Source: Acidobacteriota bacterium
GTDB taxonomy: Bacteria > Acidobacteriota > Vicinamibacteria > Vicinamibacterales > 2-12-FULL-66-21
DNA: 64,000 bases
Direction of reading: 5' to 3'
NCBI GenBank assembly: GCA_016184105.1
Contig: JACPDI010000029.1
Location: 7,905 to 71,904, forward strand
In this document: piece by piece, positions 1 to 64,000 of the stretch
Position numbering within the stretch: position 1 is the stretch's first letter
How the letters are laid out: each line of letters starts with the position of its first letter
The notes under the pieces: generated by a model
The model's database searches: none
What the model saw: the letters and a program-made list of their open reading frames with translations, nothing else
Told to the model about the DNA's origin: nothing
Position numbers and translations under genes: made by a program

Positions 1-112
1 GAGTCTTCCCCGGCAGGCGCGAGGCTGGAGGCGGCGGCCGGCGCCGCCGCGCCCGCCACCGCCGTCGCGCCAATCGCGCTGACCTTGAAGAAGGTTCGTC
101 GCGTGAGTTTCA
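1..112 (-). CDS. N-terminus of a twin-arginine (TAT) signal protein that runs off the left edge; probably a periplasmic redox-enzyme subunit
   Basis: Reverse strand from ATG at 112 reads MKLTRRTFFKVSAIGATAVAGAAAPAAASSLAPAGED... It has an RRxFFK twin-arginine motif and a hydrophobic h-region. A GAGG lies just upstream. It is open-ended, so it is absent from the ORF track. Confidence 0.45.
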
Positions 113-123
113 TGGGCGTGACC

Positions 124-210
124 TCAATGCCGGGTGCCGGCGAGCGACACGTACGACATGACGGAGAGAACCAGGAGCGCCATCATCGTGAGCGGGATGG
201 TGAGGATCAT
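124..210 (-). CDS. 28-aa hydrophobic micro-protein with a single predicted TM helix
   Basis: MILTIPLTMMALLVLSVMSYVSLAGTRH. AAAGGAGG lies 7 nt upstream of the ATG at 210. That ATG overlaps the TGA of the upstream 75-aa ORF (ATGA at 207-210). The stop is 11 nt before the next ATG (112). Confidence 0.35.
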   Translation of the reverse strand: MILTIPLTMMALLVLSVMSYVSLAGTRH

Positions 211-434
211 CGCGCGACCTCCTTTGCGGGTGCCGGACCTTTGGGCTCCGCCGCGACGCCGTGGACGCCGCCGGCGGCTGCCAGGCGCGCCATGGCTTCG
301 CGGAAGAGCGGGCAGTCGTGGAATTGCCCCAGGCACGGGTCGGCGGTCGCGATGCGATCGAGCGGAAGCATCTTCTTCACGGGGTACGCATCGCAGAAGA
401 GCATCACGACTTCCTTCAGGTGCGGGCAGCTCAT
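207..434 (-). CDS. Hypothetical 75-aa protein with four Cys (C3, C14, C34, C41)
   Basis: ORF 207..434 has GC3-rich codons typical of this window. GGAAG lies 7 nt upstream of the ATG. A sigma-54 promoter lies about 60 nt upstream. I do not recognise the family. Confidence 0.5.
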   Translation of the reverse strand: MSCPHLKEVVMLFCDAYPVKKMLPLDRIATADPCLGQFHDCPLFREAMARLAAAGGVHGVAAEPKGPAPAKEVAR

Positions 435-494
435 GGGCGTCTTCCAGGTGAATCGCGGTGCCGCGTTCGTGCGCCACCGTCACCCCACGGCATG

Positions 495-509
495 GCAACG
501 GTCGCGCCA
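495..509 (-). promoter_or_regulatory. Sigma-54 (-24/-12) promoter
   Basis: The minus strand reads cTGGCGCGaccgTTGCc, against the consensus TGGCACG-N4-TTGCW. The GG-N10-GC spacing is exact. It lies between the stop of the sigma-54 activator (622) and the ATG at 434. Confidence 0.55.
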
Positions 510-621
510 GGCACTCGCGTGCGGATTTACCGGGGAATTGTGGTGGTTGCGGGAAAAGGGATCGGTGAAAGCCTCAACGGCGAGTTGAGGATTTCAACGC
601 GGGTGTGGCGGTCGAGGGAAG

Positions 622-1977
<1,356 letters not shown>

Positions 1978-2499
1978 AGGATTGCTCCCTGAGATCGCGA
2001 AATCGACTCCGGCAGTCCGGGCACAGCCGGTCCTGCTTCAGATCGACGGCCGCGAGCGCCGGCGATCGCGCCATGACGCACGCGGATGACGCGCAGTGCA
2101 CGAGCCCGAACGTGTGGCCCACCTCGTGGACCGACTCCTTGGCCAGCCGGGCGCGGACGAGCGCGTCGGCCGGCGGCTCGCGCAGCCGCGCGGTCGAGAC
2201 CACGGCGACCCGGCCGGCGAGCTGCGCCTCGCCGAAGACGAAGGTGAGCACCGGGATGAACAGATCCATGCCGGTGACGCCGAGCAGCTTCGCGCCGTCG
2301 GCCGGCATCCGCCCGGCAAGCCACTCGAGGATGACGCGCGACGAGTGCTGCTGCCGTCGAACGTCGAAGGCATTCGGCGACCGCTCGTCGATCCACGCGC
2401 GGCGCGCCGCCATCTGGAACTCCCGCTGCAGCGCGGCGATGGCGGGATCCAGCAGCCGCGGCGGCTCCGGACCCTCGCCGATCCACGCGACGTAGATCG

Positions 2500-4179
2500 T
2501 CACGGGTGCTGTGGCGGACCTGGAAGGTAGGCCCCACAGGTGACCCCCGCGTGCGACGGGCCTGAAAGGCCCGCGCCGCTCACGTCCCCCACACGTTCCA
2601 CCGCCGGCGGCAGCGTGATCGTCACCGTCGTGCCTTCTCCCGGCGTGCTGTCGATCTTGAGCGTGCCCCCGTGCCGCTCGACGATGCCGTAGACGACCGA
2701 GAGCCCCAGGCCGGTGCCCTTGTCCCTGGTCGTGAAGAAGGGATCGAAGACCTTCTTCAGGTGCTCGGGCCGGATCCCCGTCCCGGTGTCGCGCACGGCA
2801 ACCTCTGCCGATCCGCCGGCATTGCGCGAGACGATGTGCAGCGTCCCGCCGCTGGGCATCGCGTCGCACGCGTTAATCAGGATGTTGACGAGCGCCTGCC
2901 GGATTTGCCCGAAATCCGCTTCGATGGGCGGGACGTCGCCCAGCTCCGACTGGAGCTGGATGTTCTGCATCTTCACCTGGTTGTTGATCAGGAACAGCGT
3001 CTCGCCGAGGACGGCGTTGACGTCCACCTGCGTGAGCTTCAGCTCGCGCTCGCGCGCGAAGTCGAGCAGGTTCCGGACAATCGCGGTGCAGCGCTGCGTC
3101 TCGCGCTCGACCAGCTTGAGCTGGCCGATGATCTTCGCGCGCTGCGCCTCGTCCGGGGGCGCTTCCTCCAGCGTGCGGACGAGCAGTTTCGCGTAGGTGA
3201 GGATCCCGGCGAGCGGGTTGTTGATCTCGTGCGCGATGGATGCCGCCAGGCGGCCGAGCGACGAGAGCTTCTCGCTCTGGACCATCTGTTCCTGCGCCTT
3301 GCGCAACGCGGCGGTGCGGTCCTGCACCTGCTGCTCGAGCCCGTCGAGCAGCGCCAGCCGCTGGCGGCGGACCTCCTGCAGCGCCGCTTCCATTTCGTTG
3401 AACGCGCGGGCGAGCTCCGCGATCTCCCCCGATCCGCTGACGGGCACGGGCTCCTTCAGGTCCCCGTGCGTGACACGCCGCACGCCGCCTACCAGCTGTT
3501 GCACCGGCTGGACGAGGCTGCGCCGCGTGAAGACGATCACCGTCATCGCGAGGCCGAGCACCGTGATCACGGCGACCTCCGCCGTGCGGCGCTGCAGCGA
3601 GGCGAGCGTGCCGTCCACGTTCGACAGCGACATCCCCACTTCGAGCAGGCCGAGGACGCGCTGCTGGGGCGGGTGCGCGTGACACGCGGCGCTCGAGCAG
3701 GCGGGCGCGTTGTAGATCGGGCTGACCGTCGCCAGCACGCGCCCGCTGCGGTGCGCGATGACGCGGCTGCGCGCCGACGGGGTCAGCGACTCTGGCCTGT
3801 GACTGTTGGTGTGGCACGCGGCGCACGTCGGCTCGCGCGTGCTCGCGACGCGCCCGATCTCGGCCGCATCCATCGAGTACTGCGTCAGCCCCTGCGAGTC
3901 GAACAGCCGCAGCTCCGCCATGAGGGGCTGCGACGCCACGGCCTGCAGCGATCCGACGAGCTCGGCGCGCTCGTTGCGGAGCATGTGCCGCTGGAGACTT
4001 CGGACGAGCGTGTCGCTCAGGAACGCGGCATTGCTCACCGTCTCCTGCATCAGCAGCTCCTGCTGCGCGCGCAGCACGAGATACAGGAAGATGGCGCCGC
4101 CGATTGCGGTGGCAAGGATGATGACCGCCGTCACCTTGACGCTCAGGCGATCCCACCAGCGCAACCCGCTGAGAGGCAT
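2500..4179 (-). CDS. Sensor histidine kinase (2 TM, periplasmic domain with CxxCH motifs, HAMP, HisKA, HATPase)
   Basis: H-box SIAHEINNPL, N-box NILINACDAM, G-boxes DTGTGI and GTGLGLS, HAMP segment VQQLVGG...AFNEM. Two TM segments flank a roughly 160-aa periplasmic domain. That domain contains CAACH and CSSAACH. Confidence 0.9.
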   Translation of the reverse strand: MPLSGLRWWDRLSVKVTAVIILATAIGGAIFLYLVLRAQQELLMQETVSNAAFLSDTLVRSLQRHMLRNERAELVGSLQAVASQPLMAELRLFDSQGLTQYSMDAAEIGRVASTREPTCAACHTNSHRPESLTPSARSRVIAHRSGRVLATVSPIYNAPACSSAACHAHPPQQRVLGLLEVGMSLSNVDGTLASLQRRTAEVAVITVLGLAMTVIVFTRRSLVQPVQQLVGGVRRVTHGDLKEPVPVSGSGEIAELARAFNEMEAALQEVRRQRLALLDGLEQQVQDRTAALRKAQEQMVQSEKLSSLGRLAASIAHEINNPLAGILTYAKLLVRTLEEAPPDEAQRAKIIGQLKLVERETQRCTAIVRNLLDFARERELKLTQVDVNAVLGETLFLINNQVKMQNIQLQSELGDVPPIEADFGQIRQALVNILINACDAMPSGGTLHIVSRNAGGSAEVAVRDTGTGIRPEHLKKVFDPFFTTRDKGTGLGLSVVYGIVERHGGTLKIDSTPGEGTTVTITLPPAVERVGDVSGAGLSGPSHAGVTCGAYLPGPPQHP

Positions 4180-4344
4180 GTTGTGAAACCCTGCACTTTT
4201 AGCAAGGCCACTGCCGCGCCTGCCCGGGCGGCTGGCGAAAAAATACCGGGAAAATCAGGGGTGATCAGGTCACCGAGAACAGAGACGACGGGATTCCGGC
4301 AGGCGGGTTCTACCGCCGCTGCCGGATTGCTGTCATAACGCGAA

Positions 4345-4353
4345 TGCTATAAT
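4345..4353 (+). promoter_or_regulatory. Extended -10 promoter element (TGcTATAAT) 11 nt upstream of the start codon
   Basis: TGCTATAAT at 4345-4353, GTG at 4365, and no Shine-Dalgarno sequence between them. Confidence 0.4.
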
Positions 4354-4364
4354 TCCGTCACACC

Positions 4365-5387
4365 GTGGGCAAATTGAAGATCGTCGTCCTCTTCGACCGG
4401 TGGGAAGGACCGGACGAGGACGAGGGATCCGGCGGCGCGCCGACGCTCGTCCGCACGCTCGACAAGAAGGAAGTCGAGGAGGAGGTCGCCGAGGCGCTCG
4501 GCAAGCGCGGACACGAGCCGGTGCTGCACGTGCTCGATGGCGGCCGGAAGGGGCTGCACGCGCTGGCCAAGCTCGATTGCGATCTGGTGTTCAACCTGGC
4601 CGAGTCGTTCGGCGGCAACGACCTCGCCGACTTCTGTATCGCGTCCTACCTCGAGCTGCTCAACAAGCGCTACACCGGCGCCGGCGCGCGCGGGCTGATG
4701 CTGGCGCAGGACAAGGCGATCGCGAAGAAGATTTTCGCGTTCCACGGGATCCACACGCCCGTCTTCGCGAAGGTGTATCGCGGGCGCCTGGATTTCTCCC
4801 ACCACCTCGAGTTTCCCGTCATCGTCAAGCCCGCGCGGGAAGACGGATCGATCGGGATCGAGTTCAACGCCGTCGTGAATTCGATCCGCGAGCTGATGGA
4901 GCGCATTGACCAGCTCCACCAGAATTTCGACTCGCCGGTGCTGATCGAGGAGTACGTCGAGGGGCGCGAGCTGTATGTCGGCGTGCTGGGCAACGAGCCG
5001 CCCGTGGCGCTCCCCGTGGTCGAGCTGGATCTGTCCAAGCTGCCGGACGGCATTCCCCGGATCGCCAGTTCAGAGGTCAAGTGGAACAAAGGCACGCGCG
5101 CCTACCGGGACACCAAGTCCAAGGTGGCGGAGGACCTGCCGGAAGAGACCGTGGCGCTGCTGAACCAGACGGCAGTGGCCGCCTATCAGGCGCTCGACCT
5201 CAGGGACTACGGGCGGATCGACATGCGGCTCCAGCCCAACGGGCGCGTGGCGGTGATCGAGGCTAACCCCAATCCCTGGTTATCTTCCCGGGCGGAGTTC
5301 GTGATGGCTGCCCGCAGGTCCGGCCGGACCTACACCGACCTGATCGGCGAAATAGTCGAGCTGGCGATGGCGCGCTACGGAATGTAA
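4365..5387 (+). CDS. ATP-grasp enzyme of the D-alanine--D-alanine ligase family
   Basis: 340-aa ORF with the typical Ddl-family ATP-grasp layout: KIVVLF N-terminus, FPVIVKPAREDGSIGI, LIEEYVEGRELYVGVLG and RIDMRL...VIEANPNP. Confidence 0.78.
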   Translation: MGKLKIVVLFDRWEGPDEDEGSGGAPTLVRTLDKKEVEEEVAEALGKRGHEPVLHVLDGGRKGLHALAKLDCDLVFNLAESFGGNDLADFCIASYLELLNKRYTGAGARGLMLAQDKAIAKKIFAFHGIHTPVFAKVYRGRLDFSHHLEFPVIVKPAREDGSIGIEFNAVVNSIRELMERIDQLHQNFDSPVLIEEYVEGRELYVGVLGNEPPVALPVVELDLSKLPDGIPRIASSEVKWNKGTRAYRDTKSKVAEDLPEETVALLNQTAVAAYQALDLRDYGRIDMRLQPNGRVAVIEANPNPWLSSRAEFVMAARRSGRTYTDLIGEIVELAMARYGM

Positions 5388-5453
5388 AAAGGGGTCGGGA
5401 GCCTTTTTCGGTCGCGAGGGATTCCGACCGAAAAAGGCTCCCGACCCCTTTTT
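5386..5453. terminator. Bidirectional intrinsic terminator with a 29-bp perfect stem
   Basis: aaaaaggggtcgggagcctttttcggtcg / 10-nt loop / cgaccgaaaaaggctcccgaccccttttt. An A-tract on one side and a T-tract on the other. It starts inside the TAA stop of the ligase gene. Confidence 0.75.
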
Positions 5454-5521
5454 ACGGTTTTCGTAAGTGCCCCAACATTGTGCAAAGGCGCGAAAAACGC
5501 CTGATTTTCCGCCTGTTTCCG

Positions 5522-5550
5522 TTGTCTGAGCCCCCAAAATCGGCTATACT
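5522..5550 (+). promoter_or_regulatory. Sigma-70-type promoter, TTGTCT-N17-TATACT
   Basis: -35 TTGTCT at 5522-5527, a 17-nt spacer, -10 TATACT at 5545-5550, upstream of carD. Confidence 0.45.
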
Positions 5551-5611
5551 GGGGGGACTGCTTGTCTCGGACACGCCCAACCTACGCACACCTTTTATCT
5601 GTGGGGGATAT

Positions 5612-6235
5612 GTGACATTTGAGGTCGGTGACAAGGTCATTTACCCGAATCACGGGCTCGGCGTCGTTGAAGGTATTGAAACCAAAACCATCCTGGGTAC
5701 GACGTGCGGCTTTTATCACCTCCGGATGATTGGCAGCGAGACCACCGTCCTTGTGCCGCTCGATAACGTGGATGGCGTCGGGCTGAGGCGCGCCATCAGC
5801 GATGTGGAGTGCGAACGGCTGTTCCAACTGCTCGGTGACGGCAAGATCGACAACCACCAGAACTGGAAGGGGCGCTTCAAGGACAACTCGGACAAGATGC
5901 GCACCGGCTCGATTTACGACGTCGTGGACGTCCTCAAGAACCTCACGTATCTGAGCCGATCCAAGAGCCTGTCGTTCCGCGAGAAGCGCATGCTGGATCG
6001 CGCCAAGTTCCTGGTCACGTCGGAAATTTCCGAGGTGCTGCGCGAGCCGCTGCTCGACATCGAGGGCAAGGTCGAGAAGGCGCTCGAGCGCTGCTTCGCC
6101 GTCAAGGCGCGCTCGATCGCCCGCGCGAAGGCGTCGACGGCGCCGGCGAAGGTGAAGGCGGTGAAGACCGTCAAAGCGGTGCCGCCCTCCCGCGTGGCCA
6201 CCGCCCGGCGTGCCGGGGCGGCGCGCGCCAGCTAA
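5612..6235 (+). CDS. carD: CarD/CdnL-family RNA-polymerase-binding regulator with a basic Ala/Lys-rich C-terminal tail
   Basis: FEVGDKVIYPNHGLGVVEGIE...FYHL...VLVP (CarD_CdnL_TRCF domain) and WKGRFKDNSDKMRTGSIYDVVDVLKNL. GTG at 5612 is preceded by GGGGGA. The track ORF starts further upstream, at 5480. Confidence 0.85.
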   Translation: MTFEVGDKVIYPNHGLGVVEGIETKTILGTTCGFYHLRMIGSETTVLVPLDNVDGVGLRRAISDVECERLFQLLGDGKIDNHQNWKGRFKDNSDKMRTGSIYDVVDVLKNLTYLSRSKSLSFREKRMLDRAKFLVTSEISEVLREPLLDIEGKVEKALERCFAVKARSIARAKASTAPAKVKAVKTVKAVPPSRVATARRAGAARAS

Positions 6236-6278
6236 CGAGTTTCCCTGTACCGCTTGATCCGGGCGTTCACAAGGGAAG

Positions 6279-6313
6279 GAGCCCGGCGGAGATAGAATCT
6301 TCGCCGGGCTTTT
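6279..6313 (+). terminator. Rho-independent terminator
   Basis: gcccggcg / 13-nt loop / cgccgggc followed by tttttt, directly after carD. Confidence 0.7.
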
Positions 6314-7060
6314 TTGTTGGCCTCTCGCGACACTGTGTTGATTGCCATCCTTCGCTCCATTGCGGCGTACCTGTTCGTCTCGCTGTACGTCGTCATCGTC
6401 GGCACGCCGCTCATCGCGCTGGCGCTGGTTGTCCGATCGCCGGCGATCCTGTACTGGGCCGGGCTGGCGGGTATCCGCGGGGGCATGCTGCTTTCCGGGA
6501 TCAGCTATCGGGTCGAAGGGGCCGACCGGATCATCCGCGGCCGCCCCGCCGTCTACGCGGTGAATCACGCGAGCAACCTCGAGCCCCCGATTGCGTTTGC
6601 GGCGCTGAGCTCGTTGTTTCCACGGCTCGCCATTCTTTACAAGGCGGAACTGCGGAAGCTGCCGATCCTGGTGTGGGGGCTCGACCTGGCCGGCTTCGTT
6701 CCCATCGAGCGCGGCAACCGCGAGCAGAGCCTGCCGGCGATCGACCGCGCGGCGGACGCGATGCGCCGCGGCGTGTCGTTCCTGATCTTCCCGGAGGGCA
6801 CGCGCTCGCGGACCGGCGAGCTGCTGCCGTTCAAGAAGGGGGGCTTCATCCTCGCGTTGAAAGCCGGCGCGCCGATCGTGCCCGTGGCGATCAAAGGAGC
6901 GCGCGAGGCGATGCGGAAGGGGAGCCCCGTCATCCACCCGGTCACGGCGCGGGTTGCCTTCGGCCAGCCCATCGAAACCAGCGGCATGACGATTGACGAT
7001 CGCGATCGGCTGATCGCGGACGTCAGGGGGCAGATCGTGGGGATGTTGGAGAAGATCTGA
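6314..7060 (+). CDS. plsC: 1-acyl-sn-glycerol-3-phosphate acyltransferase (lysophospholipid acyltransferase family)
   Basis: VNHASNLE (HX4D/E block) and FPEGTRSRTG block. The start is uncertain: TTG 6314 or GTG 6335. Confidence 0.82.
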   Translation: MLASRDTVLIAILRSIAAYLFVSLYVVIVGTPLIALALVVRSPAILYWAGLAGIRGGMLLSGISYRVEGADRIIRGRPAVYAVNHASNLEPPIAFAALSSLFPRLAILYKAELRKLPILVWGLDLAGFVPIERGNREQSLPAIDRAADAMRRGVSFLIFPEGTRSRTGELLPFKKGGFILALKAGAPIVPVAIKGAREAMRKGSPVIHPVTARVAFGQPIETSGMTIDDRDRLIADVRGQIVGMLEKI

Positions 7061-7067
7061 GGTGGAC

Positions 7068-8147
7068 TTATCCCCCCACCGAGAACTCCATCGCCCACGG
7101 CGCCAGCCTCGCGCCGTCGGAGGCGGTGATGCCGTCGAGCAGCTCGATCTTCACCGTGCTGAAGTGGTCGAGCGGCGCTTGGAAGGTGATCTCGGCGACG
7201 CGATTGTCACGGCGATAGACGGTCGTGGCGACCGGCGGTGTCGAGGTGGCGTTCGCGTGGACGTACGTCACGCGGACGCGATCGCGGAAGCTCTCCGCCT
7301 CCATGTCGCGCGTGAACTGGATGCGGACCTTCACCGTCGGCGAGACGTCGGCCTCGTCATCGACCGGCAGCGAAAACGCGACCTGCGGCGGCGCCCCGAC
7401 CACGCGCACCGGAGCCTCGGCGATGGCGGCGGGCGCCGATCCGCTGGAGAGCGTCACCTTCGTCGCTTCGATCCACACCAGGCCGCGCTCGGCGCGCACC
7501 ACGCCCGTGACCTCGAGCGAGCGCCCGGTATCGAGCCTGGTAAAGGAGTCGAAGTTGAAGTCCCTGCCGCGCGGCCGTTGTCCGGTGACCCAGAGCGCGG
7601 CGTCCGCCGACTGGATCACGAAGTCCCACCGGCTTCGGCCCGGCGACTGCGGCAGATCGCCATACAGGTTGGCGCCACGAAACCGCCCGATCACCGTGAC
7701 CCGTTGTCCTTCATAGCGTGACGGCTCGAGCGCGATCGCGCGCAGCCCGGGCGGGAGCCGCTCGGCTGCGCCGGACGCGCTGGCGATGACGATGAGCACC
7801 TGGTTGTGAGCCGGCCAGCGGCCGTCGTTGACGCGCTGGAGGAGCGCTTCGATGTCGAACCCGGCCAGGTGCGGGTCGTCCGGCGTGAGCCGCCCCAGGT
7901 CCCAGAACTGGCCGCGGAGTTCCACCAGGCCGTCCGGCACGCCCCGATCGCGCTGGAGGACGAACACCGGCCGCGTCGAGTCGTCTGCGCGGAGCGACAC
8001 GATGCCGGACGCCGGCTGTTCGACCGTCCCACGCACGACAATCGTGCGGCCGTGGAAAAAGAGCGGGTGTTGGGCGAGGGCCTCGAGCGTGGTGGCGGTG
8101 CGCGAGGCGGGCTGGGCGGCCGCCGCAACCGCGGCGGCCACCAGCAT
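7068..8147 (-). CDS. Secreted hypothetical protein with a C-terminal Ig-like (SbsA/Big_5-type) domain
   Basis: Signal-like MLVAAAVAAAAQP at the chosen ATG 8147. The track start (8321) would overlap the OPT gene. The C-terminal PQVAFSLPVDDEADVSPTVKVRIQFTRDM resembles bacterial Ig-like domains. Confidence 0.55.
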   Translation of the reverse strand: MLVAAAVAAAAQPASRTATTLEALAQHPLFFHGRTIVVRGTVEQPASGIVSLRADDSTRPVFVLQRDRGVPDGLVELRGQFWDLGRLTPDDPHLAGFDIEALLQRVNDGRWPAHNQVLIVIASASGAAERLPPGLRAIALEPSRYEGQRVTVIGRFRGANLYGDLPQSPGRSRWDFVIQSADAALWVTGQRPRGRDFNFDSFTRLDTGRSLEVTGVVRAERGLVWIEATKVTLSSGSAPAAIAEAPVRVVGAPPQVAFSLPVDDEADVSPTVKVRIQFTRDMEAESFRDRVRVTYVHANATSTPPVATTVYRRDNRVAEITFQAPLDHFSTVKIELLDGITASDGARLAPWAMEFSVGG

Positions 8148-8172
8148 CACGCCTGCAAGAACGAGCCGGATA

Positions 8173-9915
8173 TCAGCTGAGTCTCTTCTGCGCAAACCGG
8201 GAGAGGACGACCGCAAGGAGGAAGAACAGGAGCCCTGCGGCGATGAGCCCGCCCGTTCCGTCGTGCAGGAAGGCCAGCGGCGCCAGCGCCTCGGCGCCGT
8301 CTGCTTCCGGAATGATCCCATTGCCGAACAGCACGGCGTAGAGGATACCTGCGATGGATCCGCCCGCGATCAGCCCGGAGCTGAACAGCGTGCCGGAGCT
8401 GACCTCGGACTCCTCGCGCGTGCCCGTCTTCTTTTCCACGTACGCACGGACGAGCCCGCCGGCGAAGATCGGCGCGGTCGTGGCGATCGGCAGGTAGGAG
8501 CCGACCGCGAACGACAGCGAATGGATCCCGCACAGCTCCAGCGTGATCGAGATGAACACGCCGACCAGCACGAGGCCCCACGGCAGGTTCTGGCTGAGGA
8601 GCCCCTTGATGATCGTGGACATCAGCGTCGCCTGCGGCGCGGGCAGCGCGTTGGAGCCCACCTGCATCACGCTGTGGAGGTACAGGGTCGTATAGCCGAT
8701 GATCAGCGCCGACACCAGCACGCCGATGACCAGGCCCGTCTGCTGATAAATCGGCGTGGCCCCGACGATGTAGCCGGTCTTCAGGTCCTGCGAGGTCGCG
8801 CCGGCGTTCGCCGCCGCGATGCAGACGATGGCGCCGACGCAGAGCGCGGCGGGCGCGTACGCATCGCCGGTCCATCCGAGCGCGACGAAAATCGTGCACG
8901 TGAGGATCAGCGTCGCGATCGTCATCCCCGAGATCGGATTGGACGAGGAGCCGATCAGCCCGACGATCCGCGACGACACCGTGACGAAGAAGAACCCGAA
9001 CACGATGACGAGGATGGACGCCAGGAAATTCCCCTGCGTGGGCATCCGCGGTGCCACGGCGAGGAACAGCGCCAGCAGCAGCGATCCGGCCAGGACAATC
9101 GTCAGCGGCAGGTCGCGTTCGGTGCGGGCCTTCACGACACCCGCCGACGCGGCGCCGAAGTCCTTCACGCTCTCCTTGAAGGACGCGATGATGGTCGGAA
9201 TCGTGCGGGCCAGCGTGATCAGGCCCGCCGCGAGGACGGCGCCGGCGCCGGTGTAACGGATATAGGCGCTCCACATCTGCCCCGGCGTCATCTGGTCGAG
9301 CCGCAGGCCGCTCGGCGGAACGGGGGGCAGCGGCACGGTCATGTGGTTGCCGAGGTAGGTGAGCAGCGGCAGCAGCACGAGCCACGACAGCACGCCGCCG
9401 GCGAACATCACGCCCGCAATGCGCGGGCCGATGACGTAGCCGACGCCCATGTACTCGGGCGAGATGTCGACGTTGAGCGTCGCGTTCGGGAAGAAGCTGG
9501 CACGCGGCATCGAGTAGCCGACCGCCGTCTGGAACACCTGGAAGATCCACGACAGCGCCTTCCAGAGCGCGCCGATGCCGAGGCCCTGGAACACCATGCG
9601 CGCCATCGAGCCGCCGCGCTTGCCCGCCACGAGCACGTCGGCGCACGCCGTGCCTTCGGGATACGGCAGCACGCCGTGCTCCTTCACGATGAGCGCCCGG
9701 CGCAACGGCACCATCATGAGCACGCCGAGGATGCCGCCGGCGAACGCCAGCATCGTGATTTGGAAGTAGTTGAAGTAGCCGGGCCCGAACGGCGTCAGGA
9801 AGATGAGTGCGGGAACGGTGAACACGACGCCCGCCGCCACGGATTCACCCGCCGATCCGATGGTCTGGACGATGTTGTTTTCAAGGATCGTCGATCCGCC
9901 GAGCTTCTTCAGCAC
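8173..9915 (-). CDS. OPT-family oligopeptide transporter, main body; the N-terminus is in another frame (see next feature)
   Basis: GSTILENNIVQTIGSAGESVAAGVVFTVPALIF is the hallmark OPT block. Multiple TM segments run throughout. Confidence 0.85.
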   Translation of the reverse strand: MLKKLGGSTILENNIVQTIGSAGESVAAGVVFTVPALIFLTPFGPGYFNYFQITMLAFAGGILGVLMMVPLRRALIVKEHGVLPYPEGTACADVLVAGKRGGSMARMVFQGLGIGALWKALSWIFQVFQTAVGYSMPRASFFPNATLNVDISPEYMGVGYVIGPRIAGVMFAGGVLSWLVLLPLLTYLGNHMTVPLPPVPPSGLRLDQMTPGQMWSAYIRYTGAGAVLAAGLITLARTIPTIIASFKESVKDFGAASAGVVKARTERDLPLTIVLAGSLLLALFLAVAPRMPTQGNFLASILVIVFGFFFVTVSSRIVGLIGSSSNPISGMTIATLILTCTIFVALGWTGDAYAPAALCVGAIVCIAAANAGATSQDLKTGYIVGATPIYQQTGLVIGVLVSALIIGYTTLYLHSVMQVGSNALPAPQATLMSTIIKGLLSQNLPWGLVLVGVFISITLELCGIHSLSFAVGSYLPIATTAPIFAGGLVRAYVEKKTGTREESEVSSGTLFSSGLIAGGSIAGILYAVLFGNGIIPEADGAEALAPLAFLHDGTGGLIAAGLLFFLLAVVLSRFAQKRLS

Positions 9916-10051
9916 CGAGATGGCCAGGACGACCGAGCAGGATGGCTTTGGGCGTGAACTCCGGCACTGCTTTCGCAGCCGGCACGTACGGCTGGAAGGC
10001 GCCGCTCTTCGTGGCGGTCACAGCCGGATTTGAAGGCGTTTGATGAGCCAT
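9881..10051 (-). pseudogene. Out-of-frame N-terminal fragment of the OPT transporter
   Basis: MAHQTPSNPAVTATKSGAFQPYVPAAKAVPEFTPKAILLG matches the usual OPT N-terminus. It is offset by one frame from the 8173..9915 body. The conserved first TM/SASIPAAV block seems to be missing between the two parts. Confidence 0.5.
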
Positions 10052-10087
10052 GTTCGCGGATTCTAGCACGCCTCATCTGCCAGCCCG

Positions 10088-11542
10088 TCAGGACACGTTC
10101 TTGAGAATTGCCACGAGAAACGCCCAGAAACGCGGCACCGTGTCGATGTGGATCTTCTCGTCCGGCGAATGGACCCCCTCGAGCGTCGGGCCGAAGGAAA
10201 CCATGTCCATGCCGGGGTATTTCTCGCCGATGATCCCGCACTCGAGGCCGGCGTGGACCGCCTTGATCTCAGGCGTCTTCTTGTACAGCTGCTCGTAGGT
10301 TGCGATCGCGAGCTTCAGGATGGGGGAGGCCATGTCCGGTTTCCATCCCGGGTACCCGTCCCCCTGCGTGACTTCCGCGCCCCCCATCTCCATGATCGTG
10401 CGCACGGTCCGGGCGATCTCCTCGATCTCTGATGCCACCGAGCTGCGCTGGCTGGTGGCGAGCGTCACCTTCCTGCCGGCCGTCGCGATCATGGCCACGT
10501 TGGTGGAAGTCTCGACGAGCCGGGAAATATCCGCGCTCATCTTCGTGACGCCGTGCGGCAGCGCCGCGATCACGCTGGTGATGTGCTTCTGGAACTTCTT
10601 CTTCATCACCGAGCCCTTCCGGCCTTTCGGTTCGGACGCGGTGACCTGCAGGTCCGGCTCGACGCTCTTCAACTCGGCGCGCAGCGCGTCGTTCCACCGC
10701 GAGACCAGGGCCTGCGCCCCGGCAGACTTCGCCCTCGGGACGTACATCACGGCCTGCGCCTCGCGCGGGATGGCGTTGCGCTTGTTGCCCCCCTCGATCC
10801 TGGCGAGCCGCGCGCCTTCGTCACCGAGCGCGATGAGCACGCGGTTGAGGATCTTCAGCGCGTTGCCGCGTCCCTTGTCGATCTCCAGCCCGGAATGTCC
10901 GCCTTTCAGGCCGCTGACGCGAACCTCAATCGCGGACGCGCCGGCCGGCGCCGCCTCGAACTCCACTCTCCAGGTGCCGGTCGTGTCCTTCCCACCCGAG
11001 CACCCCACGTAGAGCGCCCCTTCTTCCTCCGAGTCGAGGTTCATCAGGGTCTTGCTCTCGAGAAAGCCCGGCTCCAGGTGGTTCGCGCCGGTGAGGCCCG
11101 TCTCTTCATCGATCGTGAAGAGGAACTCGAGCGGACCGTGCTCCAGCGTCCTGTCTTCCATGATGGCCAGATTGGCTGCCACCGCAATGCCGTTGTCCGC
11201 GCCGAGCGTTGTCCCGTTGGCCATCAGGAAGTTGCCCTTGCGCACCAGCTCGATCGGGTCCTTGCCGAAGTCGTGGGCCTTGCCGGCGTTCTTCTCGCAC
11301 ACCATGTCGAGGTGCCCTTGCAGGCACACGCGCTTCGCGCGCTCGCGCCCGGGGGTCGCCGGCTTGCCGACGACGACGTTGCCGGAGCGGTCCTGTCTGG
11401 CGGAGAGCCCGAGTTTTCTGGCGGTATCGAGGACGAACTGCGCGGCGTTCTCTTCGTGCTTCGAACAGCGGGGAATCCGGGACAGCGCCGCGAAGTGCTT
11501 CCAGACAAGGGGCGGAGTCAATCCGTCGACTGCATTGGACAT
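10088..11542 (-). CDS. pepD: Aminoacyl-histidine (Xaa-His) dipeptidase, M20C family
   Basis: LTPPLVWKHFAALSRIPRCSKHEE..., GHLDMV, GADNGIAVA, FTIDEETGLTGA. ATG at 11542 is preceded by AAGGAG. The track ORF extends further upstream. Confidence 0.88.
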   Translation of the reverse strand: MSNAVDGLTPPLVWKHFAALSRIPRCSKHEENAAQFVLDTARKLGLSARQDRSGNVVVGKPATPGRERAKRVCLQGHLDMVCEKNAGKAHDFGKDPIELVRKGNFLMANGTTLGADNGIAVAANLAIMEDRTLEHGPLEFLFTIDEETGLTGANHLEPGFLESKTLMNLDSEEEGALYVGCSGGKDTTGTWRVEFEAAPAGASAIEVRVSGLKGGHSGLEIDKGRGNALKILNRVLIALGDEGARLARIEGGNKRNAIPREAQAVMYVPRAKSAGAQALVSRWNDALRAELKSVEPDLQVTASEPKGRKGSVMKKKFQKHITSVIAALPHGVTKMSADISRLVETSTNVAMIATAGRKVTLATSQRSSVASEIEEIARTVRTIMEMGGAEVTQGDGYPGWKPDMASPILKLAIATYEQLYKKTPEIKAVHAGLECGIIGEKYPGMDMVSFGPTLEGVHSPDEKIHIDTVPRFWAFLVAILKNVS

Positions 11543-11670
11543 GAAGAACTCCTTGCGGGATGAAGACGAGCTGTTCCGCACTCTATCACCACCGCCGAAC
11601 GCGCCGAACGCGCCGGCCCGCCGGAAAGCAGAGGTTTCTGCGTGTTCTGCAGCTTCCGTGGTGAAGGCTT

Positions 11671-11679
11671 TGCTAGAAT
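11671..11679 (+). promoter_or_regulatory. Extended -10 element (TGcTAGAAT) 9 nt upstream of the rex GTG
   Basis: TGCTAGAAT at 11671-11679, GTG at 11689, no SD between them. Confidence 0.35.
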
Positions 11680-11688
11680 CATGCGCTT

Positions 11689-12366
11689 GTGAAGCCGCGG
11701 AACAAGCAATCCCCGGCCCCATCGCGCGGGGCCCTGGAACAGGTGTCTGAACTGACGACCAATCGCCTGTCGGTCTATCTCAGGTGCCTGACGGAGCTCG
11801 AACACGCGGACGTGCGCAGCATCTCGTCGACGGCGCTTGCCGATCGGTTCGACCTCAACGCGGCGCAGATTCGAAAGGACCTGGCGTACTTCGGCGAATT
11901 CGGCACGCGCGGCGTCGGGTACCAGGTCAAGGACCTGCGCGCGCACCTGCGGCAGATCCTCGGGCTCGACCGCTCGATGCGCGTTGCGATCGTGGGAGCG
12001 GGGAACCTCGGGCTCGCACTGGCGGACTATCCCGGGTTCCGGCAGGACGGCTTCGAGATCGTGGCGCTGTTCGACGCGGACGAGCAGAAGGCCGGGCGCC
12101 ACTCGCGCTCGGGCGTGCCGATCCACGACGTCCGGCACCTGAAGGCCATCGTCCGGCGGGAACGCATCAGCATTGCCGTCATCGCGGTGCCCGCGGCCCC
12201 CGCGCAGGCGGTGGTGGACGCCGTGGCGGCGGCGGGCATCAGGGCCATCCTGAGCTTCTCTCCAGGCGCGCTGAAGGTGCCGCCCGAGGTCAAGCTCAAG
12301 AGCGTGGACGTGACGGTGTCGCTGGAGAGCTTGTCGTTCCACCTGGCGAGAGGGGAGACCGAGTGA
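11689..12366 (+). CDS. rex: Redox-sensing transcriptional repressor Rex
   Basis: RLSVYLRCL..., [35 protein letters not shown], and the Rossmann motif [10 protein letters not shown]. Confidence 0.9.
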
Positions 12367-12842
12367 GCGTCAACAGGCCGAAGGCCGCACATGTGCTCAG
12401 TCACACGGATGATCGCGGGCGGGTGCGCATGGTGGACGTGGGCGAGAAGCCCGTCACGCCACGCGAGGCCGTGGCGAAGGGCGCGATCGCCATGTCGGCC
12501 GCCGCGCGTCGCGCGATTCGCCGGCGCGCCGTGAAGAAGGGGGATCCGCTCCCGGCGGCGCGCATCGCGGGCATCATGGCGGCCAAGCGGACGCACGAAC
12601 TGATTCCGCTCTGCCACCCGCTCCCGCTGACGCACGTGTCGGTCGACCTCACGGCCACCGCCCGCGGCTACGGCATCGAAGCGCGGGTGCGCACCACCGC
12701 GCAGACCGGCGTGGAGATGGAGGCGCTCACGGCGGTGGCCGTTGCCGCGCTCACGGTCTACGACATGCTGAAGGCGGTGGACAAGCGCATGAGGATCGGC
12801 CAGATTCGGCTCGTGAAGAAGAGCGGAGGGCAGTCTGATTGA
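12363..12842 (+). CDS. moaC: Cyclic pyranopterin monophosphate synthase MoaC
   Basis: [51 protein letters not shown]. The GTG at 12363 overlaps the rex stop (GTGA). Confidence 0.9.
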
Positions 12843-12847
12843 TCCCC

Positions 12848-13831
12848 ATGCGCATCCTCATCTCCATCTACAGCGACATCTCGACCTGGAACATTCCCGA
12901 CGAAGAAGTTGCGCGGGTGCGGCGGGAGTTCCCGCGCGATGACGTGGTGCACGCGCGGGATGCCGCCGAGACGGTGGCGCTCGCCCGAGAGGCGGACGTG
13001 GCGTACTCGTCGCTGATCCACCGCGACGCGCTGGCTGCCGCCTCGAGGCTCCGATGGGTCCACAGCCCGGCGGCAGGCATCGGCAGCATGCTGTTTCCCG
13101 AGCTGATCGCGAGCCCGGTGATCCTGACCAACTCGCGCGGCCTGCACGGCGACGCGATGGCCGAGCACGTCATCGGGGTCACGATCGCGCTGCTGCGCAA
13201 GCTGCCGGAGGCGTTCGCACACCAGGGGGCGCACCGCTGGGGGCACGAGGCGATGGGCGCGGGGGAGCCGCTGCGCCTCGTCAAGGGATCGACGTTCGGC
13301 GTCATCGGTCTGGGCGCGATCGGGTCGGCGGTGGCGCGGATTGCATCCGCCATGGGCGCCACCGTCGAAGCGATTCGCCGCCATCCCGAGCACGGCGCGC
13401 CCGAGGGGGTCCACGCCATTTACGGGCCCTCGCAGCTCGCCGAACGGCTGCCGCAGTGGGACGTCGTGGTGCTCGCCGCCCCGCACACGCCAGAGACGCG
13501 CGGGCTCATCGGCGCGGCGCAGCTGTCGGTCATGAAACCGGGCGCCGTGCTGGTGAACGTCGGACGCGGCAAGCTCGTGAAGGAGGCAGACCTGGCCGCC
13601 GCGCTCGCTGCCAGGCGCATTCGTGCGGCCGCACTGGACGTCGTGGAGCACGAGCCGCTCGACCCCGCCAGCCCGCTGTGGGATCTGCCGAACGCGCTCA
13701 TCACGCCGCACGTCTCCGGCCTGCGCGCCGACCACTGGCCGCGCGCCACGGATCTCTTCATCGAGAACCTGCGACGATTCCAGGCCGGGCAGCCGCTCCT
13801 CAACGTCGTCGACAAGCGGAGCGGGTACTAG
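12848..13831 (+). CDS. D-isomer-specific 2-hydroxyacid dehydrogenase family protein
   Basis: NAD-binding GVIGLGAIGSAVARIA, VLVNVGRG, and catalytic-region ALDVVEHEPL...ITPHVSG. Confidence 0.85.
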   Translation: MRILISIYSDISTWNIPDEEVARVRREFPRDDVVHARDAAETVALAREADVAYSSLIHRDALAAASRLRWVHSPAAGIGSMLFPELIASPVILTNSRGLHGDAMAEHVIGVTIALLRKLPEAFAHQGAHRWGHEAMGAGEPLRLVKGSTFGVIGLGAIGSAVARIASAMGATVEAIRRHPEHGAPEGVHAIYGPSQLAERLPQWDVVVLAAPHTPETRGLIGAAQLSVMKPGAVLVNVGRGKLVKEADLAAALAARRIRAAALDVVEHEPLDPASPLWDLPNALITPHVSGLRADHWPRATDLFIENLRRFQAGQPLLNVVDKRSGY

Positions 13832-14071
13832 ACGAGAGGTTCTACACGAGAGGTTCTACACGAGAGGTTCTACACGAGAGGTTCTACACGAGAGGTTCTG
13901 CACGAGAGGTTCTGCACGAGAGGTTCTGCACGAGAGGTTCTGCACGAGAGGTTCTGCACGAGAGGTTCTGCCTGCACGAGAGGTTCTAGACGAGAGGTTC
14001 TACACGAGAGGTTCTACACGAGAGGTTCTGCACGAGAGGTTCTACACGAGAGGTTCTGCACGAGAGGTTTT
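13832..14071. repeat. Tandem array A: about 17 copies of a 14-bp unit, ACGAGAGGTTCT(A/G)C
   Basis: Units start at 13832, 13846 ... 13958, then a 4-nt slip (cctgc), then 13976 ... 14060. Two variants (..TAC and ..TGC) occur in blocks. The array starts at the stop codon of the dehydrogenase gene. Confidence 0.95.
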
Positions 14072-14112
14072 GGGACAGCGGACGTGGCGTCGATCGTGCT
14101 TGGGCAAGCGGC

Positions 14113-14505
14113 ATGGCGGTCTCCCAGTTCACGCAACTCATTGCATGGCAGCTCGCGGATCAACTTCGGGCCCAAGTGTTCGCATTTACTGCCAAAGAGC
14201 CCACTGCCAGGGATTTCAGATTCTGCCGCGATATTCGTGCATCCGCGGAATCGGCTCCGTCCAATACTGCTGAAGGATTTGCGCGCTTTCGCCCACTCGA
14301 GTTCCTCTACTTTCTCCGAATCGCTCGGGCATCGCTCGCCGAAACTCAAGATCATCTTCGTTCGGCGCTCCAATCGGACTACATCACACCTGACGGCTTC
14401 ACGGGAATGTGGCGCCTGGGGCGCCGCGCGATCATGGCGAACACGGGGCTGCAGCGGTACCTGACGAGGTGCATCGAAGAAGGCTGGGAGCCGGGGTTCG
14501 ACTGA
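14113..14505 (+). CDS. Four-helix-bundle protein (23S rRNA intervening-sequence protein / DGR Avd family)
   Basis: FTQLIAWQLADQL...RDIRASAESAPSNTAEGFARF...EFLYFLRIARASLAETQDHL is typical of the TIGR02436/PF05635 family. G+C is visibly lower than in the neighbours. Confidence 0.85.
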   Translation: MAVSQFTQLIAWQLADQLRAQVFAFTAKEPTARDFRFCRDIRASAESAPSNTAEGFARFRPLEFLYFLRIARASLAETQDHLRSALQSDYITPDGFTGMWRLGRRAIMANTGLQRYLTRCIEEGWEPGFD

Positions 14506-14526
14506 AACAGACGGTTCGAGACGACG

Positions 14527-15605
14527 GGGTGTCCGGAATTTCGTGTGTGGGGCATAACATGAGGAGTCCATATGCCCCGCAGACGGAAAGCCTTGATGCC
14601 TGACGCGCCGCTGGCGCCCGTCCCCTCGGAAATCCTCGACCAGTTCGTGCGCCAGGGGCCGATCTCCGTGGAGGAGCTTGATGCCGCCGTGCGCCGATTC
14701 AAGAAAGCGATCATCGAGCGCGCGCTGGGCGGCGAGCTGACGCACCACCTCGGGTACGCCCGGTGGCGACAAGCCGGACGACACCGCGAATCATCGAAAT
14801 GGGACCGGCGGCAAGACGGTCCTGACCGATGATGGTCCGCTCCCGATCGATGTGCCGCGCGATCGCGACGGCACCTTTGAGCCGCGGCTGGTCGCGAAAC
14901 ACGAGCGCCGCTTCACGGGGTTCGACGACAAGATCCTGGCGCTGTATGCGGGCGGGATGACGGTGCGAGAAATCCAAGGGTTCCTCGCCGAGATGTACGG
15001 CACGGAGGTCTCGCCCGATCTGATCAGCACGGTGACCGACGGCATCATGGCTGAGGTCACCGCCTGGCAAAGCCGGCCGCTCGGGCGCCTGTATCCGGTC
15101 GTGTTCTTCGACGCGCTGCGGGTGAAGATTCGCGACGAAGCGACGGTCCGGAGCAAGGCGATTTATCTGGCGCTCGCGGTGCTGCCCGATGGCACGCGGG
15201 ACATCCTCGGCCTCTGGATCGAGCAGACCGAAGGCGCCGAATTCTGGATGAAGGTCTTCAGCGATCTCAAGACACGCGGCTGCCAGGACATCCTCATCGC
15301 GGTCACCGATGGGCTCAAAGGGATGAGCGAGGCGCTCGCCGCGGTATTTCCCGAGACGACGCTGCAAACGTGCATCGTGCACCTAATCCGGCACAGTCTG
15401 GATTTCGCGAATTGGAAAGAGCGCAAGCCGATGGCGATGGCGCTGCGGCCCATCTACACGGCGGTGAACGCCGAGGCCGCGAGTGCCGCGCTGGACGAGT
15501 TCGAGCGGGGTCCGTGGGGCCGAACATTCCCGACCGTCGTGGCGTTCTGGCGCCGCGCCTGGACGTCCATCATTCCGTTCTTCGCATTTCCCCTCGACGT
15601 CCGGC
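14527..15605 (+). mobile_element. IS256-family insertion-sequence remnant with a possible left end and no right end
   Basis: It contains the transposase pseudogene. GGGGTGTCCGGAATTTCGTGTGTGGGG, about 45 nt upstream of the ATG, resembles an IS256-type terminal repeat (weak recollection). Homology stops where array B begins. Confidence 0.6.
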
Positions 15606-15613
15606 CGTCTTGA
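14572..15613 (+). pseudogene. IS256-family (mutator-type) transposase, frameshifted near 14760 and 3'-truncated
   Basis: The first part, MPRRRKALMPDAP...ALGGELTHHLGY, is in one frame. The continuation PGGDKPDDTANHRNGTGGKTVLTDDGPLPIDVPRDRDGTFEPRLV...DGLKGMSEAL...FFAFPLDVR is in another. The usual C-terminal roughly 100 aa are absent. Confidence 0.85.
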
Positions 15614-15730
15614 GCCTTTCGTCTTGAGCCTTTCGTCTTGAACCTTTCGTCTTGAACCTTTCGTTGTGAACCTGTTGTCTTGAACCTGTCGTTTTGAACC
15701 TGTCGTTTTGAACCTGTCGTTTTGACCTGC
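15606..15730. repeat. Tandem array B: about 9 copies of a 14-bp unit, CGTCTTGA(G/A)CCTTT drifting to CGTTTTGAACCTGT
   Basis: Units start at 15606, 15620 ... 15718. The reverse complement of the array A unit ((T/C)AGAACCTCTCGTG) matches the B unit TTGAACCTTTCGTC at 11 of 14 positions. The two arrays are therefore inverted relative to each other. Confidence 0.9.
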
Positions 15731-15736
15731 TATTGT
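15708..15736 (+). promoter_or_regulatory. Promoter TTGAAC-N17-(TGc)TATTGT, 7 nt upstream of the ATG
   Basis: The -35 TTGAAC (15708-15713) is part of the last full array B unit. The extended -10 TGCTATTGT is at 15728-15736. The ATG is at 15744. Confidence 0.4.
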
Positions 15737-15743
15737 TCTTCCA

Positions 15744-17576
15744 ATGCCCGAGCTCGCGACCGTCTTCGAGCCTTCCGCGCAGCTTGCCACTCTCGCAGAC
15801 ATGCCGTTCCACATCGCCGGCCGGTTTCCGAAGGCCGAGCTGATCGGACGCTGCCGTGAAGGGGGAGTCGACTGGCTGTCCACCAGCGCGTTCTTCGAAC
15901 GCATCCGCGACATCAGTCTGGGGCTCGCCGCCATGGGGCTGCAGCGCGGCGATCGCGTCGCCATCATGTCGGAGACGCGCGCCGAGTGGATCGTCACAGA
16001 CCTCGCGATCCTCGCGGCGGGGGGCGTCACGGTGCCCATCTACCCCACGCAGTCCGCCGTCCAGGCGCAGTACATCGTGCAGGACAGCGGCGCACGCTAC
16101 GCGTTCGTCTCCACCAGCGAGCAGGCCGCCAAGCTCCAGAAAGTGCGCCACGCGCTCCCCTCGCTCGACGTCATCATCCTGTTCGACGCCCGGGAGGCGC
16201 CCGCCGGCTCGCTCATCAGCCTCGAGGAGGTCGCGGCGCGCGGGCACGCCAGGATGGTGGCGGAATGGGGCGTGGCGAAGGACTTCAAGGACCGCGCGCG
16301 CGGGATCGGCCCGCAGGACCTGGCGACCATCATCTACACGTCGGGGACGACCGGCGAGCCGAAGGGCGTGATGCTGACGCACGGCAACATCATGGCGAAC
16401 GTCCGCAGCTGCAACCGCGTGCTGCCCATGTCGCCAGGCGACGTCGCGCTGTCGTTTTTGCCGCTCAGCCACGCCTTCGAGCGCACCGTCGCGTACATCT
16501 ACCTGTCCAACGGCGTGTCGATCGCGTACGCCGAGGCGATCGACACGCTGGCGCGCGACCTGCTCGTCGCACGCCCGACCATCATGACCGCCGTGCCGCG
16601 TGTCTTCGAGAAGTTCTACGCGCGCGTGGTGGAAGCGGTCGCCCAGCAGCCGGCCCTGCACCGCGCGATGTTCAACTGGGCGAAGCGGCTCGGGGAGCGC
16701 CGCGTGCGCGAGCTCGGGCGGGGGAAGACTCCCCGGAGCGGGGTCCGGCACTCCCTCGCCGAACGGCTGGTCTACGCGAAGGTGCGCGCGCGAATGGGCG
16801 GGCGGTTGAACTACTTCGTCTCAGGCAGCGCGCCGCTGCCGAAGTTCATCGGCGAGTTCTTTTATGCCATCGGCATCCCCGTCCTCGAAGGGTACGGGCT
16901 GACCGAAACGGCGCCGGTGCTCACCGTGAACCCGTACGGCGCGCCGAGGTTCGGCACCGTCGGCAAGGCGGTGCCTGACGTCGAGCTGCGCATCGCCGAG
17001 GACGGCGAGATCCTGGCGCGCGGCCCGAACATCATGGCCGGGTACCACAACAAGCCGGACGCCACGCGCGCGGTGCTGGAGCCGGACGGCTGGTTCCACA
17101 CCGGGGACGTCGGCCTCATCGACGCCGACGGCTACCTGGCGATCACCGACCGCAAGAAGGACCTGATCGTCACCTCCGGCGGGAAGAAGCTGGCGCCGCA
17201 GCCGATCGAGACGCGGCTGAAATCGCATCCGCTCGTGGGCGAGGCCGTGCTGATCGGCGAGCGGCGGAAATACCCCGCGATCCTGATCGTGCCGGACTTC
17301 GCCGCGCTCGACCGCCGGCTGCGCGAGCTGGGGCGCCCGGACGAGCCCGACCACCAGACGCTGATCGCCCGGCCCGACGTGATCGCGCTCTACCAGGAAC
17401 TGATCGACGGCGTGAACCGCGACCTCGCGCAGTTCGAACGGATCAAGAAGGTGGCGCTCCTCCCGCGCGAGTTCGCGATCGCGACCGGCGAGCTGACGCC
17501 AACCCTGAAGGTGCGGCGCCGCGCGATCGAGGACACGTGGAGCGGGGTGATTGAGGGGTTGTACGATGAAAGGTGA
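15744..17576 (+). CDS. Long-chain fatty-acid--CoA ligase (AMP-dependent synthetase)
   Basis: AMP-binding motif IIYTSGTTGEPKGVMLTH, EGYGLTETAP, GWFHTGDVG, DRKKDLIVTSGGKKLAPQ. Confidence 0.9.
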   Translation: MPELATVFEPSAQLATLADMPFHIAGRFPKAELIGRCREGGVDWLSTSAFFERIRDISLGLAAMGLQRGDRVAIMSETRAEWIVTDLAILAAGGVTVPIYPTQSAVQAQYIVQDSGARYAFVSTSEQAAKLQKVRHALPSLDVIILFDAREAPAGSLISLEEVAARGHARMVAEWGVAKDFKDRARGIGPQDLATIIYTSGTTGEPKGVMLTHGNIMANVRSCNRVLPMSPGDVALSFLPLSHAFERTVAYIYLSNGVSIAYAEAIDTLARDLLVARPTIMTAVPRVFEKFYARVVEAVAQQPALHRAMFNWAKRLGERRVRELGRGKTPRSGVRHSLAERLVYAKVRARMGGRLNYFVSGSAPLPKFIGEFFYAIGIPVLEGYGLTETAPVLTVNPYGAPRFGTVGKAVPDVELRIAEDGEILARGPNIMAGYHNKPDATRAVLEPDGWFHTGDVGLIDADGYLAITDRKKDLIVTSGGKKLAPQPIETRLKSHPLVGEAVLIGERRKYPAILIVPDFAALDRRLRELGRPDEPDHQTLIARPDVIALYQELIDGVNRDLAQFERIKKVALLPREFAIATGELTPTLKVRRRAIEDTWSGVIEGLYDER

Positions 17577-17621
17577 AAAGGGAAAAGGTTCTACCTTCTA
17601 CCATTTACTTGCAAGTGGCGC

Positions 17622-18962
17622 CTAACGTTCCCACGCCGGCCGCCAGCACACCGCAAGCACTTCCGCGTGCCCGGGATCGTACGGCGTGACCTGGTTCTGC
17701 TCGAAGGCGTGCGGGATTGACGCGTCGAGAAAACAGGTGTCGCCTGCCGACAGCGTCGACACCAGGGCCTGATCGCCCGGACGGGTCATGACCCGGACAG
17801 ATCCTTTCAACACATAGATGAACTCCTGCCCGGGGTGGCGCACCAGCTCGTGCCCGCGGGGGCCCTCGAGGCGCAGCAGCGAGGGCATCATGCGATGCCC
17901 CGGCAGCGTGGTGGTCAGCGGCACGATCCGGTGGGCCCCGAAGCACGGCCAGCGGCGTTCCGGGCCGCGGTCCCGCGTGCCGCCCTGCCGGAGGTCGACG
18001 CCGCGGTGCACCTCGTAGTACGGCCGGACGTCGAGCGTGCTCGCCAGGAAGTACTCCACCGGCTTGCGGAAGCGATGGCAGACCTCCAGCAGGAGGTCGA
18101 CGGAGACGGCTTTCTCGCCGCGCTCGATCGCAATCATCCGCCGCGGGCTCATGCCGACCTGCCTGGCGAACTCCGCCACGCGCATGCCGCGCCGGCGGCG
18201 CAGCGCCTGCAGGCGCGCGCCGACTCCCCCCGAAGGGCCGCGCTGCATGCCGTCCATCAGGAACACCGGCCCCGTGCGCGCGTCCGCCAGCTCCGAGTCC
18301 GCCGGTTCGTCGAGCGAGCACAGCACGTGGATGCTCCGCGCCGGCGCGGTGCCCGTGGACCTGAGGCAGTGCGGCAGATAACTCCAGAAGTGGATGCAGT
18401 CTCCGGCCGAGAGCACTTCCCGGCGCACTTTGTCAGGCGTCTTGATCAGGCATTCCAGCCCGCCGCTGACGACGAGCAGGAACTCCTCGTGATGGTGCGA
18501 GATGAACTTCATCTCGCCCTCGACGACCGGCCACACCTCGATGTCGAACGGCTCGATGTACTTCCCGACAACGGCGTCGGCCAGCGGTCGCAGCCGGTTG
18601 TGATAGTCGGTCAGCGTCTCGCTGCTGTAGTTGACCATGCGCATCGGCAGGTGCCTGCCGTCGCTCTGCCGCGTGATGCAGACGCTCGGCGTCCGGCCGC
18701 GGGGCAGCAGGCGCTCGACGTGCACGTCGAGCGCGCGGCCGATGGCGACGAGCAGGTCCACGTCGAGCGCCTGCCTGGCGTTCTCGATCGCGGACAGCTG
18801 CGCGATGGAGACGTCGACTTTTGCGCCGAGGTCCTTCAGCGTCCAGCCCTTCGCCAGCCGCTCCGCGCGAATGCGCGAGGCAATGCTCTGGCGATCGAGC
18901 TCGGCGTTATCCATTCCGATCAACGGTGCGCGCGCATGTGCGGTGGTCACGTCGACAGGCAC
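17622..18962 (-). CDS. Transcriptional regulator made of two tandem XRE-HTH + cupin modules
   Basis: HTH 1 is IRAERLAKGWTLKDLGAKVDVSIAQLSAIENA and cupin 1 is HHHEEFLLVVSG. HTH 2 is LQALRRRRGMRVAEFARQVGMSPRRMIAIERG and cupin 2 is HPGQEFIYVLKGSV. The start is uncertain: GTG 18962 or ATG 18914. Confidence 0.78.
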   Translation of the reverse strand: MPVDVTTAHARAPLIGMDNAELDRQSIASRIRAERLAKGWTLKDLGAKVDVSIAQLSAIENARQALDVDLLVAIGRALDVHVERLLPRGRTPSVCITRQSDGRHLPMRMVNYSSETLTDYHNRLRPLADAVVGKYIEPFDIEVWPVVEGEMKFISHHHEEFLLVVSGGLECLIKTPDKVRREVLSAGDCIHFWSYLPHCLRSTGTAPARSIHVLCSLDEPADSELADARTGPVFLMDGMQRGPSGGVGARLQALRRRRGMRVAEFARQVGMSPRRMIAIERGEKAVSVDLLLEVCHRFRKPVEYFLASTLDVRPYYEVHRGVDLRQGGTRDRGPERRWPCFGAHRIVPLTTTLPGHRMMPSLLRLEGPRGHELVRHPGQEFIYVLKGSVRVMTRPGDQALVSTLSAGDTCFLDASIPHAFEQNQVTPYDPGHAEVLAVCWRPAWER

Positions 18963-19074
18963 CTCAAGTTTCGGAAAGCGACCAAAACGTGGCGAATTTC
19001 AGGAAACGACGGTTTGTCTTGACAGATTACCGAATTTGACGAGACGATGACGCCACACCCGGGGGAGCCGCCAG

Positions 19075-20148
19075 ATGCCAGACGCCCTTCAGCCGATGCC
19101 AGGAGCGCACCGCAGCGCGCTCGGCTGGTTCGCCGCCCAGCTTCGCGCACGGTTTTATTTCGGAAAGATCGGCACAGGCGACCGCCTGCCGTCCGTGCGC
19201 GGGCTTGCCCAGCATCTTGGCGTCTCACCGACGACCACCCTCGAGCTGTACCGCGCGCTCGAATCGCAGGGGATCATCGAAAGTCGCCAGCGGAGCGGCA
19301 TGTTCCTGCGGACGGTTGGCGTCGAGCCGGAGCGTTCGCGCGCCGACGGCGCGGTGTTCCGGCTGGTGGCTGCCACGGCGAGCAAGCTGCGGCTGACCGG
19401 CGCGTGCCCGGACGACTTCGCGACCCTGCTGCTCCAGTACACTGGACACTCGCCGCGTACCGACTTCAAGATTGGTTACCTCGGCACGCAGGAATCGGTC
19501 GAACTGGTCCAGCGACAGCTGGCCGCGCGCATGCGCTTTCCGCTCCCGGTCGTCCGCATCCCGCCGTCGCTGCCGCCGCGGGAGTTGCGCGTGCAGGTAA
19601 CCGCGCAGAGCGTCCGCTGCCTGGTCGGCAGCTTTCTCGCCGCCGAGGTGGGCGTGAGGCTGGCCCAGGATCTCGATCTTCCGTTCGTCATCCTCAAGCT
19701 GTCGCCGGAGACGGCCGCGATTCTGCAGCCGCCCCCTGGCGAGCGCCGGTTCATCGTCGTGCGCGACCGCGACACGGCTGAGGGCCTGCGCCGCGTGCAC
19801 TGTGCGCTCTGCGATGCCGACGCTGACCGTCGCGTCCCGGACCGTTCCGCGCCGGCGGGGCACCAGGACGCGGCGGTTCCCTGCGAGCGCGGCGCTCATG
19901 AGGGACGTCCGGTCGTGCATTTCGCGGCCCTGGATGAAGAGTCGAGGCTCGCCGAATTCGAGCGCGAGGCAGACATTGTGTACGCCACGATCACCTCGAT
20001 CGCGGCGGTGAAGGCACGCTTCGGTGCCCGGCGGATCGCCACGTTCCCCGTTGCGATGTCCGACCACACGGTGAACGACATCCTCTACCACTGCCTTTTT
20101 GCCGAAACGCCGGCAAGAGTGCTCGCGATGGGCGGACGGCGCGCGTAG
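19075..20148 (+). CDS. GntR-family winged-HTH regulator with an unrecognised 270-aa C-terminal domain
   Basis: G.RLPSVRGLAQHLGVSPTTTLELYRALESQGIIESRQRSGMFL. GGGGGAG lies 8 nt upstream of the ATG. Confidence 0.7.
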   Translation: MPDALQPMPGAHRSALGWFAAQLRARFYFGKIGTGDRLPSVRGLAQHLGVSPTTTLELYRALESQGIIESRQRSGMFLRTVGVEPERSRADGAVFRLVAATASKLRLTGACPDDFATLLLQYTGHSPRTDFKIGYLGTQESVELVQRQLAARMRFPLPVVRIPPSLPPRELRVQVTAQSVRCLVGSFLAAEVGVRLAQDLDLPFVILKLSPETAAILQPPPGERRFIVVRDRDTAEGLRRVHCALCDADADRRVPDRSAPAGHQDAAVPCERGAHEGRPVVHFAALDEESRLAEFEREADIVYATITSIAAVKARFGARRIATFPVAMSDHTVNDILYHCLFAETPARVLAMGGRRA

Positions 20149-20177
20149 CGGCCGACCGCCCATCACGCGCGGCGGTG

Positions 20178-21800
20178 CTACTGGCTCGTCGTGCTCCGCC
20201 GCGACCGTTCCCGCTTCTGCTTCTCGACCATCGCCGCGACGTCGGCCAGCAGCTTCTTCGCGTCGTAGACGATGCCGTCCTTGACGGTGTACTTGATCCC
20301 GCCAACCTGCTCGGGCTTCCCGGTGGTGTCGTTCAGTTTGAGCGCCCCGGTCCCGTAAAGAACCTTGAGGTTCGCGAGCGGGTTCTGGTCGACGATGACC
20401 ATGTCGGCCAGCAGCCCCGGCCGCACGACGCCGAACTCGATCGCCTTGCCCTTCGGCTCGTGCAGCGTCAGCGCGCCGTTCATCGTCGCTGACTGGAACA
20501 CTTCCAGCGGGTGGAAGCCCGCTTCCTGCAGCAGCTCGAGCTCGTTGATGTAGCCGAACCCGTACGTCTGGTAGATGAAACCGGAGTCGGAGCCGGTGGT
20601 CACGCGGCCGCCGATCTTCTTGTAGTCGTTCATCAGCCTGAGCCAGACCTGGTAGAAGTTGCGGTAGGCGACCTCATCCCACGTCGTCCAGTAGTACCAG
20701 TACGCCCCGTGGTTCACGCGGCTCGGGACGTAGAAGTCCATGAGGGACGGCAGCGTGTACTTGTCGTGCCACTCGGCGTTGCGGAACTTCATCAGGTCGC
20801 GCCCGGCCGAATAGATGGTGAGCGTCGGGTCGAAGGTCGTCCCGAGCTTGAGATGCTCTTCGAGATACGCCTTCCACTCCGGTCCGCCCGGCGTGTGGAT
20901 CTTGTCCCACAGCCGCGCGACCTGTCCGAACCGCATGTATTCGTCGTCGTTGATCTGATCGACCGGCCACGGCTGGACCACGTAGTCCTTCAGCAGCGAC
21001 TCGAAATGGCCGTAGAAGTGCGTGACGGTTCCGAGCCCGAGGCGCGCGGCCTTGATGGCGTTCATCTGCGCGACGCCCGTCTGGCCGAGGTGCGCCGTCG
21101 AGCCGAGGCCGAACTTCTTCGCCTCGTCGAGGAGCGCGGACATGATCTCCGGGCGATGGGACCCGAGCTTCATGCCATCGACGCCGTTCTGCGCCGCCCA
21201 GCGGACCCAGGCGCGCGCCTTCTCGGGCGTGTCCACCGCTCCCTCACCCCAGCCTGATCCGGGCCCCTGGTAGTTGAAGATCCGCGGCGCGGCAATTTCG
21301 TTGCGGTCGCTGCGGTTCTTTTCCGAGACGGTGAAGGCGTTGGAGGACAGCGGCACCCCGCGGACGGTCGTCACGCCGTGCGCCAGCCACAACTTGTACG
21401 CGTAGTCCGCGCCGGGGTTCTTCGGCGCGCCACCCGCGTGCACGTGGAGGTCGACGAAGCCAGGCATGACGTACATCCCGGTGGCGTCGACCTCGAAGTC
21501 CGCTTTGGGCTCGCGGCCCGGCTTGAGCGGCAGTCCAGGCGTGCCCGCACGCCGGATCGCCTTGATACGGTTCTGCTCGACGACGATGTCGACGGGCCCC
21601 TGCGGCGGAGCGCCGGTACCGTCGATGAGGATGGCGCCCCGGATGACCAGGGTCTTGAACGGCCCCTTGCCCTCGTCGGCGCCCCGCGCCGGCGCCGGCG
21701 TCAGGGGGTCGCGCTCCTGTGCCAGCGCGGCAGGCATGCCGGTCAGGCCCAGGGCAAAGGCCGCTACGAGGAATGACATCAGCCACGTGTTCCGTCGCAT
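20178..21800 (-). CDS. Secreted amidohydrolase-family protein
   Basis: Signal peptide MRRNTWLMSFLVAAFALGLTGMPAALAQ. Metal-binding MPGFVDLHVH. GGAGGA RBS before the ATG at 21800. The track ORF starts further upstream. Confidence 0.85.
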   Translation of the reverse strand: MRRNTWLMSFLVAAFALGLTGMPAALAQERDPLTPAPARGADEGKGPFKTLVIRGAILIDGTGAPPQGPVDIVVEQNRIKAIRRAGTPGLPLKPGREPKADFEVDATGMYVMPGFVDLHVHAGGAPKNPGADYAYKLWLAHGVTTVRGVPLSSNAFTVSEKNRSDRNEIAAPRIFNYQGPGSGWGEGAVDTPEKARAWVRWAAQNGVDGMKLGSHRPEIMSALLDEAKKFGLGSTAHLGQTGVAQMNAIKAARLGLGTVTHFYGHFESLLKDYVVQPWPVDQINDDEYMRFGQVARLWDKIHTPGGPEWKAYLEEHLKLGTTFDPTLTIYSAGRDLMKFRNAEWHDKYTLPSLMDFYVPSRVNHGAYWYYWTTWDEVAYRNFYQVWLRLMNDYKKIGGRVTTGSDSGFIYQTYGFGYINELELLQEAGFHPLEVFQSATMNGALTLHEPKGKAIEFGVVRPGLLADMVIVDQNPLANLKVLYGTGALKLNDTTGKPEQVGGIKYTVKDGIVYDAKKLLADVAAMVEKQKRERSRRSTTSQ

Positions 21801-21883
21801 AGTTCCTCCGTGTATTCCGTTGAGCAGCCGTGGCCGCGGCTGCGGTGTCCGAGGGTGGCACGAGCAGGCGGGCACGAGGAAGA

Positions 21884-21963
21884 CACAGATCGCCCGCGTA
21901 TCGCCATCTGTCACAGCGATCTGAGACCGGCGTGTGACAGATGGCCGCAATCCGCCGATCTGC
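21884..21963. promoter_or_regulatory. Operator-like cluster of four ACAGAT/ATCTGT half-sites, including a 13-bp perfect inverted repeat
   Basis: ACAGAT 21884-89, ATCTGT 21906-11, ACAGAT 21937-42, ATCTGC 21958-63. gccatctgtcaca (21903-15) pairs perfectly with tgtgacagatggc (21933-45). It lies in the divergent region between the amidohydrolase and TonB receptor genes. Confidence 0.45.
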
Positions 21964-22028
21964 TACTTCCGTCCCCCCGGCGGCTCGCGATAAACCCACG
22001 CATGCGCTGTGTCAGTTGGAGGAGCTTC

Positions 22029-24809
22029 ATGCGTCGTGTGATACGTGTCTGTGTCGTCCTGCTCTTTTTGATTCCCTGTACGTCCCTGCCGGTGTCCGCC
22101 CAGATCACCACCGGTTCGCTCATCGGCGCGGTTACCGATGAGACTGGTGCCGTGATGCCGGGCGTCACCGTGACCTTGAGCGGCGAAACGCTCATCGGCG
22201 GCCCGCAGGTGGAGGTGACGGCCGCATCGGGACAGTACCGTTTCGAACGTCTTCCGCCGGGGGTCTACAACGTCCGATTCGAGCTGCCCGGTTTCACGTC
22301 CATCGAGCGGATGGACCTCCACATCAGTGCGACCTTCACGGCCACGGTCAACGTCAAGATGCAGGTCGGGCAGATGGAGGAGCGGATTACCGTCACCGGC
22401 GAGTCCCCCATCGTCGACACCAAGTCCAACGTGCAGCAGACGGCCATGGGGCAGGAGGTCCTGGAAGGCATTCCCACCGGGCGCGACGTCTGGTCGCTCG
22501 CGAAACTGATCCCCGGCGTGAGCGTGGGTACCTACGACGTGGGGGGCACGCAGGGCATGCAGCAGAGCGCCATGTCCGCCCACGGGTCGCGCGACGCGGA
22601 CAAGACGTTCGCCATCGACGGCCTTTCGGTGAACTGGCCGGGAACGGGCGGCGGCTCGACGATGGTGTATTACGACCAGGGGATGTTCGAGGAGATCAAC
22701 TACCAGACCTCCGCGATTCCGGCGGAAGTCGCCATCGGCGGGATCTTCATGAACATGGTCACCAAGGCCGGCGGCAACGCCTGGAGAGGCGAAGCGCGGT
22801 ACTACTACGCGAATGACGACCTGCAGTCGGAAAACTTCGACGCGGTCAGCAAGCAGTTCAGCTTCAAAGGCGGGAACCCGGTTGCCGATCAGTACGACTT
22901 CAACGGGACGATGGCCGGGCCGATCGTGCGCGACAAGATCTGGTTCTTCGGTTCGTACCGGCGATGGAAGGTGGACAAGCTCCTCCTGAGCACCTTCAAT
23001 CCGGACGGCAGCAACGCGAGAGACGACAACTTGATCTGGAACGCGTCGGTGAAGCTGACCAGCCAGATCGCCCGGGATCATCGCCTCGGGCTCGTCTACA
23101 ACTTCAACCAGAAGAACCGCTACCAGCGCCGGACCGCGACCTTCGAGGAAGACAAGGCGACCTTCGTGCAGCTGCAGCCGGGGTACACCGGCCAGGCGAA
23201 ATACACGGCGGTCCTGAACAACCAGTTCGTGTTCGAGTCGACCGCTGGGGGCGTGAAGGGGGTGTGGCCGCTCCACTACCAGAAGGAAGTGGCTCCGACG
23301 GACATCCGGCGCGAGGACACGGTCCTGCAGACCGGATGGGATGCGGCGCCGCGCAGCTACGACAACCCGAACTACCGGTTCCAGTGGGACAACGTGATCA
23401 GTCACACGCGCGCCGGGCGGGGCACGCACAGCCTCAAGGCGGGCGTGCAGTTCACGCGGCAGTTCTACCGCGACCTCAACACGATGAACGGCGACATGCG
23501 GCTGATCTACAACAACGGCCGGCCGTTCCGCGTGCAGGCGTTCAACACGCCGGTGCAGGCCACCAGCTACGTCCACCAGCTCGGGTTCTTCGCGCAGGAC
23601 TCCTGGTCCATGGGGCGCTTCACCTTGAATGTCGGCGTCCGCGCCGACGGCGCGAAGGGCTGGATCCCCGAAGAAACGAGCGGCACCGGCCGCTGGGTGG
23701 CGGAGCGGACGGTTGAAAAGCGTGACGTGTACAACCAGTGGATCGGCGTGTGGCGGGCGGGCGCGGTCTTCGACCTCACGGGCAAGGGGCTGACGGCGGT
23801 CAAGGGCAACTACAGCCGCTACGCGCACCAGGTGGGCGCCGCGGCGATCGTGAACTCGGTGCACCCCTTCGCCCTCAGCAGCGCGAACATCGCGTGGAAC
23901 GATCTCAACGGCAACGAGCTGCCGGATCCGGGCGAGCTTGGCACGTTCGAAGGGTTCACGGGCGGTGCCTCGACGCGGTATCCCGACGCGGACGGCACCG
24001 ACTGGGGCTACTCGGACGAAATCACCGCCGGCCTCGAGCACCAGCTGATGCGGGACGTGCGCGTGGGGGTCATGTACTATCACCGCACGAACCGGAAGAA
24101 CGTCGGCTCCTTCAACGCGGCGGTGCCCACAACCGCGTACACCCCGATCCAGATCGCCAGTCCGCTCGGGGGCACCGCGACGGTCTACAATCTCGATCGC
24201 GCCTTCGTGGGCAGGCAGGACAACGTCCGCATGGCGACGCCGCTGCTCGACACCGATTACGACGGTGTGGAGGTGACCGCCGCGAAGCGGTTCTCGTCGC
24301 GCTGGCAGATGTTGTTCGGCCTGACGGTGGGGCGCAACGAGGGAGGGCTGGAGTTCGGGGATCTCAACGACCCCAACAGCCTCGATTTCCAGGAAGGCGT
24401 TTCGGGGAACGACGCCACGTACCAGCTCAAGTTGTCCGGGACGTACGTGGTGCCGCGCGCGGAGATCATCGTCAGCGGGAGCCTGATGAACAGCACCGGG
24501 TACCCGCGGCAGTTCACCTACCAGGTGACGCGCAGCGTCGTCCCGACGCTCACGCGTTCCGCCCAGACCATCCGCCTGAACCGGCGGGGTGACGAGCGCC
24601 TGCCGAGGGTGACGATGGCGGACCTGCGCTTCTCGCGATCGTTCAGCCTGGGCGGTGACCGCCGGTTCGAGCCGCAGGTGGACCTGTTCAACGTGTTCAA
24701 CGCGGACACCATCGTGAACATGGTGGACGCGGCCGGGCCGCGCCTGGGCTATCCGGGCGAGATTCTCGCGCCGCGCATCATGCGCGTCGGGTTCGTGTTC
24801 AAGTTCTGA
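22029..24809 (+). CDS. TonB-dependent outer-membrane receptor with an N-terminal carboxypeptidase-regulatory-like domain
   Basis: Signal peptide MRRVIRVCVVLLFLIPCTSLPVSAQ. CarboxypepD_reg block GSLIGAVTDETGAVMPGVTVTL...YRFERLPPGVY. Plug-like ITVTGESPIVDT. C-terminal beta-barrel ending ...RVGFVFKF. GGAGGA RBS. Confidence 0.9.
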   Translation: MRRVIRVCVVLLFLIPCTSLPVSAQITTGSLIGAVTDETGAVMPGVTVTLSGETLIGGPQVEVTAASGQYRFERLPPGVYNVRFELPGFTSIERMDLHISATFTATVNVKMQVGQMEERITVTGESPIVDTKSNVQQTAMGQEVLEGIPTGRDVWSLAKLIPGVSVGTYDVGGTQGMQQSAMSAHGSRDADKTFAIDGLSVNWPGTGGGSTMVYYDQGMFEEINYQTSAIPAEVAIGGIFMNMVTKAGGNAWRGEARYYYANDDLQSENFDAVSKQFSFKGGNPVADQYDFNGTMAGPIVRDKIWFFGSYRRWKVDKLLLSTFNPDGSNARDDNLIWNASVKLTSQIARDHRLGLVYNFNQKNRYQRRTATFEEDKATFVQLQPGYTGQAKYTAVLNNQFVFESTAGGVKGVWPLHYQKEVAPTDIRREDTVLQTGWDAAPRSYDNPNYRFQWDNVISHTRAGRGTHSLKAGVQFTRQFYRDLNTMNGDMRLIYNNGRPFRVQAFNTPVQATSYVHQLGFFAQDSWSMGRFTLNVGVRADGAKGWIPEETSGTGRWVAERTVEKRDVYNQWIGVWRAGAVFDLTGKGLTAVKGNYSRYAHQVGAAAIVNSVHPFALSSANIAWNDLNGNELPDPGELGTFEGFTGGASTRYPDADGTDWGYSDEITAGLEHQLMRDVRVGVMYYHRTNRKNVGSFNAAVPTTAYTPIQIASPLGGTATVYNLDRAFVGRQDNVRMATPLLDTDYDGVEVTAAKRFSSRWQMLFGLTVGRNEGGLEFGDLNDPNSLDFQEGVSGNDATYQLKLSGTYVVPRAEIIVSGSLMNSTGYPRQFTYQVTRSVVPTLTRSAQTIRLNRRGDERLPRVTMADLRFSRSFSLGGDRRFEPQVDLFNVFNADTIVNMVDAAGPRLGYPGEILAPRIMRVGFVFKF

Positions 24810-24838
24810 GGTTTGTGACCCTCGCAGGGAGGAATGCC

Positions 24839-27800
24839 ATGAGACGTGTGTCGAGAAGGGCCATCACGACGGGCCTCGCCCTGGCGGTTGCCCTCATTCC
24901 CTCCGTCCGCGCGGAGCTTGCGGGGCAGACGCGGGGGGGCGCGTCGCAGGTGGCGACCCCCGCACCGGAGGCGCCCGCGGAGGCGCCTCCGGAATTGACC
25001 GCGATCAAGCGGCTGACGTGGCGGTCGATCGGCCCGGCGAACAATGCCGGGCGTGTCTCGGAGGTCGCGGGCCTGCCCGGCGATCCGTCCACGTACTACG
25101 TGGGTGGCGCCGCCGGGGGGCTGTTCAAGACCGTGAATGGCGGCGTCACGTTCAAGCCGATCTTCGACGATCAGCCGAACGTGTCGATTGGCGCGGTCGC
25201 CATCGCGCCCTCCGACCAGAACGTGATCTACGTCGGGACCGGCGAAGGGAATCCGCGCAACAGCGCATCGTTCGGCGAAGGGATGTTCAAGTCGGTGGAT
25301 GCGGGCGACCACTGGACGCCGCTCGGCCTGGCCGACACGGGCAAGATCGCGCGGGTCGTGATCGACCCGCGGAATCCTGACGTCGCCTACGTCGCGGCGC
25401 TCGGCCACACGTGGGGCCCGAGCGAAGAGCGCGGGCTCTTCAAGACGACCGACGGCGGCCGGACGTGGAAGAAGATCCTGTACAAGAACGACCTCACCGG
25501 CTGCTCGGACGTCGCGATCGATCCCGGCAACGCCAACATCGTGTATGCGGGCATGTACACGCATCGGCGCTGGCCGTGGTATTTCGACAGCGGAGCGGGG
25601 GAGACCGCGCTCTACAAATCGGCGGACGGCGGCGCCACGTGGACGCGCCTGTCAGGGCCGGGTAATACGCGCGGGCTCCCGAAGGGGCCGATGGACCGCA
25701 TCGGCGTGGCCGTCGCGCGCAGCAATCCGAACGTCGTCTACGTGGTGAGCGAGACGAAAGAGGAAGGCGTGCTGTGGCGATCGGACGATGCCGGCGCCAC
25801 GTGGCGCACCGTGCACCGCGACGCGAACATCAACTTCCGGCCGTTCTACTACAGCGACATCCGCGTCGATCCCAGCGAGCCGAACACGGTGTACTCGCTC
25901 GGCGGCGCGCTCTCCAAGTCCGAGGACGGCGGCCGCACGTTCCAGCGGATCGCCAACAGCATCCACGGCGACCACCAGGCGCTGTGGATCGACCCGAAGA
26001 ACAGCCGCCGGATCCTGAACGGCAGCGACGGCGGGTTCCACGTGTCGTACGACGCGGGGAAGACGTGGGATCTCCTGAACAACGTCGCGTTCACGCAGTT
26101 CTACCACCTGAACTACGACATGCAGACGCCGTATCGCGTCTGCGGCGGCCTGCAGGACAACGGCACGTGGTGCGGCCCCGTCCAGAGCCTCAACGGCGAA
26201 GGGATGCGCAAGATCGACTGGCACACCGTCGGCGGGGGGGACGGATTCTTTGCCGTTCCGGACATCGATCGACCCTGGCTCGTCTACAACAACCTGCAGG
26301 GTGGCGTGATCAGCCTGACCGACACGCGCACCGGCGCGTCGTGGCCGGTCAACCCGTATCCGAGCGGCATCGGCTCGAGCGGGCAGGCGATGGCCACGCA
26401 GCGCTACCGCTTCAACTGGAACGCGCCGATCGCGCTCGCGCCGAACGACCCGAAGACGGTGTATTACGGCGGCAACGTGCTGTTCAAGAGCACGAACTTC
26501 GGCCAGTCGTGGGACGTGATCAGCCCGGACCTCACGACGAACAACAAGGACAAGCAGCAGTCTTCCGGCGGCCAGATCGCCACCGACAACACCGCGGCCG
26601 AGTTCCACTGCACGATCATCACGATCGCCCCCTCGCGCGTGGATCCGAACGTCATCTGGGTGGGTACCGACGACGGCAACGTTCAGGTGACGCGTGACGG
26701 CGGCAAGACCTGGACGAACGTCGTCGCCAACATCAAGGGATTGGCGCCAAACGCGTGGATCCCGACGATCGACGCGTCGTGGAAGGACGCGGGCACCGCG
26801 TATGTCGCGGCGAGCCACTTCCAGACGAACGCCGACTACGCCCCCTATTTCTTCAAGACGACGGATTTCGGCAGGACGTGGACGAAGATCACCAGCGGCA
26901 TGCGGGAGCGCGGCTGGGCGCACGTGATCCGCGAAGATCCGAAGAACCCCGACGTGCTCTACGCCGGAACGGAGAACGACGTCTACGCGACGTGGGACGG
27001 CGGCCGGCGCTGGGCGTCAATCCGCAACGGCCTGCCACCCTCTCCCGTGCGCGATCTGTTCGTGCACCCGCGCGATCACGACCTGGTGATCGCCACGCAC
27101 GGGCGCGGCGCGTACGTCCTGGACGATGCACTCCCGGTGGCGCGGATGCCGGAGGCGATCAAGGGGGATGCGTACCTGTTCGACGTGCGCCCCGCCACGC
27201 GGTGGGTGTACTTCAACCGTGACGGCAACCTCGGCGATCGCGAATGGATCCTCGACAATCCGGAGTCGGGCGCCTACATTAACCTGTACCTGAAGCAGGG
27301 CGCCTCCGGGCCGGTCACCGTGACCATCTCGGATGCCTCAGGAAGACCCGTGCGGACGATCCGCGACGTGAAGCCGACGGCCGGCATCAACCGGATCGTG
27401 TGGGATCTCCGGCACGATAACCCCGTGCCGCCGATGCGGCCGCGGGCCGGACAGCCGGCCCAGCCCGAAATTCCGCGCCGCATTGCGTCGCGATTCGGGT
27501 TCGGCGCGGCAGGGCCGGCCGTGCTTCCGGGCGAGTACACGGTGACCGTCCGGGTCGGCGGGCGCGAGTTGACCAAGCCGGTGAAGGTCGCGCTCGACCC
27601 GCGCGTGGAGGTCAGTCCGGCGGTGCTGGCCGAGCAGCTCGAGACCTCGTTCGCGGCGCTTCGCCTGGTGGCAGGCGTGAACCAGATCCAGGAGCGCACG
27701 GACGACCTGCTCGACCAGTTGCAGACCCTGGGCGATCAGCTGTCGCACGAGACCGCGCAGCGGGTCGTCACCACGTCCGACGGGACCGGGAACGGCAACG

Positions 27801-28132
27801 GCCAGAGCCAGGCGGCGAATCCTCTGCTCGCCGATGTCCAGAGGGCCGTCGCGACGCTGAAGAAGTTCCGCGACGATGAACTCGTCCGGCCGCTGCAGGG
27901 ATTCAACTACCGGCAGTATCCGCGCCTGCGCGAGGACGTGCAGAGCCTGGCTGGATCGATCCAGCGCGGCTTCCGCCCGCCGAACGCTGGCGAGAAGCTG
28001 CGCCTGCAGGAGCTCGGAGTGGAATTGGACAAGGCGGCGGCGAAAGTCAATCAGGTGATCAACGCCGATGTCGCCCGCATCAACGAGGCGCTGCGGGCGC
28101 GCCCGAGGATTGCGATCGAGCCCGTGGGGTAG
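24839..28132 (+). CDS. Sortilin/VPS10-like BNR (Asp-box) repeat protein, secreted
   Basis: Signal peptide, then about ten SxDxGxTW-type Asp-boxes (SVDAGDHWT, TTDGGRTWK, SADGGATWT, SDDAGATWR, SEDGGRTFQ, SYDAGKTWD, TRDGGKTWT, TTDFGRTWT ...). Confidence 0.85.
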   Translation: MRRVSRRAITTGLALAVALIPSVRAELAGQTRGGASQVATPAPEAPAEAPPELTAIKRLTWRSIGPANNAGRVSEVAGLPGDPSTYYVGGAAGGLFKTVNGGVTFKPIFDDQPNVSIGAVAIAPSDQNVIYVGTGEGNPRNSASFGEGMFKSVDAGDHWTPLGLADTGKIARVVIDPRNPDVAYVAALGHTWGPSEERGLFKTTDGGRTWKKILYKNDLTGCSDVAIDPGNANIVYAGMYTHRRWPWYFDSGAGETALYKSADGGATWTRLSGPGNTRGLPKGPMDRIGVAVARSNPNVVYVVSETKEEGVLWRSDDAGATWRTVHRDANINFRPFYYSDIRVDPSEPNTVYSLGGALSKSEDGGRTFQRIANSIHGDHQALWIDPKNSRRILNGSDGGFHVSYDAGKTWDLLNNVAFTQFYHLNYDMQTPYRVCGGLQDNGTWCGPVQSLNGEGMRKIDWHTVGGGDGFFAVPDIDRPWLVYNNLQGGVISLTDTRTGASWPVNPYPSGIGSSGQAMATQRYRFNWNAPIALAPNDPKTVYYGGNVLFKSTNFGQSWDVISPDLTTNNKDKQQSSGGQIATDNTAAEFHCTIITIAPSRVDPNVIWVGTDDGNVQVTRDGGKTWTNVVANIKGLAPNAWIPTIDASWKDAGTAYVAASHFQTNADYAPYFFKTTDFGRTWTKITSGMRERGWAHVIREDPKNPDVLYAGTENDVYATWDGGRRWASIRNGLPPSPVRDLFVHPRDHDLVIATHGRGAYVLDDALPVARMPEAIKGDAYLFDVRPATRWVYFNRDGNLGDREWILDNPESGAYINLYLKQGASGPVTVTISDASGRPVRTIRDVKPTAGINRIVWDLRHDNPVPPMRPRAGQPAQPEIPRRIASRFGFGAAGPAVLPGEYTVTVRVGGRELTKPVKVALDPRVEVSPAVLAEQLETSFAALRLVAGVNQIQERTDDLLDQLQTLGDQLSHETAQRVVTTSDGTGNGNGQSQAANPLLADVQRAVATLKKFRDDELVRPLQGFNYRQYPRLREDVQSLAGSIQRGFRPPNAGEKLRLQELGVELDKAAAKVNQVINADVARINEALRARPRIAIEPVG

Positions 28133-28168
28133 TCGTCCGCTATGCCTTGCAGTAGATGGAGGAGCACC

Positions 28169-30955
28169 ATGCACCGGTTCAACCATGTCATCACGATCGT
28201 TGTGCTGATCCTGATCGGATCGGTACATCCCGTATCAGCCCAGACCACGGGTTCGCTCATCGGCACGGTTCAGGACGAGACTGGCGCGGTGCTGCCGGGC
28301 GCCACGGTCACGCTGACCGGCTCGACGCTCATCGGCGGGCCGAGCGTGCAGGTGGCCGACGTCACCGGTGCGTACCGGTTCGACCGCCTGCCGCCGGGCA
28401 CCTACGACGTCCGCTTCGAGATGCAGGGGTTCAAGACGGTGGAGCGCCGGGAAATCCGGGTCAGCGCCGCCTTCACGGCCGACGTCCACGTGAAGCTGGC
28501 GATCGGCTCGATGCAGGAGCGCGTCACCGTCACCGGTGAGTCGCCCGTCGTCGACACCAGGTCGAACGTGCAGCAGACCGTCATGAGCCAGGAGATCCTG
28601 GAGAAGGTGCCGACGGGGCGCGACGTGTGGTCCCTCGCGAAGATCATCCCTGGCGTGTCGGTGAGCACGTACGACGTGGGCGGCACGCAGGGCATGCAGC
28701 AGAGCGGGATCTCGGCCCACGGCTCGCGCGACGAGGACAAGACGTTCGCCATCGACGGCATGTCGGTGAACTGGCCTGGCGGCGGCGGCGGTTCCACGAT
28801 GGTCTACTACGACCAGGGCATGTTCGAGGAAGTCAACTACCAGACGTCGGCCATCCCTGCCGAGGTCGCCATCGGCGGCATCTTCATGAACATGGTGACC
28901 AAGGCCGGCGGGAACACGTGGCGAGGCGACGCGCGGTACTACTACGCGAACGACGGCATGCAGGCGGACAACTTCGAAGCGCTCAAGCAGCAGCTCGGGT
29001 TCCCCGTCGGCAACCCCGTGACGTCGCAGTACGACCTGAACGCGACCGCCGCCGGTCCCGTCCTGCGCGATCGCCTCTGGTTCTTCGGGTCGTACCGCCG
29101 CTGGAAGGTCGACAAGAAGCTGCTCAGCGTGTTCAACCCGGACGGATCCAACGCGATCGACGACAACCTGATCTGGAACGGGTCGGGCAAGCTGACCGCG
29201 CAGCTCAACGCGGATCATCGGGTGGGCGTCGTCTACAACTACAACCAGAAGAACCGGTTTCACCGCCGGGACACGCCGCCCAACTTCGTCGAGGACAAGG
29301 CGTCGTACGTGCAGGAGCAGCCCGGCTGGACGTCGCAGGCCAAGTACACGGCGGTGTTGAAGGGTGCCTCGGTGTTCGAGTCGACCGTCGGCGCGGTCGC
29401 GGGGACGTTCCCGTTGCGGTACCAGAAGGACGTGGGCCCGAATGACCTGCGCCGGGAAGACACGACGCTCGACAGCGCGACCGGGGCGGCCCAGCGGTTC
29501 TACGAGAACCCGAATTATCGGTTCCAGTTCGACAACGCCATCAGCCACACCCGGAGCGGATGGGGAGGCTCGCACACGCTGAAAGCGGGGGTGCAGTTCA
29601 CCAGGCAGTTCTTCCGCGAAATCAACCGCATGAACGGCGACATGCGGCTGATCTCCAACAACGGCGTTCCCATCCGGATCGTGGCATTCAACACGCCGGT
29701 CATAGCGACCAGCTACGTCCACCAGCTTGGGATCTTCGCGCAGGACGCGTGGTCCGTCGGGTCGCGCCTCGCGCTGAACCTCGGCGTCCGGTGGGACCGC
29801 GCCACCGGGTGGATCCCTGAGCAGACGAGCCCGGCGGGGCGCTGGGTCGGCGAGCGCACGCTCCAGAAGAAGGACGTCTACAACCAGTCCATCGCCGTAT
29901 GGCGCGCGGGCGTGGTCTACGACGTGTTCGGTACCGGCCTGACCGCGATCAAGGGGAACTACAGCCGGTACGGCCAGCAGGTGGGCATCGGCCTGGTGAC
30001 CAGCGTCCACCCCTTCACGCTCAGCAACGCAAACATCGCCTGGAAGGACGCGAACGGGAACGGCTTTCCGGAAGCGAACGAGCTGGGCGCGTTCGAAGGG
30101 TTCACCGGAGGTGCGACCACGCGCTACGCGACCGCTGACGGGCCGGACTGGGGCTATTCGGACGAGATCACCGCGGGGGTCGAGCATCAGATCATCCGCG
30201 ACCTTCGCCTCGGCGTGATGTACTACCACCGCACGAACCGGAAGAATACCGGGACGACGAACGTCGCCGTTCCCCGGAGTGCGTACCGGCCGGTTCAGGT
30301 GACGAATCCCCTCGGTGGTACGGCGACGATCCACAACCTGGACAGCACCTTCCTGGGCAAGCAGGACAGCGTGCGGGATAACATCGAGCTGCTCGACACC
30401 GACTACGACGGCTTGGAGATCACGGCCGTGAAGCGGTTCTCGCGCCGCTGGCAGATGCTCCTGGGATACACGCTGGGGCGCAACGAGGGGGGGTTCGACA
30501 ACGGCGACTTCAACGACCCGAACAACCTCGAGTTCCAGCAGGGGATCGTCGGCAACGACGCCACCCACCAGCTCAAGGTGTCGGGCACGGTGGTGATCCC
30601 GCGCGTGGAACTGGGAATCAGCAGCAGCCTCGTGCGGAGCACCGGCTACCCGCGGCAGTTCACCTACCAGGTGACGCGGGCGCTGGTGCCGGGGCTGACC
30701 CGCTCGGCCCAGACGGTCCGCGTGAACGAGCGCGGCGACGTCCGGCTGCCGAACGTCACGCTGCTCGACGTGCGGTTCTCGCGGACGTTCCGCCTGGGGG
30801 GCAATCGCACCTTCGAGCCGCAGGTCGACATCTTCAACGCGACCAACGCGGACACCATCGCGCGCACCGTGGACGCGATCGGGCCGCGGCTCGGGTTCCC
30901 GACCGAGATCCTGGCGCCGCGCATCGTCCGCGTCGGTTTCAGCATCATGTTCTGA
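28169..30955 (+). CDS. TonB-dependent receptor with a carboxypeptidase-regulatory-like domain (paralogue of 22029..24809)
   Basis: Same architecture, with long identical blocks (GRDVWSLAK.IPGVSV.TYDVGGTQGMQQS, YYDQGMFEE.NYQTSAIPAEVAIGGIFMNMVTKAGGN). Ends ...RVGFSIMF. Confidence 0.9.
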   Translation: MHRFNHVITIVVLILIGSVHPVSAQTTGSLIGTVQDETGAVLPGATVTLTGSTLIGGPSVQVADVTGAYRFDRLPPGTYDVRFEMQGFKTVERREIRVSAAFTADVHVKLAIGSMQERVTVTGESPVVDTRSNVQQTVMSQEILEKVPTGRDVWSLAKIIPGVSVSTYDVGGTQGMQQSGISAHGSRDEDKTFAIDGMSVNWPGGGGGSTMVYYDQGMFEEVNYQTSAIPAEVAIGGIFMNMVTKAGGNTWRGDARYYYANDGMQADNFEALKQQLGFPVGNPVTSQYDLNATAAGPVLRDRLWFFGSYRRWKVDKKLLSVFNPDGSNAIDDNLIWNGSGKLTAQLNADHRVGVVYNYNQKNRFHRRDTPPNFVEDKASYVQEQPGWTSQAKYTAVLKGASVFESTVGAVAGTFPLRYQKDVGPNDLRREDTTLDSATGAAQRFYENPNYRFQFDNAISHTRSGWGGSHTLKAGVQFTRQFFREINRMNGDMRLISNNGVPIRIVAFNTPVIATSYVHQLGIFAQDAWSVGSRLALNLGVRWDRATGWIPEQTSPAGRWVGERTLQKKDVYNQSIAVWRAGVVYDVFGTGLTAIKGNYSRYGQQVGIGLVTSVHPFTLSNANIAWKDANGNGFPEANELGAFEGFTGGATTRYATADGPDWGYSDEITAGVEHQIIRDLRLGVMYYHRTNRKNTGTTNVAVPRSAYRPVQVTNPLGGTATIHNLDSTFLGKQDSVRDNIELLDTDYDGLEITAVKRFSRRWQMLLGYTLGRNEGGFDNGDFNDPNNLEFQQGIVGNDATHQLKVSGTVVIPRVELGISSSLVRSTGYPRQFTYQVTRALVPGLTRSAQTVRVNERGDVRLPNVTLLDVRFSRTFRLGGNRTFEPQVDIFNATNADTIARTVDAIGPRLGFPTEILAPRIVRVGFSIMF

Positions 30956-30986
30956 CCGGCACGTCTTCCGGGAAGGAGCTGGCACG

Positions 30987-32360
30987 ATGTCATCTCGTCG
31001 TGAGTTTCTGAAAACGGCCGGCGGCTCGATGGCCGCCGGCCTCGTCGGAATGGATGTCCTGACGGCGGTCGCCCGCGGAGCGGTCACTCCCGAGTCGGCC
31101 GGCCTCGCACTCGAGACCGCGCCTTCGAGCGGCAAGCCGGTGCGCATGACCGAGCCGTGGTATCGCGCGCAGATCGCCAAGCTGCAGCAGCAGCTCGGGG
31201 CGAAGGGGCTGAAGGGGCTGATCCTGAAGGACCCGAACAACCTGGACTACCTCGTCGGACTGTTCCTCCGGACGACCGAGCGTCCAGCCTGGTTGTGGGT
31301 GCCGGTTGTAGGAGAGCCGGCGATCTTCGGGCCCGGGCTCGATCGCGACATGTACCGCGAGTGGTGGATCAAGGACTCGGAGTGGTACTTCGACTTCCCG
31401 CACGCGGGGCCGTTCAACCAGGTGCTCTTCGAAAAGGGCCCGAAGGTGGACCTCCAGGCCTGGATGCTGCAGGGGATCGCGAAGCGGGGCGGGGAGGCGG
31501 GCCGCATCGGCGTGGAGGCGGAGCTCGCGCCGTCCGCGCTCAAGAGCATGATGGCGGCGCTGCCGAAGGCCGAGTTCGTGCCGGCGGGCGATCTCGTCAT
31601 GCACATGCGCACCCGGAAGACGCCTGAGGAGATCGCGCTCACCCAGGTCGCGATTGACTATCACGATCGCGTGCTGCAGTTCGGCCGCAACCTGATTGCC
31701 TCGCGCGGCACCTCGCTGACCGACGCCCAGGTGCGCCGGGCGATGCAGGAACACGCCGAGGAGATCGTGTTCGCCGACTTCCCGCCGACCGGCCGCGCGC
31801 ACACCTCGGTCGGTTTCTCCCTCGGGTTGGGATGCCGCGCCGGGGTGGCGACCGCGTATCCCCACCCGAACCAGTACTTCCGCAAGCAGATCGCCCGCGG
31901 CGACGCGGTCCAGATCTCCGGCGTGATGCGCGTGGGGGGCTACGGCGGCGAAGGGTATCGCGCCATGCACATCGAGCCGATCCCGGACCTCGGCCGCCGG
32001 ATGTGGGAGGTGCACAACGAGATGACGCTGGCCCAGGCCGAGTACTCGAAGCCTGGCGTGGAGTGCCGCGAGGTGGCCGAGAAGGTGCTCCAGGTGGCGA
32101 AGAAAGGCGGAATGGAGAAGTACGTGTACCACCGCCCGGCACACGGTGAAGGCATGGAGGGCCACCAGGCGCCCTACATCGCGCTCGGCGACGCGACGGT
32201 CCTCGAGGAAGGCATGATGTTCTCGAACGAGCCGGGCCTCTACAACCTCGAAGGGGGCTACGGGTACAACCACTCGAACAACATCCTCATCACCGGGGAC
32301 GGCGCGCGCCGTATGAACAACACCCCGCTGACGAAGGAGTTCTGCTGGATCAAGCTGTGA
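30987..32360 (+). CDS. TAT-exported M24-family metallopeptidase (Xaa-Pro peptidase-like)
   Basis: Twin-arginine signal MSSRREFLKTAGG. M24 blocks HRPAHGEGMEGHQAPY and MFSNEPGLY. Confidence 0.85.
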   Translation: MSSRREFLKTAGGSMAAGLVGMDVLTAVARGAVTPESAGLALETAPSSGKPVRMTEPWYRAQIAKLQQQLGAKGLKGLILKDPNNLDYLVGLFLRTTERPAWLWVPVVGEPAIFGPGLDRDMYREWWIKDSEWYFDFPHAGPFNQVLFEKGPKVDLQAWMLQGIAKRGGEAGRIGVEAELAPSALKSMMAALPKAEFVPAGDLVMHMRTRKTPEEIALTQVAIDYHDRVLQFGRNLIASRGTSLTDAQVRRAMQEHAEEIVFADFPPTGRAHTSVGFSLGLGCRAGVATAYPHPNQYFRKQIARGDAVQISGVMRVGGYGGEGYRAMHIEPIPDLGRRMWEVHNEMTLAQAEYSKPGVECREVAEKVLQVAKKGGMEKYVYHRPAHGEGMEGHQAPYIALGDATVLEEGMMFSNEPGLYNLEGGYGYNHSNNILITGDGARRMNNTPLTKEFCWIKL

Positions 32361-32374
32361 AGCTCGCGGAGTTG

Positions 32375-33946
32375 ATGATGAAACGTTGGCTCACCACGTC
32401 GATCGTTCTTGCACTGCTGCTGGCGGGGCTGTCGTCCACCAGCCCGAGCGCCCAGTCTCGCTTCGGTGATCTCGCCGCCGGGCCGTATGACCGCCTCGTG
32501 ATCAGGAATGCCATGGTCATTCCTGGCCATGGCGGTCCGCCCGCGGGCCCGTATGACATCGTGATCAGCGGAAACACGATCACGGAGATGACGCCGTTCG
32601 ATCCCGTGACGTCGGCCAGGCGCGGGAAGACCGAGCGGCTCACCGGTGACCGCGTGATCGACGCGACCGGCATGTACGTGATGCCGGGCATGATCGATCT
32701 GCACATGCACCTGCGCAACGAGCCGATGGAGCTGGAGTACGTCTACTACCTCAAGCTCGCGCACGGCGTGACGAGCCTGGTCCCCGCCGCGGATCGCGGA
32801 CTCGCGAACGGGATGCAGCAGGCGAAACTCAGCGAGAAGAACGAGGTGCTGGCGCCGCGCCTGTTCCCGATCTGGGGATGGGGGGCAGACACCGGCCTGC
32901 CCCGCGAAGTCCTGGAAAACCCGGCGGAAGCCCCGCGCGTCGCGAAGGCCATGGCTGCGAAGGGGGCGCACGTCGTGAGCGTGGGCAACCTGGGTTGGAG
33001 CCGCGAGCTGTTCGGCGCGGCGTGCAAGGCCGTCTGGGACGCCGGCGGCATCACGACGGTGCACCTGCCCCCGTCGACCAATGCCGTGGTGAACGCGGTC
33101 GACGCCGCCCGCCTGGGCGTGACGATGATCGAGCACCACTACGGTTATGCGGAATCGTCGCTCCCGCGGCGCACGCAGGATTTCCCCGCGAATTACAACT
33201 ACGACAACGAGAACCATCGGTTCAGGGAGGCCGGGCGCGTCTGGCTCGAGGCCGATCGCGAGAAGCTGCTCACCGACGTCGCCCAGGCGCTCGCCGACAG
33301 CGGCGTCACGATGCTGCCGACGCGCGTAGTCTACGAGGCCAACCGGGATATCGTTCGCGCCGAAAGCCTGATGTGGCACGAGAAGTACACGCACCAGGCG
33401 CTCTGGGACTGGAACCTGCCCAACCCGGCGCACCACGGCGCGTACCACTACGACTGGACCTCGGACGACGAGTACGCGTGGCAGTATGCGTACAACCTGT
33501 GGGGACAGCTGATCTTCGAGTTCAACAAGCGCGGCGGGCGCGTCGCGTACGGCACCGACGACAGCTACATCTGGGCGACGCCCGGGTTCTCGAACGTGCG
33601 CGAGCTGCAGCTCCTGCGCGAATCGGGGATCCACAACCTCGAGGTGCTGAAGGCGGCCACGTTCAACAGCGCGCAGACGCTGCGCCAGCCGAAGCTCGGG
33701 ATGGTGCGTCCCGGTTACCTGGCCGACCTGGTGCTCGTGGACGGCAATCCGGCTGAAAACCTGCGCTATCTCTACTCGTTCGGCGCCGTGCGGATGAAGC
33801 CGGACCGGCAGATGTATCGCACGCGCGGCATCGTCCACACCATCAAGGATGGCGTCGTGATCAACAACGCCAGGATGATGGAGGAGGTCGAACGCATGGT
33901 CGCGAAGTCGAAGAAAGGCAAGACGACGACAACGACGCAGCCGTAA
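32375..33946 (+). CDS. Secreted amidohydrolase-family protein (paralogue of 20178..21800)
   Basis: Signal peptide MMKRWLTTSIVLALLLAGLSSTSPSAQ. MPGMIDLHMH. It shares GAYHYDW / GAYWYYW and C-terminal basic-tail features with the first copy. Confidence 0.85.
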   Translation: MMKRWLTTSIVLALLLAGLSSTSPSAQSRFGDLAAGPYDRLVIRNAMVIPGHGGPPAGPYDIVISGNTITEMTPFDPVTSARRGKTERLTGDRVIDATGMYVMPGMIDLHMHLRNEPMELEYVYYLKLAHGVTSLVPAADRGLANGMQQAKLSEKNEVLAPRLFPIWGWGADTGLPREVLENPAEAPRVAKAMAAKGAHVVSVGNLGWSRELFGAACKAVWDAGGITTVHLPPSTNAVVNAVDAARLGVTMIEHHYGYAESSLPRRTQDFPANYNYDNENHRFREAGRVWLEADREKLLTDVAQALADSGVTMLPTRVVYEANRDIVRAESLMWHEKYTHQALWDWNLPNPAHHGAYHYDWTSDDEYAWQYAYNLWGQLIFEFNKRGGRVAYGTDDSYIWATPGFSNVRELQLLRESGIHNLEVLKAATFNSAQTLRQPKLGMVRPGYLADLVLVDGNPAENLRYLYSFGAVRMKPDRQMYRTRGIVHTIKDGVVINNARMMEEVERMVAKSKKGKTTTTTQP

Positions 33947-33973
33947 ACCTCGCGGGCGCGGGGCATCGCGGGA

Positions 33974-36172
33974 ATGTTGTCGCACCACTCCGCCACGGTT
34001 CTGACGTGCGCCGGCCTGTGCGTGTTCGCTGTCACTCCCCCGGTGGCGGTCGCGCAGGCGACGGTACCGCTGGAACCGCGGCGGGAAATCCGCGCGGCGG
34101 CCGCGCCAGCCGCGCCGGTCATCGACGGCCAGCTGGATGAACCGCTCTGGCGGGACGCCGCCGAAACCGGCGGGTTCGTGCAGCGCGAGCCGCGCGAGGG
34201 CACCGCAGCGTCCGAACGCACCACCGTCCGCATCGCCGCCGGCGACCACGCCATCTATTTCGGGATCGTGCTGGAAGATTCCGAACCCGAGCGGGTCACG
34301 GCGGCGTTGCACGGCCGCGATCTCTGGAAGCTCACGGGACTGTGGGATTACGCAGGTCCCGACGATTCGATCGCCATCCTGCTCGACACCTTCCGCGACG
34401 GCCGCAACGGGTACTACTTCGCCGTGAACCCCAACGGCGCGATGACCGACGCGCTGATCACCGGGGAGGGCCTCAACAGGAACTTCGAATGGGACGGGGT
34501 CTGGCGCGCCGCCGCCCGGAGGCATGCGGGGGGCTGGACCGCGGAAATCGCGATCCCCTTCAGCACCCTGCGCTATCCCGCCGCCAGCGACGACACCGGA
34601 CTGGCGTTCGGGCTGAACCTGCAGCGGGTGATCCGGCGGAAGAACGAAGAATCGTTCTGGGCACCCGTCGAGCTGTCCGGCACGCTGTGGTGGTTTTCCC
34701 GGGCTGGACGGCTGGCGGGGCTGCTGCCGCGCCAGCAGGGGCGCGTGGCGGAGGTCAAACCCTTCGTCGTGGCCCGCGCGTCGCGCACGGCGGCCGCCGC
34801 GACCGATGCCGACTTCCAGCCCGGCATCGACGTGAGGCTCGGGCTCACGTCGAGCGTCACGCTCGATGTCACCGCCAACACGGATTTCGCGCAGGTGGAA
34901 GTCGATGACGAACAGATCAACTTCACCCGCTTCAGCCTGTACTTTCCGGAAAAACGCGAGTTCTTTCTCGAGGGGGCTGGCGTCTTCAACTTCGGGTTCC
35001 GCAACGAGTCGAAGCTGTTTTTCAGCCGAAGAATCGGACTGGACGCGGGCGGGCGTGAAGTGCCGATGCTGGCCGGCGCGCGGGCGAGCGGCCGCGCGGG
35101 CCCATACGAGTTCGGCGCCATCGCCGCCCGCACGGGGAAGACCGCCAGCGTGCGGGACGCGACGCAAAGCGTCCTGCGCGTCCGCCGCCAGTTGTTCGGC
35201 CGCTCGTCGGTGGGCGCGATGCTCACCGATGTGCGGTCGGAGGGGGCCGGGAACCGGGTCGTCGGCATCGACAGCGACCTCACGATGTTCCGCTACATGA
35301 CGGTCAACAGCTTCTGGGCCGGAACGTTCCCGTCAGCCGGGGACGGGAAGCAGGCGTTCGCGACGAACATCTACGCGCACTGGGACACGGACGCGCTCGG
35401 GATTCAGTACATCTTTCACGACTTCGACGCCGGTTTCACCCCCGCGCTCGGCTTTTTCCCGCGCGTGGGCGTCCGCCGCCAGTCGCCCGGCGGCCGGGTG
35501 GCCTGGCGGCCGCAGCGCGGTCCCGTCCGCCGCTACTTGATCCGCACCACGCTCGACTGGTTTCACGACGAAGCCGGGCGGCAGCGGACGCGCGCGCACA
35601 TGACGCAGCTGATTGTCACGCTCCAGAACGGCGACGAGCTGCTCGTGCAGGGAAACCACAACACCGAGACGCCGGAGCGGTCGTTCGTGGTCGGCCGGAA
35701 CACGGTCGTGCCGGCCAACGCGTACCGGTTCGAGCGCGGGCAGATCCGCTACGCGGCCAGCCCCGGACGGCGCTACGCCGCCACGGGATCGTATTCGTGG
35801 GGAGGCTTCTACGGGGGAACGCGGCAGCAGGTCCAGTTGAGCGCCACCGCGAAGGTCACCGACCACTTCGCGCTCCTGCCGTCCTACGAGCGCAATGACG
35901 TCCGGCTCCCGTTCGGGCATTTCACCGCGACGCTGGCCGGCGTCCGCCTGAACTACAGCGCGTCGAACCGGGTCATCTCCAACACCTTCGTGCAGTACAA
36001 CAACATCACCCGCCGTCTCACCGCGAACTTCCGCCTGGACCTGATCTACCGGCCAAACAGCCACGTGTACGTTGTCGTGAACGACACGCGCGATGTCGGG
36101 ATGACGCCATTCGAGGCGATCACGCGCGACCGCGCGATCATCCTGAAGGTCGTCCACCTGCTGAAGCGCTAG
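33974..36172 (+). CDS. DUF5916 / carbohydrate-binding-family-9-like domain protein, probably outer membrane
   Basis: The N-terminal IDGQLDEPLWRDAAETGGFVQREPREG is typical of CBM9-like/DUF5916 proteins. A beta-rich remainder follows a signal-like N-terminus. Confidence 0.65.
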   Translation: MLSHHSATVLTCAGLCVFAVTPPVAVAQATVPLEPRREIRAAAAPAAPVIDGQLDEPLWRDAAETGGFVQREPREGTAASERTTVRIAAGDHAIYFGIVLEDSEPERVTAALHGRDLWKLTGLWDYAGPDDSIAILLDTFRDGRNGYYFAVNPNGAMTDALITGEGLNRNFEWDGVWRAAARRHAGGWTAEIAIPFSTLRYPAASDDTGLAFGLNLQRVIRRKNEESFWAPVELSGTLWWFSRAGRLAGLLPRQQGRVAEVKPFVVARASRTAAAATDADFQPGIDVRLGLTSSVTLDVTANTDFAQVEVDDEQINFTRFSLYFPEKREFFLEGAGVFNFGFRNESKLFFSRRIGLDAGGREVPMLAGARASGRAGPYEFGAIAARTGKTASVRDATQSVLRVRRQLFGRSSVGAMLTDVRSEGAGNRVVGIDSDLTMFRYMTVNSFWAGTFPSAGDGKQAFATNIYAHWDTDALGIQYIFHDFDAGFTPALGFFPRVGVRRQSPGGRVAWRPQRGPVRRYLIRTTLDWFHDEAGRQRTRAHMTQLIVTLQNGDELLVQGNHNTETPERSFVVGRNTVVPANAYRFERGQIRYAASPGRRYAATGSYSWGGFYGGTRQQVQLSATAKVTDHFALLPSYERNDVRLPFGHFTATLAGVRLNYSASNRVISNTFVQYNNITRRLTANFRLDLIYRPNSHVYVVVNDTRDVGMTPFEAITRDRAIILKVVHLLKR

Positions 36173-37050
36173 GGCACGCCGCGCGGCGGGGGCTCGATGT
36201 GGATGATCGCGTCCGCGATCTGCGGAAACTTCGCGATCAGCGTGTCCTTCACGACGTGAGAAACGTGGTGCGCGTGCGCCAGGGGCGCGTCGCCGCTCAT
36301 CCAGACGTGCAGATCCAGGAACACGTGATCGGCCGACCCGCGCGTGCGGATGTGGTGGCAGCCCATGACGTCCGGCACGCTCATGACGACGTCGCGGATG
36401 TCCGATTCGTCCATGACGAAGCGGTCCGAGAGAATCCGCGCCGTATCGCGCGCGATCTGCAGGCCGGCCAGCGCGATGAAGAAGGCGACGACGAGGCCCC
36501 CGATCGGGTCGAGGATCGGGTAGCCGAGCCGCACGCCCACCAGCGAGGCGATGACGCCGAGCGACGTGTACACGTCGCTGCGCGTGTGCATCGCGTCGGC
36601 CAGCAGCAGCTCGCTCGAGAGCTGCCGTCCCTTGCGCCGCTCGTAGGCCACCACCGCGAGGTTGACCGCGACGGTGGCCGTCATCACGACGAAGCTCGTG
36701 CTCGTGACGGTCGCCGCCGCGCCATGCCGCAGATGCGCAAGGGCGGTCCGGACCACCTCCTCGACGACGAGGATCAGCGATACGAAGATGCCGGCGGCGG
36801 TCAGCGTCTCGTACTTGCGGTGGCCGTACGGATGATCGAGGTCCGGCGGCTTGCGCGCCGCGCGCAAGCCGACCAGGCCGATCACGTTCGAGAAGCTGTC
36901 GGTCAGGGAGTGGTAGCCGTCGGAGATGATGGCGACCGACTGCGTGGCATATCCGAAGGCAATCTTCGCCAGCGCGACGCTGAGGTTCGCGGCCAGTACC
37001 CCGAGCAGGACGCGGGAAACCGCGCGGTATCGCTCAGCGGAGTGCGGCAA
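36169..37050 (-). CDS. Cation diffusion facilitator (CDF) family metal efflux transporter
   Basis: Six TM segments, SDGYHSLTDS and ADAMHTRSD metal-site motifs, and a C-terminal cytoplasmic domain (HHIRTRGSADHVFLDLHV). Confidence 0.9.
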   Translation of the reverse strand: MPHSAERYRAVSRVLLGVLAANLSVALAKIAFGYATQSVAIISDGYHSLTDSFSNVIGLVGLRAARKPPDLDHPYGHRKYETLTAAGIFVSLILVVEEVVRTALAHLRHGAAATVTSTSFVVMTATVAVNLAVVAYERRKGRQLSSELLLADAMHTRSDVYTSLGVIASLVGVRLGYPILDPIGGLVVAFFIALAGLQIARDTARILSDRFVMDESDIRDVVMSVPDVMGCHHIRTRGSADHVFLDLHVWMSGDAPLAHAHHVSHVVKDTLIAKFPQIADAIIHIEPPPRGVP

Positions 37051-37653
37051 TTAGAAAATACGCGCTTTCGGGATGGGCCACCATCGCAGCTGGACCTTGC
37101 CGATGATGTATTTCTTCGGCACCATGCCCCAGTGCCGGCTGTCGGAGCTGTTGTTCCGATGGTCGCCCATGACGAAGTAATAGCCCTCCGGGATCACCAG
37201 CGGGCCCAGATCTTCGTGGCTGCGGTACTCGGCCGGGACATACTCGTCGTTGATGAGCACCTCGTTCCGGTACACGCGGCCGTTGACGATCCGCACCACG
37301 TCGTTCTCCTCGGCGATCACCCGCTTGACGAACGACTTGTTGGGATCGATCGGGTAGTAGAGCATCACGATGTCCCCCACCTGCGGGTCGTGCAGGCGGT
37401 AGGACAGCTTGCTGACGATCAGCCGATCCTGGTCGGCGAGCGTGGGCGCCATGCTCTGGCCCTCCACCCGTGCCACCTGCACGCCGAACGTGACGATGAG
37501 CGTCGCGTAGACGGCCGCCGACGCCAGCGTCTTGAACCAGGCGAGGACCTCGTCACCGACCCGCAACAGCAGGTCGCGCGGGCGGTCCAGCGACAGCCGT
37601 CCCTCCCTGCCGGGATCGACACCCGTCAGGACGGGAACCTCCATCGCTCCCAC
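37051..37653 (-). CDS. lepB: Signal peptidase I
   Basis: EGQSMAPTL (catalytic Ser), FVKRVIA (catalytic Lys), GDHRNNSSDSRHWG. Confidence 0.9.
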   Translation of the reverse strand: MGAMEVPVLTGVDPGREGRLSLDRPRDLLLRVGDEVLAWFKTLASAAVYATLIVTFGVQVARVEGQSMAPTLADQDRLIVSKLSYRLHDPQVGDIVMLYYPIDPNKSFVKRVIAEENDVVRIVNGRVYRNEVLINDEYVPAEYRSHEDLGPLVIPEGYYFVMGDHRNNSSDSRHWGMVPKKYIIGKVQLRWWPIPKARIF

Positions 37654-37676
37654 GCCGGGCGCTTCAAACCGCGGGT

Positions 37677-38471
37677 CTAGAGTCTCAGGTACTCCCGCAG
37701 ACGCCTCGTCTGGGCGCGGCTGACGGGGATCTCCGTGGCCTTCGCGTCCTTCATCTTGAGGATGTAGTTCCGGCTGAACCAGGGCACTATCTCCTTTATC
37801 TTGTGTATGTTAACCAAGTGCGACCGGTGTACCCGCCAGAAGACGCCGGGGTCCAGCCGCGCCTGCAGTTCGTCCAGGCTCCGATAGTTAGACGTTCCTG
37901 AGACGCCGTTTGTTACTACCGTTATCGTATCGTCAACGAGCGAGGCGTGCACGATCTCGTCGGCCTGGATGAGCAGGAAGCGCTCGGCGACCTTGATCGC
38001 CACCTGCTCACGCCGGCCGTCCCGCTCGGACAGCATCCGCAGGAGGCGCTCCAGCTCTTCGGTGCCGAGCGGCGGGAGGCCGCGCGGCCGGTCCGCGGCG
38101 AGCCGCCGCCGCACCTTGTCGATCGCCTGGACGAGCCGCTCCGGTTCGACCGGCTTCAGCAGGTAATCGACCGCGCTCACGTCGAAGGCCTCGATCGCGT
38201 ACTGATCGTACGCCGTGACGAACACGAGCTGCGTGCCGGACTCGCGCTGCAGCAGCCGCCTGGCCACCTCGAACCCGTTCAGCCCCGGCATCTGCACGTC
38301 GAGGAGCACCAGATCGGGATCGTGCGCCTCGATGATCTTCAGCGCGTCCACGCCGTTGCCGGCCTGGCCCACGACGTCAACGCCGCCGATGCGCTGCAGC
38401 TGAAAGCACAGCTCGTCACGCGCGAGCTGCTCGTCGTCGACGACCACGACCTGCAGCGCGTCCTGAGTCAT
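37677..38471 (-). CDS. LytR/AlgR-family response regulator (receiver + LytTR DNA-binding domain)
   Basis: VVVVDDE...LLDVQMPGLNG...YLLKP, and the LytTR block FWRVHRSHLVNIHKIKEI. Confidence 0.9.
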   Translation of the reverse strand: MTQDALQVVVVDDEQLARDELCFQLQRIGGVDVVGQAGNGVDALKIIEAHDPDLVLLDVQMPGLNGFEVARRLLQRESGTQLVFVTAYDQYAIEAFDVSAVDYLLKPVEPERLVQAIDKVRRRLAADRPRGLPPLGTEELERLLRMLSERDGRREQVAIKVAERFLLIQADEIVHASLVDDTITVVTNGVSGTSNYRSLDELQARLDPGVFWRVHRSHLVNIHKIKEIVPWFSRNYILKMKDAKATEIPVSRAQTRRLREYLRL

Positions 38472-38472
38472 G

Positions 38473-39720
38473 TTACGCCGTCACCCGCTCCTGGACCAGC
38501 AGCTCGGGAATCTCGATGCGGGCGACGGTGCCCTGACCCGGGTTGCTGTCGAGCTTCAACCGGTAGTTCTTGCCGTAGATCACCTGCAGCCGCTCGTTGA
38601 CGTTCCTGATCCCGATGCCGCCGCGCATCGCGGACTCCAGTCCTTCCATGGGAATCCCGAGCCCGTCGTCGATCACTTCGATGATCGCGTGGCCGTTGTG
38701 GCGGCGCGACCGGATCGTGATCCGGCCGTCTCCCACCTTGCGCGACAACCCGTGCTTGATCGAGTTTTCGACCAGGGGCTGCAGGATCATGCTCGGCACG
38801 ACGACGTCGAGGACGTCGGGGAGCTCCTCGCGGAGCGTGACGAAGTGGTCCTGGCTGCGGAGCAGGCGGCGGAGCAGGCCGGACAGCTTGACGATCAGCG
38901 TGCGCGCCGTTTCCGGCTCGGACCGGATCAGCGAGGAGATCGACGTCAGCGTGTTGAAGAGAAAGTGCGGGTTGATCTGGCTCGCCAGCGCCTCGATCCG
39001 GGCGGCCATCAGCAGCTGTTCCTGTTCCTCGAGGCGGGGCTCGATGCGCGCGCTGTTCCAGATCTTGATCGGGATGGCCACGGCGAGCACGGTGGTGAGG
39101 CACACGAGCGCGAGGAACCAGGCGTTGCTCGGCGCGAGGCAGAAGAGCCGCTCGATCCCGAAGCGGTGGCCGAGCGCCTGCCGGAGCAATTCGAGCGCGA
39201 TGAGCGCGGCAATCAGGAGGATGTGCCAGTCGATCTGGAGCCGTCGCACGAAGCGCCAGGCGTCGCGGTGAAGGCCGGTGAAGAAGAGGGGCGACAGCCG
39301 CCAGATCGTTTCCTTGGGGCAGACCTCGCGCAGCCCGCCGCCCGCAAAGCCGCAGCCGACGGCAAAGGGCAGCGTGATGAACTCGCCGGCGATGGTTGCC
39401 GGGGTGCCCACGAGCGACCCGACGATCGCGCCGGCGTAGGGGCCGGCGATGAGCCCCGCGAGGAACGCTCCCTCGAGCGACAGGTCGAACGCGTTGTAGT
39501 TGAGCAGCAGCCGCGCCACGATGCCGGCGCACAGGGGAATGCCCAGCCCGGCCGCGAACACGAGCCGTTCCGGCCAGTCCCGGCGCTCGGTGAGCAGGAT
39601 CCGGCGGAACCACCGGAAACGGACGAGCATCGTGGTGAGGATGGCGGCCACCGCCAGCTTCACGATGAGCGTCGTCAGCAGGAACTGCTCCGCCGAGAGG
39701 AACTTGGGCTCGTGCTGCAA
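38473..39720 (-). CDS. LytS/YehU-type sensor histidine kinase (5TM-LYT + His_kinase + HATPase)
   Basis: QINPHFLFNTLTSISSLI, LQPLVENSIKHG, DDGLGI, GIGIRNVNERL. The start is uncertain. TTG 39720 avoids overlap with divergent nuoI; ATG 39759 and track start 39834 are alternatives. Confidence 0.78.
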   Translation of the reverse strand: MQHEPKFLSAEQFLLTTLIVKLAVAAILTTMLVRFRWFRRILLTERRDWPERLVFAAGLGIPLCAGIVARLLLNYNAFDLSLEGAFLAGLIAGPYAGAIVGSLVGTPATIAGEFITLPFAVGCGFAGGGLREVCPKETIWRLSPLFFTGLHRDAWRFVRRLQIDWHILLIAALIALELLRQALGHRFGIERLFCLAPSNAWFLALVCLTTVLAVAIPIKIWNSARIEPRLEEQEQLLMAARIEALASQINPHFLFNTLTSISSLIRSEPETARTLIVKLSGLLRRLLRSQDHFVTLREELPDVLDVVVPSMILQPLVENSIKHGLSRKVGDGRITIRSRRHNGHAIIEVIDDGLGIPMEGLESAMRGGIGIRNVNERLQVIYGKNYRLKLDSNPGQGTVARIEIPELLVQERVTA

Positions 39721-39727
39721 GTCCTTA

Positions 39728-39733
39728 TATGAT
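39728..39733 (+). promoter_or_regulatory. -10 element TATGAT, 6 nt upstream of the nuoI ATG (leaderless geometry)
   Basis: ttaTATGATagctggATG. The ATG is at 39740. Confidence 0.35.
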
Positions 39734-39739
39734 AGCTGG

Positions 39740-40171
39740 ATGATCCGGCCGCTGCTCATCGGGTTCGCGACGACCCTCAAACACATCTTCCGGAAGCCCA
39801 TTACGGTCCAGTACCCGGACGGGAAGATGCCCATGTTCCCGAAATACCGCGGGAAACAGGTGCTGATGCGGGACGAGAACGATCTGGAGAAGTGCGTCGC
39901 GTGCGGGCTGTGCGCGGTGGCGTGCCCGTCGGACGCGATTTACCTCGAGGCGGCGGAAAACGACGGCACGGTGAAGGCCGGCCCGCGCTACGCCAGCATC
40001 TACCAGATCCACAAGACGCGGTGCATTTTCTGCGGCTACTGCGAGGAAGCCTGCCCGGTTTCCGCCGTGTTCATGGGCAAGGACTACGAGCTGGCGGTGT
40101 ACAGCAAGGACGACTTCATCTGGGACAAGCAGGATCTGCTCGTGCCTCCGTCGGCGGCAAAGACGGCGTAG
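39740..40171 (+). CDS. nuoI: NADH-quinone oxidoreductase subunit I-like 2x[4Fe-4S] ferredoxin
   Basis: FRKPITVQYPDGKMPMFPKYRG, CVACGLCAVACP, CIFCGYCEEACP. Confidence 0.82.
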   Translation: MIRPLLIGFATTLKHIFRKPITVQYPDGKMPMFPKYRGKQVLMRDENDLEKCVACGLCAVACPSDAIYLEAAENDGTVKAGPRYASIYQIHKTRCIFCGYCEEACPVSAVFMGKDYELAVYSKDDFIWDKQDLLVPPSAAKTA

Positions 40172-40206
40172 TGGTCAGTGGCCAGTGATCAGTGGCCAGT
40201 GGTCAG
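40171..40206. repeat. 14-bp tandem repeat TCAGTGGCCAGTG(A/G), about 2.6 copies
   Basis: gtgg|tcagtggccagtga|tcagtggccagtgg|tcag, between the nuoI stop and the metallophosphoesterase start. Confidence 0.85.
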
Positions 40207-40878
40207 CTCGGTGCCCTCGGCGACATCCATAAAGACTGGCCGTCGGTGCGCCGGATCATGGCGCGCCACCCCGAAATTCCCGCCTGGCTCTGCGTCGGCG
40301 ATCTCGGTGACGACGAGGGGATCTACGAGGACGTTCCGGCGCCGCTGTACTGGATCAAAGGCAACAACGAGTGGTTCGATTACCTCGCCGCACACGCGCA
40401 CGATGCGCGCGGGAACCTCGTGTACGTGCCGAACGGCACGCTCGCCGAGGTGGCAGGCGTCCGGGTCGTGGGCGTGGGTGGCACCTTCGCGCCCACGTGG
40501 TATGACGCGGATCCGGCCGCGCTGCCGCATCCCCGGAAGAGGACAATGAAGGCGACGGCGCTCGCCGACAAGCGGCGCCATTTTGTGAAGGCGGAAGTCG
40601 AGGCGGCCAAGGCGCTAGGCCGGCAGATGCGGGTGGACGTCCTGCTCACTCACGAGGCCCCGCGGCCGTTCCGCGTGGGTCGCATGGATGCCGGCAAGGC
40701 GCCGATAAATGAATTGATCGCCGCCATCAGGCCCCGGCTGCATCTGTTCGGCCACCACCACCGGTTCGACGAGCGGGAGGTGGAGAGCACGCGGTCGATC
40801 TGCCTGGACCTGGTTTCGCGTTCGTACCTGCTGCTGGATCCGAGGACGTGGGAATACGAGAAATTGGTGATTTGGTGA
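40192..40878 (+). CDS. Metallophosphoesterase (calcineurin-like)
   Basis: GDIH, VGDLGDD, IKGNNE, LLTHEAP, LFGHHHRF. Confidence 0.8.
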   Translation: MASGQLGALGDIHKDWPSVRRIMARHPEIPAWLCVGDLGDDEGIYEDVPAPLYWIKGNNEWFDYLAAHAHDARGNLVYVPNGTLAEVAGVRVVGVGGTFAPTWYDADPAALPHPRKRTMKATALADKRRHFVKAEVEAAKALGRQMRVDVLLTHEAPRPFRVGRMDAGKAPINELIAAIRPRLHLFGHHHRFDEREVESTRSICLDLVSRSYLLLDPRTWEYEKLVIW

Positions 40879-40895
40879 TTTCGTGATTTCGTAAT
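40864..40895. repeat. 8-bp tandem repeat, 4 copies (TTGGTGAT TTGGTGAT TTCGTGAT TTCGTAAT)
   Basis: Read directly from the sequence. It spans the stop codon of the metallophosphoesterase gene. Confidence 0.85.
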
Positions 40896-40924
40896 CTGGA
40901 CCACATTACCAAACTACGAACTTC

Positions 40925-42700
40925 ATGACTGCGAAGTCCTTCATCGACGAAATCGACAGGCGCGTCCTGGTCTGCGACGGCGCGACGGGGACGATGCTGT
41001 ACGCGAAGGGCATCTTCCTGAACCGGTCGTTCGACGAGTTGAACCTGACGCAGCCGGACCTGGTGGCGGAGGTGCACCAGGCGTACGTTCGCGCGGGGGC
41101 CGACCTCATCGAGACGAACACGTTCGGCGCGAACCGGATCAAGCTCGGGTCCTTCGGCCTGGCGGACCGCGTGCACACGATCAACGCGCAGGGGGCGCGC
41201 ATCGCGCGACACGCCGCGCGCGAGCAGGCGTTCGTGGCCGGCGCGATCGGGCCGCTCGGCATCCGCATCGAGCCGTGGGGCAAGACGGGCGTGGACGAAG
41301 CGGAGGAGTACTTCCGGGAGCAGGCGAGGGCGCTGCACGAAGGCGGGGTGGATCTGTTCATCCTCGAGACGTTCCGTGACCTCAACGAGATTCGCGCGGC
41401 GATCCGCGCCGTGCGCAGCGTGTGCGATCTGCCGGTCGTCGCGCAGATGACGACCGAGGAAGACGGCAACACGCTCGATGGCGCGCCCCCCGAGTCGTTC
41501 GCGCCGGCGCTGGAGGCCGAAGGGGCGGCGGTGATTGGCGTCAATTGCAGCGTCGGCCCCGCGGCGATGCTCGAGACCATCGAGCGGATCGCGCAGACCA
41601 CGCACGCCCGCCTGGCGGCGCAGCCGAACGCGGGACGGCCTCGCGACATCGAAGGGCGCAACATCTATCTCTGTTCCCCTGAATACATGGCGTCGTACGC
41701 CCGGCGCTTCATCGTCAACGGCGTGAAGCTGGTGGGGGGCTGCTGCGGGACGACGCCCGAGCACATCCGGCAGATCAAGCAGGCGGTGCGCGCGCTGGCG
41801 CCGCCGGGATCGCGCGCCGTCGCGACCGCGCCGAAATCGGCGCCCGCGGTGGCCGTCGTGCCGGTCGAGCGGGCGGAGAAGTCGCGGATGGCGAACGCGC
41901 TCGCGCGCGGCACGTTCGTCGTGAGCGTGGAGCTGGTGCCGCCGCGCGGTTATCGTACCGACGATGTGGTGGCGCAGGCACGCGCGCTCAAGATCCACGG
42001 CATCGATCTGGTCAACGTGCCGGACGGTCCGCTGGCCAGCGCGCGGATGAGCGCGCTCGCCGTCTCGGTGCTGGTCCAGCAGCAGTGCGGGCTCGAGCCG
42101 ATCCTGCATTACGCGTGTCGCGATCGGAACCTGCTCGGCATGCAGTCAGACCTGCTCGGCGCGCACGCGATGGGCATCCGCAACGTCCTGCTCATCACCG
42201 GCGATCCGCCGAAGGTGGGGGACTATCCGGACGCGACGGCGGTGTTCGACGTGGATTCGATCGGCCTCACCAACGTCGTCACGCGCCTGAACCAGGGGCT
42301 CGACATCGGCGGGCAGCCGATCGGGCAGGCGACCTCGTTCCACATCGGCGTGGCGCTGAACCCTGCGGCGCCGAACCTGGACGACGAGATCCGCCGGTTC
42401 AACTACAAGCTCGAAGCGGGGGCGGAGTTCGCGATCACGCAGCCGGTGTACGACGTGGCGCAGGTCGAGCGCGTGCTGGCCAGGATCCCGCGGCAGCAGA
42501 TCCCGATCCTGGCCGGCCTGACGCCGTTCGAGAGCGTTCGGCACGCCGAGTTCCTGGCCAACGAGGTGCCCGGGGTGTACGTGCCGGACGCGCTGCTCGA
42601 CCGGATGCGGGCGGCCGAGGCCGCCGGACGGGCCGCTGCGCGGGATGGTGAAGGGTCTGCAAATCAGCGTGGCGCCGGCGGCGGTGCCGGACGTCCTTGA
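40925..42700 (+). CDS. Bifunctional homocysteine S-methyltransferase / 5,10-methylenetetrahydrofolate reductase (YitJ-like); the 3' end is probably frameshifted
   Basis: VLVCDGATGTML, ETNTFGANR, IGVNCSVGP, GGCCGTTPEHI (Hcy-binding domain). This is followed by an MTHFR domain (FVVSVELVPPRG, VNVPDG, ITGDPP). The native-looking C-terminus continues in another frame to 42725. Confidence 0.82.
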   Translation: MTAKSFIDEIDRRVLVCDGATGTMLYAKGIFLNRSFDELNLTQPDLVAEVHQAYVRAGADLIETNTFGANRIKLGSFGLADRVHTINAQGARIARHAAREQAFVAGAIGPLGIRIEPWGKTGVDEAEEYFREQARALHEGGVDLFILETFRDLNEIRAAIRAVRSVCDLPVVAQMTTEEDGNTLDGAPPESFAPALEAEGAAVIGVNCSVGPAAMLETIERIAQTTHARLAAQPNAGRPRDIEGRNIYLCSPEYMASYARRFIVNGVKLVGGCCGTTPEHIRQIKQAVRALAPPGSRAVATAPKSAPAVAVVPVERAEKSRMANALARGTFVVSVELVPPRGYRTDDVVAQARALKIHGIDLVNVPDGPLASARMSALAVSVLVQQQCGLEPILHYACRDRNLLGMQSDLLGAHAMGIRNVLLITGDPPKVGDYPDATAVFDVDSIGLTNVVTRLNQGLDIGGQPIGQATSFHIGVALNPAAPNLDDEIRRFNYKLEAGAEFAITQPVYDVAQVERVLARIPRQQIPILAGLTPFESVRHAEFLANEVPGVYVPDALLDRMRAAEAAGRAAARDGEGSANQRGAGGGAGRP

Positions 42701-42725
42701 ACTAGTGACCGCCGCTTCATCGTAA

Positions 42726-42734
42726 TGGTATAGT
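42726..42734 (+). promoter_or_regulatory. Extended -10 element (TGgTATAGT), 12 nt upstream of the ATG
   Basis: TGGTATAGT at 42726-42734, ATG at 42747, no SD between them. Confidence 0.35.
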
Positions 42735-42746
42735 CCGAGCACCCGC

Positions 42747-43442
42747 ATGGCCTTATTTGATCGGAAGGATCCGCACGAGGAACTCGTCGGATCGGATGCC
42801 GCCACTCGCGCGCTTTCGGTAACCGCCGTCGAGAACGATTTCGTCGAGGGGGTCTACGAGAAGCTCGCGAAGGTGTACGACTGGGTGTTCGGTCCTACAC
42901 TGCATCCCGGGCGCGTCAGGGCGCTCAAGCGGATGAGCATCGCGCCGGGCACCAGGGTGCTCGAGGTGGGCGTCGGCACGGGGATCAACCTGTCGATGTA
43001 CCCACGCGACTGCCAGGTGACCGGCATCGACTTTTCCGCGTCCATGCTCGAGAAGGCGCGCGAGCGGATGTGGAAGAAGGAGCTGTCGAACGTGCGGCTC
43101 CTCCAGATGGACGCTGCCGATCTCAAGTTCCCCGACAGCAGCTTCGACATCGTGTACGCGCCGTACCTGATCAGCGTGGTGCCGGACCCGGTGCAGGTCG
43201 CGCAGGAAATGCGCCGCGTGTGCCGGCCGGGCGGCCGGATTATCTTCCTGAACCACTTCCTGAGCCCGAATTTCCTGCTGTCGAGAGTCGAGCGGCTGAT
43301 CTCGCCGCTGACGATCCACATCGGATTCAAGTCGGACCTCGACCTGCCCGCGTTCCTCGCGCAGGCGGACCTCAAGCCAGTGACGATCGAGAAGGTGAAC
43401 GTGCCGAAGCTCTGGTCGCTGGTGACCTGCATCAAGGACTAG
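42747..43442 (+). CDS. Class I SAM-dependent methyltransferase
   Basis: SAM-binding motif VLEVGVGTGINL, and PGGRIIFLNH (post-II motif). Confidence 0.85.
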   Translation: MALFDRKDPHEELVGSDAATRALSVTAVENDFVEGVYEKLAKVYDWVFGPTLHPGRVRALKRMSIAPGTRVLEVGVGTGINLSMYPRDCQVTGIDFSASMLEKARERMWKKELSNVRLLQMDAADLKFPDSSFDIVYAPYLISVVPDPVQVAQEMRRVCRPGGRIIFLNHFLSPNFLLSRVERLISPLTIHIGFKSDLDLPAFLAQADLKPVTIEKVNVPKLWSLVTCIKD

Positions 43443-43492
43443 GCACGAGGCTGAAGGGAGGACCTCGTGTCTGCTGCGGCAGCCTCGTGCCT
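43441..43492. terminator. Stem-loop between convergent genes (13-bp outer stem, alternative 7-bp inner stem)
   Basis: aggcacgaggctg ... cagcctcgtgcct. The inner cacgagg can also pair with cctcgtg at 43463-69. Confidence 0.55.
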
Positions 43493-43501
43493 TGCGCCTG
43501 A

Positions 43502-44788
43502 TTAGAACGGCCTTTCCAGCGACTCGCTCTGCGGCGTGAAGAGCTCCGCGCCGGTTTCAGTGATCACCATGTCGTCCTCGACGCGGACGCCGAATTCCCC
43601 CCTGATGTAAATTCCCGGCTCGTTGCTGAACGTCATTCCCGGCTGGAGCGGCTGCGTGTTGCCGCGCACCAGGTACGGCCACTCGTGCCCGTCCATACCG
43701 AGCCCGTGCCCGAGGCGGTGGGTGAAGTACTTGTAGTCGGGGCCGAACGCGGCATTGGCGATGACCCTGCGCGCGGCCGCGTCCACCGCCTCACAGGGAA
43801 CGCCCGGTCGCGCGGCGCGCAGCGCGGCGTCCTGCGCCTGTCGATTGATGGCGAACACGCGCTTCATCTTGTCGCTCGGCGTGCCGAGCACGAACGTGCG
43901 GCTGATGTCGGACGCGTAGCCTTCCACGCTGCAGCCGCCGTCGATGAGCAGGATCGTTCCTTCCTTGATGACCTGCGGCTGGACGGAGCCATGCGGCAGC
44001 GCGGAGTACTCTCCGACCTGCATGCCGGCTCCGCCCTGGAACCCAAGCTGCGCGTGCGCGGCGGAGACGAGGCGTCCAAAGTCGGCCTGTGTCATGCCCA
44101 CCTGCAGCGATTCGTACGCCGCCTTGTAGGCGCGCAACGTCACGTCGGACGCCAGGCGCATCAGGGCGAGTTCGTGCGCGTCCTTCACCATGCGGCACCC
44201 GGCGGTGATTGGCGTGGCGCTGACCACCTTCAGGGCGGGGGCGGCGTGCGCCACCCCGGCGCTGAACACGAACGTCACGGTCTCTTCCACACCGAGCGTC
44301 CCGGTGAGGATGGCGCGCTTCTTCAGGCCCTGGGCCACGAGCGCGTAGGGGTTCTCGTGCTCGTGCCACGTCAACACGTCCGCGTTCGTCCCGAACGGGC
44401 CGAGGCCGAGCTGCTCGCGCGCGCGGTCCTCCTCGAACGCCGGGCAGACGACGAACGGATGGCCCGACCGCGGCACGACGAGGGCGAACAGGCGCTCCCC
44501 TCCGCTCCAGCGGACGCCGGTGAAGTACACGAGCGACGTGCCCTGGCAGAGCATGATGGCGTCGACCTTCTGTTCCGCCATCAAGCGCTGCGCCTTCTGG
44601 AGGCGCAGCAGGCGCTCGGGATTGGTGATGGGCTTCGCCAGGCTGCGCATGGATTTCAGCGCGGCGATCGGCGCAGGTCGATCCGCGGGCGGCACCTGCC
44701 CCTCGCCCCCGAGAGCGAAGGAGGGTCGCGACCACGCCGCAATGCCTGTCAGTGCAGACAGCCGGAGCAGAGATCGTCTGGTGAGCAT
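43502..44788 (-). CDS. Secreted M24-family peptidase (Xaa-Pro dipeptidase-like)
   Basis: Signal MLTRRSLLRLSALTGIAAWS at ATG 44788. M24 blocks LIDGGCSVEGYASDISRT, HRLGHGLGMDGHEWP, FSNEPGIY, VRVEDD. Confidence 0.85.
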   Translation of the reverse strand: MLTRRSLLRLSALTGIAAWSRPSFALGGEGQVPPADRPAPIAALKSMRSLAKPITNPERLLRLQKAQRLMAEQKVDAIMLCQGTSLVYFTGVRWSGGERLFALVVPRSGHPFVVCPAFEEDRAREQLGLGPFGTNADVLTWHEHENPYALVAQGLKKRAILTGTLGVEETVTFVFSAGVAHAAPALKVVSATPITAGCRMVKDAHELALMRLASDVTLRAYKAAYESLQVGMTQADFGRLVSAAHAQLGFQGGAGMQVGEYSALPHGSVQPQVIKEGTILLIDGGCSVEGYASDISRTFVLGTPSDKMKRVFAINRQAQDAALRAARPGVPCEAVDAAARRVIANAAFGPDYKYFTHRLGHGLGMDGHEWPYLVRGNTQPLQPGMTFSNEPGIYIRGEFGVRVEDDMVITETGAELFTPQSESLERPF

Positions 44789-44826
44789 GCGCGACAGGAT
44801 ATCGCAACAGCCACCTGGATGGGGGA

Positions 44827-45957
44827 TCAGGACAGCGCGGCTTCGATGCGCCGCGCCACGTGGTCCGCGCCATCGATGCGTCGCGGCCCGGCCGGCTTCG
44901 ATTGGGCGAGCGCCTTGTCGAGCGCCGCGCGCCAGCGCCCCGCGAAGAGGTCCGCCTGCTCGATGAACGCGCAGCGGAGGAACGCGGGCATTTCGCGCAC
45001 GAGGACGGGATACTCGCGGAATCGACCGCGCGAGGTGTACACGAGCGCGGTGTCGTTGGCGAGGCACTCCGAGATGATGCCAAACCCGGGCTTCGTGATG
45101 ACCACATCCGCCGCACGGACGAGATCCTCGTAGCGAAAACCGGAGCCGTAGATGGCCCGTTCCTGCAGCATGACGACCGGCGGTTCGGGGGAGCGGGCCG
45201 TTCCAGTCGAGGTCTCGGTGACCACGACGACGTACTCGTCGAGGCAATCGATCTGCGCCGGGGAAAGCCCGCGGAGGCCGTACCCGCCGAACGACGACAG
45301 CACGACGCTCCGGTCGAGCGGCAACCCGAACGCGCGCCGTGTCTCCTCCGGATCGCGCCGCGAAAAGCGCGCGACGAACGGCACGTCCTCCACGCGGCGG
45401 ATCGACTGGAACCCGCCGTGCATCGGCAGCCGCCACGCGCCGTGGGCGTGCGCATAGGCGCGCGCGACGGTATCGATCACTCCCGGCGCCAGCCGCTCCG
45501 TTTCGTCGTAGTCCTCGTAGATCCAGTCCCACGTGAAGTTGCCCAGCGCGAACGCCGGCACGCCGGCACGCGCCGCCGCGGCGAAGGCGAGCGGCGGGAT
45601 GTCGCCGACGATGAGCAGATCGGCGGACCTGGAAGGTCCGCCCCGGCGCAGCGACTCGAGCCAGCGGGCCTCACGTTCAACGCGCTCGTCGAACGTGGCG
45701 TAGAACGCCGCCGCGCGCCGCATGGTCTCCGCAATGTCGTGCGTCAGGCTGTCACGCTGGACGATGCCCGTGTCGGTCTCCGCGGAAACGAACTCGTGCG
45801 GCACGGTCAGGGTGAGATCGAACAGCCAGCGCGGGGCGCCGGTGCGCACGACGATGCGGGTGGACGGGTGCCGGGCGCCGTACGCGTTGATGACCTCGAT
45901 GTCGCGCGAGGCATGGCCGAAGCCATGCGCGGATATGTAGAAGACCAGGCCCGGCAC
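44827..45957 (-). CDS. GT-B-fold glycosyltransferase-like protein (MurG/UGT superfamily)
   Basis: LVFYISAHGFGHASRDIEVI near the N-terminus and VITKPGFGIISECLANDTALVY near the C-terminus. The GTG at 45957 is the only start codon downstream of the lon stop. Confidence 0.6.
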   Translation of the reverse strand: MPGLVFYISAHGFGHASRDIEVINAYGARHPSTRIVVRTGAPRWLFDLTLTVPHEFVSAETDTGIVQRDSLTHDIAETMRRAAAFYATFDERVEREARWLESLRRGGPSRSADLLIVGDIPPLAFAAAARAGVPAFALGNFTWDWIYEDYDETERLAPGVIDTVARAYAHAHGAWRLPMHGGFQSIRRVEDVPFVARFSRRDPEETRRAFGLPLDRSVVLSSFGGYGLRGLSPAQIDCLDEYVVVVTETSTGTARSPEPPVVMLQERAIYGSGFRYEDLVRAADVVITKPGFGIISECLANDTALVYTSRGRFREYPVLVREMPAFLRCAFIEQADLFAGRWRAALDKALAQSKPAGPRRIDGADHVARRIEAALS

Positions 45958-45965
45958 GTGTACTT

Positions 45966-48377
45966 CTACGGCGCAGGTGCCGGGGCCGGCAATGCGATGG
46001 GGAGGACCTCGTCGAGGGTGGAGACCGGCACGAAGCGCATCTCCTTCTTCACTTCGCCCGGCAATTCCTCGGTGTCCTGGAGGTTCTGCTGCGGCAGGAC
46101 GAAGATCTTGATGCCGTGGCGCCGGGCGGCAAGCGCCTTCTCGCGGATGCCGCCGACCGGCAGCACGAGGCCAGACAGGGTGATCTCGCCGGTCATCGCC
46201 ACGTCCTCCCGGACGGGTTCCTTGCGGATCGCCGAGACCATCGCCGTGGCCATGGTGACGCCTGCCGAAGGGCCGTCCTTCGGGATCGCGCCGGCGGGCA
46301 CGTGCACGTGCAGATCGTGGCCGTCGAGGAACTTCGCGTCGATGGCGAGCTTGTCCGCCTGCTCGCGGATGTGACTGAGCGCGGCGCGGGCGGACTCCTG
46401 CATCACGTTGCCGAGCTGTCCGGTGAGCGTCACGTTGCCGTGGCCCCCCGGGAGCAGCACCGCCTCGATGAAGAGCACGTCGCCCCCGGATTCGGTCCAC
46501 GCCACGCCGGTCGCCACGCCGGGCCGCGATGTGCGGAACGCCACGTCCGGCCTGAACGGCGGCGGGCCGAGGAACTTCGCCACTTCCTCCGCCTCGACGT
46601 TCTCCACGGTTTCCAGCGGATTGGCGGCGCCCGCGGCGCGGGCCGCGACCTTCCGCGCGATCGTTCCGAGCTGCCGCTCCAGCGTACGCACCCCCGCCTC
46701 GCGCGTCCACTCGGTGATCACGCGGGTCAGCGCCGCGTCGTCGATCTCGAGCTGGTGCGGCTTCAGCCCGTTCTCGGCGATCTGGCGCGGCAGCAGGTAG
46801 CGCCGCGCGATGTGCCGCTTCTCCTCCTCGGAGTAGCCGGAGAGCGAGATCATCTCCATGCGGTCGAGCAGCGCGGGGTGGACCGTGCCGAGCTGGTTGG
46901 CCGTGGCGATGAACAGCACGCGCGAGAGATCGAGCGGGATCTCGAGATAGTGGTCGCGGAACGCGTGGTTCTGCGCCGGGTCGAGCACCTCGAGCAGCGC
47001 CGCGGCGGGATCCCCCTGGATGCCGACGCTGATCTTGTCGATCTCGTCCAGCATGAACACCGGGTTGCTCGCGCCCGCCTGCTTCATGGCCTGCGCCAGC
47101 CGGCCGGGCATCGCGCCGATGTAGGTCCGCCGGTGCCCGCGGATCTCCGCTTCATCGCGCACGCCGCCCAGCGAGATGCGGACGAACGTGCGGTTCATCG
47201 CGCGCGCGATGGACTGGCCGAGCGACGTCTTTCCCACCCCCGGCGGCCCGACGAAGCAGAGGATTGGCCCCTTGATGGTCACCGCCTGGCCCTCGGCGGC
47301 CTGGGCGGACTTGAGCTTCTGCACCGCCAGGTACTCGACGATGCGCTCCTTGACCTTGTCGAGATCGTAGTGGTCCTCGTCGAGCACGCGCCGCGCTTCG
47401 ATGGGGTCGAGCCGGTCTTCCGTGGTCTTCGCCCACGGGATCTCCAGCACCCAGTCGAGGTACGTGCGGATCATCTGGTACTCGGGAGACGCCGGGGTCA
47501 TCCGCTCCAGGCGATCGGCCTCGCGCGTGGCCACGGCGGCGACCTGTTCCGGCAGGCCCGCCTTCGCGATCGTGTCGCGTACTTCCTGCACTTCGCTGTC
47601 GGTCTCGCCCAGCTCCTGCTGGATGGCCTTGAGCTGCTGGCGCAGCACGTACTGGCGCTGCGATTCGCTGATCTCCTTCTCGGCTTTCGACTCGATGCGC
47701 CCCTTCAGCTCGAGGATGTCGATCTCGCGCGAGAGCGCGCCGGCCACCGCCGTCAGCTTCACCGAGAGATCGTTCTCCTCGAGCAGCCGCTGCTTGTCCT
47801 CCGGCTTCATGTCGAGCATGCTCGCGAGCAGGTACGCGATGCGCAGCGGATCGTCGATGGTCGTGACCAGCGCGCGCAGGTCCGGCGAGAGACCGGTGGC
47901 GAGCGACAGGGCGCGCTCGACCAGTTCCTGGATGCGGCGCACGTGCGCGTCGACCTCGAGGCTGCGCGTGGCCTGCTCGGGAAGCGGCCTGATGAGCGCC
48001 GTGATGCCCGTGCCGTCGGCAGCGCTGTTGAGGAACTCGGCGCTGGCGCGCGAGACCCCCTCGACCAGCACGCGCAGGCCGTTGGTGCCTTTCGCCATCT
48101 GGCGGACGATGCCGACCGTCCCCGTGCGCTTGAGGTCGTCCGGCCCGGGCTCTTCCTCTTCCCCCTCCTGCAGCAGGAGCAGCACCATGCGGTCCCCGGC
48201 GAGCGCGCGGTTGACCGCCTCCACCGAAACGGGGCGGCTGACGGCCAGCGGCGCGACGGTCATCGGGAACACGACGGAGCGGCGGAGCGGCAGCACCGGC
48301 AGCTCGGAGGGAAGCTGCGGCGCGCCGTTCTGCTGATCGGGCGAGGATTGATCGGTGCTGCGGCTGTTGTCGGGCAT
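45966..48377 (-). CDS. lon: ATP-dependent Lon protease (endopeptidase La)
   Basis: LON N-domain, Walker [14 protein letters not shown], and the proteolytic site [11 protein letters not shown] with a downstream Lys. Confidence 0.96.
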
Positions 48378-48413
48378 GAGTTCTCGTTGCCAGCGCCCGC
48401 GGAACGGGCGCGG

Positions 48414-50138
48414 TCAGGGTTCGAGGTGCGCGGCCCGGGCGGACGGGCGGGGCTCGGCGTACGCCGGCAGCTCCGCATCGGTCGCCAGGCGCCAGGTCAC
48501 GCGGAACGCGAGCCGGGCGATCTTCTCCAGCTTCTCGAAATTGATCTTGCCCACGTCATCCTGCGGCGTGTGGTAGTCGGGATGCAGCCCGGTCGTGAAA
48601 AAGATCGCCGGGATCCTCTGCTGCAGGAACGGCCACTGGTCGCTCCGGCGAATGAGGTTCTGCGGTGAGACGTCGAGCACCTGCCTGATCGTCAGCCCCA
48701 CGGCCGCGTTTTCCTCGCGTACGAGCGCCGAGAACGCCGGGCTGTAGGAATAGCCGAGCAGGTGCACGGTGTTGGTGTTCTCGGCGGCGGTCGTCTTCGC
48801 GAGTCCCCTGAACCGGAAGTCCGTTGGATCCGGCACGTCCTCGTTGCGTCCGATCATGTCGAGGTTCACGTTGGCGACGAGGCGTCCGGCGGGCGCCGGA
48901 TGCTCGACGAAGTACTCGGATCCAAGAAACCCTTTTTCCTCGCCGTTCCAGAGCGCAAACACGACGGTGCGGGCCGGCCTGCGGCCGCCCCGCGCGGCGG
49001 CGGCAAAGGCCTCGGCGGCCTCGATCACGCCGACGGTGCCCGAGCCGTTGTCGTCCGCGCCGTTGTACACGCGCCCCTCCGCGTCCAGGCCGTCGTGATC
49101 CATGTGCGCGCCGACGACCACGATCTGCTGCTTCAGTTCGGGGTCCGTCCCTTCGACCATGCCGACCACGTTGTGGACGACGACGCGCTCGCGCGCGAGG
49201 TCGATCGACAGCCTGGCCTGGCGGCCGGCGACGGCAAACGAGGCTGGCGCGCTGATGGCGCCGTCGCCCGCGCGCTCCAGGACGTCGTCAATGGTCTTCT
49301 TCAACGCGGCGGCCTTGCGTTCCTCCGGCACCGCTTCGGAGGACAACAGCGCTTCGGCTGCGCCGGTGGAGATGACGGCGATCGGGAGGCTCTCACGATC
49401 GACGCGCCCCGCCATCTGGAAGTTCCGGCTCCTGACCGGCGGGTCCGCGGGCCAGACGCTCTTCACGTCGCGCATCCGCGCGCGCACGATGAGGAGTCCC
49501 GCGGCGCCGTGCGCTTTCGCGTTGGCGATCTTCGCTTCCGCGCCGGCGTGCGCGGTCGGCGCGCGGCCCAGGAACCGGCTGCGCTCGTCGTCGCTCTGCG
49601 GCTCGCCGTCGAAGACGACCACGAGCCGGCCGCGGGCGTCGATGCCGGCGTAGTCGTCGTAGCGGTGTTCCGGCGCGGTGATGCCGTAGCCCGCGAACAC
49701 GACGCCGGCGGAAACCGAGCGCGACGCCGACGCGGCGTGCGGGTAGAAATCGCCGCCCGCCACGTAGCACGTCGCCACCTCGGCCCGGTTGACCTGCTCG
49801 GAGGCCACCAGCTCGTTCATCTCGCCGAGCGTGCTGAAGTACAACTCGACCGGCTGCAGGTACGCCGCCCCCGCAGCGCGTCCGAGCTGCAGGCGCTCGA
49901 AGAGAGAGGCGAGGTACAGCTCCGCGACGTGATTGCCGGCGTGGCCCGTGCCGCGCCCCTGCAGTTCATCGCTCGCGAGGAAGCGGAGATGCGCGCGCAG
50001 GTCGCCGGCGTCGATCGTGTTCGCCGCCTGCTCGACCGCGTCGGGCAGCGCGCCACCCGTGTACGCCACCCCTGACAGCGCGGCCACGACTGCCGCGAAC
50101 ACCAGTTGCATCACCGGGGCGTGCATCCGCCTGCGCAT
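48414..50138 (-). CDS. M28-family aminopeptidase with a PA domain
   Basis: Signal peptide, LRFLASDELQGRGTG, HMDHDG, GADDNGSGT, NGEEKGFLGS. Confidence 0.85.
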   Translation of the reverse strand: MRRRMHAPVMQLVFAAVVAALSGVAYTGGALPDAVEQAANTIDAGDLRAHLRFLASDELQGRGTGHAGNHVAELYLASLFERLQLGRAAGAAYLQPVELYFSTLGEMNELVASEQVNRAEVATCYVAGGDFYPHAASASRSVSAGVVFAGYGITAPEHRYDDYAGIDARGRLVVVFDGEPQSDDERSRFLGRAPTAHAGAEAKIANAKAHGAAGLLIVRARMRDVKSVWPADPPVRSRNFQMAGRVDRESLPIAVISTGAAEALLSSEAVPEERKAAALKKTIDDVLERAGDGAISAPASFAVAGRQARLSIDLARERVVVHNVVGMVEGTDPELKQQIVVVGAHMDHDGLDAEGRVYNGADDNGSGTVGVIEAAEAFAAAARGGRRPARTVVFALWNGEEKGFLGSEYFVEHPAPAGRLVANVNLDMIGRNEDVPDPTDFRFRGLAKTTAAENTNTVHLLGYSYSPAFSALVREENAAVGLTIRQVLDVSPQNLIRRSDQWPFLQQRIPAIFFTTGLHPDYHTPQDDVGKINFEKLEKIARLAFRVTWRLATDAELPAYAEPRPSARAAHLEP

Positions 50139-50155
50139 GAGGGCAGTTTACTCCA

Positions 50156-50860
50156 TCAGTAGACGCCCGGCAGAAACCGCCACCGCACGCGGCGCTTGTA
50201 TTCGCGGTAGCTGTCGCCGAATGCCTGCTCGAGGGAGCGCTCCTCGAGCGGGATGGCGAGCGCGAGGTAGAGCGTGCTGATGAGCGCGAAGGTGAACCGG
50301 CTCGCCGTCATGTATGGCGCGCCGAAGACGAGCAGAACCCAGCCCAGGTAGACCGGGTGCCGAACGATCGTGTAGGGTCCGAGCACCTGCAGCGGGGCGA
50401 GCGATTTGGCGCGCCGCACGTGCTGCACCTGTCGAATGCCGGCAAGCTCGAGGGCGTCAAGCCTCGCCGAGGCGCGCAACGCCAGGCCGATGCCCGCCAC
50501 CTGCACGGCGTAGAGCGGCCACGCCCACGCGCCGCGCACCTCGTACATCACGCCGGGCACGGGACGCCACAGCGCGCACACGACGACGAAGAGCGCACTC
50601 GCGATCCAGACGTACAGCGACCGTTCACGTTCAGGGGGCAGCACGCGCGCGAGCGCCTGCTTCACGCCCGCCCGCGGCATGATGCTGTGGTGCGTCGCGA
50701 ATGCCAGGAACAGGGCGAGGTCGAGGGCGACCGGTGTGATCCAGTCGGTCCCCGCGGCGGGGCGGCCGAGGAGCACGAGATAGAAATAGAGGAAGTAGAG
50801 CAGCGAGGCAACGAACGCGGCGCCGCCGAGCCAGGCGGCCGCGACAATGGCGGAAGACAC
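50156..50860 (-). CDS. Membrane methyltransferase of the ICMT / phospholipid-methyltransferase / NnrU-like superfamily
   Basis: Multiple TM segments. GPYTIVRHPVYLGWVLLVFG and ...EERSLEQAFGDSYREY. TATAAT lies 10 nt upstream of the GTG at 50860. Confidence 0.72.
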   Translation of the reverse strand: MSSAIVAAAWLGGAAFVASLLYFLYFYLVLLGRPAAGTDWITPVALDLALFLAFATHHSIMPRAGVKQALARVLPPERERSLYVWIASALFVVVCALWRPVPGVMYEVRGAWAWPLYAVQVAGIGLALRASARLDALELAGIRQVQHVRRAKSLAPLQVLGPYTIVRHPVYLGWVLLVFGAPYMTASRFTFALISTLYLALAIPLEERSLEQAFGDSYREYKRRVRWRFLPGVY

Positions 50861-50870
50861 GTCGCGCCGT

Positions 50871-50876
50871 ATTATA
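50871..50876 (-). promoter_or_regulatory. Consensus -10 hexamer TATAAT, 10 nt upstream of the GTG at 50860
   Basis: The minus strand reads cctccTATAATacggcgcgacGTG. Confidence 0.35.
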
Positions 50877-50992
50877 GGAGGTATGCCGGAGACGGTCGGG
50901 CCTCCAGTCAGGCGCCGCAGGTGCTCGAACTGTCCTGCACCGCGCGGTCACTGAGCATCAACAGAGGCTGCTCGTGCGAAGGAGAGGGGTTC

Positions 50993-52261
50993 TTGCGTAT
51001 CGCCATCACCGGCATCGGTGTCGTCTCTCCGTTCGGCATCGGCAGGGAACGGTTCTGGACGCAGGTCAGCCGCGGCTGCAGCGGCGTGCGGCCGATTGAG
51101 GCGTTCGACGCGAGCGAGCTGCCCTGCAAGGTGGCTGCGCCTGTTCCCCCGCTGGATGTGACCGACGTGTTCCCGCCGGGGGGCAACGGCAATGGCGGGC
51201 CGTCCGGCGGCGTGTCCGGGAAGGCCGACCCCAAACGCTACGCGAAAGTGTCGCTCATCGCGGTGCTCGCCGCGCGTGAGGCCTGGTCCGACGCCGGGCT
51301 GCGCCTCGGCGAGCCCGGTGCGGGCGTCATCGTCGGCAGCGGGGCCGGCGGCATCGACATCGCCGAGCAACAGTATCGCGAGTTCTTCACCGCGTCCGGG
51401 CGGCGCGTCACGCCCTACGCGATCCCCGTGTCGATTGTCGGCATCGTCTCCAGCGAGATTTCGATCGCGCTCGGGCTGCACGGGATCAGCCACGTGCTGT
51501 CCACGGGCTGCACGAGCTCCACCGACGCGATTGGCTACGCGGCGTCGCTGCTTCGCGCCGGCGAGGCGGACGTGCTGCTGACGGGGGGCGCGGACGCGTG
51601 CGTGACCGCCGGGATGATCTTCGGGTTCTGCCGCATGCGCGCGGTGTCCACGCGGTACAACGACACCCCCGCCGAGGCGTCGCGCCCGTTCGATCGGGGG
51701 CGGGACGGATTCGTGCTGGGCGAGGGGGCCTGGATGCTCGCGCTCGAGCGCGAGGATCGCGCGCGCGCCCGCGGCGCGCGCGTGTACGCCACGGTTGATG
51801 GCTACGGCTCGACGTGCGACGCGTACCATCGCGTGCAGATGGACCCTGACGGCGAGCAGATCGTGCGCGCGATGCGGCTGGCGATCGAGCGGTCCGGCCG
51901 CGCGGCGGAGGAGATCGGCTACGTCAATTTCCACGGGACGTCCACGCAGCTCAACGACGCCGTCGAGTCGCGTTGCGTGCGGCGGGTGTTCGGCGCGCGC
52001 GCCGACGCGGTGCCGGGCTCGTCCACCAAGTCGATGATCGGGCATCCGCAGGGGGCGAGCGGCGCGGCCGGGATCGTCACAACGGCCCTCGCCCTGTCTC
52101 ATGGGTTCCTGCCGCCGACGATCAACCAGCGCGAGCCGGACCCGGAGTGCGACCTCGACGTGATCCCGAACGCGGGACGGCCGGGGCGTGTCGAAGCGGC
52201 GCTCTGCAACTGCCTCGGGTTCGGCTCGAAGAACAGCGCCATCGTGCTGGGACGCGGATGA
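50993..52261 (+). CDS. Beta-ketoacyl synthase (KAS I/II, FabF-like, Cys-His-His triad)
   Basis: IAITGIGVVSPFG, active-site STGCTSSTDAIG, HGTSTQLND, SMIGHPQGASG. TTG start at 50993 with GAAGGAGAGG upstream. The track ORF starts far upstream. Confidence 0.85.
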   Translation: MRIAITGIGVVSPFGIGRERFWTQVSRGCSGVRPIEAFDASELPCKVAAPVPPLDVTDVFPPGGNGNGGPSGGVSGKADPKRYAKVSLIAVLAAREAWSDAGLRLGEPGAGVIVGSGAGGIDIAEQQYREFFTASGRRVTPYAIPVSIVGIVSSEISIALGLHGISHVLSTGCTSSTDAIGYAASLLRAGEADVLLTGGADACVTAGMIFGFCRMRAVSTRYNDTPAEASRPFDRGRDGFVLGEGAWMLALEREDRARARGARVYATVDGYGSTCDAYHRVQMDPDGEQIVRAMRLAIERSGRAAEEIGYVNFHGTSTQLNDAVESRCVRRVFGARADAVPGSSTKSMIGHPQGASGAAGIVTTALALSHGFLPPTINQREPDPECDLDVIPNAGRPGRVEAALCNCLGFGSKNSAIVLGRG

Positions 52262-53388
52262 ACCCGGACGTCATCGTGGTTGGCGGCGGGCCGGCGGGAA
52301 GCGTCGCGGCCATCGTGCTGGCGCGCGCCGGCGTGCGCGTGCGCCTCTTCGACCGCGCGCGGTTCCCGCGGCGGAAACTGTGCGGCGACACCCTGAACCC
52401 GGGCGTGAGAGCGCTCCTGGCGCGACTGGGGCTCTCGGGAGCGACCGAACAGGGCGGCACGCCCGTCGCCGGCATGGTGGTCACCGGTGGGGGAGTGGCG
52501 GTGACCGGCCGCTATCCGCGCGGTGTGACCGGCCTCGCCCTCACGCGGGCCGTGCTCGACGCGCGGCTCCTCGACGCGGCGGGGAAGGCCGGCGTGGGAA
52601 TCGACGAAGGGACGCTGGTGTCCGGCGCGTACTGTCCGCGCGGCACGACGGTCGGCGGCGTGCGCGTGGCGCAACGCGGCGGCGGCGCGCGCGGGATCGT
52701 GCGCGCGCGCCTCTGCATTGCCGCCGACGGCCGCCACTCCACGCTGGCGTTCACGCTCGGGCTCTCGCGCCATCCGGAGAGCCCCCGGCGCTGGGCCGTG
52801 GGGAGCTATTACACCGACGTGGAGGGCATGACCGACTTCGGCGAGATGCACGTACGGCGGGGCCACTACATCGGCGTCGCGCAGGTGCCCGGCGGCCTGG
52901 TGAACGCGTGCCTGGTGACGCCCGATCGCGCGCGCCTGAAAGATCCCGAGCGGGCGCTGCGCGAAACGCTCGCAGGCGATCCGATGCTTCGCGAGCGGTT
53001 CGCGCGCGCACGACCCGTCGCGCCGGTCGTCACGCTCGGGCCGCTCGCCGTTGATGCCCGCGCTGCGGGGATGCCGGGGCTCCTTCTTGCGGGCGATGCG
53101 GCCGGCTTCATCGATCCGATGACGGGCGATGGCCTGCGGTTCGCGATACGGGGAGGCGAGCTGGCGGCGCGCGCGGCGCTGCACGCGCTCGAGACCGGCG
53201 ATCAGAACGCACACGAGCGGCTGGCCGGCCTGCGGCGCGAGTTCCGGCGCAAGCGCACGTTCAACCGCGCGTTGCGCGCGCTCGTCGGCTCCCCCGGCGC
53301 CATCCGCGTCGCCTCGGCAGGGGCGCGAATGGCCCCGGCGGCGCTGCGCTACGTGATCGACGTCGCCGGAGACGTCCGCGCCGCATGA
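52258..53388 (+). CDS. FAD-dependent oxidoreductase of the geranylgeranyl-reductase family
   Basis: DVIVVGGGPAGSVAAIVLARAG dinucleotide fold, LLAGDAAGFIDPMTGDG. The ATG overlaps the KAS stop (ATGA). Confidence 0.85.
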   Translation: MNPDVIVVGGGPAGSVAAIVLARAGVRVRLFDRARFPRRKLCGDTLNPGVRALLARLGLSGATEQGGTPVAGMVVTGGGVAVTGRYPRGVTGLALTRAVLDARLLDAAGKAGVGIDEGTLVSGAYCPRGTTVGGVRVAQRGGGARGIVRARLCIAADGRHSTLAFTLGLSRHPESPRRWAVGSYYTDVEGMTDFGEMHVRRGHYIGVAQVPGGLVNACLVTPDRARLKDPERALRETLAGDPMLRERFARARPVAPVVTLGPLAVDARAAGMPGLLLAGDAAGFIDPMTGDGLRFAIRGGELAARAALHALETGDQNAHERLAGLRREFRRKRTFNRALRALVGSPGAIRVASAGARMAPAALRYVIDVAGDVRAA

Positions 53389-55343
53389 CCCCACACGCCC
53401 GCATCATCAGCACCCTCGTCATCATCTTCGGGCTCATGGCCGTGGAAGCGCGGCGCTCGGCTCGCAACGAGCGCGCGCTCCGCGCGCGCGGCGCCGTCGA
53501 ACCGCCGTCCGACGTGTATGCCTGGATGCGGATCGTTTACCCGCTCGCGTTCATCGCGCCCGCCGTCGAGGGATGGCTGCGGGTGGCGGATCCGCGGGAA
53601 TGGTGGCTCGCCGGGCTCGTGGCCTTCGCCGTGGCGAAGGGGCTGAAGTACTGGGCCGTGCGATCGCTCGCCGATCGGTGGTCCTTTCGCGTGCTCGTCG
53701 TTCCGGGCGCGCCCCTCGTCACGCGCGGCCCGTATCGTTTCCTGTCCCACCCCAACTACCTCGCGGTCGCAGGGGAGATCGCCGGGGCGGCGCTGCTCCT
53801 GGGCGGACCCCGCACCGGCGCGCTCTTTACAATTCTCTTCGGCTGGCTGATGCTGAGGCGCATCACAGTGGAGGAGCGCGCGTTGCAGGTCCCGAAACCG
53901 AGTGCTGAGCCCGCTGGCCTCCCGCGATGGGCCGGTTGGTTCGACGCGCTCTCCGTCACCCTGTTGCTCATCGCTCTCAAGGTCGCCATCAGCAGCGGGC
54001 TGCGCGCGTCCGCGTTCGGGCAGCTCATCACGGTGCGCCAGGCGTGGCGCCCGGCGCTCATCGCGCTGGCGCTCATGGCGTTCCGGCACTGGCGCGCGCC
54101 GCGGCCGCACCTCGTCCAGAGGATCTGGGAGGCGCTCGGTGCCGCCCGGCGCCGGCCCTATGCGGACATCGTTCGCATCTGGGCCGTCAGCCGGTTCGGC
54201 GTCGTCATGGTCGGCGCCGTTGCCGTGCTCATCATCGGCCGCCCGCCCACGATGGAGTACCGCGTCTCAAACGATCTGCTGGCCGATCTCCCGGGACGAT
54301 GGGACGCGGGGTGGTACGCGGCGATCGCGCAGGAAGGCTACCGCGACCGCGCGCGCGCAGGTGAGCCGGCGCAGCGGGCGGTCGCCTTCTTTCCGGCGTA
54401 CCCGATGCTGCTGCGCGCGGCGTCGGTGTTCACCGAGCCGCAGCGGGTGGCGGACATGACGTACGACCGGTACATCGAGCTGCGGCAGTCGCGGCTCGTC
54501 TGGGCCGGCCTGCTGATTGCCGTCGCGATCTTCCTGCCGGCGCTCGTCGCCCTGTACCGGTGGATGGAGGTGCGGAGCACGCCCGACGCCGCGCTTGCCA
54601 CCGTCGTCTTCCTCTCGGCGTATCCGTTCGCGGTCTTCTACAGCGCGCCCTACACGGAATCGCTGTTTCTGTTTTCCGCCGTGAGCGCCTGCCTCGCGTT
54701 CGAGCGAGGGCGGTGGCTTGCCGCCGCCGCGGCGGGACTGCTGGCGGGGCTGACGCGCCCCAACGGCGCGATGTTGAGCCTGACGCTTGGACTGATCGCG
54801 ATCGCGCCGCTGCTGGCGCGCGATCGGCGCGCATCGATCCGGGAACTCCCGGGCCGGCTCCTCGTGGCGGCGATGCCCGGCGCCGGCATGCTGGCGTTTT
54901 CGGCGTACACGTACTCGCTCTCCGGCGATCCGTTCGCGTGGATGAAGGTCCAGGAGGCGTGGGGACGCAGCTTCGCGGGATCGACGGCCTACGCGGAGTG
55001 GGTCGTCGTGACCGTGTGGCACGACGGGCTCCTCGCGTGGGTGCGACGCTCGCCCGCGGAGTTCATCCAGACGCTCGCCGCCCTCTTCGCGCTCGGCATG
55101 ACCTGGCCCGTCTACCGGCGGCTCGGCGCTCCCTATGCCGTGTTCATGCTCGCCAACCTGCTGCCCCCGCTGTTCAAGGGGGGCGTGCTGTCGATCGGGC
55201 GGCTGACTTCCACGCTGTTCCCGATGTTCGCCGCCCTGGCGCTCATCGTCCCTCCCTCGCGCCGCGCCGGCTGGCTGCTGCTCTTCGCGTTAGGACAGGG
55301 TTTGATCGCCGCTTTGTTCTTCACCTGGCGGCCGGTGTATTAG
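53385..55343 (+). CDS. Fusion protein: N-terminal ICMT-like methyltransferase domain + C-terminal PIG-V/GT76-like integral-membrane glycosyltransferase domain
   Basis: N-terminal residues 1-170 contain VTRGPYRFLSHPNYLAVAGE...TVEERAL. The C-terminal polytopic part contains WDAGWYAAIAQEGY...AFFPAYPMLLR. The ATG overlaps the upstream stop (ATGA). Confidence 0.72.
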   Translation: MTPHARIISTLVIIFGLMAVEARRSARNERALRARGAVEPPSDVYAWMRIVYPLAFIAPAVEGWLRVADPREWWLAGLVAFAVAKGLKYWAVRSLADRWSFRVLVVPGAPLVTRGPYRFLSHPNYLAVAGEIAGAALLLGGPRTGALFTILFGWLMLRRITVEERALQVPKPSAEPAGLPRWAGWFDALSVTLLLIALKVAISSGLRASAFGQLITVRQAWRPALIALALMAFRHWRAPRPHLVQRIWEALGAARRRPYADIVRIWAVSRFGVVMVGAVAVLIIGRPPTMEYRVSNDLLADLPGRWDAGWYAAIAQEGYRDRARAGEPAQRAVAFFPAYPMLLRAASVFTEPQRVADMTYDRYIELRQSRLVWAGLLIAVAIFLPALVALYRWMEVRSTPDAALATVVFLSAYPFAVFYSAPYTESLFLFSAVSACLAFERGRWLAAAAAGLLAGLTRPNGAMLSLTLGLIAIAPLLARDRRASIRELPGRLLVAAMPGAGMLAFSAYTYSLSGDPFAWMKVQEAWGRSFAGSTAYAEWVVVTVWHDGLLAWVRRSPAEFIQTLAALFALGMTWPVYRRLGAPYAVFMLANLLPPLFKGGVLSIGRLTSTLFPMFAALALIVPPSRRAGWLLLFALGQGLIAALFFTWRPVY

Positions 55344-55363
55344 ACTCCCCCGAGGAGGGGAGC

Positions 55364-56527
55364 ATGCGCGTTTCGCGTAGGGGATTCGTCCGTGCGGCGG
55401 GCGTGGCGGGCGCGTCCGCACTCGTTTCTCTGCGGGGTGCGCAGCTCCTCGCGCGCGGCCGCGAAGCGGCTGTGGGCGAAGGACGGGAGTTCGAGTTCGT
55501 TCCCGCCAGCGCGACCGGCCCGATTCGCCTCAGCAGCAACGAGAACCCGATCGGGCCCCCGCCGGTTGCCGTCGAAGCGCTGATGGCGGCGCTGGCCGCC
55601 GACGCGCCGAGGTATCCCGGCGGTCCGACGCAGAAAGTCACCGAGCGCATCGCCGCCCACCATTCGGTGCCCGTTGAATCGATCGTCTGCGGCAGCGGGT
55701 CCGGCGAGATTCTTCGAATGGCGGTGTACGCGTTCACCAGCCCGCAGCGCGCGCTGATCACCGCCGCCCCCTCTTTCGAGGATCCCACGCGTTACGCGGA
55801 GCTGCTGGGCGCGCGCGTCGACGCGGTGCCCGTGACCCGTGACCTGAAGCTCGATCTCGACGCGATGGCGGGCCGCGCGCCCGGCGCCGGACTGATCTTC
55901 GTCTGCAACCCCAACAACCCGACGGCGACGGTTCACGGCTCGAAGGTCATCTCCGAGTTTGTCGAGCGCGTGCAGCGAGTGTCTCCCGGGACGACAGTCC
56001 TCATCGACGAGGCCTATCACCACTACGTGCAGGATCCCGCCTACCAGACCGCCCTGCCTCTCGCGCTGGGGCGTCCGAACGTCGTGGTGTGCCGTACGTT
56101 TTCGAAGCTCTACGGGATGGCGGGTCTCCGACTCGGCTATGCCGTGGGCCGGCCGGAGACCATCGCGGCGCTCCGCCGCCAGAGGCTGGCAAACGGTGTG
56201 AATGCGCTGGTGGCGCCGGCCGCCGCCGCGGCGCTCGGTGATGACGGGCTGATGGCCCGTGAGCGCGCCCGCAACCACGCAGCGCGCGAGTTCGCACGGA
56301 CGGCGCTGGCGGAACTCGGGTATCGGTCGATCCCCTCCGAGGCGAACTTCATCATGGTCGACGTGCGACGCGACGTGCGGGAGTTCAATCGCGCGTGCGC
56401 CGAGCGCGGCGTCCTGATCGGGCGGCCCTTCCCGCCGCTGGTCACGCACGCCCGTATCTCCATCGGGACGATGGAGGAAATGCAGGCGGCGCTGGACGTC
56501 TTCGAGAGGGTACTTGCCGCCAGCTAG
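55364..56527 (+). CDS. Class I/II PLP-dependent aminotransferase (histidinol-phosphate aminotransferase family) with a twin-arginine signal
   Basis: MRVSRRGFVRAAGVAGASAL, LSSNENPIGPP, FVCNPNNPT, RTFSKLYGMAGLRLGY (PLP lysine). GAGGAGGGGAG RBS. Confidence 0.85.
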   Translation: MRVSRRGFVRAAGVAGASALVSLRGAQLLARGREAAVGEGREFEFVPASATGPIRLSSNENPIGPPPVAVEALMAALAADAPRYPGGPTQKVTERIAAHHSVPVESIVCGSGSGEILRMAVYAFTSPQRALITAAPSFEDPTRYAELLGARVDAVPVTRDLKLDLDAMAGRAPGAGLIFVCNPNNPTATVHGSKVISEFVERVQRVSPGTTVLIDEAYHHYVQDPAYQTALPLALGRPNVVVCRTFSKLYGMAGLRLGYAVGRPETIAALRRQRLANGVNALVAPAAAAALGDDGLMARERARNHAAREFARTALAELGYRSIPSEANFIMVDVRRDVREFNRACAERGVLIGRPFPPLVTHARISIGTMEEMQAALDVFERVLAAS

Positions 56528-56595
56528 GCGGCGTTCACGTCCTCCGGCGCATCGTGCCGCGCAATCCGCCGGCTGCCGGCTGGCGTCAAAAGAAG

Positions 56596-59157
56596 ATGAG
56601 CGGCGGACAAGCTGCCTCCTGCCGTGCGTATCGCGGCGCCGCCTTTCTCGGCGTCGCCATGACGGCGCTGCTGTGCGCGCCGACGGGGGCCGCGCGCGCG
56701 CAGGTGCCGCCGCCGGTTCCGGAAGTCGTCCCTGCCGACCCGTCGTTCCTGCAGTCCGCCACCACGCTGCTCGCGCACGGCAAGCTTGACGAGGCGGTGG
56801 CGCTCGCCGAGCAGCGTGCCGCGGTCGATCCCGAGGCGCGCGCGATCCTGGCGCGCGTGGCGCTTCGCAGAGGCCGGGTCGAAGAGGCGCTGGCGCTGCT
56901 GACACCCGCTGCCGCACAGGATCCGGCCGGGCAGGCCGCGCTCGAGCTTGCCCTGCTGCAGCGCGATCGTGGGCGGCACGAAGAAGCGTTTGGCCTGCTC
57001 GGACCGATTGCCGCGGCGGGCGCCGGGGCAGGCGATGTGGCAGCCATCGTGCGCGTGGCGCGCGCCGCGGCGGCACTGGGCGAGTTTCGCCAGGCCAACC
57101 AGCTGTTCCGCCGTGCCTCGCGCGCGGCCGGAGGCGACCCGGCCGTGGAGACGGCGTGGGGCGAGCTGTTCCTCGAAAAACATAACCACGAAGACGCGGC
57201 GCGCTCGTTCGGCGAGGCGCTGAAGGGGGATCCCGAGTGGGCGCCGGCCCATGCGGGTCTGGCGCGCGCGCTCATGGACGGTAATCCGCCGGCGGCCGCG
57301 GGCGCTGCGGCTCGCGCGCTGGCCATCGACCCCACGATGGAAGACGCGCTCCTCACGCAGGCGCACCTGCAGATCGACGCGGGCAAGCGCGCCGAGGCGC
57401 GCGCCCTCGTGCGGCGCGCGCTGGAGGCCAATCCGGCCAGCCTTGCGGCGCGCGCGCTCCTTGCCGCTCTCGCGCGCGTCGACGATCGCGCGGCGGAGTT
57501 CGACGCCGAGGTGGCGCGGCTGCTCGAGGCGAACCCGCGGTACGCCGCGGCCTACGACACGGCGTCGGACCTGCTCGCGCGCGCGTACCGGTTCGAAGAA
57601 GCCGTGGCGCTCGGACGGAAAGCCATGGACACCGACCCGAGCAATGCCGCCGTGACGGCTCGCCTCGGCCTCAATCTGATGCGGACGGGCGACGAAGTCG
57701 AAGCCCGCCGGTCGCTCGATGCCGCCTTCCGCATCGATCCGTATGACGTCGTCACCTACAACCTGCTGGCGCTGCTCGACACGCTGGATGATTTCGAGAC
57801 CGTCGAGGAGCCGCCGTTCACGTTCCGCTTTCACAAGAGCGAGGCGGCGGTGCTGAAGGAGTATGCGCCTGCGCTGGCCCGCGAGGCGGTGTCGGCGCTG
57901 GCGAAGCGCTACTCGTTCACGCCGCGCGGTCCGATCCTCGTGGAGATCTTTCCCCGCCACGACGATTTCGCCGTCCGGACGCTGGGGCTGCCGGGGCTGC
58001 TCGGCGCGCTCGGCGCCTGCTTCGGTCGCGTCGTGACGATGGATTCGCCGAAGGCGCGACCGCCGAACACCTTCAGCTGGCAGGCGACGCTGTGGCACGA
58101 GCTGGCCCACGTATTCACGCTGCAGATGTCAAAGCAGCGCGTGCCGCGGTGGCTGACCGAAGGCATCTCCGTCTACGAAGAGGGGCGGGCGCGGCCCGAA
58201 TGGGGACGCGAGATGGACGTCGCCTTCGCCCGGGCGTGGCGGGACGGCCGGGTGATCCCGCTCGCGGAGCTGAATGAAGGTTTTACGAGGCCGGAGACCA
58301 TCGCGCTGGCGTACTACCAGGCGTCGCTGCTCGTGGAGCACCTCGTGAAGCTTCGCGGCGATGCCGCGCTCATCGCGCTCGTCACCGCGTACGGCGACGG
58401 ACTGGACGACGAGGCGGCGCTGCAGCGCGCCGCGAATCTCTCGATGGTGTCCTTGCAGGGGAGTTTCGACGCGGCGCTCAAGACGCGATTCGAGAAGCTC
58501 GCGCACGTCTTGCGCGAGGTGGCCGGGCTGAAGACGGCCAGCGAGCCGGGCGCGCTGGCGACGCTCGCCGCACAGCACCCCGACAGCTTTGCCGTGCAGA
58601 TGACGCTCGGGAAGGCGCTGGCCGATGCGGGCGACCGCGCCGGTGCGGTCGCGGCCTATGAGCGCGCGGCGGCGCTGGTGCCGCAGGCCGCGGGACCTGA
58701 AAGCCCGCGCGCGCGGCTTGCGGCGCTGGCCGAGTCGCATGGCGATCACGCGCGCGCCGTGCAGGAGTTGACCGCGCTGACAGCCGTCGATCACACCAGC
58801 GTGGACGCGGCCAGGCGGCTGCTCGCGGCGGCGGAGCGCACGGGCGATGCCGCGGCCGCGCGCGCCGCGGCCACGCGCGTCGTGGCGCTCGATCCGTTTG
58901 ACAGCGCGGCGCACACCGCGCTGGGGCGGGCAGCCCTGCACGACGGCGACCACGCCGCCGCAGCCCGCGAATTCCGCGCGGCGCTGAACACGGGACCCGC
59001 CGACAGCGCCGCCGCGCATTGCGATCTCGGCGAGGCGTACTTCGCGGCGGGCCGCCAGGCGGACGCCAAGCGCGAGGCGCTCGCCTCGCTCGACGTCGCG
59101 CCGCTCTTCGAGCGCGCGCAGGAACTCCTGCTGAGAACCGTGGAGGTCCGGCGGTGA
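56596..59157 (+). CDS. Secreted TPR-repeat protein with an embedded HEXXH metallopeptidase (peptidase MA-like) domain
   Basis: Signal-like N-terminus. Alanine-rich TPR-like repeats on both sides of WHELAHVFTLQ...WLTEGISVYEE. The start is uncertain. Confidence 0.68.
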   Translation: MSGGQAASCRAYRGAAFLGVAMTALLCAPTGAARAQVPPPVPEVVPADPSFLQSATTLLAHGKLDEAVALAEQRAAVDPEARAILARVALRRGRVEEALALLTPAAAQDPAGQAALELALLQRDRGRHEEAFGLLGPIAAAGAGAGDVAAIVRVARAAAALGEFRQANQLFRRASRAAGGDPAVETAWGELFLEKHNHEDAARSFGEALKGDPEWAPAHAGLARALMDGNPPAAAGAAARALAIDPTMEDALLTQAHLQIDAGKRAEARALVRRALEANPASLAARALLAALARVDDRAAEFDAEVARLLEANPRYAAAYDTASDLLARAYRFEEAVALGRKAMDTDPSNAAVTARLGLNLMRTGDEVEARRSLDAAFRIDPYDVVTYNLLALLDTLDDFETVEEPPFTFRFHKSEAAVLKEYAPALAREAVSALAKRYSFTPRGPILVEIFPRHDDFAVRTLGLPGLLGALGACFGRVVTMDSPKARPPNTFSWQATLWHELAHVFTLQMSKQRVPRWLTEGISVYEEGRARPEWGREMDVAFARAWRDGRVIPLAELNEGFTRPETIALAYYQASLLVEHLVKLRGDAALIALVTAYGDGLDDEAALQRAANLSMVSLQGSFDAALKTRFEKLAHVLREVAGLKTASEPGALATLAAQHPDSFAVQMTLGKALADAGDRAGAVAAYERAAALVPQAAGPESPRARLAALAESHGDHARAVQELTALTAVDHTSVDAARRLLAAAERTGDAAAARAAATRVVALDPFDSAAHTALGRAALHDGDHAAAAREFRAALNTGPADSAAAHCDLGEAYFAAGRQADAKREALASLDVAPLFERAQELLLRTVEVRR

Positions 59158-59969
59158 GCGGCCGTCGGCTGCTCGCGGCGTGCGCGCTCGTGCTGCTGGC
59201 CGCGGCCGCCGCGGCGCAACGGCCGGATCGCGGCGCCGCGCCGCCGCAGGCGGCTCCGCCCGCCGCGGCCGGCGACGGCGGCCGATTCGCCGGGCTGCAG
59301 TGGACGTTCGTGCGCGTGCGCTACACGGCCTGGGCCGGCCGCGGCCGCTTCGGCGGGTCGCTGTACGACGAGCCGTGGGCGATCGACTACAACGCCGCGG
59401 AGCAGAACCTCACCCGGCGGTTGCGCAGCGTCACCTCGATCGACGCGGCCGATCCCATCGTGCTGTCGCTCGACGATCCCCGGCTGCCGCTGTACCCCTG
59501 GCTGTACGTCGTCGAGCCGGGCAACCTGAGGCTCCAGGACATCGAGGTCCCCATTCTGCGGGACTTTCTCCTGCGGGGCGGCACGCTCACCTTCGACGAC
59601 TTCCACGGGCCGGTCGAGTGGGCGAACCTCGAGCGCGAGATGAAGCGGGTGTTTCCCGACCGCGAGATCGTCGAGCTGACGCCCGCCCATCCGATCTTCA
59701 GCTGCTTCTACAAGATCGATCGCTACCCGCAGACACCGGGGCTCGGCTCGTTTCTGCAGGGGCGCACGTGGGAAAAAGGAGGCTTCGTGCCCCACCTGCG
59801 CGCGATCCTGGACGATGCGGCGCGCCCGATGGTGCTGATCAACTGGAACACGGACATGGGCGACGGCATCGAGTGGTCGAACGCCGCCGAGTATCCCGGA
59901 TACGTGAAGTACACGGCGGAGGCGTATCGCATGATGATCAACGAGATCATCTATGCCCTCACGCACTAG
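59154..59969 (+). CDS. DUF4159 domain protein
   Basis: Signal peptide, then the pattern WAIDYNAAEQNL...PWLYVVEPG...GGTLTFDDFHG...INWNTDMGDGIEW, as I recall for DUF4159. The GTG overlaps the upstream stop (GTGA). Confidence 0.75.
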   Translation: MSGRRLLAACALVLLAAAAAAQRPDRGAAPPQAAPPAAAGDGGRFAGLQWTFVRVRYTAWAGRGRFGGSLYDEPWAIDYNAAEQNLTRRLRSVTSIDAADPIVLSLDDPRLPLYPWLYVVEPGNLRLQDIEVPILRDFLLRGGTLTFDDFHGPVEWANLEREMKRVFPDREIVELTPAHPIFSCFYKIDRYPQTPGLGSFLQGRTWEKGGFVPHLRAILDDAARPMVLINWNTDMGDGIEWSNAAEYPGYVKYTAEAYRMMINEIIYALTH

Positions 59970-59977
59970 GAGGCGGC

Positions 59978-61000
59978 ATGCAGGTGCCCCTGACAGGTGT
60001 GAACGGAGAGGTGGCGGCCCACGCGATGGCGGATCGCGTGGCCCAGGGACGCGAGCGGATCCTCGCGGAGATTCGCAAGGTCATCGTCGGACAGGACGAC
60101 GTGATCGACCAGGTCCTGCTGGCGCTCTTCACCGGCGGGCACTGCCTGATCACCGGCGTCCCGGGGCTGGCGAAGACGCTCCTGATCAAGACGCTCGCCG
60201 AGATCCTGGATCTCAGTTTCAAGCGCATCCAGTTCACGCCGGACCTGATGCCCGCCGATATCACCGGCACCGAGATCCTCGACGAGGAGGCGGGGCACCG
60301 CGCGCTCCGCTTCGTGAAGGGCCCGGTGTTCGCGCAGATCATCCTCGCGGATGAGATCAACCGCACGCCGCCGAAGACGCAGGCCGCGCTTCTCGAAGCG
60401 ATGCAGGAATACCACGTGACCGCCGCCGGGCGGACCTACGAGCTGGATCGTCCCTTCTTCGTGCTCGCCACGCAGAACCCGGTGGAACTCGAAGGCACGT
60501 ATCCGCTGCCCGAAGCGCAGCTCGATCGCTTCATGTTCAACGTCGTGATGAGCTACCTGCCGGAGGACGACGAAGTCCGCGTGGTGACGGAGACGACCGG
60601 CGCCGAGCGGCCCCGCCCGTCGACGGTCATGACCGGACCGGACATCCTGGAGTTCCAGCGGCTCGTGCGCGAGGTGGTGGTCTCCGATGATGTCGCGCGC
60701 TACGCGGTGAGGCTCGCGTCGGCGTCGCGCCCGAACAAGAACGGCCTCGACTTCGTGGAGAAGTGGGTGAAATGGGGGGCGGGCCTGCGGGCGTCGCAGT
60801 CGCTGATCCTCGGGTCGAAGGCGCGCGCGCTCACGCGCGGCCGCTATCACGTCTCGGTCGGCGACGTGCAGGCGCTCGCATCGCCGATCCTCCGCCACCG
60901 CATCATTCCGAACTTCTACGCCGAGTCCGAGCGGATCGCGGCCGACGACATCGTCCACCGGCTGCTCGAGAGCGTGCCGCCGCCGCGGAGCGGGCTGTGA
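59978..61000 (+). CDS. MoxR-family AAA+ ATPase
   Basis: VIVGQDDVIDQVLLAL, Walker A GVPGLAKT, Walker B ILADEINRTPPKTQAALLEAMQE, ATQNPVELEGTYPLPEAQLDRF. GGAGG RBS. Confidence 0.92.
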   Translation: MQVPLTGVNGEVAAHAMADRVAQGRERILAEIRKVIVGQDDVIDQVLLALFTGGHCLITGVPGLAKTLLIKTLAEILDLSFKRIQFTPDLMPADITGTEILDEEAGHRALRFVKGPVFAQIILADEINRTPPKTQAALLEAMQEYHVTAAGRTYELDRPFFVLATQNPVELEGTYPLPEAQLDRFMFNVVMSYLPEDDEVRVVTETTGAERPRPSTVMTGPDILEFQRLVREVVVSDDVARYAVRLASASRPNKNGLDFVEKWVKWGAGLRASQSLILGSKARALTRGRYHVSVGDVQALASPILRHRIIPNFYAESERIAADDIVHRLLESVPPPRSGL

Positions 61001-61938
61001 GCGAGCGATCCGCGGATGAGGCCCGCACTAGCCTGGCGCCGGCCCGCGCGGCGGAGCTGCGCTATCTCGATCCCGCGGTCATCGCGCGGCTCGGCTCGAT
61101 GGAGCTGCGCGCCAGGACGATCGTCGAGGGGTTCATCTCCGGCCTGCACCGCAGCCCGTTCAAGGGCTTCAGCGTCGAGTTCGCGGAGTACCGCCAGTAC
61201 CTGCCGGGAGACGATCTCTCGACCATCGACTGGAAGGTGTACGCCCGCAGCGACCGTTACTACGTGAAGAAATACGAGGAGGACACGAACCTCGACTGCC
61301 ACATCCTCCTCGACGTCAGCGCGTCGATGTCCTACGCCACGGGAGAGGTCTCGAAGGTGGCGTACGGCTCTTACCTCGCGGCGGCGCTCGCGTACCTGAT
61401 GAACCGCCAGCGCGATGCGGTGGGATTCGTCGCGTTCGACGAGCAGATCGTCGATCGCCTTCCGGCAAGCGCGAGGACAGGGCACCTGAAGGCCGTGCTG
61501 CTGGCGCTGTCGCGGCTGCGCCCCGGGACCCGGACGGACGTGTCGAAGCCGCTCCACCAGCTCGCCGAGGGGCTGGCGCGCCGCAGCATGTCCATCGTGA
61601 TTTCCGATCTGCTGGACGATCCGGCCGAGACGATCAGCGGCCTGAAGCATCTCCGGTTTCGCGGGACCGACGTCATCGTGTTCCACGTGCTCGACCCCGC
61701 GGAGCTGTCCTTTCCCTTCGAGCAGCCCGCGCGGTTCAGGGACATGGAGGACGACCTCGAACTGCTCGCCTCACCGGCGGCGGTGCGAAAGGAATACCTC
61801 CACCGGCTTCACGAGATGCTCGGCCTGTACGAGCGCGAGCTCCGCGGCGCCGGCATCGATTACGTCAGGCTCGAGACGACCACGCCGCTCGATACGGCGC
61901 TGCTCGCGTACCTCTCGACGCGCGCGAGGCACGGGTGA
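60997..61938 (+). CDS. DUF58 domain protein (vWA-like MoxR partner)
   Basis: HRSPFKGFSVEFAEYRQYLPGDDLSTIDWKVYARSD..., ILLDVSASM. The GTG overlaps the moxR stop (GTGA). Confidence 0.88.
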   Translation: MSERSADEARTSLAPARAAELRYLDPAVIARLGSMELRARTIVEGFISGLHRSPFKGFSVEFAEYRQYLPGDDLSTIDWKVYARSDRYYVKKYEEDTNLDCHILLDVSASMSYATGEVSKVAYGSYLAAALAYLMNRQRDAVGFVAFDEQIVDRLPASARTGHLKAVLLALSRLRPGTRTDVSKPLHQLAEGLARRSMSIVISDLLDDPAETISGLKHLRFRGTDVIVFHVLDPAELSFPFEQPARFRDMEDDLELLASPAAVRKEYLHRLHEMLGLYERELRGAGIDYVRLETTTPLDTALLAYLSTRARHG

Positions 61939-63782
61939 TGCCGTCCTTTCTGTATCCGGCGTTCCTGATCGGCGCGGCCGCCGTGGCCATCCCGCTGCTG
62001 CTGCACCTGCTCCGCAACCAGCAGGCTCCGGAGGTGCGGTTCAGCGCGGTGCGGCTCCTCCGCGGCGTCCGCGTGGAGCATGCGCAGCGCCGCCACATCA
62101 GGGACTGGCTGCTGCTGGCGCTGCGGATGGCCGCGCTGCTGCTCCTCGCGTTGGCCTTCGCCCGTCCTTATCTTTCCGGCGACGAATCCACGGCGGCGCG
62201 CGCGCGCGTCGTGCTGCTCGATCGATCCGCGAGCATGGCGGCGCCCGCCGTCTGGGCGCGCGCCCGCGCGGCGGCGCTGGAGGCCATCGACGCCGCGCCC
62301 GCCGGGGAGCCTGTCGGATTGATCGCGTTCGACGACAGGCCGGAGCTGCTCGCCCCGCCCACGATGGATCGCGGCGCGGTCAGGCACGCCGTCGAGCGCC
62401 TGCGGCCTGGTGTCGGCGGGACGCAGTACGCCGGTGCGATGGCACGGGCGGTGGCCGTCCTCGAAGACACCGACGCAGGCTCCGGCCGCATCGTCCTGAT
62501 TGGCGATCTGCAGGGCACGGAGGGGGATGCACGCGTCACCGTCCCCGAGGCTGCCGTTGTCGAGGTGGTGAAGGTCGCCGCAGGTTTCGATAACGTCGCG
62601 CTGCTTGGCGCCGTGCAGCGCGATGGCACCATCGTGGCCACCGTCAGGAACGACGGAGTTGCCGGCCGCCGCGTCCGGGTGCGGGTGGAGTCGGCTGGCG
62701 GCCGGGTTGAGGAAACGCAGGCGGACGTGCCCGCGTCGCAGACGATCGAGGCCGTCGTTCCCGTGGGATTGCGCGGCGGGGACGTGAAGGTCGTGCTCGT
62801 TGCAGCCGGGGGCAACGAGCTGCCTGCAGACGACGCGAGGGTCCTTTCGGTGGACGTGACCCGGCCCGTGCGCGTGCTGGTGGTGGGCGGCGCGGAGGAC
62901 GCTTTTTACGTACGCGCGGCGCTGGGCGCGGGCGAAGTGCGGCCTGATTTCGAGGTGGCGATGGTCGCCGCGCCGGGCGTGGCCGGGGCACTTGGCGGAG
63001 CGCAGGTGCCGGACGCGGCGTTCGTGCTCGGCCCGCGTGGTCTCGATCGCGGCGCTCGCGATGCGATCGCCCGCTTTGCACGCAACGGCGGCGGCGTGCT
63101 GGTGGCGTCGAGCGATCCCGGCTTTTCCACGCTGCTGGAGCGGCTCGAAGTGCTGGCACCGCGCGGCACAGACGCGGTGCTGGCGCTGGCGTCCTTCGAT
63201 CGGCGCCATCCGCTGTTCCAGGCACGGACCGGAATTGGCGAAGGCCTGGGAGGTGCGCGCTTCACGAGAGCGTGGCGCGTGCGCGCGCCTGAGTGGCAGC
63301 TGTTGGCGCGCTTCGACGACGGGGCGGGTGCCCTGTTCGAACGCCGGGAGGGGCGGGGGCGCATCGTGTTCCTCGCGTCGGACATGAATCGCCGCTGGAA
63401 CGATCTGCCGGTGCAGGCCGCGTTCGTGCCGTTCGTCCAGGAGATGGCGCGCTATCTGGCGCCGGCGGCCGAACGGCGCGAGTACACGCCTGGCACGCTC
63501 CCGGCCGGCACGGCGCCGGCACTCGGATTCATCCAGCTTGCCTCGGGCCGGCGGGTCGCCGTCAACCCGGACGTGCGCGAGTCAGACCCGTCGCGCATGG
63601 AGGCGAAGGCGTTCGAGCGGGCGCTGAAGCGGAGGCCGGACCGCCATGGTGACGAGTCGGCGGCGCGGCGGCGCGCGCAGGCGTCCGAGAGCGGACAGGC
63701 GCTCTGGCGTTACGGATTGATGCTGATGTTGGCGACCCTGGTCGCCGAGGGAGTCATCGGATCGCGCGTGAGGCGCACATGA
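61938..63782 (+). CDS. BatA-type protein (N-terminal double-TM aerotolerance-regulator domain + vWA-like region)
   Basis: MPSFLYPAFLIGAAAVAIPLLLHLL...W.LLALRMAALLLLALAFARP, then VVLLDRSASM. The start overlaps the DUF58 stop. GTG 61935 is an alternative start. Confidence 0.78.
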   Translation: MPSFLYPAFLIGAAAVAIPLLLHLLRNQQAPEVRFSAVRLLRGVRVEHAQRRHIRDWLLLALRMAALLLLALAFARPYLSGDESTAARARVVLLDRSASMAAPAVWARARAAALEAIDAAPAGEPVGLIAFDDRPELLAPPTMDRGAVRHAVERLRPGVGGTQYAGAMARAVAVLEDTDAGSGRIVLIGDLQGTEGDARVTVPEAAVVEVVKVAAGFDNVALLGAVQRDGTIVATVRNDGVAGRRVRVRVESAGGRVEETQADVPASQTIEAVVPVGLRGGDVKVVLVAAGGNELPADDARVLSVDVTRPVRVLVVGGAEDAFYVRAALGAGEVRPDFEVAMVAAPGVAGALGGAQVPDAAFVLGPRGLDRGARDAIARFARNGGGVLVASSDPGFSTLLERLEVLAPRGTDAVLALASFDRRHPLFQARTGIGEGLGGARFTRAWRVRAPEWQLLARFDDGAGALFERREGRGRIVFLASDMNRRWNDLPVQAAFVPFVQEMARYLAPAAERREYTPGTLPAGTAPALGFIQLASGRRVAVNPDVRESDPSRMEAKAFERALKRRPDRHGDESAARRRAQASESGQALWRYGLMLMLATLVAEGVIGSRVRRT

Positions 63783-64000
63783 GTCCGCAACTCGAGATCT
63801 CGACGTTTCTGGGGGCGATCCGAAAACGCTGGCGGTGGCTCGCGGCGCTGCGCGCCGGATCGTCGGCCGTCGCGGGCGTGGCGGTGGCGCTTGGCGTGCT
63901 CGCCCTCGCGGTCCGGCTGGCGCGCCCGACCGCCGACGCGGTCATGGCGATCGCCGTGCTGGCGATGGCCGCCGCGATCGCGTGGGTCGTGCGCGCGGTG
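63779..64000 (+). CDS. Membrane protein, 5' part only (runs off the right edge)
   Basis: The ATG at 63779 overlaps the upstream stop (ATGA). MSPQLEISTFLGAIRKRWRWLAALRAGSSAVAGVAVALGVLALAV... has two hydrophobic stretches. It is open-ended, so it is not in the ORF track. Confidence 0.5.
   Translation, partial: MSPQLEISTFLGAIRKRWRWLAALRAGSSAVAGVAVALGVLALAVRLARPTADAVMAIAVLAMAAAIAWVVRAV

What the first reader, a model, noticed from the sequence alone, without database searches (positions are those of the whole stretch)
1..620. Near-consensus sigma-54 promoter driving a micro-operon (75-aa 4-Cys protein, 28-aa membrane peptide, TAT-signal protein) directly behind its presumed activator
On the minus strand, positions 509-495 read TGGCGCGaccgTTGC. 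The sigma-54 consensus is TGGCACG-N4-TTGC, and the GG-N10-GC spacing here is exact. The element lies 113 nt after the stop of the NtrC-type activator and about 60 nt before the ATG at 434. Downstream are three tightly packed ORFs. The first is a 75-aa protein with Cys at positions 3, 14, 34 and 41. The second is a 28-aa hydrophobic peptide with a strong AAAGGAGG RBS, whose ATG overlaps the preceding TGA (ATGA). The third, 11 nt further on, begins MKLTRRTFFK..., a twin-arginine signal. Between the activator stop and the promoter there are TCAAC/GTTGA/TCAAC half-sites (572-598) that could serve as an enhancer or a terminator. I do not recognise either small protein. Together this looks like the regulated target of the heme-motif kinase / sigma-54 pair, possibly a periplasmic redox enzyme with two uncharacterised small accessory proteins.
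Basis: partly seen in the sequence, partly recalled or inferred. Interest (0 to 1): 0.62.

Follow-up and report, generated by a model that had tools for sequence, protein, structure and literature searches.

The report
Sigma-54 operon with two new small proteins
A textbook sigma-54 promoter with its activator-binding sites drives a conserved six-gene membrane redox operon, and its first two genes encode real small proteins that belong to no described family.

Summary

**Promoter.** TGGCGCGACCGTTGC (window 509-495, minus strand) would not be significant alone: the genome holds 141 TGGC-N7-TTGC sites against 157 expected. It recurs upstream of the same gene in 36 of 43 related loci, against 0.017 expected per 250 nt, and the spacer varies. 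They fit best as the binding sites of the adjacent NtrC-type activator. rpoN is present.

**Small ORFs.** Both look genuine.
- The 75-aa protein has four Cys that are invariant or nearly so. It matches nothing in Pfam, NCBIfam, PHROGs or PDB, and its family is small (167 clusters).
- In other phyla it is fused N-terminally to GcvH-like domains.
- The 28-aa peptide keeps its ATGA-overlapped start and ribosome-binding site in 33 of 42 loci.

**Operon.** It is not a micro-operon. Six genes follow the promoter: the two small ORFs, a Tat-exported HmcB/HybA-like four-cluster FeS protein, an HmcC/HybB-like NrfD membrane subunit, and two membrane-anchored GcvH-like proteins without a conserved lipoyl lysine. 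There is no catalytic subunit.

I found no paper describing the cassette. Its function is inferred, not shown.

The parts
584..598 (.). Upstream activating site 1, the exact palindrome GTTGAaatccTCAAC (read on the minus strand)
   Evidence: It is the only intergenic exact copy in the 4.24-Mb genome. A palindrome with at most 1 mismatch is conserved in 40 of 44 loci, 67-226 nt upstream of the -24 element.
564..578 (.). Upstream activating site 2, GTTGAggcttTCACC (1 mismatch), centred 20 nt from site 1
   Evidence: Tandem copies about 20 nt apart recur in many orthologous loci, for example L008, L011, L017 and L039.
495..509 (-). Sigma-54 -24/-12 promoter element TGGCGCGACCGTTGC. The predicted transcription start is near 483.
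   Evidence: TGGC and TTGC are conserved with a variable spacer in 36 of 43 other loci. rpoN is present.
207..434 (-). p75, a 75-aa cytoplasmic protein with four conserved Cys (C-x10-C-x19-C-x6-C), first gene of the operon, new family
   Evidence: It has 357 homologues. All four Cys are invariant in the 25-sequence alignment; in the 120-sequence set C34 and C41 are invariant and C3 and C14 at least 90% conserved. GC3 is 0.85. There are no Pfam, NCBIfam, PHROG or PDB matches.
124..210 (-). p28, a 28-aa single-helix membrane peptide that is translationally coupled (ATGA overlap, AAAGGAGG ribosome-binding site)
   Evidence: The same frame, overlap and ribosome-binding site occur in 33 of 42 loci. 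The N-terminal consensus is MILALPLS. GC3 is 0.96.
1..113 (-). N-terminus (Tat signal) of the HmcB/HybA-like four-cluster FeS protein. The full gene is L003 8017-7118, which lies off the window.
   Evidence: HmcB model 343 bits (cut-off 420), HybA model 243 bits (cut-off 263), Fer4_11 E = 1.9e-21.
622..1977 (-). NtrC-type response regulator and sigma-54 enhancer-binding protein (receiver, AAA+ domain with GAFTGA, Fis-type HTH)
   Evidence: Sigma54_activat E = 1.1e-69. The GAFTGA loop is read in the translation.
1940..2503 (-). Archaemetzincin-like (M54) metallopeptidase gene overlapping both kinase and regulator
   Evidence: PF07998, E = 3e-17. It is syntenic in nearly all loci. All 17 p75-positive Acidobacteriota genomes also carry M54.
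2500..4179 (-). Sensor histidine kinase (HAMP, HisKA, HATPase) whose periplasmic loop carries CAACH and CSSAACH motifs
   Evidence: It is syntenic in the related loci. Haem binding was not tested.

Best explanation
**What is shown**
- Window 495-509 is a genuine sigma-54 (-24/-12) promoter.
- Two tandem palindromes, GTTGA-N5-TCAAC, lie 55-103 nt upstream of it.
- The promoter heads a six-gene operon, in this order:
  - p75, a 75-aa protein with four conserved Cys
  - p28, a 28-aa one-helix membrane peptide
  - a Tat-exported HmcB/HybA-like protein with four FeS clusters
  - an HmcC/HybB-like NrfD membrane subunit
  - two N-terminally anchored GcvH-fold proteins whose lipoyl-lysine position is not conserved
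- Both small ORFs are conserved genes.

**What is inferred**
- The palindromes are the binding sites of the response regulator encoded immediately upstream.
- That regulator is in turn controlled by the neighbouring kinase, which carries haem-c motifs.
- p75 is a cytoplasmic metal-binding domain (Zn or Fe-S) that partners the GcvH-like domains on the inner face of the membrane module.
- p28 is a small membrane subunit made in fixed ratio with p75 through translational coupling.
- The whole operon forms a quinone-linked electron-transfer or redox-sensing module that has no catalytic subunit of its own.
For: **Promoter**
- The GG-N10-GC spacing is exact.
- rpoN is present on contig C13.
- The adjacent regulator has the sigma-54 interaction domain (E = 1.1e-69) and a GAFTGA loop.
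- TGGC-N7-TTGC is conserved in 36 of 43 loci with a variable spacer, against 0.017 expected per 250 nt.
- No sigma-70-like promoter was found in window 1-900.

**Enhancer**
- The palindrome is present with at most 1 mismatch in 40 of 44 loci and exactly in 18. Copies often sit 20 nt apart.
- It stays next to the promoter in loci where the regulator gene is more than 1 kb away, namely L007, L009, L014, L016, L022, L027 and L029.
- Only one other exact copy exists in the genome. It is intragenic and has no -24/-12 site nearby.
- An AT-rich island lies between enhancer and promoter in 57% of loci against 6.5% of background windows. Four loci there match the IHF consensus exactly.

**Operon**
- Overlaps or gaps between genes are at most 35 nt.
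- The order HK-M54-RR-p75-HmcB-HmcC-GcvHa-GcvHb is shared by nearly all 41 Vicinamibacteria-type loci.
- The next gene downstream has its own TTGACA-16-TATACT promoter.

**p75**
- It has 357 homologues. All four Cys are invariant in the 25-sequence alignment. In the 120-sequence alignment, which includes distant fusion copies, C34 and C41 are invariant and C3 and C14 at least 90% conserved.
- Eight of ten long profile hits carry the domain fused N-terminally to a GcvH domain.
- The domain folds poorly alone (pLDDT 52). Its blocks reach about 68-82 inside a fusion protein.

**p28**
- It is conserved in 33 of 42 loci with the same 4-nt overlap and ribosome-binding site.
- The conserved C-terminal KEV of p75 is that ribosome-binding site read as codons.
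Against: - There is no transcript or transcription-start evidence.
- The single promoter match is at chance level genome-wide.
- The own locus has only a weak AT-rich or IHF-like element.
- The tandem palindromes can also fold as an RNA hairpin directly after the regulator gene (z = -2.9).
- The metal-binding and docking roles of p75 rest on fusions and Cys conservation alone. No structural relative was found for the p75 domain.
- p75 is present in only 17 of 127 M54-carrying Acidobacteriota genomes, so it is not essential to the cassette.
- p75-p28 fusions are rare, 3 of 250. At least one (L008) comes from an indel-rich assembly.
- NrfD-type subunits carry no haem, so a route for electrons across the membrane to p75 is not evident.
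Confidence: 0.72

Rival explanations
1. The -24/-12 match is a chance hit in a GC-rich genome. On this view the six genes are transcribed by read-through from the kinase-protease-regulator operon or from an unrecognised promoter, and the CCTCAAC...GTTGAGG hairpin is the regulator gene's terminator.
For: - TGGC-N7-TTGC occurs at chance frequency, 141 observed against 157 expected in the genome and 1 against 1.9 expected in the window.
- The hairpin folds with z = -2.9.
- All nine genes are co-directional.
Against: - The motif is conserved in 36 of 43 loci while its spacer and flanks diverge.
- The palindrome is conserved as DNA with variable spacer bases. It stays beside the promoter when the regulator gene is more than 1 kb away.
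- No U-tract terminator was called on this strand.
Confidence: 0.08
2. p75 is a substrate or precursor peptide for the co-conserved archaemetzincin-like protease. That could mean a processed regulatory or RiPP-like peptide rather than a structural metal-binding subunit.
For: - All 17 p75-positive genomes carry M54, and in at least 14 it lies 2-3.5 kb upstream on the same strand.
- p75 has a conserved N-terminal 50 residues and a variable tail.
- It folds poorly alone.
Against: - The Cys residues sit in the conserved part, not in a variable core.
- No modification enzymes are nearby.
- The domain is stably fused to GcvH-like domains in other phyla.
- M54 occurs without p75 in 110 of 127 genomes.
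Confidence: 0.1
3. p75 is a cytoplasmic Tat-proofreading or FeS-insertion chaperone for the HmcB-like protein encoded just downstream, analogous to NapD or HybE.
For: - It is a small cytoplasmic protein encoded directly upstream of a Tat substrate with four FeS clusters.
- The two are co-transcribed.
Against: - It matched no chaperone family, or any other family, in Pfam or NCBIfam.
- It is absent from most cassettes, and the p75-less cassettes sampled still encode the HmcB-like protein.
- Its recurrent fusion partner is the GcvH-like domain, not the FeS protein.
Confidence: 0.07

Closest known systems
Classical NtrC-type sigma-54 promoters such as glnAp2 (tandem activator sites, optional IHF bend, -24 GG / -12 GC)
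   Same: The -24/-12 spacing is exact. Tandem palindromic upstream sites are spaced two helical turns apart. An AT-rich or IHF-like element lies between enhancer and promoter in many orthologous loci. The activator has a receiver, an AAA+ domain with GAFTGA, and a Fis-type HTH.
   Different: The binding-site sequence GTTGA-N5-TCAAC appears dedicated to this operon, since the only other exact copy in the genome is intragenic. The signal is presumably redox, sensed through a kinase with haem-c motifs, rather than nitrogen.
Hmc complex (HmcABCDEF) of Desulfovibrio vulgaris and the HybA/HybB module of E. coli hydrogenase-2
   Same: A Tat-exported four-cluster FeS protein is paired with a haem-less NrfD-type membrane subunit. 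These are the best NCBIfam matches: HmcB 343 bits, HmcC 464 bits, HybA 243 bits, HybB 259 bits. Hmc also has a tiny one-helix subunit, HmcD (from my own knowledge).
   Different: All scores fall below the equivalog cut-offs. The operon has no HmcA cytochrome, no HmcE or HmcF, and no hydrogenase subunits. In their place it has a four-Cys mini-protein, a 28-aa peptide placed before rather than after the membrane subunit, and two GcvH-like proteins. p28 matched no NCBIfam model.
Glycine cleavage H protein (GcvH) and lipoyl-carrier relatives
   Same: The last two operon genes, and the fusion partners of the p75 domain, have the GcvH fold. Pfam scores are 80 and 65 bits. Normalised to the PDB H-protein chains, the TM-score is 0.88-0.90.
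   Different: The lipoyl-lysine position is not conserved. The proteins carry N-terminal membrane anchors and a C-terminal extension with an invariant DGG motif. They score below the gcvH equivalog cut-off.

Membership tests
Sigma-54-dependent promoter | GG at -24 and GC at -12 with exactly 10 nt between, within a TGGCAC-N5-TTGC-like context | tested here: met
   TGGCGCGACCGTTGC lies at window 509-495. It is conserved in 36 of 43 loci.
Sigma-54-dependent promoter | The organism encodes RpoN | tested here: met
   The Sigma54_DBD model matches at 220 bits on contig C13 in an intact 479-aa frame.
Sigma-54-dependent promoter | A cognate enhancer-binding protein with an AAA+ sigma-54 interaction domain and GAFTGA loop | tested here: met
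   PF00158 matches at E = 1.1e-69. GAFTGA is read in the translation.
Sigma-54-dependent promoter | Upstream activator-binding sites about 80-200 nt from the promoter | tested here: met
   Tandem GTTGA-N5-TCAAC copies lie at 564-598 and are conserved in 40 of 44 loci. Binding by the regulator was not tested.
Sigma-54-dependent promoter | Transcription start about 12 nt downstream of the -12 GC, with rpoN-dependent expression | not testable with these tools
HmcB / HybA (equivalog level) | Score above the NCBIfam equivalog cut-off | tested here: not met
   HmcB scores 343.4 against a cut-off of 420. HybA scores 242.9 against 263.
HmcC / HybB (equivalog level) | Score above the NCBIfam equivalog cut-off | tested here: not met
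   HmcC scores 464.2 against a cut-off of 550. HybB scores 259 against 450. The general NrfD Pfam model is met, 54.2 against 25.8.
Hmc complex | Multihaem HmcA plus cytochrome b HmcE and HdrD-like HmcF in the operon | tested here: not met
   None of the six operon genes has such domains.
Glycine cleavage H protein | A conserved lipoyl-lysine in the hairpin, together with a gcvH equivalog score | tested here: not met
   The canonical position is Ser in GcvHa and Pro in GcvHb, and it varies across orthologues. TIGR00527 scores 74.6 and 49.3 against a cut-off of 115.85.
Any described family for p75 and p28 | A match in Pfam, NCBIfam or PHROGs (both proteins), or to PDB sequences (p75 profile) | tested here: not met
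   There were no hits at E of 0.01 or less in Pfam or NCBIfam, and none at 0.1 in PHROGs. The best PDB profile hit for the p75 alignment has E = 0.041, with no matched stretch passing the threshold. p28 was not searched against PDB.

The most novel reading that the evidence does not exclude
The four-Cys p75 domain, together with the GcvH fold that lacks a conserved lipoyl lysine, forms a previously unrecognised cytoplasm-facing cofactor or thiol module. It plugs into an HmcBC-type quinone complex, and p28 is its dedicated membrane subunit. The assembly would act as a redox-signal or electron relay of a new kind. It would be tied to a haem-sensing kinase and an archaemetzincin-like protease rather than to any catalytic enzyme.
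Probability: 0.25. Interest if true: 0.75.

Novelty: new variant of a known kind. Interest (0 to 1): 0.55.

Why it matters
The promoter itself is ordinary, but it gives clean, conserved regulatory wiring for an uncharacterised module: a kinase with haem-c motifs, an NtrC-type activator, a dedicated palindromic enhancer and a sigma-54 promoter.

The archaemetzincin marker of this cassette occurs in 127 of 401 sampled Acidobacteriota genomes, and 11 of 12 sampled marker loci lay inside the cassette. No searchable paper describes it.

Two of its genes are new small-protein families that annotation pipelines label hypothetical or miss. Fusion of the four-Cys domain to GcvH-like domains gives a concrete, testable partner for a fold whose role without lipoate is unknown.

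The operon also offers a defined inducible promoter and regulator pair for soil Acidobacteria, a phylum with few genetic tools.

Tried and rejected
- **p75 alone in AlphaFold2** (120-sequence alignment): pLDDT 52, not usable.
- **Fold search of the fusion model against PDB:** only the GcvH part matched.
- **Profile of p75 against PDB sequences:** nothing credible.
- **Pfam, NCBIfam and PHROGs for p75 and p28:** no hits.
- **Rfam on window 1-700:** nothing.
- **5'-UTR hairpin:** not better than shuffles, z = -0.8.
- **Terminator scan:** nothing on the operon strand after the regulator gene.
- **Second exact copy of the palindrome** (C66:24724): it lies inside a long open reading frame and has no -24/-12 site, so I rejected it as a second target.
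- **No copy of the palindrome upstream of the kinase gene**, so there is no sign of autoregulation through this site.
- **p75-p28 fusions as evidence of interaction:** only 3 of 250, and L008 comes from an assembly with many frameshifts, so I treat them as weak.
- **Five literature searches** found no description. No paper in the library holds both GcvH and NrfD.

Full report
**Location and observation**

The window is G000:C43:7905-71904. I fetched the 7.9 kb to its left as L003, where the window position equals the L003 position minus 7904.

- TGGCGCGACCGTTGC lies at 509-495.
- The activator's stop codon is at 624-622.
- The 75-aa ORF (p75) runs 434-207, with Cys at positions 3, 14, 34 and 41.
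- The 28-aa ORF (p28) runs 210-124. Its ATG sits inside an ATGA overlap, with AAAGGAGG upstream.
- A Tat-type MKLTRRTFFK start is at 113.
- The GTTGA/TCAAC/GTTGA half-sites span 598-574.

**Is the promoter more than chance?**

Taken alone, it is not. The genome is 68% G+C. It contains 141 TGGC-N7-TTGC sites against about 157 expected from base composition. The window contains one against 1.9 expected. Only the stricter TGGC[AG]CG-N4-TTGC is rare, with 6 copies in the genome.

The case rests on comparison with related loci. A scan of species-representative genomes with a p75 alignment returned 43 loci. Forty-one are from Vicinamibacteria-type Acidobacteriota, one is labelled Deltaproteobacteria and one Syntrophorhabdaceae.

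- Exact TGGC-N7-TTGC lies within 250 nt upstream of the p75 orthologue in 36 of the 43. The background in the same loci is 0.017 per 250 nt.
- The seven spacer positions vary freely, and position 5 prefers A, as in the consensus.
- Those sites were picked with a pattern, so the fixed positions are partly fixed by construction. The frequency contrast is the real evidence.
- rpoN is present.
- The upstream gene is a receiver / AAA+ / Fis-HTH activator with a GAFTGA loop.
- No sigma-70-like promoter was found in window 1-900.

**Enhancer or terminator?**

The half-sites form two tandem palindromes. The copy at 584-598 is exact and the copy at 564-578 has one mismatch. Their centres are 20 nt apart.

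- The same palindrome, with at most one mismatch, occurs within 400 nt upstream of p75 in 40 of 44 loci (own locus plus the 43). Eighteen copies are exact. The background is 0.023 per 400 nt.
- Many loci hold two or three copies, with about 20 nt between neighbours.
- The palindromes stay beside the promoter in loci where the regulator gene ends more than 1 kb away. A terminator of that gene would not do this.
- No U-tract terminator is called on this strand. The RNA hairpin that the tandem sites can form (z = -2.9) follows from the repeated palindrome.
- The only other exact copy in the genome lies inside a long open reading frame and has no -24/-12 site near it.
- Between enhancer and promoter, 57% of loci have an AT-rich island, against 6.5% of control windows. 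Four loci match the IHF consensus exactly there. The own locus is weak at this position.

Together these give the standard enhancer, bend and -24/-12 architecture.

**Extent of the operon**

Six tightly packed genes follow the promoter:
- p75
- p28, which overlaps p75 by 4 nt
- an HmcB/HybA-like protein after a 10-nt gap (L003 8017-7118)
- an HmcC/HybB-like NrfD protein (7152-5923)
- two GcvH-like proteins with N-terminal hydrophobic anchors (5930-5250 and 5236-4526)

The next gene encodes a TonB-receptor-like protein and has its own TTGACA-16-TATACT promoter, so the operon probably ends at L003 4526.

The FeS protein scores 343 bits on the HmcB model and 243 on HybA. The membrane protein scores 464 on HmcC and 259 on HybB. 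All four scores are below the equivalog cut-offs. No cytochrome, hydrogenase or other catalytic subunit is present.

The order kinase, M54 protease, regulator, p75, HmcB, HmcC, GcvHa, GcvHb holds in nearly all Vicinamibacteria-type loci.

**The GcvH-like proteins**

Against the genome's true GcvH, the lipoyl-lysine position is Ser in GcvHa and Pro in GcvHb. That position varies among orthologues. They therefore have the H-protein fold but probably cannot carry lipoate. Positive residues follow their anchors, which suggests cytoplasmic domains. This topology is inferred from the positive-inside rule.

**p75**

- It has 357 homologues, all unnamed or labelled hypothetical.
- The N-terminal 50 residues are strongly conserved. 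In the 25-sequence alignment C3, C14, C34 and C41 are all invariant. In the 120-sequence alignment, which includes distant fusion copies, C34 and C41 are invariant and C3 and C14 at least 90% conserved.
- The tail is variable except for a terminal K-E-V. Those codons are the ribosome-binding site of p28 (AAGGAGGT).
- An exhaustive profile search of 1.84 billion representatives found only 167 clusters.
- Many hits are 240-370 aa long. Eight of ten examined carry one or two copies of the domain fused N-terminally to a GcvH domain, and one also has a receiver domain.
- In the Syntrophorhabdaceae locus, a protein with two p75 domains fused to GcvH lies behind an M54 gene and a sigma-54-like site. 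It is followed by a small membrane protein, HmcB-like and HmcC-like genes, and an anchored GcvH-like gene.
- All eight Cys of that fusion family are invariant.
- p75 alone models poorly (pLDDT 52). Inside the fusion, its blocks reach about 68-82 as a beta-hairpin plus short helices.
- Only the GcvH part has PDB relatives. No library or PDB profile recognises p75.
- GC3 is 0.85.

I infer a cytoplasmic four-Cys metal-binding domain that works with the GcvH-like fold. Whether it holds Zn or Fe-S is open.

**p28**

- A 23-36-aa hydrophobic ORF starts at the ATGA or GTGA overlap with the p75 stop codon in 33 of 42 loci. It keeps a GGAGG-like ribosome-binding site and an N-terminal consensus of MILALPLS.
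- GC3 in the own copy is 0.96.
- One locus shows a fusion and eight show none. At least two of these nine come from assemblies with many frameshifts.
- Fusions of p75 to a transmembrane tail are rare, 3 of 250, so I give them little weight.

p28 is most simply a one-helix subunit made in step with p75. The small HmcD subunit of Hmc is an analogy I recall from memory, not a tested relationship.

**Distribution**

- p75 occurs in 17 of 401 sampled Acidobacteriota genomes, in 10 of 228 genera. It is absent from the two other genera sampled in the same family.
- The M54 marker occurs in 127 of 401 genomes.
- All 17 p75-positive genomes carry M54. In at least 14 of them it lies 2-3.5 kb upstream on the same strand.
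- Eleven of 12 sampled loci that have M54 but no p75 still contain the kinase and regulator. All eleven keep a GcvH-like gene and eight also keep the HmcB- and HmcC-like genes, in other gene orders.
- Among those p75-less loci, I saw a sigma-54 site with a palindrome (at most one mismatch) upstream of the cassette's first gene in L049 and L055, and a sigma-54 site without the palindrome in L054.

p75 and p28 are therefore optional additions to a much commoner cassette.

**Earlier notes and literature**

Earlier notes in this scan described the cassette in other genomes as conserved and undescribed. I read them after establishing the synteny here. They agree with my reading but are not independent evidence.

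Five literature searches found no description, and no paper in the library contains both GcvH and NrfD.

**Verdict**

- The promoter and enhancer are an ordinary kind of element, here unusually well supported by comparison.
- The novelty lies in what they drive: an Hmc/Hyb-like quinone module without a catalytic partner, headed by two small proteins of new families.
- Function remains inferred.

Noticed in passing
L019, L028, L033, L034 (about 45-55 nt upstream of the -24 element); own window about 525-550: An AT-rich island lies between the enhancer and the promoter in 57% of orthologous loci. Four loci there match the IHF consensus WATCAANNNNTTR exactly. One subclade instead shows GTGA-N6-TCAC, which resembles a CRP/FNR-type site. 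The own locus has only a weak version.
   Followed up: partly
L003 5250-5930 and 4526-5236; L047 5974-6870, 6884-7132 and 9296-9988: Every GcvH-like protein of the cassette carries a C-terminal extension with a conserved [A/H]DGG motif, and DGG is invariant in the fusion family (A3). The same motif ends an 82-aa membrane protein in the Syntrophorhabdaceae locus.
   Followed up: no
P0213, P0217, P0188, P0189 (metagenomic proteins): A second unannotated Cys-rich repeat, roughly C-x12-13-C-x5-C-x2-C and present twice, sits between the p75 domain and the GcvH domain in 356-371-aa proteins. It also follows p75 in 171-185-aa proteins that lack GcvH.
   Followed up: no
P0214 (363 aa): A single polypeptide combines a response-regulator receiver domain, a p75 domain and a GcvH-like domain. 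This hints that the p75/GcvH pair can itself be under phosphorylation control.
   Followed up: no
L003 4357-4384, minus strand (outside the window): A near-consensus sigma-70 promoter, TTGACA-16-TATACT (11 of 12), lies in front of the 1082-aa TonB-receptor-like gene directly downstream of the operon. It marks the operon's probable end.
   Followed up: partly
window 5-69 versus G000:C48:40729-40794: A 79%-identical stretch elsewhere in the genome matches the Tat-signal and Ala-rich N-terminus of the HmcB-like gene. It may mark a paralogous Tat FeS protein.
   Followed up: no
L048-L058 (Acidobacteriota loci with M54 but no p75): The cassette's gene order is fluid. In several genomes GcvH, HmcB, HmcC, kinase, regulator and M54 are all co-directional with M54 last. 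In L051, L052 and L058 the HmcB- and HmcC-like genes were not found next to the regulators.
   Followed up: partly

What the first reader, a model, noticed from the sequence alone, without database searches (positions are those of the whole stretch)
13832..15730. Two inverted arrays of a 14-bp tandem repeat bracket a low-GC cassette (Avd/IVS-type gene + decayed IS256)
Array A (13832-14071) has about 17 copies of ACGAGAGGTTCT(A/G)C, with the two variants in blocks and one 4-nt slip. Array B (15606-15730) has about 9 copies of CGTCTTGA(G/A)CCTTT, drifting to CGTTTTGAACCTGT. The reverse complement of the A unit matches the B unit at 11 of 14 positions, with shared core GAACCTnTCGT. The arrays therefore face each other as a giant imperfect inverted repeat. 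They flank exactly the segment whose G+C is visibly lower. That segment holds a four-helix-bundle gene and a frameshifted, truncated IS256 transposase. Array A begins at the stop codon of the upstream gene. Array B ends 14 nt before the start of the downstream gene. They are not CRISPR arrays because there are no spacers. I do not know any described element with 14-bp satellite arrays as inverted termini. They could be the ends of an uncharacterised mobile cassette, hot spots of replication slippage that seal an insertion scar, or arrays of binding sites for a DNA-binding protein.
Basis: partly seen in the sequence, partly recalled or inferred. Interest (0 to 1): 0.72.

Follow-up and report, generated by a model that had tools for sequence, protein, structure and literature searches.

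The report
Repeat-armed four-helix-bundle gene cassette
The two 14-bp repeat arrays are the arms of a small inserted cassette carrying a "23S rRNA intervening-sequence" four-helix-bundle gene; in all 27 loci sampled across five phyla, genes of this family had short tandem arrays beside them, inverted on the two sides in nearly all, which links two old puzzles (IVS proteins and heptamer satellites).

Summary
Array A (13832-14071) has 17 units of ACGAGAGGTTCT(A/G)C. Array B (15606-15729) has about 9 units. They are inverted and match at 11 of 14 positions.

The block they bound (13832 to about 15729) has low G+C. It is absent from the same site in three relatives, so it is an insertion.

A 99%-identical relative without the IS shows the original layout: A, four-helix-bundle (4HB) gene, a third array A2, about 60 bp, then B. 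B's hairpin partner is therefore A2, not A. IS256 is a later insertion into A2, and a deletion followed it.

The pattern is general. All 27 PF05635 genes sampled by protein homology have tandem arrays next to them, inverted on the two sides in nearly all. They come from Acidobacteriota metagenomes and from Cyanobacteriota, Bacteroidota, Gemmatimonadota and Alphaproteobacteria plasmids. One is a true 23S rRNA IVS. The repeat unit follows the gene lineage, not the genome.

In the 13/14-bp family, arrays also occur as gene-less foldbacks with strict polarity (33 pairs against 0).

Best reading: an IVS-type selfish cassette whose arms pair in the transcript and are probably recognised by the 4HB protein. 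How it moves is unknown. I rate it a new variant of a known kind.

The parts
13832..14071 (+). Array A: 17 tandem units of ACGAGAGGTTCT(A/G)C (GGTTC-type arm). It starts at the base after the TAG stop of the upstream dehydrogenase gene.
   Evidence: The same junction is seen in L001, L002 and L131. L131 has about 8 units.
14072..14112 (+). 41-nt spacer between array A and the 4HB start codon. No sigma-70-like promoter match, so the gene is probably read through from the dehydrogenase gene.
   Evidence: The stretch is nearly identical in L131.
14113..14505 (+). Four-helix-bundle gene (130 aa; PF05635 23S_rRNA_IVP, TIGR02436). It is intact, with G+C 0.59 and GC3 0.65.
   Evidence: Pfam E = 4.7e-20. 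TIGR02436 E = 1.2e-17. PDB 2GSC (XCC0516) E = 6e-7. 99% identical to P0001 in L131.
14506..14527 (+). Remnant (about 2 units, AACAGACGGTTCGAGACGACGG) of array A2, a GGTTC-type array that follows the 4HB stop codon in the IS-free relative.
   Evidence: The alignment with L131 runs through this stretch and breaks at about 14527. L131 802-975 has about 12 units of GGTTCAAAACAGAA.
14528..15605 (+). IS256-family insertion sequence, decayed. The left inverted repeat (GGTGTCCGGAATTTCGTGTGTGGGG) is present. The transposase is frameshifted (14572-14832, 14852-15613) and cut off at profile position 329 of 379. The right end is missing.
   Evidence: Pfam Transposase_mut E = 9e-89. 77% identity over 1.1 kb to the IS in L117, which has both terminal repeats.
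15606..15729 (+). Array B: about 9 units drifting from CGTCTTGAGCCTTT to CGTTTTGAACCTGT (GAACC-type arm). It is complementary to A2 (its original hairpin partner) and matches A at 11 of 14 positions.
   Evidence: L131 1035-1125 carries the same array about 60 bp after A2.
15730..15743 (+). Native spacer before the ligase ATG (CTGCTATTGTTCTTCCA). It is also recognisable in the empty site of L147, so it marks the right edge of the insertion.

Best explanation
The arrays are the repeat arms of an intervening-sequence-type cassette. This is a small selfish insertion made of one four-helix-bundle (PF05635, S23p/Avd-like) gene bracketed by tandem arrays of a lineage-specific short unit, in inverted orientation.

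Shown:
- The cassette was inserted between the dehydrogenase and ligase genes of a Vicinamibacterales-like genome.
- Its intact form is A, 4HB gene, A2, about 60 bp, B.
- An IS256 relative later landed in A2, and a deletion removed the rest of A2, the loop and the right end of the IS.

Inferred mechanism:
- The cassette is transcribed with the host genes.
- GGTTC-type and GAACC-type arms pair into long imperfect duplexes. A2 with B gives a local hairpin. A with B gives a stem that loops out the ORF.
- This is what the termini of 23S rRNA IVSs do, and those stems are cut by RNase III.
- The arrays grow and shrink by slippage.
- The 4HB pentamer probably recognises the repeated unit.

How the cassette enters a new site is not known.
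For: 1. Insertion. Three relatives keep the synteny M20 peptidase, Rex, MoaC, dehydrogenase, ligase, with spacers of 81, 11 and 184 bp and neither arrays nor the gene. The block has foreign composition.
2. Original layout and later IS damage: L131 and L117.
3. Generality by protein-first sampling. Eight of 8 metagenomic homologues (38-99% identity, L131-L138) and all 18 plasmid homologues examined from four other phyla (L139-L146, L150-L159) have tandem arrays within 0-120 bp of the ORF. The arrays are inverted on the two sides in nearly all. Tandem-repeat bases make up 29% of the 300-bp flanks against 0.8% elsewhere (first 17 loci).
4. L154 is a true helix-45 IVS in an Azospirillum 23S rRNA gene and has the same architecture. 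The Coxiella IVS has tandem GACAGAT heptamers at its RNase III site (PMC4990558).
5. The unit follows the gene, not the genome. Two paralogues in N. punctiforme carry GGGTGTG and TCAGGAG. Two in Nostoc ATCC 53789 carry GGGAAAA and TCAGAAG. Orthologues at 72-80% identity in different genomes share their unit.
6. Predicted RNA folds pair the arms over the ORF (L132 z = -9.9, L139 z = -8.8) and pair A2 with B in L131 (z = -6.5).
7. Avd, the studied homologue, binds a specific RNA stem-loop with flipped-out bases (bioRxiv 10.1101/2023.10.23.563531).
Against: - No transcript, RNase III or binding data exist for this element, so the RNA-level role rests on analogy and folding prediction.
- The arms of a pair are not kept complementary at the variable unit positions and show no mirror-order similarity. 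This argues against selection on base pairing alone.
- In the 13/14-bp family most arrays lie away from any 4HB gene (the gene is in 11 of 129 loci).
- Some pairs enclose other small genes: a HAD hydrolase (by sequence reading), a YjbQ-like protein (by sequence reading), and an unknown ORF.
- No target-site duplication or defined terminus was found.
- Some cassettes have direct rather than inverted flanking arrays (L144; A and A2 here).
- The samples are modest (27 loci) and come from homologues of two query proteins.
Confidence: 0.55

Rival explanations
1. DNA-level mobile element. The arrays are tandem protein-binding sites that form the two ends of a foldback-type transposable cassette. The 4HB protein is the element-encoded factor that recognises them. 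It acts on its own copy and, in trans, on gene-less foldbacks and on pairs that carry other small genes (an autonomous and non-autonomous family).
For: - Fixed end polarity: 33 GGTTC-then-GAACC pairs against 0 of the opposite order, and 52 of 92 arrays have a partner on the inner side against 0 of 91 on the outer side.
- Loaded, empty and other-cargo pairs coexist.
- Insertion polymorphism.
- The gene sits inside unrelated operons: cas6|cas4, cas10|cmr3, nrdB|nrdA.
- An identical gene lies on two plasmids of PCC 7120.
- The GGTTC core is kept at 30-50% protein identity across unit lengths of 7, 13 and 14 bp in protein-sampled loci.
- The arms keep the core but not complementarity.
Against: - A protein of about 125 aa with a four-helix-bundle fold has no known nuclease or recombinase activity.
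- No target-site duplication and no sharp termini were found.
- The gene keeps the same syntenic site across diverged genomes (L133, L136, L137), which shows long residence rather than frequent movement.
- Core conservation in L025-L130 is inflated by the search pattern used to find those loci.
Confidence: 0.25
2. Generic lineage-specific intergenic satellite, like REP/BIME or STRR-type hairpin repeats, that exists for host reasons such as mRNA stability, termination or nucleoid proteins. The 4HB gene and IS256 are unrelated mobile DNAs that prefer to land in such hairpins.
For: - Arrays far outnumber 4HB genes in the 13/14-bp family.
- About 10 adjacent, gene-less pairs were seen.
- IS256 relatives sit in array centres twice.
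- Xanthomonas carries about 186 GGGAATC arrays, about 70 of them as convergent pairs, without any noted link to a gene (PMC4692102).
Against: - Different 4HB paralogues in one genome carry different units, and orthologues in different genomes share units. The arrays therefore travel with the gene.
- In cyanobacterial loci the arrays abut or overlap the ORF ends (gaps of 0-40 bp), leaving no room for separate element ends.
- The empty sites in relatives lack the arrays as well as the gene.
Confidence: 0.15
3. Local slippage scar or assembly artefact. The arrays arose in place around the IS256 insertion or come from mis-assembly.
For: - Units occur in blocks, with one 4-nt slip, as slippage would give.
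- Short-read contigs break at the arrays.
Against: - The same arrays are present in the IS-free relative L131.
- The same unit family occurs at about 100 metagenomic loci and in Acidobacteriota MAGs.
- Identical junctions appear in three independent assemblies.
Confidence: 0.02

Closest known systems
23S rRNA intervening sequences carrying an S23p ORF (Leptospira, Coxiella, Xanthomonas, Brucella)
   Same: Same protein family (PF05635/TIGR02436). The ORF lies between complementary termini that form a stem. G+C is lower than in the host. It has long been suspected of being a selfish or mobile element. Coxiella has tandem heptamers at the 5' end, with strain-variable copy number, at the RNase III site (PMC4990558). 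An Azospirillum helix-45 IVS shows inverted heptamer arrays (L154).
   Different: This cassette lies between two protein-coding genes, not in rRNA. Its arms are long arrays (17 and 9 units) of a 14-bp unit rather than a stem of about 28 bp. It has three arrays (A, A2, B). RNase III processing is untested.
Short tandemly repeated heptamers of cyanobacteria (STRR; named from my own memory of Mazel et al. 1990) and G-rich heptamer arrays of Xanthomonas and Nostoc (PMC4692102)
   Same: Intergenic tandem arrays of a short unit. They often come as convergent inverted pairs, are conserved in position but variable in length, and have no known function.
   Different: The unit here is 13-14 bp. The published work read here does not link the arrays to four-helix-bundle genes. 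In my sample the arrays flank these genes and the unit tracks the gene lineage.
Avd of diversity-generating retroelements
   Same: Homologous pentameric four-helix-bundle protein. It binds a structured RNA element next to its own gene.
   Different: No reverse transcriptase was found among the 18 neighbouring ORFs scanned (10.1-31 kb and three further ORFs). No template/variable repeat pair occurs in 9-21 kb. No phage homologues were found. PADLOC gave no hit.
REP/BIME elements and REPINs
   Same: Dispersed intergenic hairpin-forming repeats in alternating orientation. They are targets for IS insertion.
   Different: The unit is not itself a palindrome. The arrays are head-to-tail copies, with the inversion only between arrays. 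No RAYT gene was seen. The associated gene is a 4HB.
Foldback transposons and MITEs
   Same: Long inverted arms built of tandem short repeats. Both empty and cargo-carrying forms exist.
   Different: No target-site duplication, no defined termini, and no transposase.

Membership tests
IVS-type S23p/four-helix-bundle element | ORF belongs to PF05635 / TIGR02436 | tested here: met
   Pfam E = 4.7e-20. TIGR02436 64 bits against a cut-off of 24. PDB 2GSC E = 6e-7.
IVS-type S23p/four-helix-bundle element | Complementary sequences on both sides of the ORF that can form a stem | tested here: met
   A and B are inverted and match at 11 of 14 positions. In the intact relative, A2 and B form a predicted hairpin. 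In L132 and L139 the arms pair across the ORF.
IVS-type S23p/four-helix-bundle element | Located inside a 23S rRNA gene (helix 9, 25 or 45) | tested here: not met
   The cassette lies between a 2-hydroxyacid dehydrogenase gene and an acyl-CoA ligase gene. Rfam finds no rRNA in the window.
IVS-type S23p/four-helix-bundle element | Excised from the precursor RNA by RNase III | not testable with these tools
   Needs RNA end mapping in wild type and an rnc mutant, or an in vitro cleavage assay.
Diversity-generating retroelement | Adjacent reverse transcriptase and a template/variable repeat pair | tested here: not met
   No RT domain in the ORFs scanned. The only repeats of 40 nt or more in 9-21 kb are the arrays themselves and one weak 44-nt two-copy match (73% identity) at 9363/9702, far from the 4HB gene.
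CRISPR array | Repeats separated by unique spacers of similar length | tested here: not met
   The units are contiguous, with a 14-nt start-to-start spacing.
IS256 termini | The arrays are the terminal inverted repeats of the IS | tested here: not met
   The IS has its own left repeat inside the block (about 14528). The L117 copy has both of its repeats between the arrays. The arrays exist without the IS in L131.
MITE / foldback transposon | Target-site duplication flanking the inverted arms | tested here: not met
   No direct repeat or conserved terminus at the outer edges of 21 pairs.
REP/BIME | The unit is an imperfect palindrome, and a RAYT transposase is present in the genome | tested here: inconclusive
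   Read directly from the sequence, the unit ACGAGAGGTTCTAC has no internal stem longer than 3 bp, so it is not a palindrome. Only 64 kb of the genome is available, so a RAYT gene could not be looked for.
STRR / heptamer satellite | Tandem unit of about 7 bp in intergenic DNA | tested here: not met
   The unit is 14 bp here. Related 4HB genes at 37-52% identity do have 7-bp GGTTCCA-type units.

The most novel reading that the evidence does not exclude
Four-helix-bundle (S23p/Avd-like) genes together with their flanking tandem arrays form a widespread, unrecognised class of mobile element. In this reading the small pentameric protein is the only element-encoded factor. It recognises its own lineage-specific unit and, with host enzymes (perhaps a reverse transcriptase, as Avd does), mobilises whatever lies between two cognate arrays. 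The arrays themselves would be laid down by a repeat-adding or slippage step. That would explain why the GGTTC-type (or G-rich) strand always runs 5' to 3' towards the centre on both sides. It would also make rRNA IVSs, cyanobacterial STRR heptamers and Xanthomonas heptamer pairs facets of one system.
Probability: 0.15. Interest if true: 0.9.

Novelty: new variant of a known kind. Interest (0 to 1): 0.68.

Why it matters
PF05635 "23S rRNA intervening sequence" proteins are very common, and the family includes a solved homopentameric structure (PDB 2GSC). Outside diversity-generating retroelements they have no known function. Short tandem heptamer arrays in cyanobacteria and xanthomonads have no accepted function either.

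If the two always come together, and the repeat unit tracks the gene lineage, then each explains part of the other. The link is directly testable by binding assays, RNase III mapping and a genome-wide census.

It also gives a practical annotation rule. Paired inverted satellite arrays around a gene of about 125 codons mark an inserted cassette. They are also a likely break point for short-read assemblies.

Tried and rejected
- CRISPR: rejected, there are no spacers.
- IS256 ends: rejected, the IS has its own repeats and the arrays exist without it.
- DGR: rejected. No RT was found and there is no template/variable repeat pair.
- Defence system: PADLOC gave no hit.
- Known RNA family: Rfam gathering scan of the window found nothing. 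No tRNA genes.
- Promoter between A and the 4HB gene: none found by consensus scan.
- Target-site duplications or conserved termini at 21 pairs: none.
- Mirror-order or compensatory similarity between the two arms of 11 pairs: none. Each arm is homogenised on its own.
- A clean loaded-versus-empty orthologue pair among the metagenome loci (L068 against L043): the flanks differ on one side, so it was not usable.
- My first guess that the window's 4HB had lost a basic C-terminal tail: wrong. L131 encodes the same 130-aa protein.
- Phage collection: no homologue.
- Literature: seven full-text searches found no paper linking tandem arrays to four-helix-bundle genes beyond the Coxiella heptamer remark.
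- Position-specific unit conservation is biased by the search pattern, so I did not use it as evidence.
Full report
**1. What is in the window**

TRF reports two outstanding tandem repeats in the 64 kb. One is a 14-bp array at 13824-14069 (17.3 copies, score 379). The other is at 15606-15729 (8.9 copies, score 157).

Reading the sequence and splitting it into units gives the following.
- Array A has 7 ACGAGAGGTTCTAC units, 7 ...TGC units, one ...TGC unit with a CTGC slip, one ...TAG unit, and a truncated last unit.
- Array B has eight units in register that drift from CGTCTTGAGCCTTT to CGTTTTGAACCTGT, plus a partial unit.

The reverse complement of the A unit matches a rotation of the B unit at 11 of 14 positions. 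The shared core GAACCTNTCGT (one mismatch allowed) occurs 31 times against 2.9 expected. 25 of these hits fall in the arrays, on the minus strand in A and on the plus strand in B. The relation is too loose for an 11-nt-seed repeat finder.

Array A begins at the base after the TAG of a D-2-hydroxyacid dehydrogenase gene. Array B ends 14 nt before the ATG of an AMP-binding acyl-CoA ligase gene.

Between the arrays lie two things:
- an intact PF05635 four-helix-bundle (4HB) gene at 14113-14505;
- a frameshifted IS256-family transposase, cut off at profile position 329 of 379.

G+C is 0.46-0.65 inside the block and 0.69-0.71 outside. The 4HB gene has GC3 of 0.65, against 0.90-0.94 for its neighbours.

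**2. The block is an insertion, and the IS is secondary**

Homologues of the ligase are named Vicinamibacterales by their sources. Three relatives, with ligase identity of 86, 77 and 77%, keep the gene order M20 peptidase, Rex, MoaC, dehydrogenase, ligase. In all three the dehydrogenase is followed directly by the ligase. The spacers are 81, 11 and 184 bp and hold neither arrays nor a 4HB gene. The last 20 or so bases before the ligase start are recognisable in both forms. The insertion therefore spans 13832 to about 15729, and its edges are the arrays.

A contig from another assembly (L131) encodes a 4HB protein 99% identical to the window's. It is the same locus without the IS. Its order is:
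- dehydrogenase gene, TAG stop;
- array A, about 8 units;
- the 4HB gene;
- a third array, A2, immediately after the stop codon, in the same orientation as A (about 12 units of GGTTCAAAACAGAA);
- about 60 bp;
- array B;
- the ligase gene.

The alignment with the window is nearly perfect up to about 14527, which is two units into A2. There the IS256 left terminal repeat begins. So B's real hairpin partner is A2. The A-to-B 'giant inverted repeat' of the window is what remained after IS insertion and a deletion. That deletion removed most of A2, the loop and the right end of the IS.

A 77%-identical IS, with both terminal repeats, sits exactly in the centre of another array pair in metagenome locus L117. 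That pair again lies between a stop codon and the next start codon. The flanking 8-mers there, CAGGTTGA and CCGGTCGA, match at 6 of 8 and may be a target duplication. This IS lineage seems to favour these foldbacks, as some ISs favour REP sequences.

**3. The 13/14-bp array family**

A pattern scan of species-representative genomes found the unit in Acidobacteriota MAGs. Three loci lie on one 1.29-Mb contig, and each has paired inverted arrays. A metagenome scan gave 106 stretches, mostly from soil and rhizosphere.

I called arrays by the spacing of GGTTC or GAACC cores. This gave 141 arrays in 111 loci.
- Neighbouring arrays are GGTTC-type then GAACC-type 33 times, and the opposite order never occurs. 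There are 7 GG and 2 CC pairs.
- Of 92 arrays with at least 1 kb of sequence on the inner side, 52 have an inverted partner within 2.5 kb.
- On the outer side, 0 of 91 do.
- Some loci are near-duplicates, so the number of independent pairs is nearer 27.

The pairs fall into three groups:
- adjacent pairs, with loops of 0-30 bp (about 10 loci);
- pairs about 200 bp apart;
- pairs 450-900 bp apart.

An HMM of the protein finds a 4HB gene in 11 of 129 loci. It lies between the arms in the window and in L018, L036, L043, L062, L088 and L115, and beside an array in L025, L068, L095 and L100. In five of these loci the ORF runs into the downstream array and stops at a TGA supplied by the unit.

Other wide pairs enclose a HAD hydrolase, a YjbQ-like protein (both identified by reading the translations), an unknown small ORF, or YciH (also by reading) plus 4HB.

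No target-site duplication or conserved terminus was found at 21 pairs. The two arms of a pair are each homogenised on their own. They show no mirror-order or compensatory similarity.

**4. Protein-first sampling shows the architecture is general**

To escape the bias of searching with the repeat, I sampled by protein.

Homologues of the window's 4HB mostly lie on contigs of only 1-3 kb, as expected if assemblies break at flanking arrays. All eight contexts fetched have tandem arrays next to the gene, but the units differ:
- GGTTCCA upstream and GAACCTC downstream (52% protein identity);
- irregular GGTTC-type and GGAACC-type 7-mers at a conserved site between a DUF488 gene and a MacB-type permease gene in three genomes (38-44%);
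- a 22-bp unit (51%);
- a 28/29-bp unit (38%).

tblastn against complete plasmids then gave 4HB genes in Nostoc, Anabaena, Trichormus, Calothrix, Scytonema, Pseudanabaena, Geminocystis, Picosynechococcus, Stanieria, Riemerella, Gemmatirosa and Azospirillum. All 18 loci examined carry short tandem arrays, mostly heptamers, within 0-120 bp of the ORF. In nearly all, the upstream unit is the reverse complement of the downstream one. Examples are AGTAGGG with TCCCTAC, GGGAAAA with CCCTTTTC, TGACAGG with CTGTCAC, GGTTTAA with TAAACCT, TCAGGAG with CTGACTC, AGGAGATA with ATCTCCTA, and GAGGACG with GTCTTCT.

There are two exceptions. Pseudanabaena has direct flanking arrays plus an upstream hairpin. 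One Nostoc PCC 7120 copy has an upstream side taken over by a transposase gene.

Across the first 17 loci, 29% of bases within 300 bp of the gene are in tandem repeats, against 0.8% elsewhere.

The Azospirillum case (L154) is an unannotated ORF inside a 23S rRNA gene. It is a classical helix-45 IVS with the same inverted heptamers (the rRNA identification is from reading the flanks). The Coxiella IVS paper reports tandem GACAGAT heptamers of strain-variable number at the 5' RNase III site, and a 28-bp terminal stem (PMC4990558).

**5. The unit follows the gene lineage**

Two paralogues in N. punctiforme have GGGTGTG and TCAGGAG. Two in Nostoc ATCC 53789 have GGGAAAA and TCAGAAG. Orthologues at 72-80% identity in different genomes share their unit: the TCAGRAG/T group, the CTTCTGCC group and the AAAAGCT/AGCTAAA group.

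Among the acidobacterial proteins the GGTTC core persists down to 30-50% identity, through unit lengths of 7, 13 and 14 bp. Two relatives (L134, L135) have unrelated units.

In 17 of 22 loci the 5' arm, read on either strand, is richer in G than in C. In none is it the reverse. This tally was made by eye.

**6. How it most likely works**

Shown:
- The cassette is an insertion.
- The arrays are its edges.
- The arrays vary in copy number.
- The arms are mutually complementary.
- The 4HB gene is the constant resident across phyla.

Inferred: the cassette is transcribed with its host genes. No promoter-like site lies between A and the ORF. In cyanobacteria the arrays abut the start codon, so they must be part of the mRNA.

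Predicted folds pair the arms across the ORF (L132 z = -9.9; L139 z = -8.8) or pair A2 with B (L131 z = -6.5). This is the IVS architecture, which RNase III cuts in rRNA.

Because an inverted pair reads the same on both strands, a host transcript sees the same stem whichever way the gene points. This fits the cassette's presence inside operons: cas6|cas4, cas10|cmr3 and nrdB|nrdA.

Three things point to recognition of the unit, most economically by the 4HB protein itself:
- the unit tracks the gene lineage;
- the core is conserved without arm-to-arm compensation;
- Avd binds a specific RNA stem-loop with flipped bases.

Whether recognition is of RNA or DNA, and how the cassette reaches new sites, remains open.

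**7. Rivals**

A DNA-level foldback transposon, with 4HB as its recognition factor, explains the polarity and the mix of loaded, empty and other-cargo pairs. It lacks any catalytic candidate and any target duplication.

A generic host satellite used as a landing pad explains why arrays outnumber genes. It does not explain why the unit follows the gene, or why the empty sites lack arrays.

An artefact or an IS scar is excluded by L131 and by the independent assemblies.

**8. Novelty**

S23p-bearing IVSs and heptamer satellites are each known. Seven full-text searches found nothing that connects them beyond the Coxiella remark. The library does not cover most subscription journals, so an earlier report may exist.

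I file the window's feature as a new variant of a known kind: an IVS-type cassette outside rRNA with 14-bp array arms. The general gene-to-array association is the part that deserves follow-up.

Noticed in passing
window 40170-40206 and 40864-40892: A heptamer array (AGTGGTC/AGTGGCC/AGTGATC, 5.3 copies) starts right after a TAG stop. An 8-bp array (GGTGATTT/CGTGATTT, 3-4 copies) lies at the other side. Together they flank a 228-aa metallophosphoesterase ORF (40192-40878). The arrays are not inverted and there is no 4HB gene. This is a second small gene in the window bracketed by short tandem arrays.
   Followed up: partly
L117 3804-5760 (soil metagenome): An IS256-family element with both terminal repeats sits in the centre of an 18.9-copy and 13-copy inverted array pair that fills the spacer between two co-directional genes. 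It is 77% identical to the window's IS remnant. The flanking 8-mers CAGGTTGA and CCGGTCGA may be a target duplication.
   Followed up: partly
L141 (Anabaena sp. 90 pANA02), L144 (Pseudanabaena galeata), L155 (Picosynechococcus PCC 7003), L139 (Nostoc edaphicum): Array-flanked 4HB genes sit inside conserved operons. They lie between cas6 and cas4 of type I-D CRISPR-Cas, between cas10/cmr2 and cmr3 of type III-B, and between the two ribonucleotide reductase subunit genes.
   Followed up: no
L154 749-1215 (Azospirillum lipoferum 4B plasmid AZO_p2, 14.3-14.8 kb): An unannotated 4HB ORF lies inside a 23S rRNA gene (helix-45 region, judged from the flanking sequence). It has (CAGAGGA/CGGAGGA)n upstream and (CCGTCCT/CTGTCTT)n downstream.
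   Followed up: partly
L149 3816-4000 (empty site in a relative): The 184-bp spacer between the dehydrogenase and ligase genes holds one unit-like stretch (AGAGGTTCTGC) and degenerate CTCAGAG repeats. This could be a decayed remnant, a seed for arrays, or chance.
   Followed up: no
L150 and L151 (Nostoc PCC 7120 plasmids gamma and alpha): The identical 4HB protein (WP_010994075.1), with the same downstream (CTTCTGCC)n array, is on two plasmids. Both copies lie next to transposase genes.
   Followed up: no
L016 1268-2372, L030 2310-2899, L050 1453-2222: Inverted 13/14-bp array pairs enclose small genes other than 4HB: a HAD-type hydrolase, a YjbQ-like protein and an unknown 108-aa ORF. The first two are identified only by reading the translations. 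Whether these genes are captured cargo is unknown.
   Followed up: partly
L017 4062-4273 (OW818637.1): A solitary 15-copy array of CGACAGGCTCAGGA, whose unit is close to array B's. There is no partner within 4 kb on either side.
   Followed up: no
L133, L136, L137/L138: A 4HB gene with GGTTC-type and GGAACC-type arrays keeps the same site, between a DUF488 gene and a MacB-type permease gene, in three diverged genomes. A conserved stretch of about 40 nt (TTGCAGAATTCTCAATGCTGCCTTGCAGAA...) lies upstream of the ORF.
   Followed up: no

What the first reader, a model, noticed from the sequence alone, without database searches (positions are those of the whole stretch)
50156..56527. Translationally coupled KAS - flavin reductase - methyltransferase::glycosyltransferase - TAT-aminotransferase cluster: candidate pathway for a modified envelope lipid
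Four plus-strand genes are chained together. They are a FabF-like ketosynthase (Cys-His-His), a geranylgeranyl-reductase-family flavoprotein, an ICMT-like methyltransferase fused to a PIG-V-type membrane glycosyltransferase, and a TAT-exported PLP aminotransferase. The first two junctions are ATGA overlaps at 52258 and 53385. The aminotransferase follows after 20 nt with a strong RBS. A second ICMT/PEMT-like membrane methyltransferase is divergently transcribed at 50156-50860. The trio of condensing enzyme, ICMT-type methyltransferase and flavoprotein resembles the srs/ars-type phenolic-lipid operons. In those operons the condensing enzyme is a type III PKS, and the other two genes are methyltransferase SrsB and flavoprotein SrsC. 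Here the condensing enzyme is a KAS I/II, and a glycosyltransferase and a periplasmic aminotransferase are added. I am not aware of a described pathway with this composition.
Basis: partly seen in the sequence, partly recalled or inferred. Interest (0 to 1): 0.62.

Follow-up and report, generated by a model that had tools for sequence, protein, structure and literature searches.

The report
Ketosynthase-based phenolic-lipid-type gene cassette
A soil acidobacterium (order Vicinamibacterales) carries a conserved gene set in which a fatty-acid-type ketosynthase sits where a type III polyketide synthase normally sits next to the same methyltransferase and flavoprotein partners. This points to an undescribed way of making a tailored membrane lipid.

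Summary
The genes, both ATGA overlaps, the 20-nt gap with its ribosome-binding site, and all domain calls were confirmed.

The ketosynthase (KAS) is not the housekeeping fabF. That gene lies next to acpP on another contig, and the two proteins are only 39% identical.

In 80 Vicinamibacterales species the core is conserved:
- MT1, divergent from the KAS: 87%
- flavoprotein (FAD): 92%
- second methyltransferase (MT2): 93%
- GT-C glycosyltransferase: 55%
- TAT aminotransferase: 8%

The main result is comparative. The KAS belongs to a distinct acidobacterial clade that is always linked to the flavoprotein plus a methyltransferase. Type III PKS genes in the same phylum sit beside the same flavoprotein and methyltransferase families, in hidABC-, srs- and ftp-like layouts. 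No genome has both: 0 of 251 phylum genomes and 0 of 41 close relatives. Two sister genera lost KAS and MT2, kept the flavoprotein and the glycosyltransferase in place, and carry a type III PKS–ICMT pair elsewhere.

Best reading, about 0.6: a KAS-driven analogue of phenolic-lipid cassettes. The product is unknown.

The MT::GT fusion is real but confined to this lineage. The aminotransferase is an occasional accessory.

Verdict: a new variant of a known kind.

The parts
50156..50860 (-). MT1: a 234-aa polytopic ICMT/PEMT/MddA-like membrane methyltransferase, transcribed divergently from the KAS. C-terminal motifs RHPVYLG and PLEERSLE.
   Evidence: MddA model NF045656 137.6 bits against a cut-off of 270; ICMT 23.2 and PEMT 23.3 bits. 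It lies upstream and divergent of the KAS in 66 of 76 evaluable loci. It is absent from KAS and type III PKS cassettes outside the order.
50861..50992 (.). A 132-nt divergent intergenic region between MT1 and the KAS, presumed to hold shared promoters. It contains the KAS ribosome-binding site GAAGGAGAGGGG.
   Evidence: Sequence read. No sigma-70-like site, terminator or Rfam match was found.
50993..52261 (+). KAS: a 422-aa FabF-fold ketosynthase with an intact Cys-His-His triad. It belongs to a cassette-linked clade distinct from housekeeping FabF. Signature motifs: STGCTSSTDA, DAYHRV, GHPQGA, GFGSKN.
   Evidence: TIGR03150 fabF 438 bits, below the cut-off of 493.75. 38.8% identical to the genome's own FabF. 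Forms a clade with 100/100 support, apart from FabF.
52258..53388 (+). A 376-aa FAD-dependent oxidoreductase, overlapping the KAS stop in ATGA. Motifs: GGGPAG, FPRRKLCG, ADGRHS, GDAAGFIDPMTGDG. It belongs to the same family as the flavoproteins next to acidobacterial type III PKSs.
   Evidence: Adjacent to the KAS in 68 of 74 evaluable loci.
53385..53909 (+). MT2: the ICMT-family membrane methyltransferase domain (residues 1-175 of the fusion), overlapping the flavoprotein stop in ATGA.
   Evidence: (ICMT 70.7 bits). Present in 65 of 70 evaluable loci. It is a separate gene in all relatives. ICMT homologues at 31-45% identity follow type III PKS genes.
53910..55343 (+). GT-C-fold polytopic glycosyltransferase domain (residues 176-652 of the fusion), weakly PIG-V-like. 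Invariant loop motif R130, D132, W135, Y136.
   Evidence: PF04188 27.7-28.6 bits; pLDDT 87; Foldseek probability 1.0 to STT3, ALG9, ArnT, Emb and PMT; TM about 0.4. Present in 35 of 64 loci. The fusion is seen in 6 distinct 652-aa sequences from independent assemblies.
55364..56527 (+). A 387-aa class I/II PLP aminotransferase with a TAT signal, starting 20 nt after the fusion gene behind GAGGAGGGGAG. It is an occasional accessory, not part of the core.
   Evidence: In the cluster in 5 of 64 loci and in G001, G003, G011 and G028. The family has up to 8 copies per genome elsewhere.

Best explanation
The core genes are MT1 | KAS - flavoprotein - MT2. They form a ketosynthase-driven counterpart of the type III PKS phenolic-lipid cassettes srsABC, ftp and hidABC.

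Inferred mechanism:
1. The FabF-fold KAS takes a fatty acyl chain and malonyl units on the housekeeping ACP. No ACP or acyl-AMP ligase is present in the cluster. It builds a beta-keto or polyketide head group on the alkyl chain. The most plausible products are a triketide alkylpyrone or a resorcinol-type ring.
2. The membrane ICMT-type methyltransferase MT2, and possibly MT1, O-methylates that head group.
3. The flavoprotein oxidises it, by hydroxylation, or else reduces it.
4. The result is a methoxylated amphiphilic lipid in the membrane.

In about half of Vicinamibacterales a GT-C glycosyltransferase follows; here it is fused to MT2. It may glycosylate the product, or another envelope acceptor, from a polyprenyl-phosphate sugar on the periplasmic face. 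The TAT aminotransferase is an occasional add-on of unknown role.

Shown here: gene identities, conservation, the shared partner families, and mutual exclusivity with type III PKS.
Inferred only: the chemistry of every step and the identity of the product.
For: 1. The KAS is a second, divergent paralogue. The housekeeping fabF scores 659 bits, over its cut-off, and lies beside acpP on contig C55. This KAS scores 437 bits, is 38.8% identical to it, and has no ACP on its contig.
2. All 28 cassette-linked KAS sequences, from Vicinamibacterales and other Acidobacteriota, form one clade (100/100). Housekeeping FabF forms its own clade (97/94).
3. Outside the order, the KAS clade (48-60% identical) again sits next to a homologue of the flavoprotein. 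The third gene is either a class I SAM methyltransferase or an ICMT methyltransferase.
4. In 16 of 20 acidobacterial type III PKS loci, the PKS is flanked by those same families. The gene orders seen are MT>FAD>PKS, PKS>MT>FAD, and PKS-ICMT-ACP-FAAL-FAD. These match published hidABC and Planctomycetota operons (PMC10896814, PMC8086630) and srsABC (PMC13730376).
5. In the flavoprotein tree, KAS-linked and PKS-linked proteins interleave, apart from this genome's own paralogues. One PKS-linked protein from the same class groups (98/91) with KAS-linked ones, and that group comes out next to the window's clade on a weakly supported branch (82/32). All share FPRxK(V/L)CG.
6. Mutual exclusivity. Of 251 phylum genomes, 48 are KAS-positive and 84 are type III PKS-positive, with 0 overlap. 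The naive hypergeometric P is 2e-10. Of 41 relatives, at least 26 are KAS-positive and 7 PKS-positive, with 0 overlap. Four taxonomic families contain both states in different genomes.
7. Genomes G021 and G022, in the same family, lack KAS and MT2. They keep the orthologous flavoprotein (53-54% identical) and the GT at the old locus. They carry a type III PKS directly followed by an ICMT gene elsewhere, with no flavoprotein beside it.
8. Translational coupling in the window.
Against:
- A FabF-type enzyme normally performs a single condensation. Nothing in the sequence shows that it iterates or cyclises.
- The active-site segment is not more PKS-like than FAS-like. It scores 43 bits to mitochondrial KAS and 36 bits to PKS ketosynthases.
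- The whole neighbourhood, from Lon upstream to a MoxR/Bat-like module downstream, is syntenic in the order. Within-order co-conservation is therefore weak evidence.
- The exclusivity statistic is not corrected for phylogeny.
- The genome search returned no KS match at all for G017, which is 81% complete in 580 contigs. A search for related loci contig of the same length as G017:C401 does carry the KAS, so false negatives are likely.
- The flavoprotein and MT were not compared directly with SrsB, SrsC, HidA or HidB sequences.
- The flavoprotein carries the Cys motif typical of geranylgeranyl reductases, so it may be a reductase.
Confidence: 0.6

Rival explanations
1. The cassette makes a modified fatty acid rather than an aromatic or pyrone polyketide. 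The KAS performs one specialised elongation, for example producing a beta-keto or unusually long or branched acyl chain. The flavoprotein acts as a geranylgeranyl-reductase-like C=C reductase. The ICMT enzymes methylate a carboxyl or hydroxyl group. Under this reading, exclusivity with type III PKS reflects redundant membrane physiology, not shared chemistry.
For: - The KAS has a fully FabF-like catalytic apparatus and conserves the RR of the FabF 'GPRRxSPF' segment as SGRRVTPY.
- Its best PDB matches are FabFs (324 bits), ahead of type II PKS ketosynthases (253 bits).
- The flavoprotein has the conserved Cys in FPRRKLCG. Its best NCBIfam hit is the geranylgeranyl-reductase superfamily at 138 bits, and MenJ scores 72 bits.
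- The active-site segment shows no PKS-specific likeness.
Against: - The same flavoprotein family, with the same Cys, flanks type III PKSs. Those enzymes make aromatic products, according to the published hid and srs systems (PMC10896814).
- G021 and G022 keep the flavoprotein while swapping KAS+MT2 for PKS+ICMT. This suggests that the flavoprotein's substrate is similar in both settings.
Confidence: 0.25
2. There is no common pathway. The genes are neighbours only through conserved regional synteny. The KAS would be a spare FabF for bulk lipid synthesis, the flavoprotein a MenJ-like quinone reductase, MT1 an MddA-like thiol methyltransferase, and GT and AT unrelated envelope enzymes.
For: - The whole region from the Lon protease to the MoxR/Bat-like module is collinear in most Vicinamibacterales.
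- Gaps between genes vary from -3 to over 300 nt among relatives.
- MT1 resembles MddA over its full length.
- Some sources name flavoprotein homologues 'menaquinone-9 beta-reductase'.
Against: - The KAS-flavoprotein-MT linkage survives outside the order, in different gene orders and different neighbourhoods.
- Two ATGA overlaps occur in the window.
- Type III PKS genes have the same partner families and are never found in a genome that has this KAS.
- The KAS is far from housekeeping FabF.
Confidence: 0.1
3. The full five-gene set in this window, including the GT-C domain and the TAT aminotransferase, is one pathway. It would make a periplasmically glycosylated and transaminated (amino-sugar-bearing) phenolic glycolipid.
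For: - MT2 and GT form one polypeptide in this lineage, and the fusion is reproducible in six independent assemblies.
- The AT starts 20 nt downstream behind a strong ribosome-binding site.
- Copies of the AT inside the cluster occur in at least three different positions (MT2-AT-GT, GT-AT, MT2-AT) in several genera, and they are among the closest orthologues of this AT.
- The flavoprotein and GT stay together in G021 and G022.
Against: - The AT is in only 8% of loci and the GT in 55%.
- The AT family is multi-copy and mostly located elsewhere.
- No GT or AT accompanies KAS or type III PKS cassettes outside the order.
- The fusion is absent from all 26 relatives where the two genes are adjacent.
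Confidence: 0.25

Closest known systems
srsABC of Streptomyces griseus, and srs-like operons (type III PKS SrsA, ICMT-family O-methyltransferase SrsB, flavoprotein hydroxylase SrsC)
   Same: Three-part logic: a condensing enzyme, a membrane ICMT-family methyltransferase and an FAD oxidoreductase. The operon composition is as described in PMC13730376. Acidobacterial type III PKS genes are directly followed by ICMT homologues of MT2 at 31-45% identity.
   Different: The condensing enzyme is a FabF-fold KAS with a Cys-His-His triad, not a chalcone-synthase-fold type III PKS. No PF02797 match exists anywhere in this genome. There is a second, divergently transcribed ICMT/MddA-like gene. A GT-C glycosyltransferase is fused to the methyltransferase. 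No direct sequence comparison with SrsB or SrsC was possible.
hidABC (hierridin) of picocyanobacteria, and the mtr-fdo-t3pks operon of Planctomycetota
   Same: A methyltransferase, an FAD oxidoreductase and a scaffold synthase in one operon, in two known orders (A>B>C and C>A>B; PMC8086630, PMC10896814). Both orders are seen with class I MT + flavoprotein + type III PKS, and with class I MT + flavoprotein + KAS, in other Acidobacteriota.
   Different: In the window the methyltransferase is of the ICMT type rather than class I, and the synthase is a KAS. The products of the acidobacterial cassettes are unknown.
Myxococcus xanthus ftp operon (type III PKS with methyltransferase, ACP, fatty acyl-AMP ligase and flavoenzyme; composition recalled from memory and from scan note e1-1250298)
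   Same: Two acidobacterial loci, L147 and L155, show PKS - ICMT - 80-86-aa protein - 587-590-aa protein - flavoprotein. The small and large proteins are read as ACP and FAAL from their size and position only. The flavoproteins belong to the same family as the window's.
   Different: The window has no ACP or FAAL. The KAS presumably takes its substrates from the housekeeping ACP.
Housekeeping FabF (KAS II)
   Same: Same fold, the same Cys-His-His catalytic residues and the same GFG gate. The best PDB hit is B. subtilis FabF at 324 bits.
   Different: Below the fabF equivalog cut-off. 38.8% identical to the genome's own FabF. Not located in a fab/acpP cluster. Forms a separate clade. 21 positions are fixed differently from FabF, including those flanking the active-site Cys and the GHLLG>GHPQG change.

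Membership tests
srs/hid/ftp-type phenolic-lipid cassette | The scaffold is made by a type III PKS (chalcone/stilbene-synthase fold) | tested here: not met
   No PF02797 match anywhere in the genome. The condensing enzyme is a FabF-fold KAS.
srs/hid/ftp-type phenolic-lipid cassette | An adjacent SAM methyltransferase, either ICMT-type as in SrsB/BpsB or class I as in HidA | tested here: met
   MT2 scores 70.7 bits to ICMT. Homologues of it directly follow type III PKS genes in G021, G022, G030, G035, L139, L147 and L155.
srs/hid/ftp-type phenolic-lipid cassette | An adjacent FAD oxidoreductase of the SrsC/HidB kind | tested here: inconclusive
   It belongs to the same family as the flavoproteins beside acidobacterial type III PKSs (tree, motifs).
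srs/hid/ftp-type phenolic-lipid cassette | The product is an alkylresorcinol, alkylpyrone or alkylquinone lipid | not testable with these tools
   This needs expression and mass spectrometry.
FabF / KAS II (housekeeping) | Scores above the TIGR03150 equivalog cut-off and lies in a fab/acpP context | tested here: not met
   438 bits against a cut-off of 493.75. The genome's true fabF scores 659.5 bits and lies beside acpP on contig C55. The two form separate clades.
FabF / KAS II (housekeeping) | A decarboxylating Cys-His-His active site | tested here: met
   The alignment to B. subtilis FabF shows GCTSS (Cys), AYHRV (His) and NFHGTS (His), plus STKSMIGH and GFG.
Geranylgeranyl reductase family (TIGR02032) | Scores above the family cut-off; has the Cys of the RxxCG motif near the flavin | tested here: inconclusive
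   138.2 bits against a cut-off of 158.8. The Cys in FPRRKLCG is present and invariant. The GGR-type YxWxFP block reads HYIGVAQVP instead.
Flavin-dependent halogenase | The WxWxIP motif | tested here: not met
   The best PDB hit is a halogenase, 8zop, at 93.8 bits. Its GWLWYIP aligns to HYIGVAQVP in the window protein.
GT-C glycosyltransferases (PIG-V / GT76-like) | A polytopic GT-C fold with an acidic residue in the first external loop | tested here: met
   The AlphaFold model has pLDDT 87. Foldseek gives probability 1.0 to STT3, ALG9, ALG12, ArnT, Emb and PMT. R130, D132, W135 and Y136 are invariant. Placing that motif in the first external loop is inferred from the model, not tested. Assignment to PIG-V specifically is weak: 27.7 bits covering 150 of 443 profile positions.
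MddA methanethiol S-methyltransferase | Scores above the NF045656 equivalog cut-off | tested here: not met
   MT1 scores 137.6 bits against a cut-off of 270, although the match covers positions 41-234 of the 238-position profile.
PtaA-type periplasmic (TAT) aminotransferase | Scores above the NF051461 cut-off; has a twin-arginine signal | tested here: inconclusive
   244.6 bits against a cut-off of 500, and PRK09105 297.5 bits against 444. An SRRGFV motif followed by a hydrophobic stretch is present. No signal-peptide predictor was available.

The most novel reading that the evidence does not exclude
A distinct, ancient clade of FabF-fold ketosynthases works as a stand-alone, ACP-dependent polyketide scaffold synthase that makes alkylpyrone- or alkylresorcinol-type head groups. 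It has been exchanged with type III PKSs repeatedly in the phenolic-lipid cassettes of Vicinamibacteria and Thermoanaerobaculia, two abundant classes of soil Acidobacteriota. In Vicinamibacterales the methylated, oxidised product would then be glycosylated by a GT-C enzyme on the periplasmic face, giving a new class of envelope phenolic glycolipid.
Probability: 0.3. Interest if true: 0.85.

Novelty: new variant of a known kind. Interest (0 to 1): 0.68.

Why it matters
Vicinamibacterales and Thermoanaerobaculia are abundant and mostly uncultured soil bacteria whose specialised lipids are unknown. Suppose a FabF-type enzyme really fills the role of a type III PKS. That would be a new enzymatic route to phenolic or pyrone lipids, and one that genome-mining tools are unlikely to flag, because a lone KAS looks like primary metabolism. 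The natural swaps seen here, such as G021 and G022 compared with their KAS-bearing relatives, give a ready comparative design. A three-gene expression experiment could settle the chemistry. The product could also serve as a lipid biomarker for these lineages.

Tried and rejected
- 'The KAS is the only fabF': rejected.
- Halogenase reading of the flavoprotein: rejected, because the WxWxIP motif is absent.
- MT1 is MddA: rejected as an equivalog.
- tblastn of the flavoprotein against PLSDB plasmids, to find annotated srs-like contexts: no match.
- Test of whether the KAS active-site segment is more like PKS ketosynthases than FAS ketosynthases: inconclusive. FabF and mitochondrial KAS score 39-43 bits, and GfsA and actinorhodin KS score 36 bits. 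My recollection that STGCTS is typical of type II KS-alpha is therefore not used as evidence.
- Promoter, terminator and Rfam scans of 49900-56800: nothing informative.
- Literature searches for a described KAS + ICMT + flavoprotein pathway: none found.
- My first GC3-based gene caller mis-called genes. It was replaced by a codon-usage log-likelihood-ratio caller.
- My first KS tree contained antisense ORFs. It was rebuilt cleanly.
- A search of related proteins starting from a distant KAS returned only Thermoanaerobaculia and unclassified Acidobacteria names. Distribution outside the phylum therefore remains untested.

Full report
**1. The observation**

ORF listing and a codon-usage gene caller recover five genes:
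- MT1, 50156-50860 (-)
- KAS, 50993-52261 (+)
- flavoprotein, 52258-53388 (+)
- MT2::GT, 53385-55343 (+)
- aminotransferase, 55364-56527 (+)

The long ORF starting at 50357 is spurious upstream of 50993. The KAS starts at a TTG behind GAAGGAGAGGGG, and that exact 422-aa protein is on record. Both ATGA overlaps were read directly from the sequence, as was the 20-nt gap containing GAGGAGGGGAG.

Domain calls:

| Gene | Best matches |
|---|---|
| KAS | ketoacyl-synt N/C 132 and 117 bits |
| Flavoprotein | FAD_binding_3 72 bits; geranylgeranyl-reductase superfamily 138 bits (below cut-off 158.8) |
| MT2 | ICMT 70.7 bits |
| GT | PIG-V 27.7 bits |
| Aminotransferase | Aminotran_1_2 161 bits |
| MT1 | MddA model 138 bits (cut-off 270); ICMT and PEMT about 23 bits |

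Titles of related contigs place the organism in the Vicinamibacterales, Acidobacteriota subdivision 6.

**2. The KAS is not the housekeeping fabF**

The genome has a fabF scoring 659 bits, above its equivalog cut-off. It lies on another contig directly beside acpP. The window's KAS scores 437-438 bits, below the cut-off, and is 38.8% identical to that FabF. The contig has no ACP. The Cys-His-His residues, the STKSM-GH lysine block and the GFG gate are all intact.

**3. Conservation within the order**

A scan of species-representative genomes found more than 500 loci with a related KAS; the best 80, all 72-80% identical, were kept. Across those 80 loci:

| Gene | Present / evaluable loci | Median identity |
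|---|---|---|
| MT1 (upstream, divergent) | 66 / 76 | 50% |
| Flavoprotein | 68 / 74 | 56% |
| MT2 | 65 / 70 | 53% |
| GT | 35 / 64 | 42% |
| Aminotransferase | 5 / 64 | 54% |

The KAS is by far the best-conserved member. However, the whole neighbourhood is collinear across the order, from Lon and a GT1-like gene upstream to a TPR-HEXXH/MoxR module downstream. Within-order synteny alone therefore cannot establish a functional link.

**4. Evidence from beyond the order**

At phylum scale, KAS hits fall into two tiers. Hits at 70-74% identity occur only in the same order. A second tier at 48-60% identity occurs in other acidobacterial families. That second tier is closer to the window's KAS than to FabF (48-56% against 40-45%).

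In 17 of 20 such loci a homologue of the flavoprotein lies next to the KAS. In most of them a third gene accompanies the pair, either a 235-aa class I SAM methyltransferase (Methyltransf_25/UbiE-like) or an ICMT homologue of MT2. The gene orders are KAS>MT>FAD, MT>FAD>KAS and KAS>FAD>ICMT.

A clean maximum-likelihood tree puts all 28 cassette-linked KAS proteins in one clade (100/100). Housekeeping FabF (97/94) and other KS paralogues lie outside it. Source names place one large subclade in Thermoanaerobaculia.

The conserved unit is therefore KAS + flavoprotein + a methyltransferase.

**5. Link to type III PKS cassettes**

I searched the same 251 phylum genomes for the type III PKS C-terminal domain (PF02797). 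84 genomes have it, 48 have the KAS clade, and none has both. The naive hypergeometric P is 2e-10, but this is not corrected for phylogeny. Four taxonomic families contain both states in different genomes.

An overlapping set of 41 close relatives gave the same pattern. At least 26 are KAS-positive, 7 are PKS-positive (G021, G022, G026, G029, G030, G035, G039), and none is both.

I fetched 20 type III PKS loci. In 16 of them the PKS is flanked by the same class I MT and/or flavoprotein family, or by an ICMT homologue of MT2. Two loci show PKS - ICMT - a small protein - a ~590-aa protein - flavoprotein, which by size and order looks like the ftp arrangement (ACP and FAAL).

These arrangements match published operons. 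HidA-HidB-HidC occurs in both known orders, and Planctomycetota have mtr-fdo-t3pks operons whose PKSs make alkylresorcinols (PMC8086630, PMC10896814). srsABC also matches (described in PMC13730376).

In a flavoprotein tree, KAS-linked and PKS-linked proteins interleave, and they sit apart from the genome's own paralogues. A PKS-linked protein from the same class groups (98/91) with KAS-linked proteins; the tree places that group next to the Vicinamibacterales clade, but that branch is weakly supported (82/32). All share GxGxxG, FPRxK(V/L)CG and GDAAG..DP.TG.G.

**6. A natural swap**

G021 and G022 are in the window's own family. They lack KAS and MT2, yet keep the orthologous flavoprotein (53-54% identical, 331-348 bits) and the GT at the old locus between the same neighbours. 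G021 also keeps MT1. Both carry a type III PKS immediately followed by an ICMT gene on another contig, with no flavoprotein homologue beside it.

The simplest reading is that [KAS + MT2] and [type III PKS + ICMT] are interchangeable front ends for the same downstream enzyme.

**7. Mechanism, inferred**

No ACP or acyl-AMP ligase accompanies the KAS. It most likely takes acyl-ACP and malonyl-ACP from fatty-acid synthesis; the RR of the FabF 'GPRRxSPF' block is retained.

For the same methyltransferase and flavoprotein families to serve both front ends, the KAS product should resemble a type III PKS product. That means an alkyl chain bearing a poly-beta-keto-derived head group.

Chemically, the least demanding route for a KAS is two unreduced condensations followed by lactonisation to a 4-hydroxy-6-alkyl-2-pyrone. 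This is the reaction class behind triacetic-lactone derailment in fatty-acid synthases, and it is also the substrate class of B. subtilis BpsB; both points are from memory.

MT2, and possibly MT1, would then O-methylate, and the flavoprotein would hydroxylate (SrsC- or HidB-like) or reduce. None of this chemistry is shown.

The KAS clade differs from FabF at 21 fixed positions. These include residues flanking the catalytic Cys (TAC(S/A)>TGCTSS), I108>A/G, GHLLG>GHPQG and GFGG(T/H)N>GFGSKN. A test of whether the active-site segment looks PKS-like was inconclusive.

**8. Accessory parts**

*GT domain.*
- It models confidently (pLDDT 87).
- It matches GT-C enzymes only (STT3, ALG9/12, ArnT, Emb, PMT, PIG-M; probability 1.0, TM about 0.4).
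- It has an invariant R-x-D-x-x-W-Y motif, which I take to be the first external loop.
- It is thus a polyprenyl-phosphate-sugar-dependent transferase acting on the outer face. Its acceptor is unknown.

*MT2::GT fusion.*
- The fusion is absent from all 26 relatives in which the two genes are adjacent.
- Compared with the same-genus genome, the window differs by a 5-nt indel.
- Six distinct 652-aa sequences from independent assemblies share the fusion. It is therefore real and specific to this lineage.

*Aminotransferase.*
- It belongs to a multi-copy TAT-signal family, with up to 8 copies per genome, often in tandem and mostly elsewhere in the genome.
- Copies within the cluster occur in a few genera at three different positions, and they are among the closest orthologues of this one.
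- It is best treated as an occasional accessory.

**9. Comparison with what is known, and novelty**

The cassette works like an srs/hid/ftp phenolic-lipid operon. It fails the defining membership test because it has no type III PKS. It is also not a FabF equivalog, a halogenase (no WxWxIP) or an MddA equivalog.

Five literature searches found no description of a KAS-based version. Earlier notes from this scan reached a similar idea for sister genomes. I treated those notes as leads and tested the claim independently here.

Verdict: a real, conserved feature, and a new variant of a known kind. The product and chemistry are unproven.

**Limits**
- The exclusivity statistic is not corrected for phylogeny.
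- The genome search can miss genes. It returned no KS hit at all for G017, although a search for related loci contig of the same length as G017:C401 carries the KAS.
- No direct comparison with characterised Srs or Hid proteins was possible.
- Distribution outside Acidobacteriota was not tested.

Noticed in passing
L069:10975-12861 (representative); between MT2 and GT in 23 related loci: A polytopic membrane protein of about 628 aa with no Pfam hit (my cluster 'c16') lies between MT2 and the GT-C gene in many Vicinamibacterales. It accounts for the 2-kb 'gap' seen in those loci. It may be a second GT-C-like enzyme. A homologue also lies 5 kb from a type III PKS in L140.
   Followed up: partly
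window 55364-56527, and relatives: The TAT-signal aminotransferase family is expanded in Vicinamibacterales, with up to 8 copies per genome and often tandem pairs. Periplasmic PLP aminotransferases in such numbers are unusual, and their role is unexplained.
   Followed up: partly
window 51170-51230 (KAS residues ~60-78): The KAS carries a 15-residue glycine-rich insertion (FPPGGNGNGGPSGGVSG) in an N-terminal loop. The insertion is absent from FabF and from KAS-clade members outside the order.
   Followed up: no
window 53730-53750 (MT2 residues ~118-122): MT2 in the window and in the same-genus genome reads SHPNY, where most relatives have the canonical ICMT motif RHPNY.
   Followed up: no
L120, L121, L130, L131 (KAS cassettes outside the order): A YceI-like lipid/polyisoprenoid-binding protein (PF04264, 87 bits) follows several KAS cassettes. 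A lipid/isoprenoid-binding protein is also reported next to the type III PKS operon of 'Saltatorellus ferox' (PMC10896814). This is another parallel between the two kinds of cassette.
   Followed up: partly
L030:8234-8684, L033:8179-8629: In some long-read MAG loci, MT2 is split across frames. This fits the assembly-indel artefacts suggested by an earlier scan note rather than real gene decay.
   Followed up: no
window 43502-50138 and 56596-64000: The flanks are collinear across the order. Upstream lie an M24 peptidase, a 376-aa protein with no Pfam hit (relatives weakly GT1-like), Lon protease and an M28 peptidase. Downstream lie a TPR-HEXXH protein and a MoxR/Bat-like module. Synteny arguments for this region therefore need out-of-order controls.
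   Followed up: partly
G017 compared with L054: the genome search reported no KS hit at all for G017. A search for related loci contig of the same length as G017:C401 (6747 nt) carries the KAS at 77% identity. If it is the same contig, whole-genome presence/absence calls from this tool can include false negatives.
   Followed up: no
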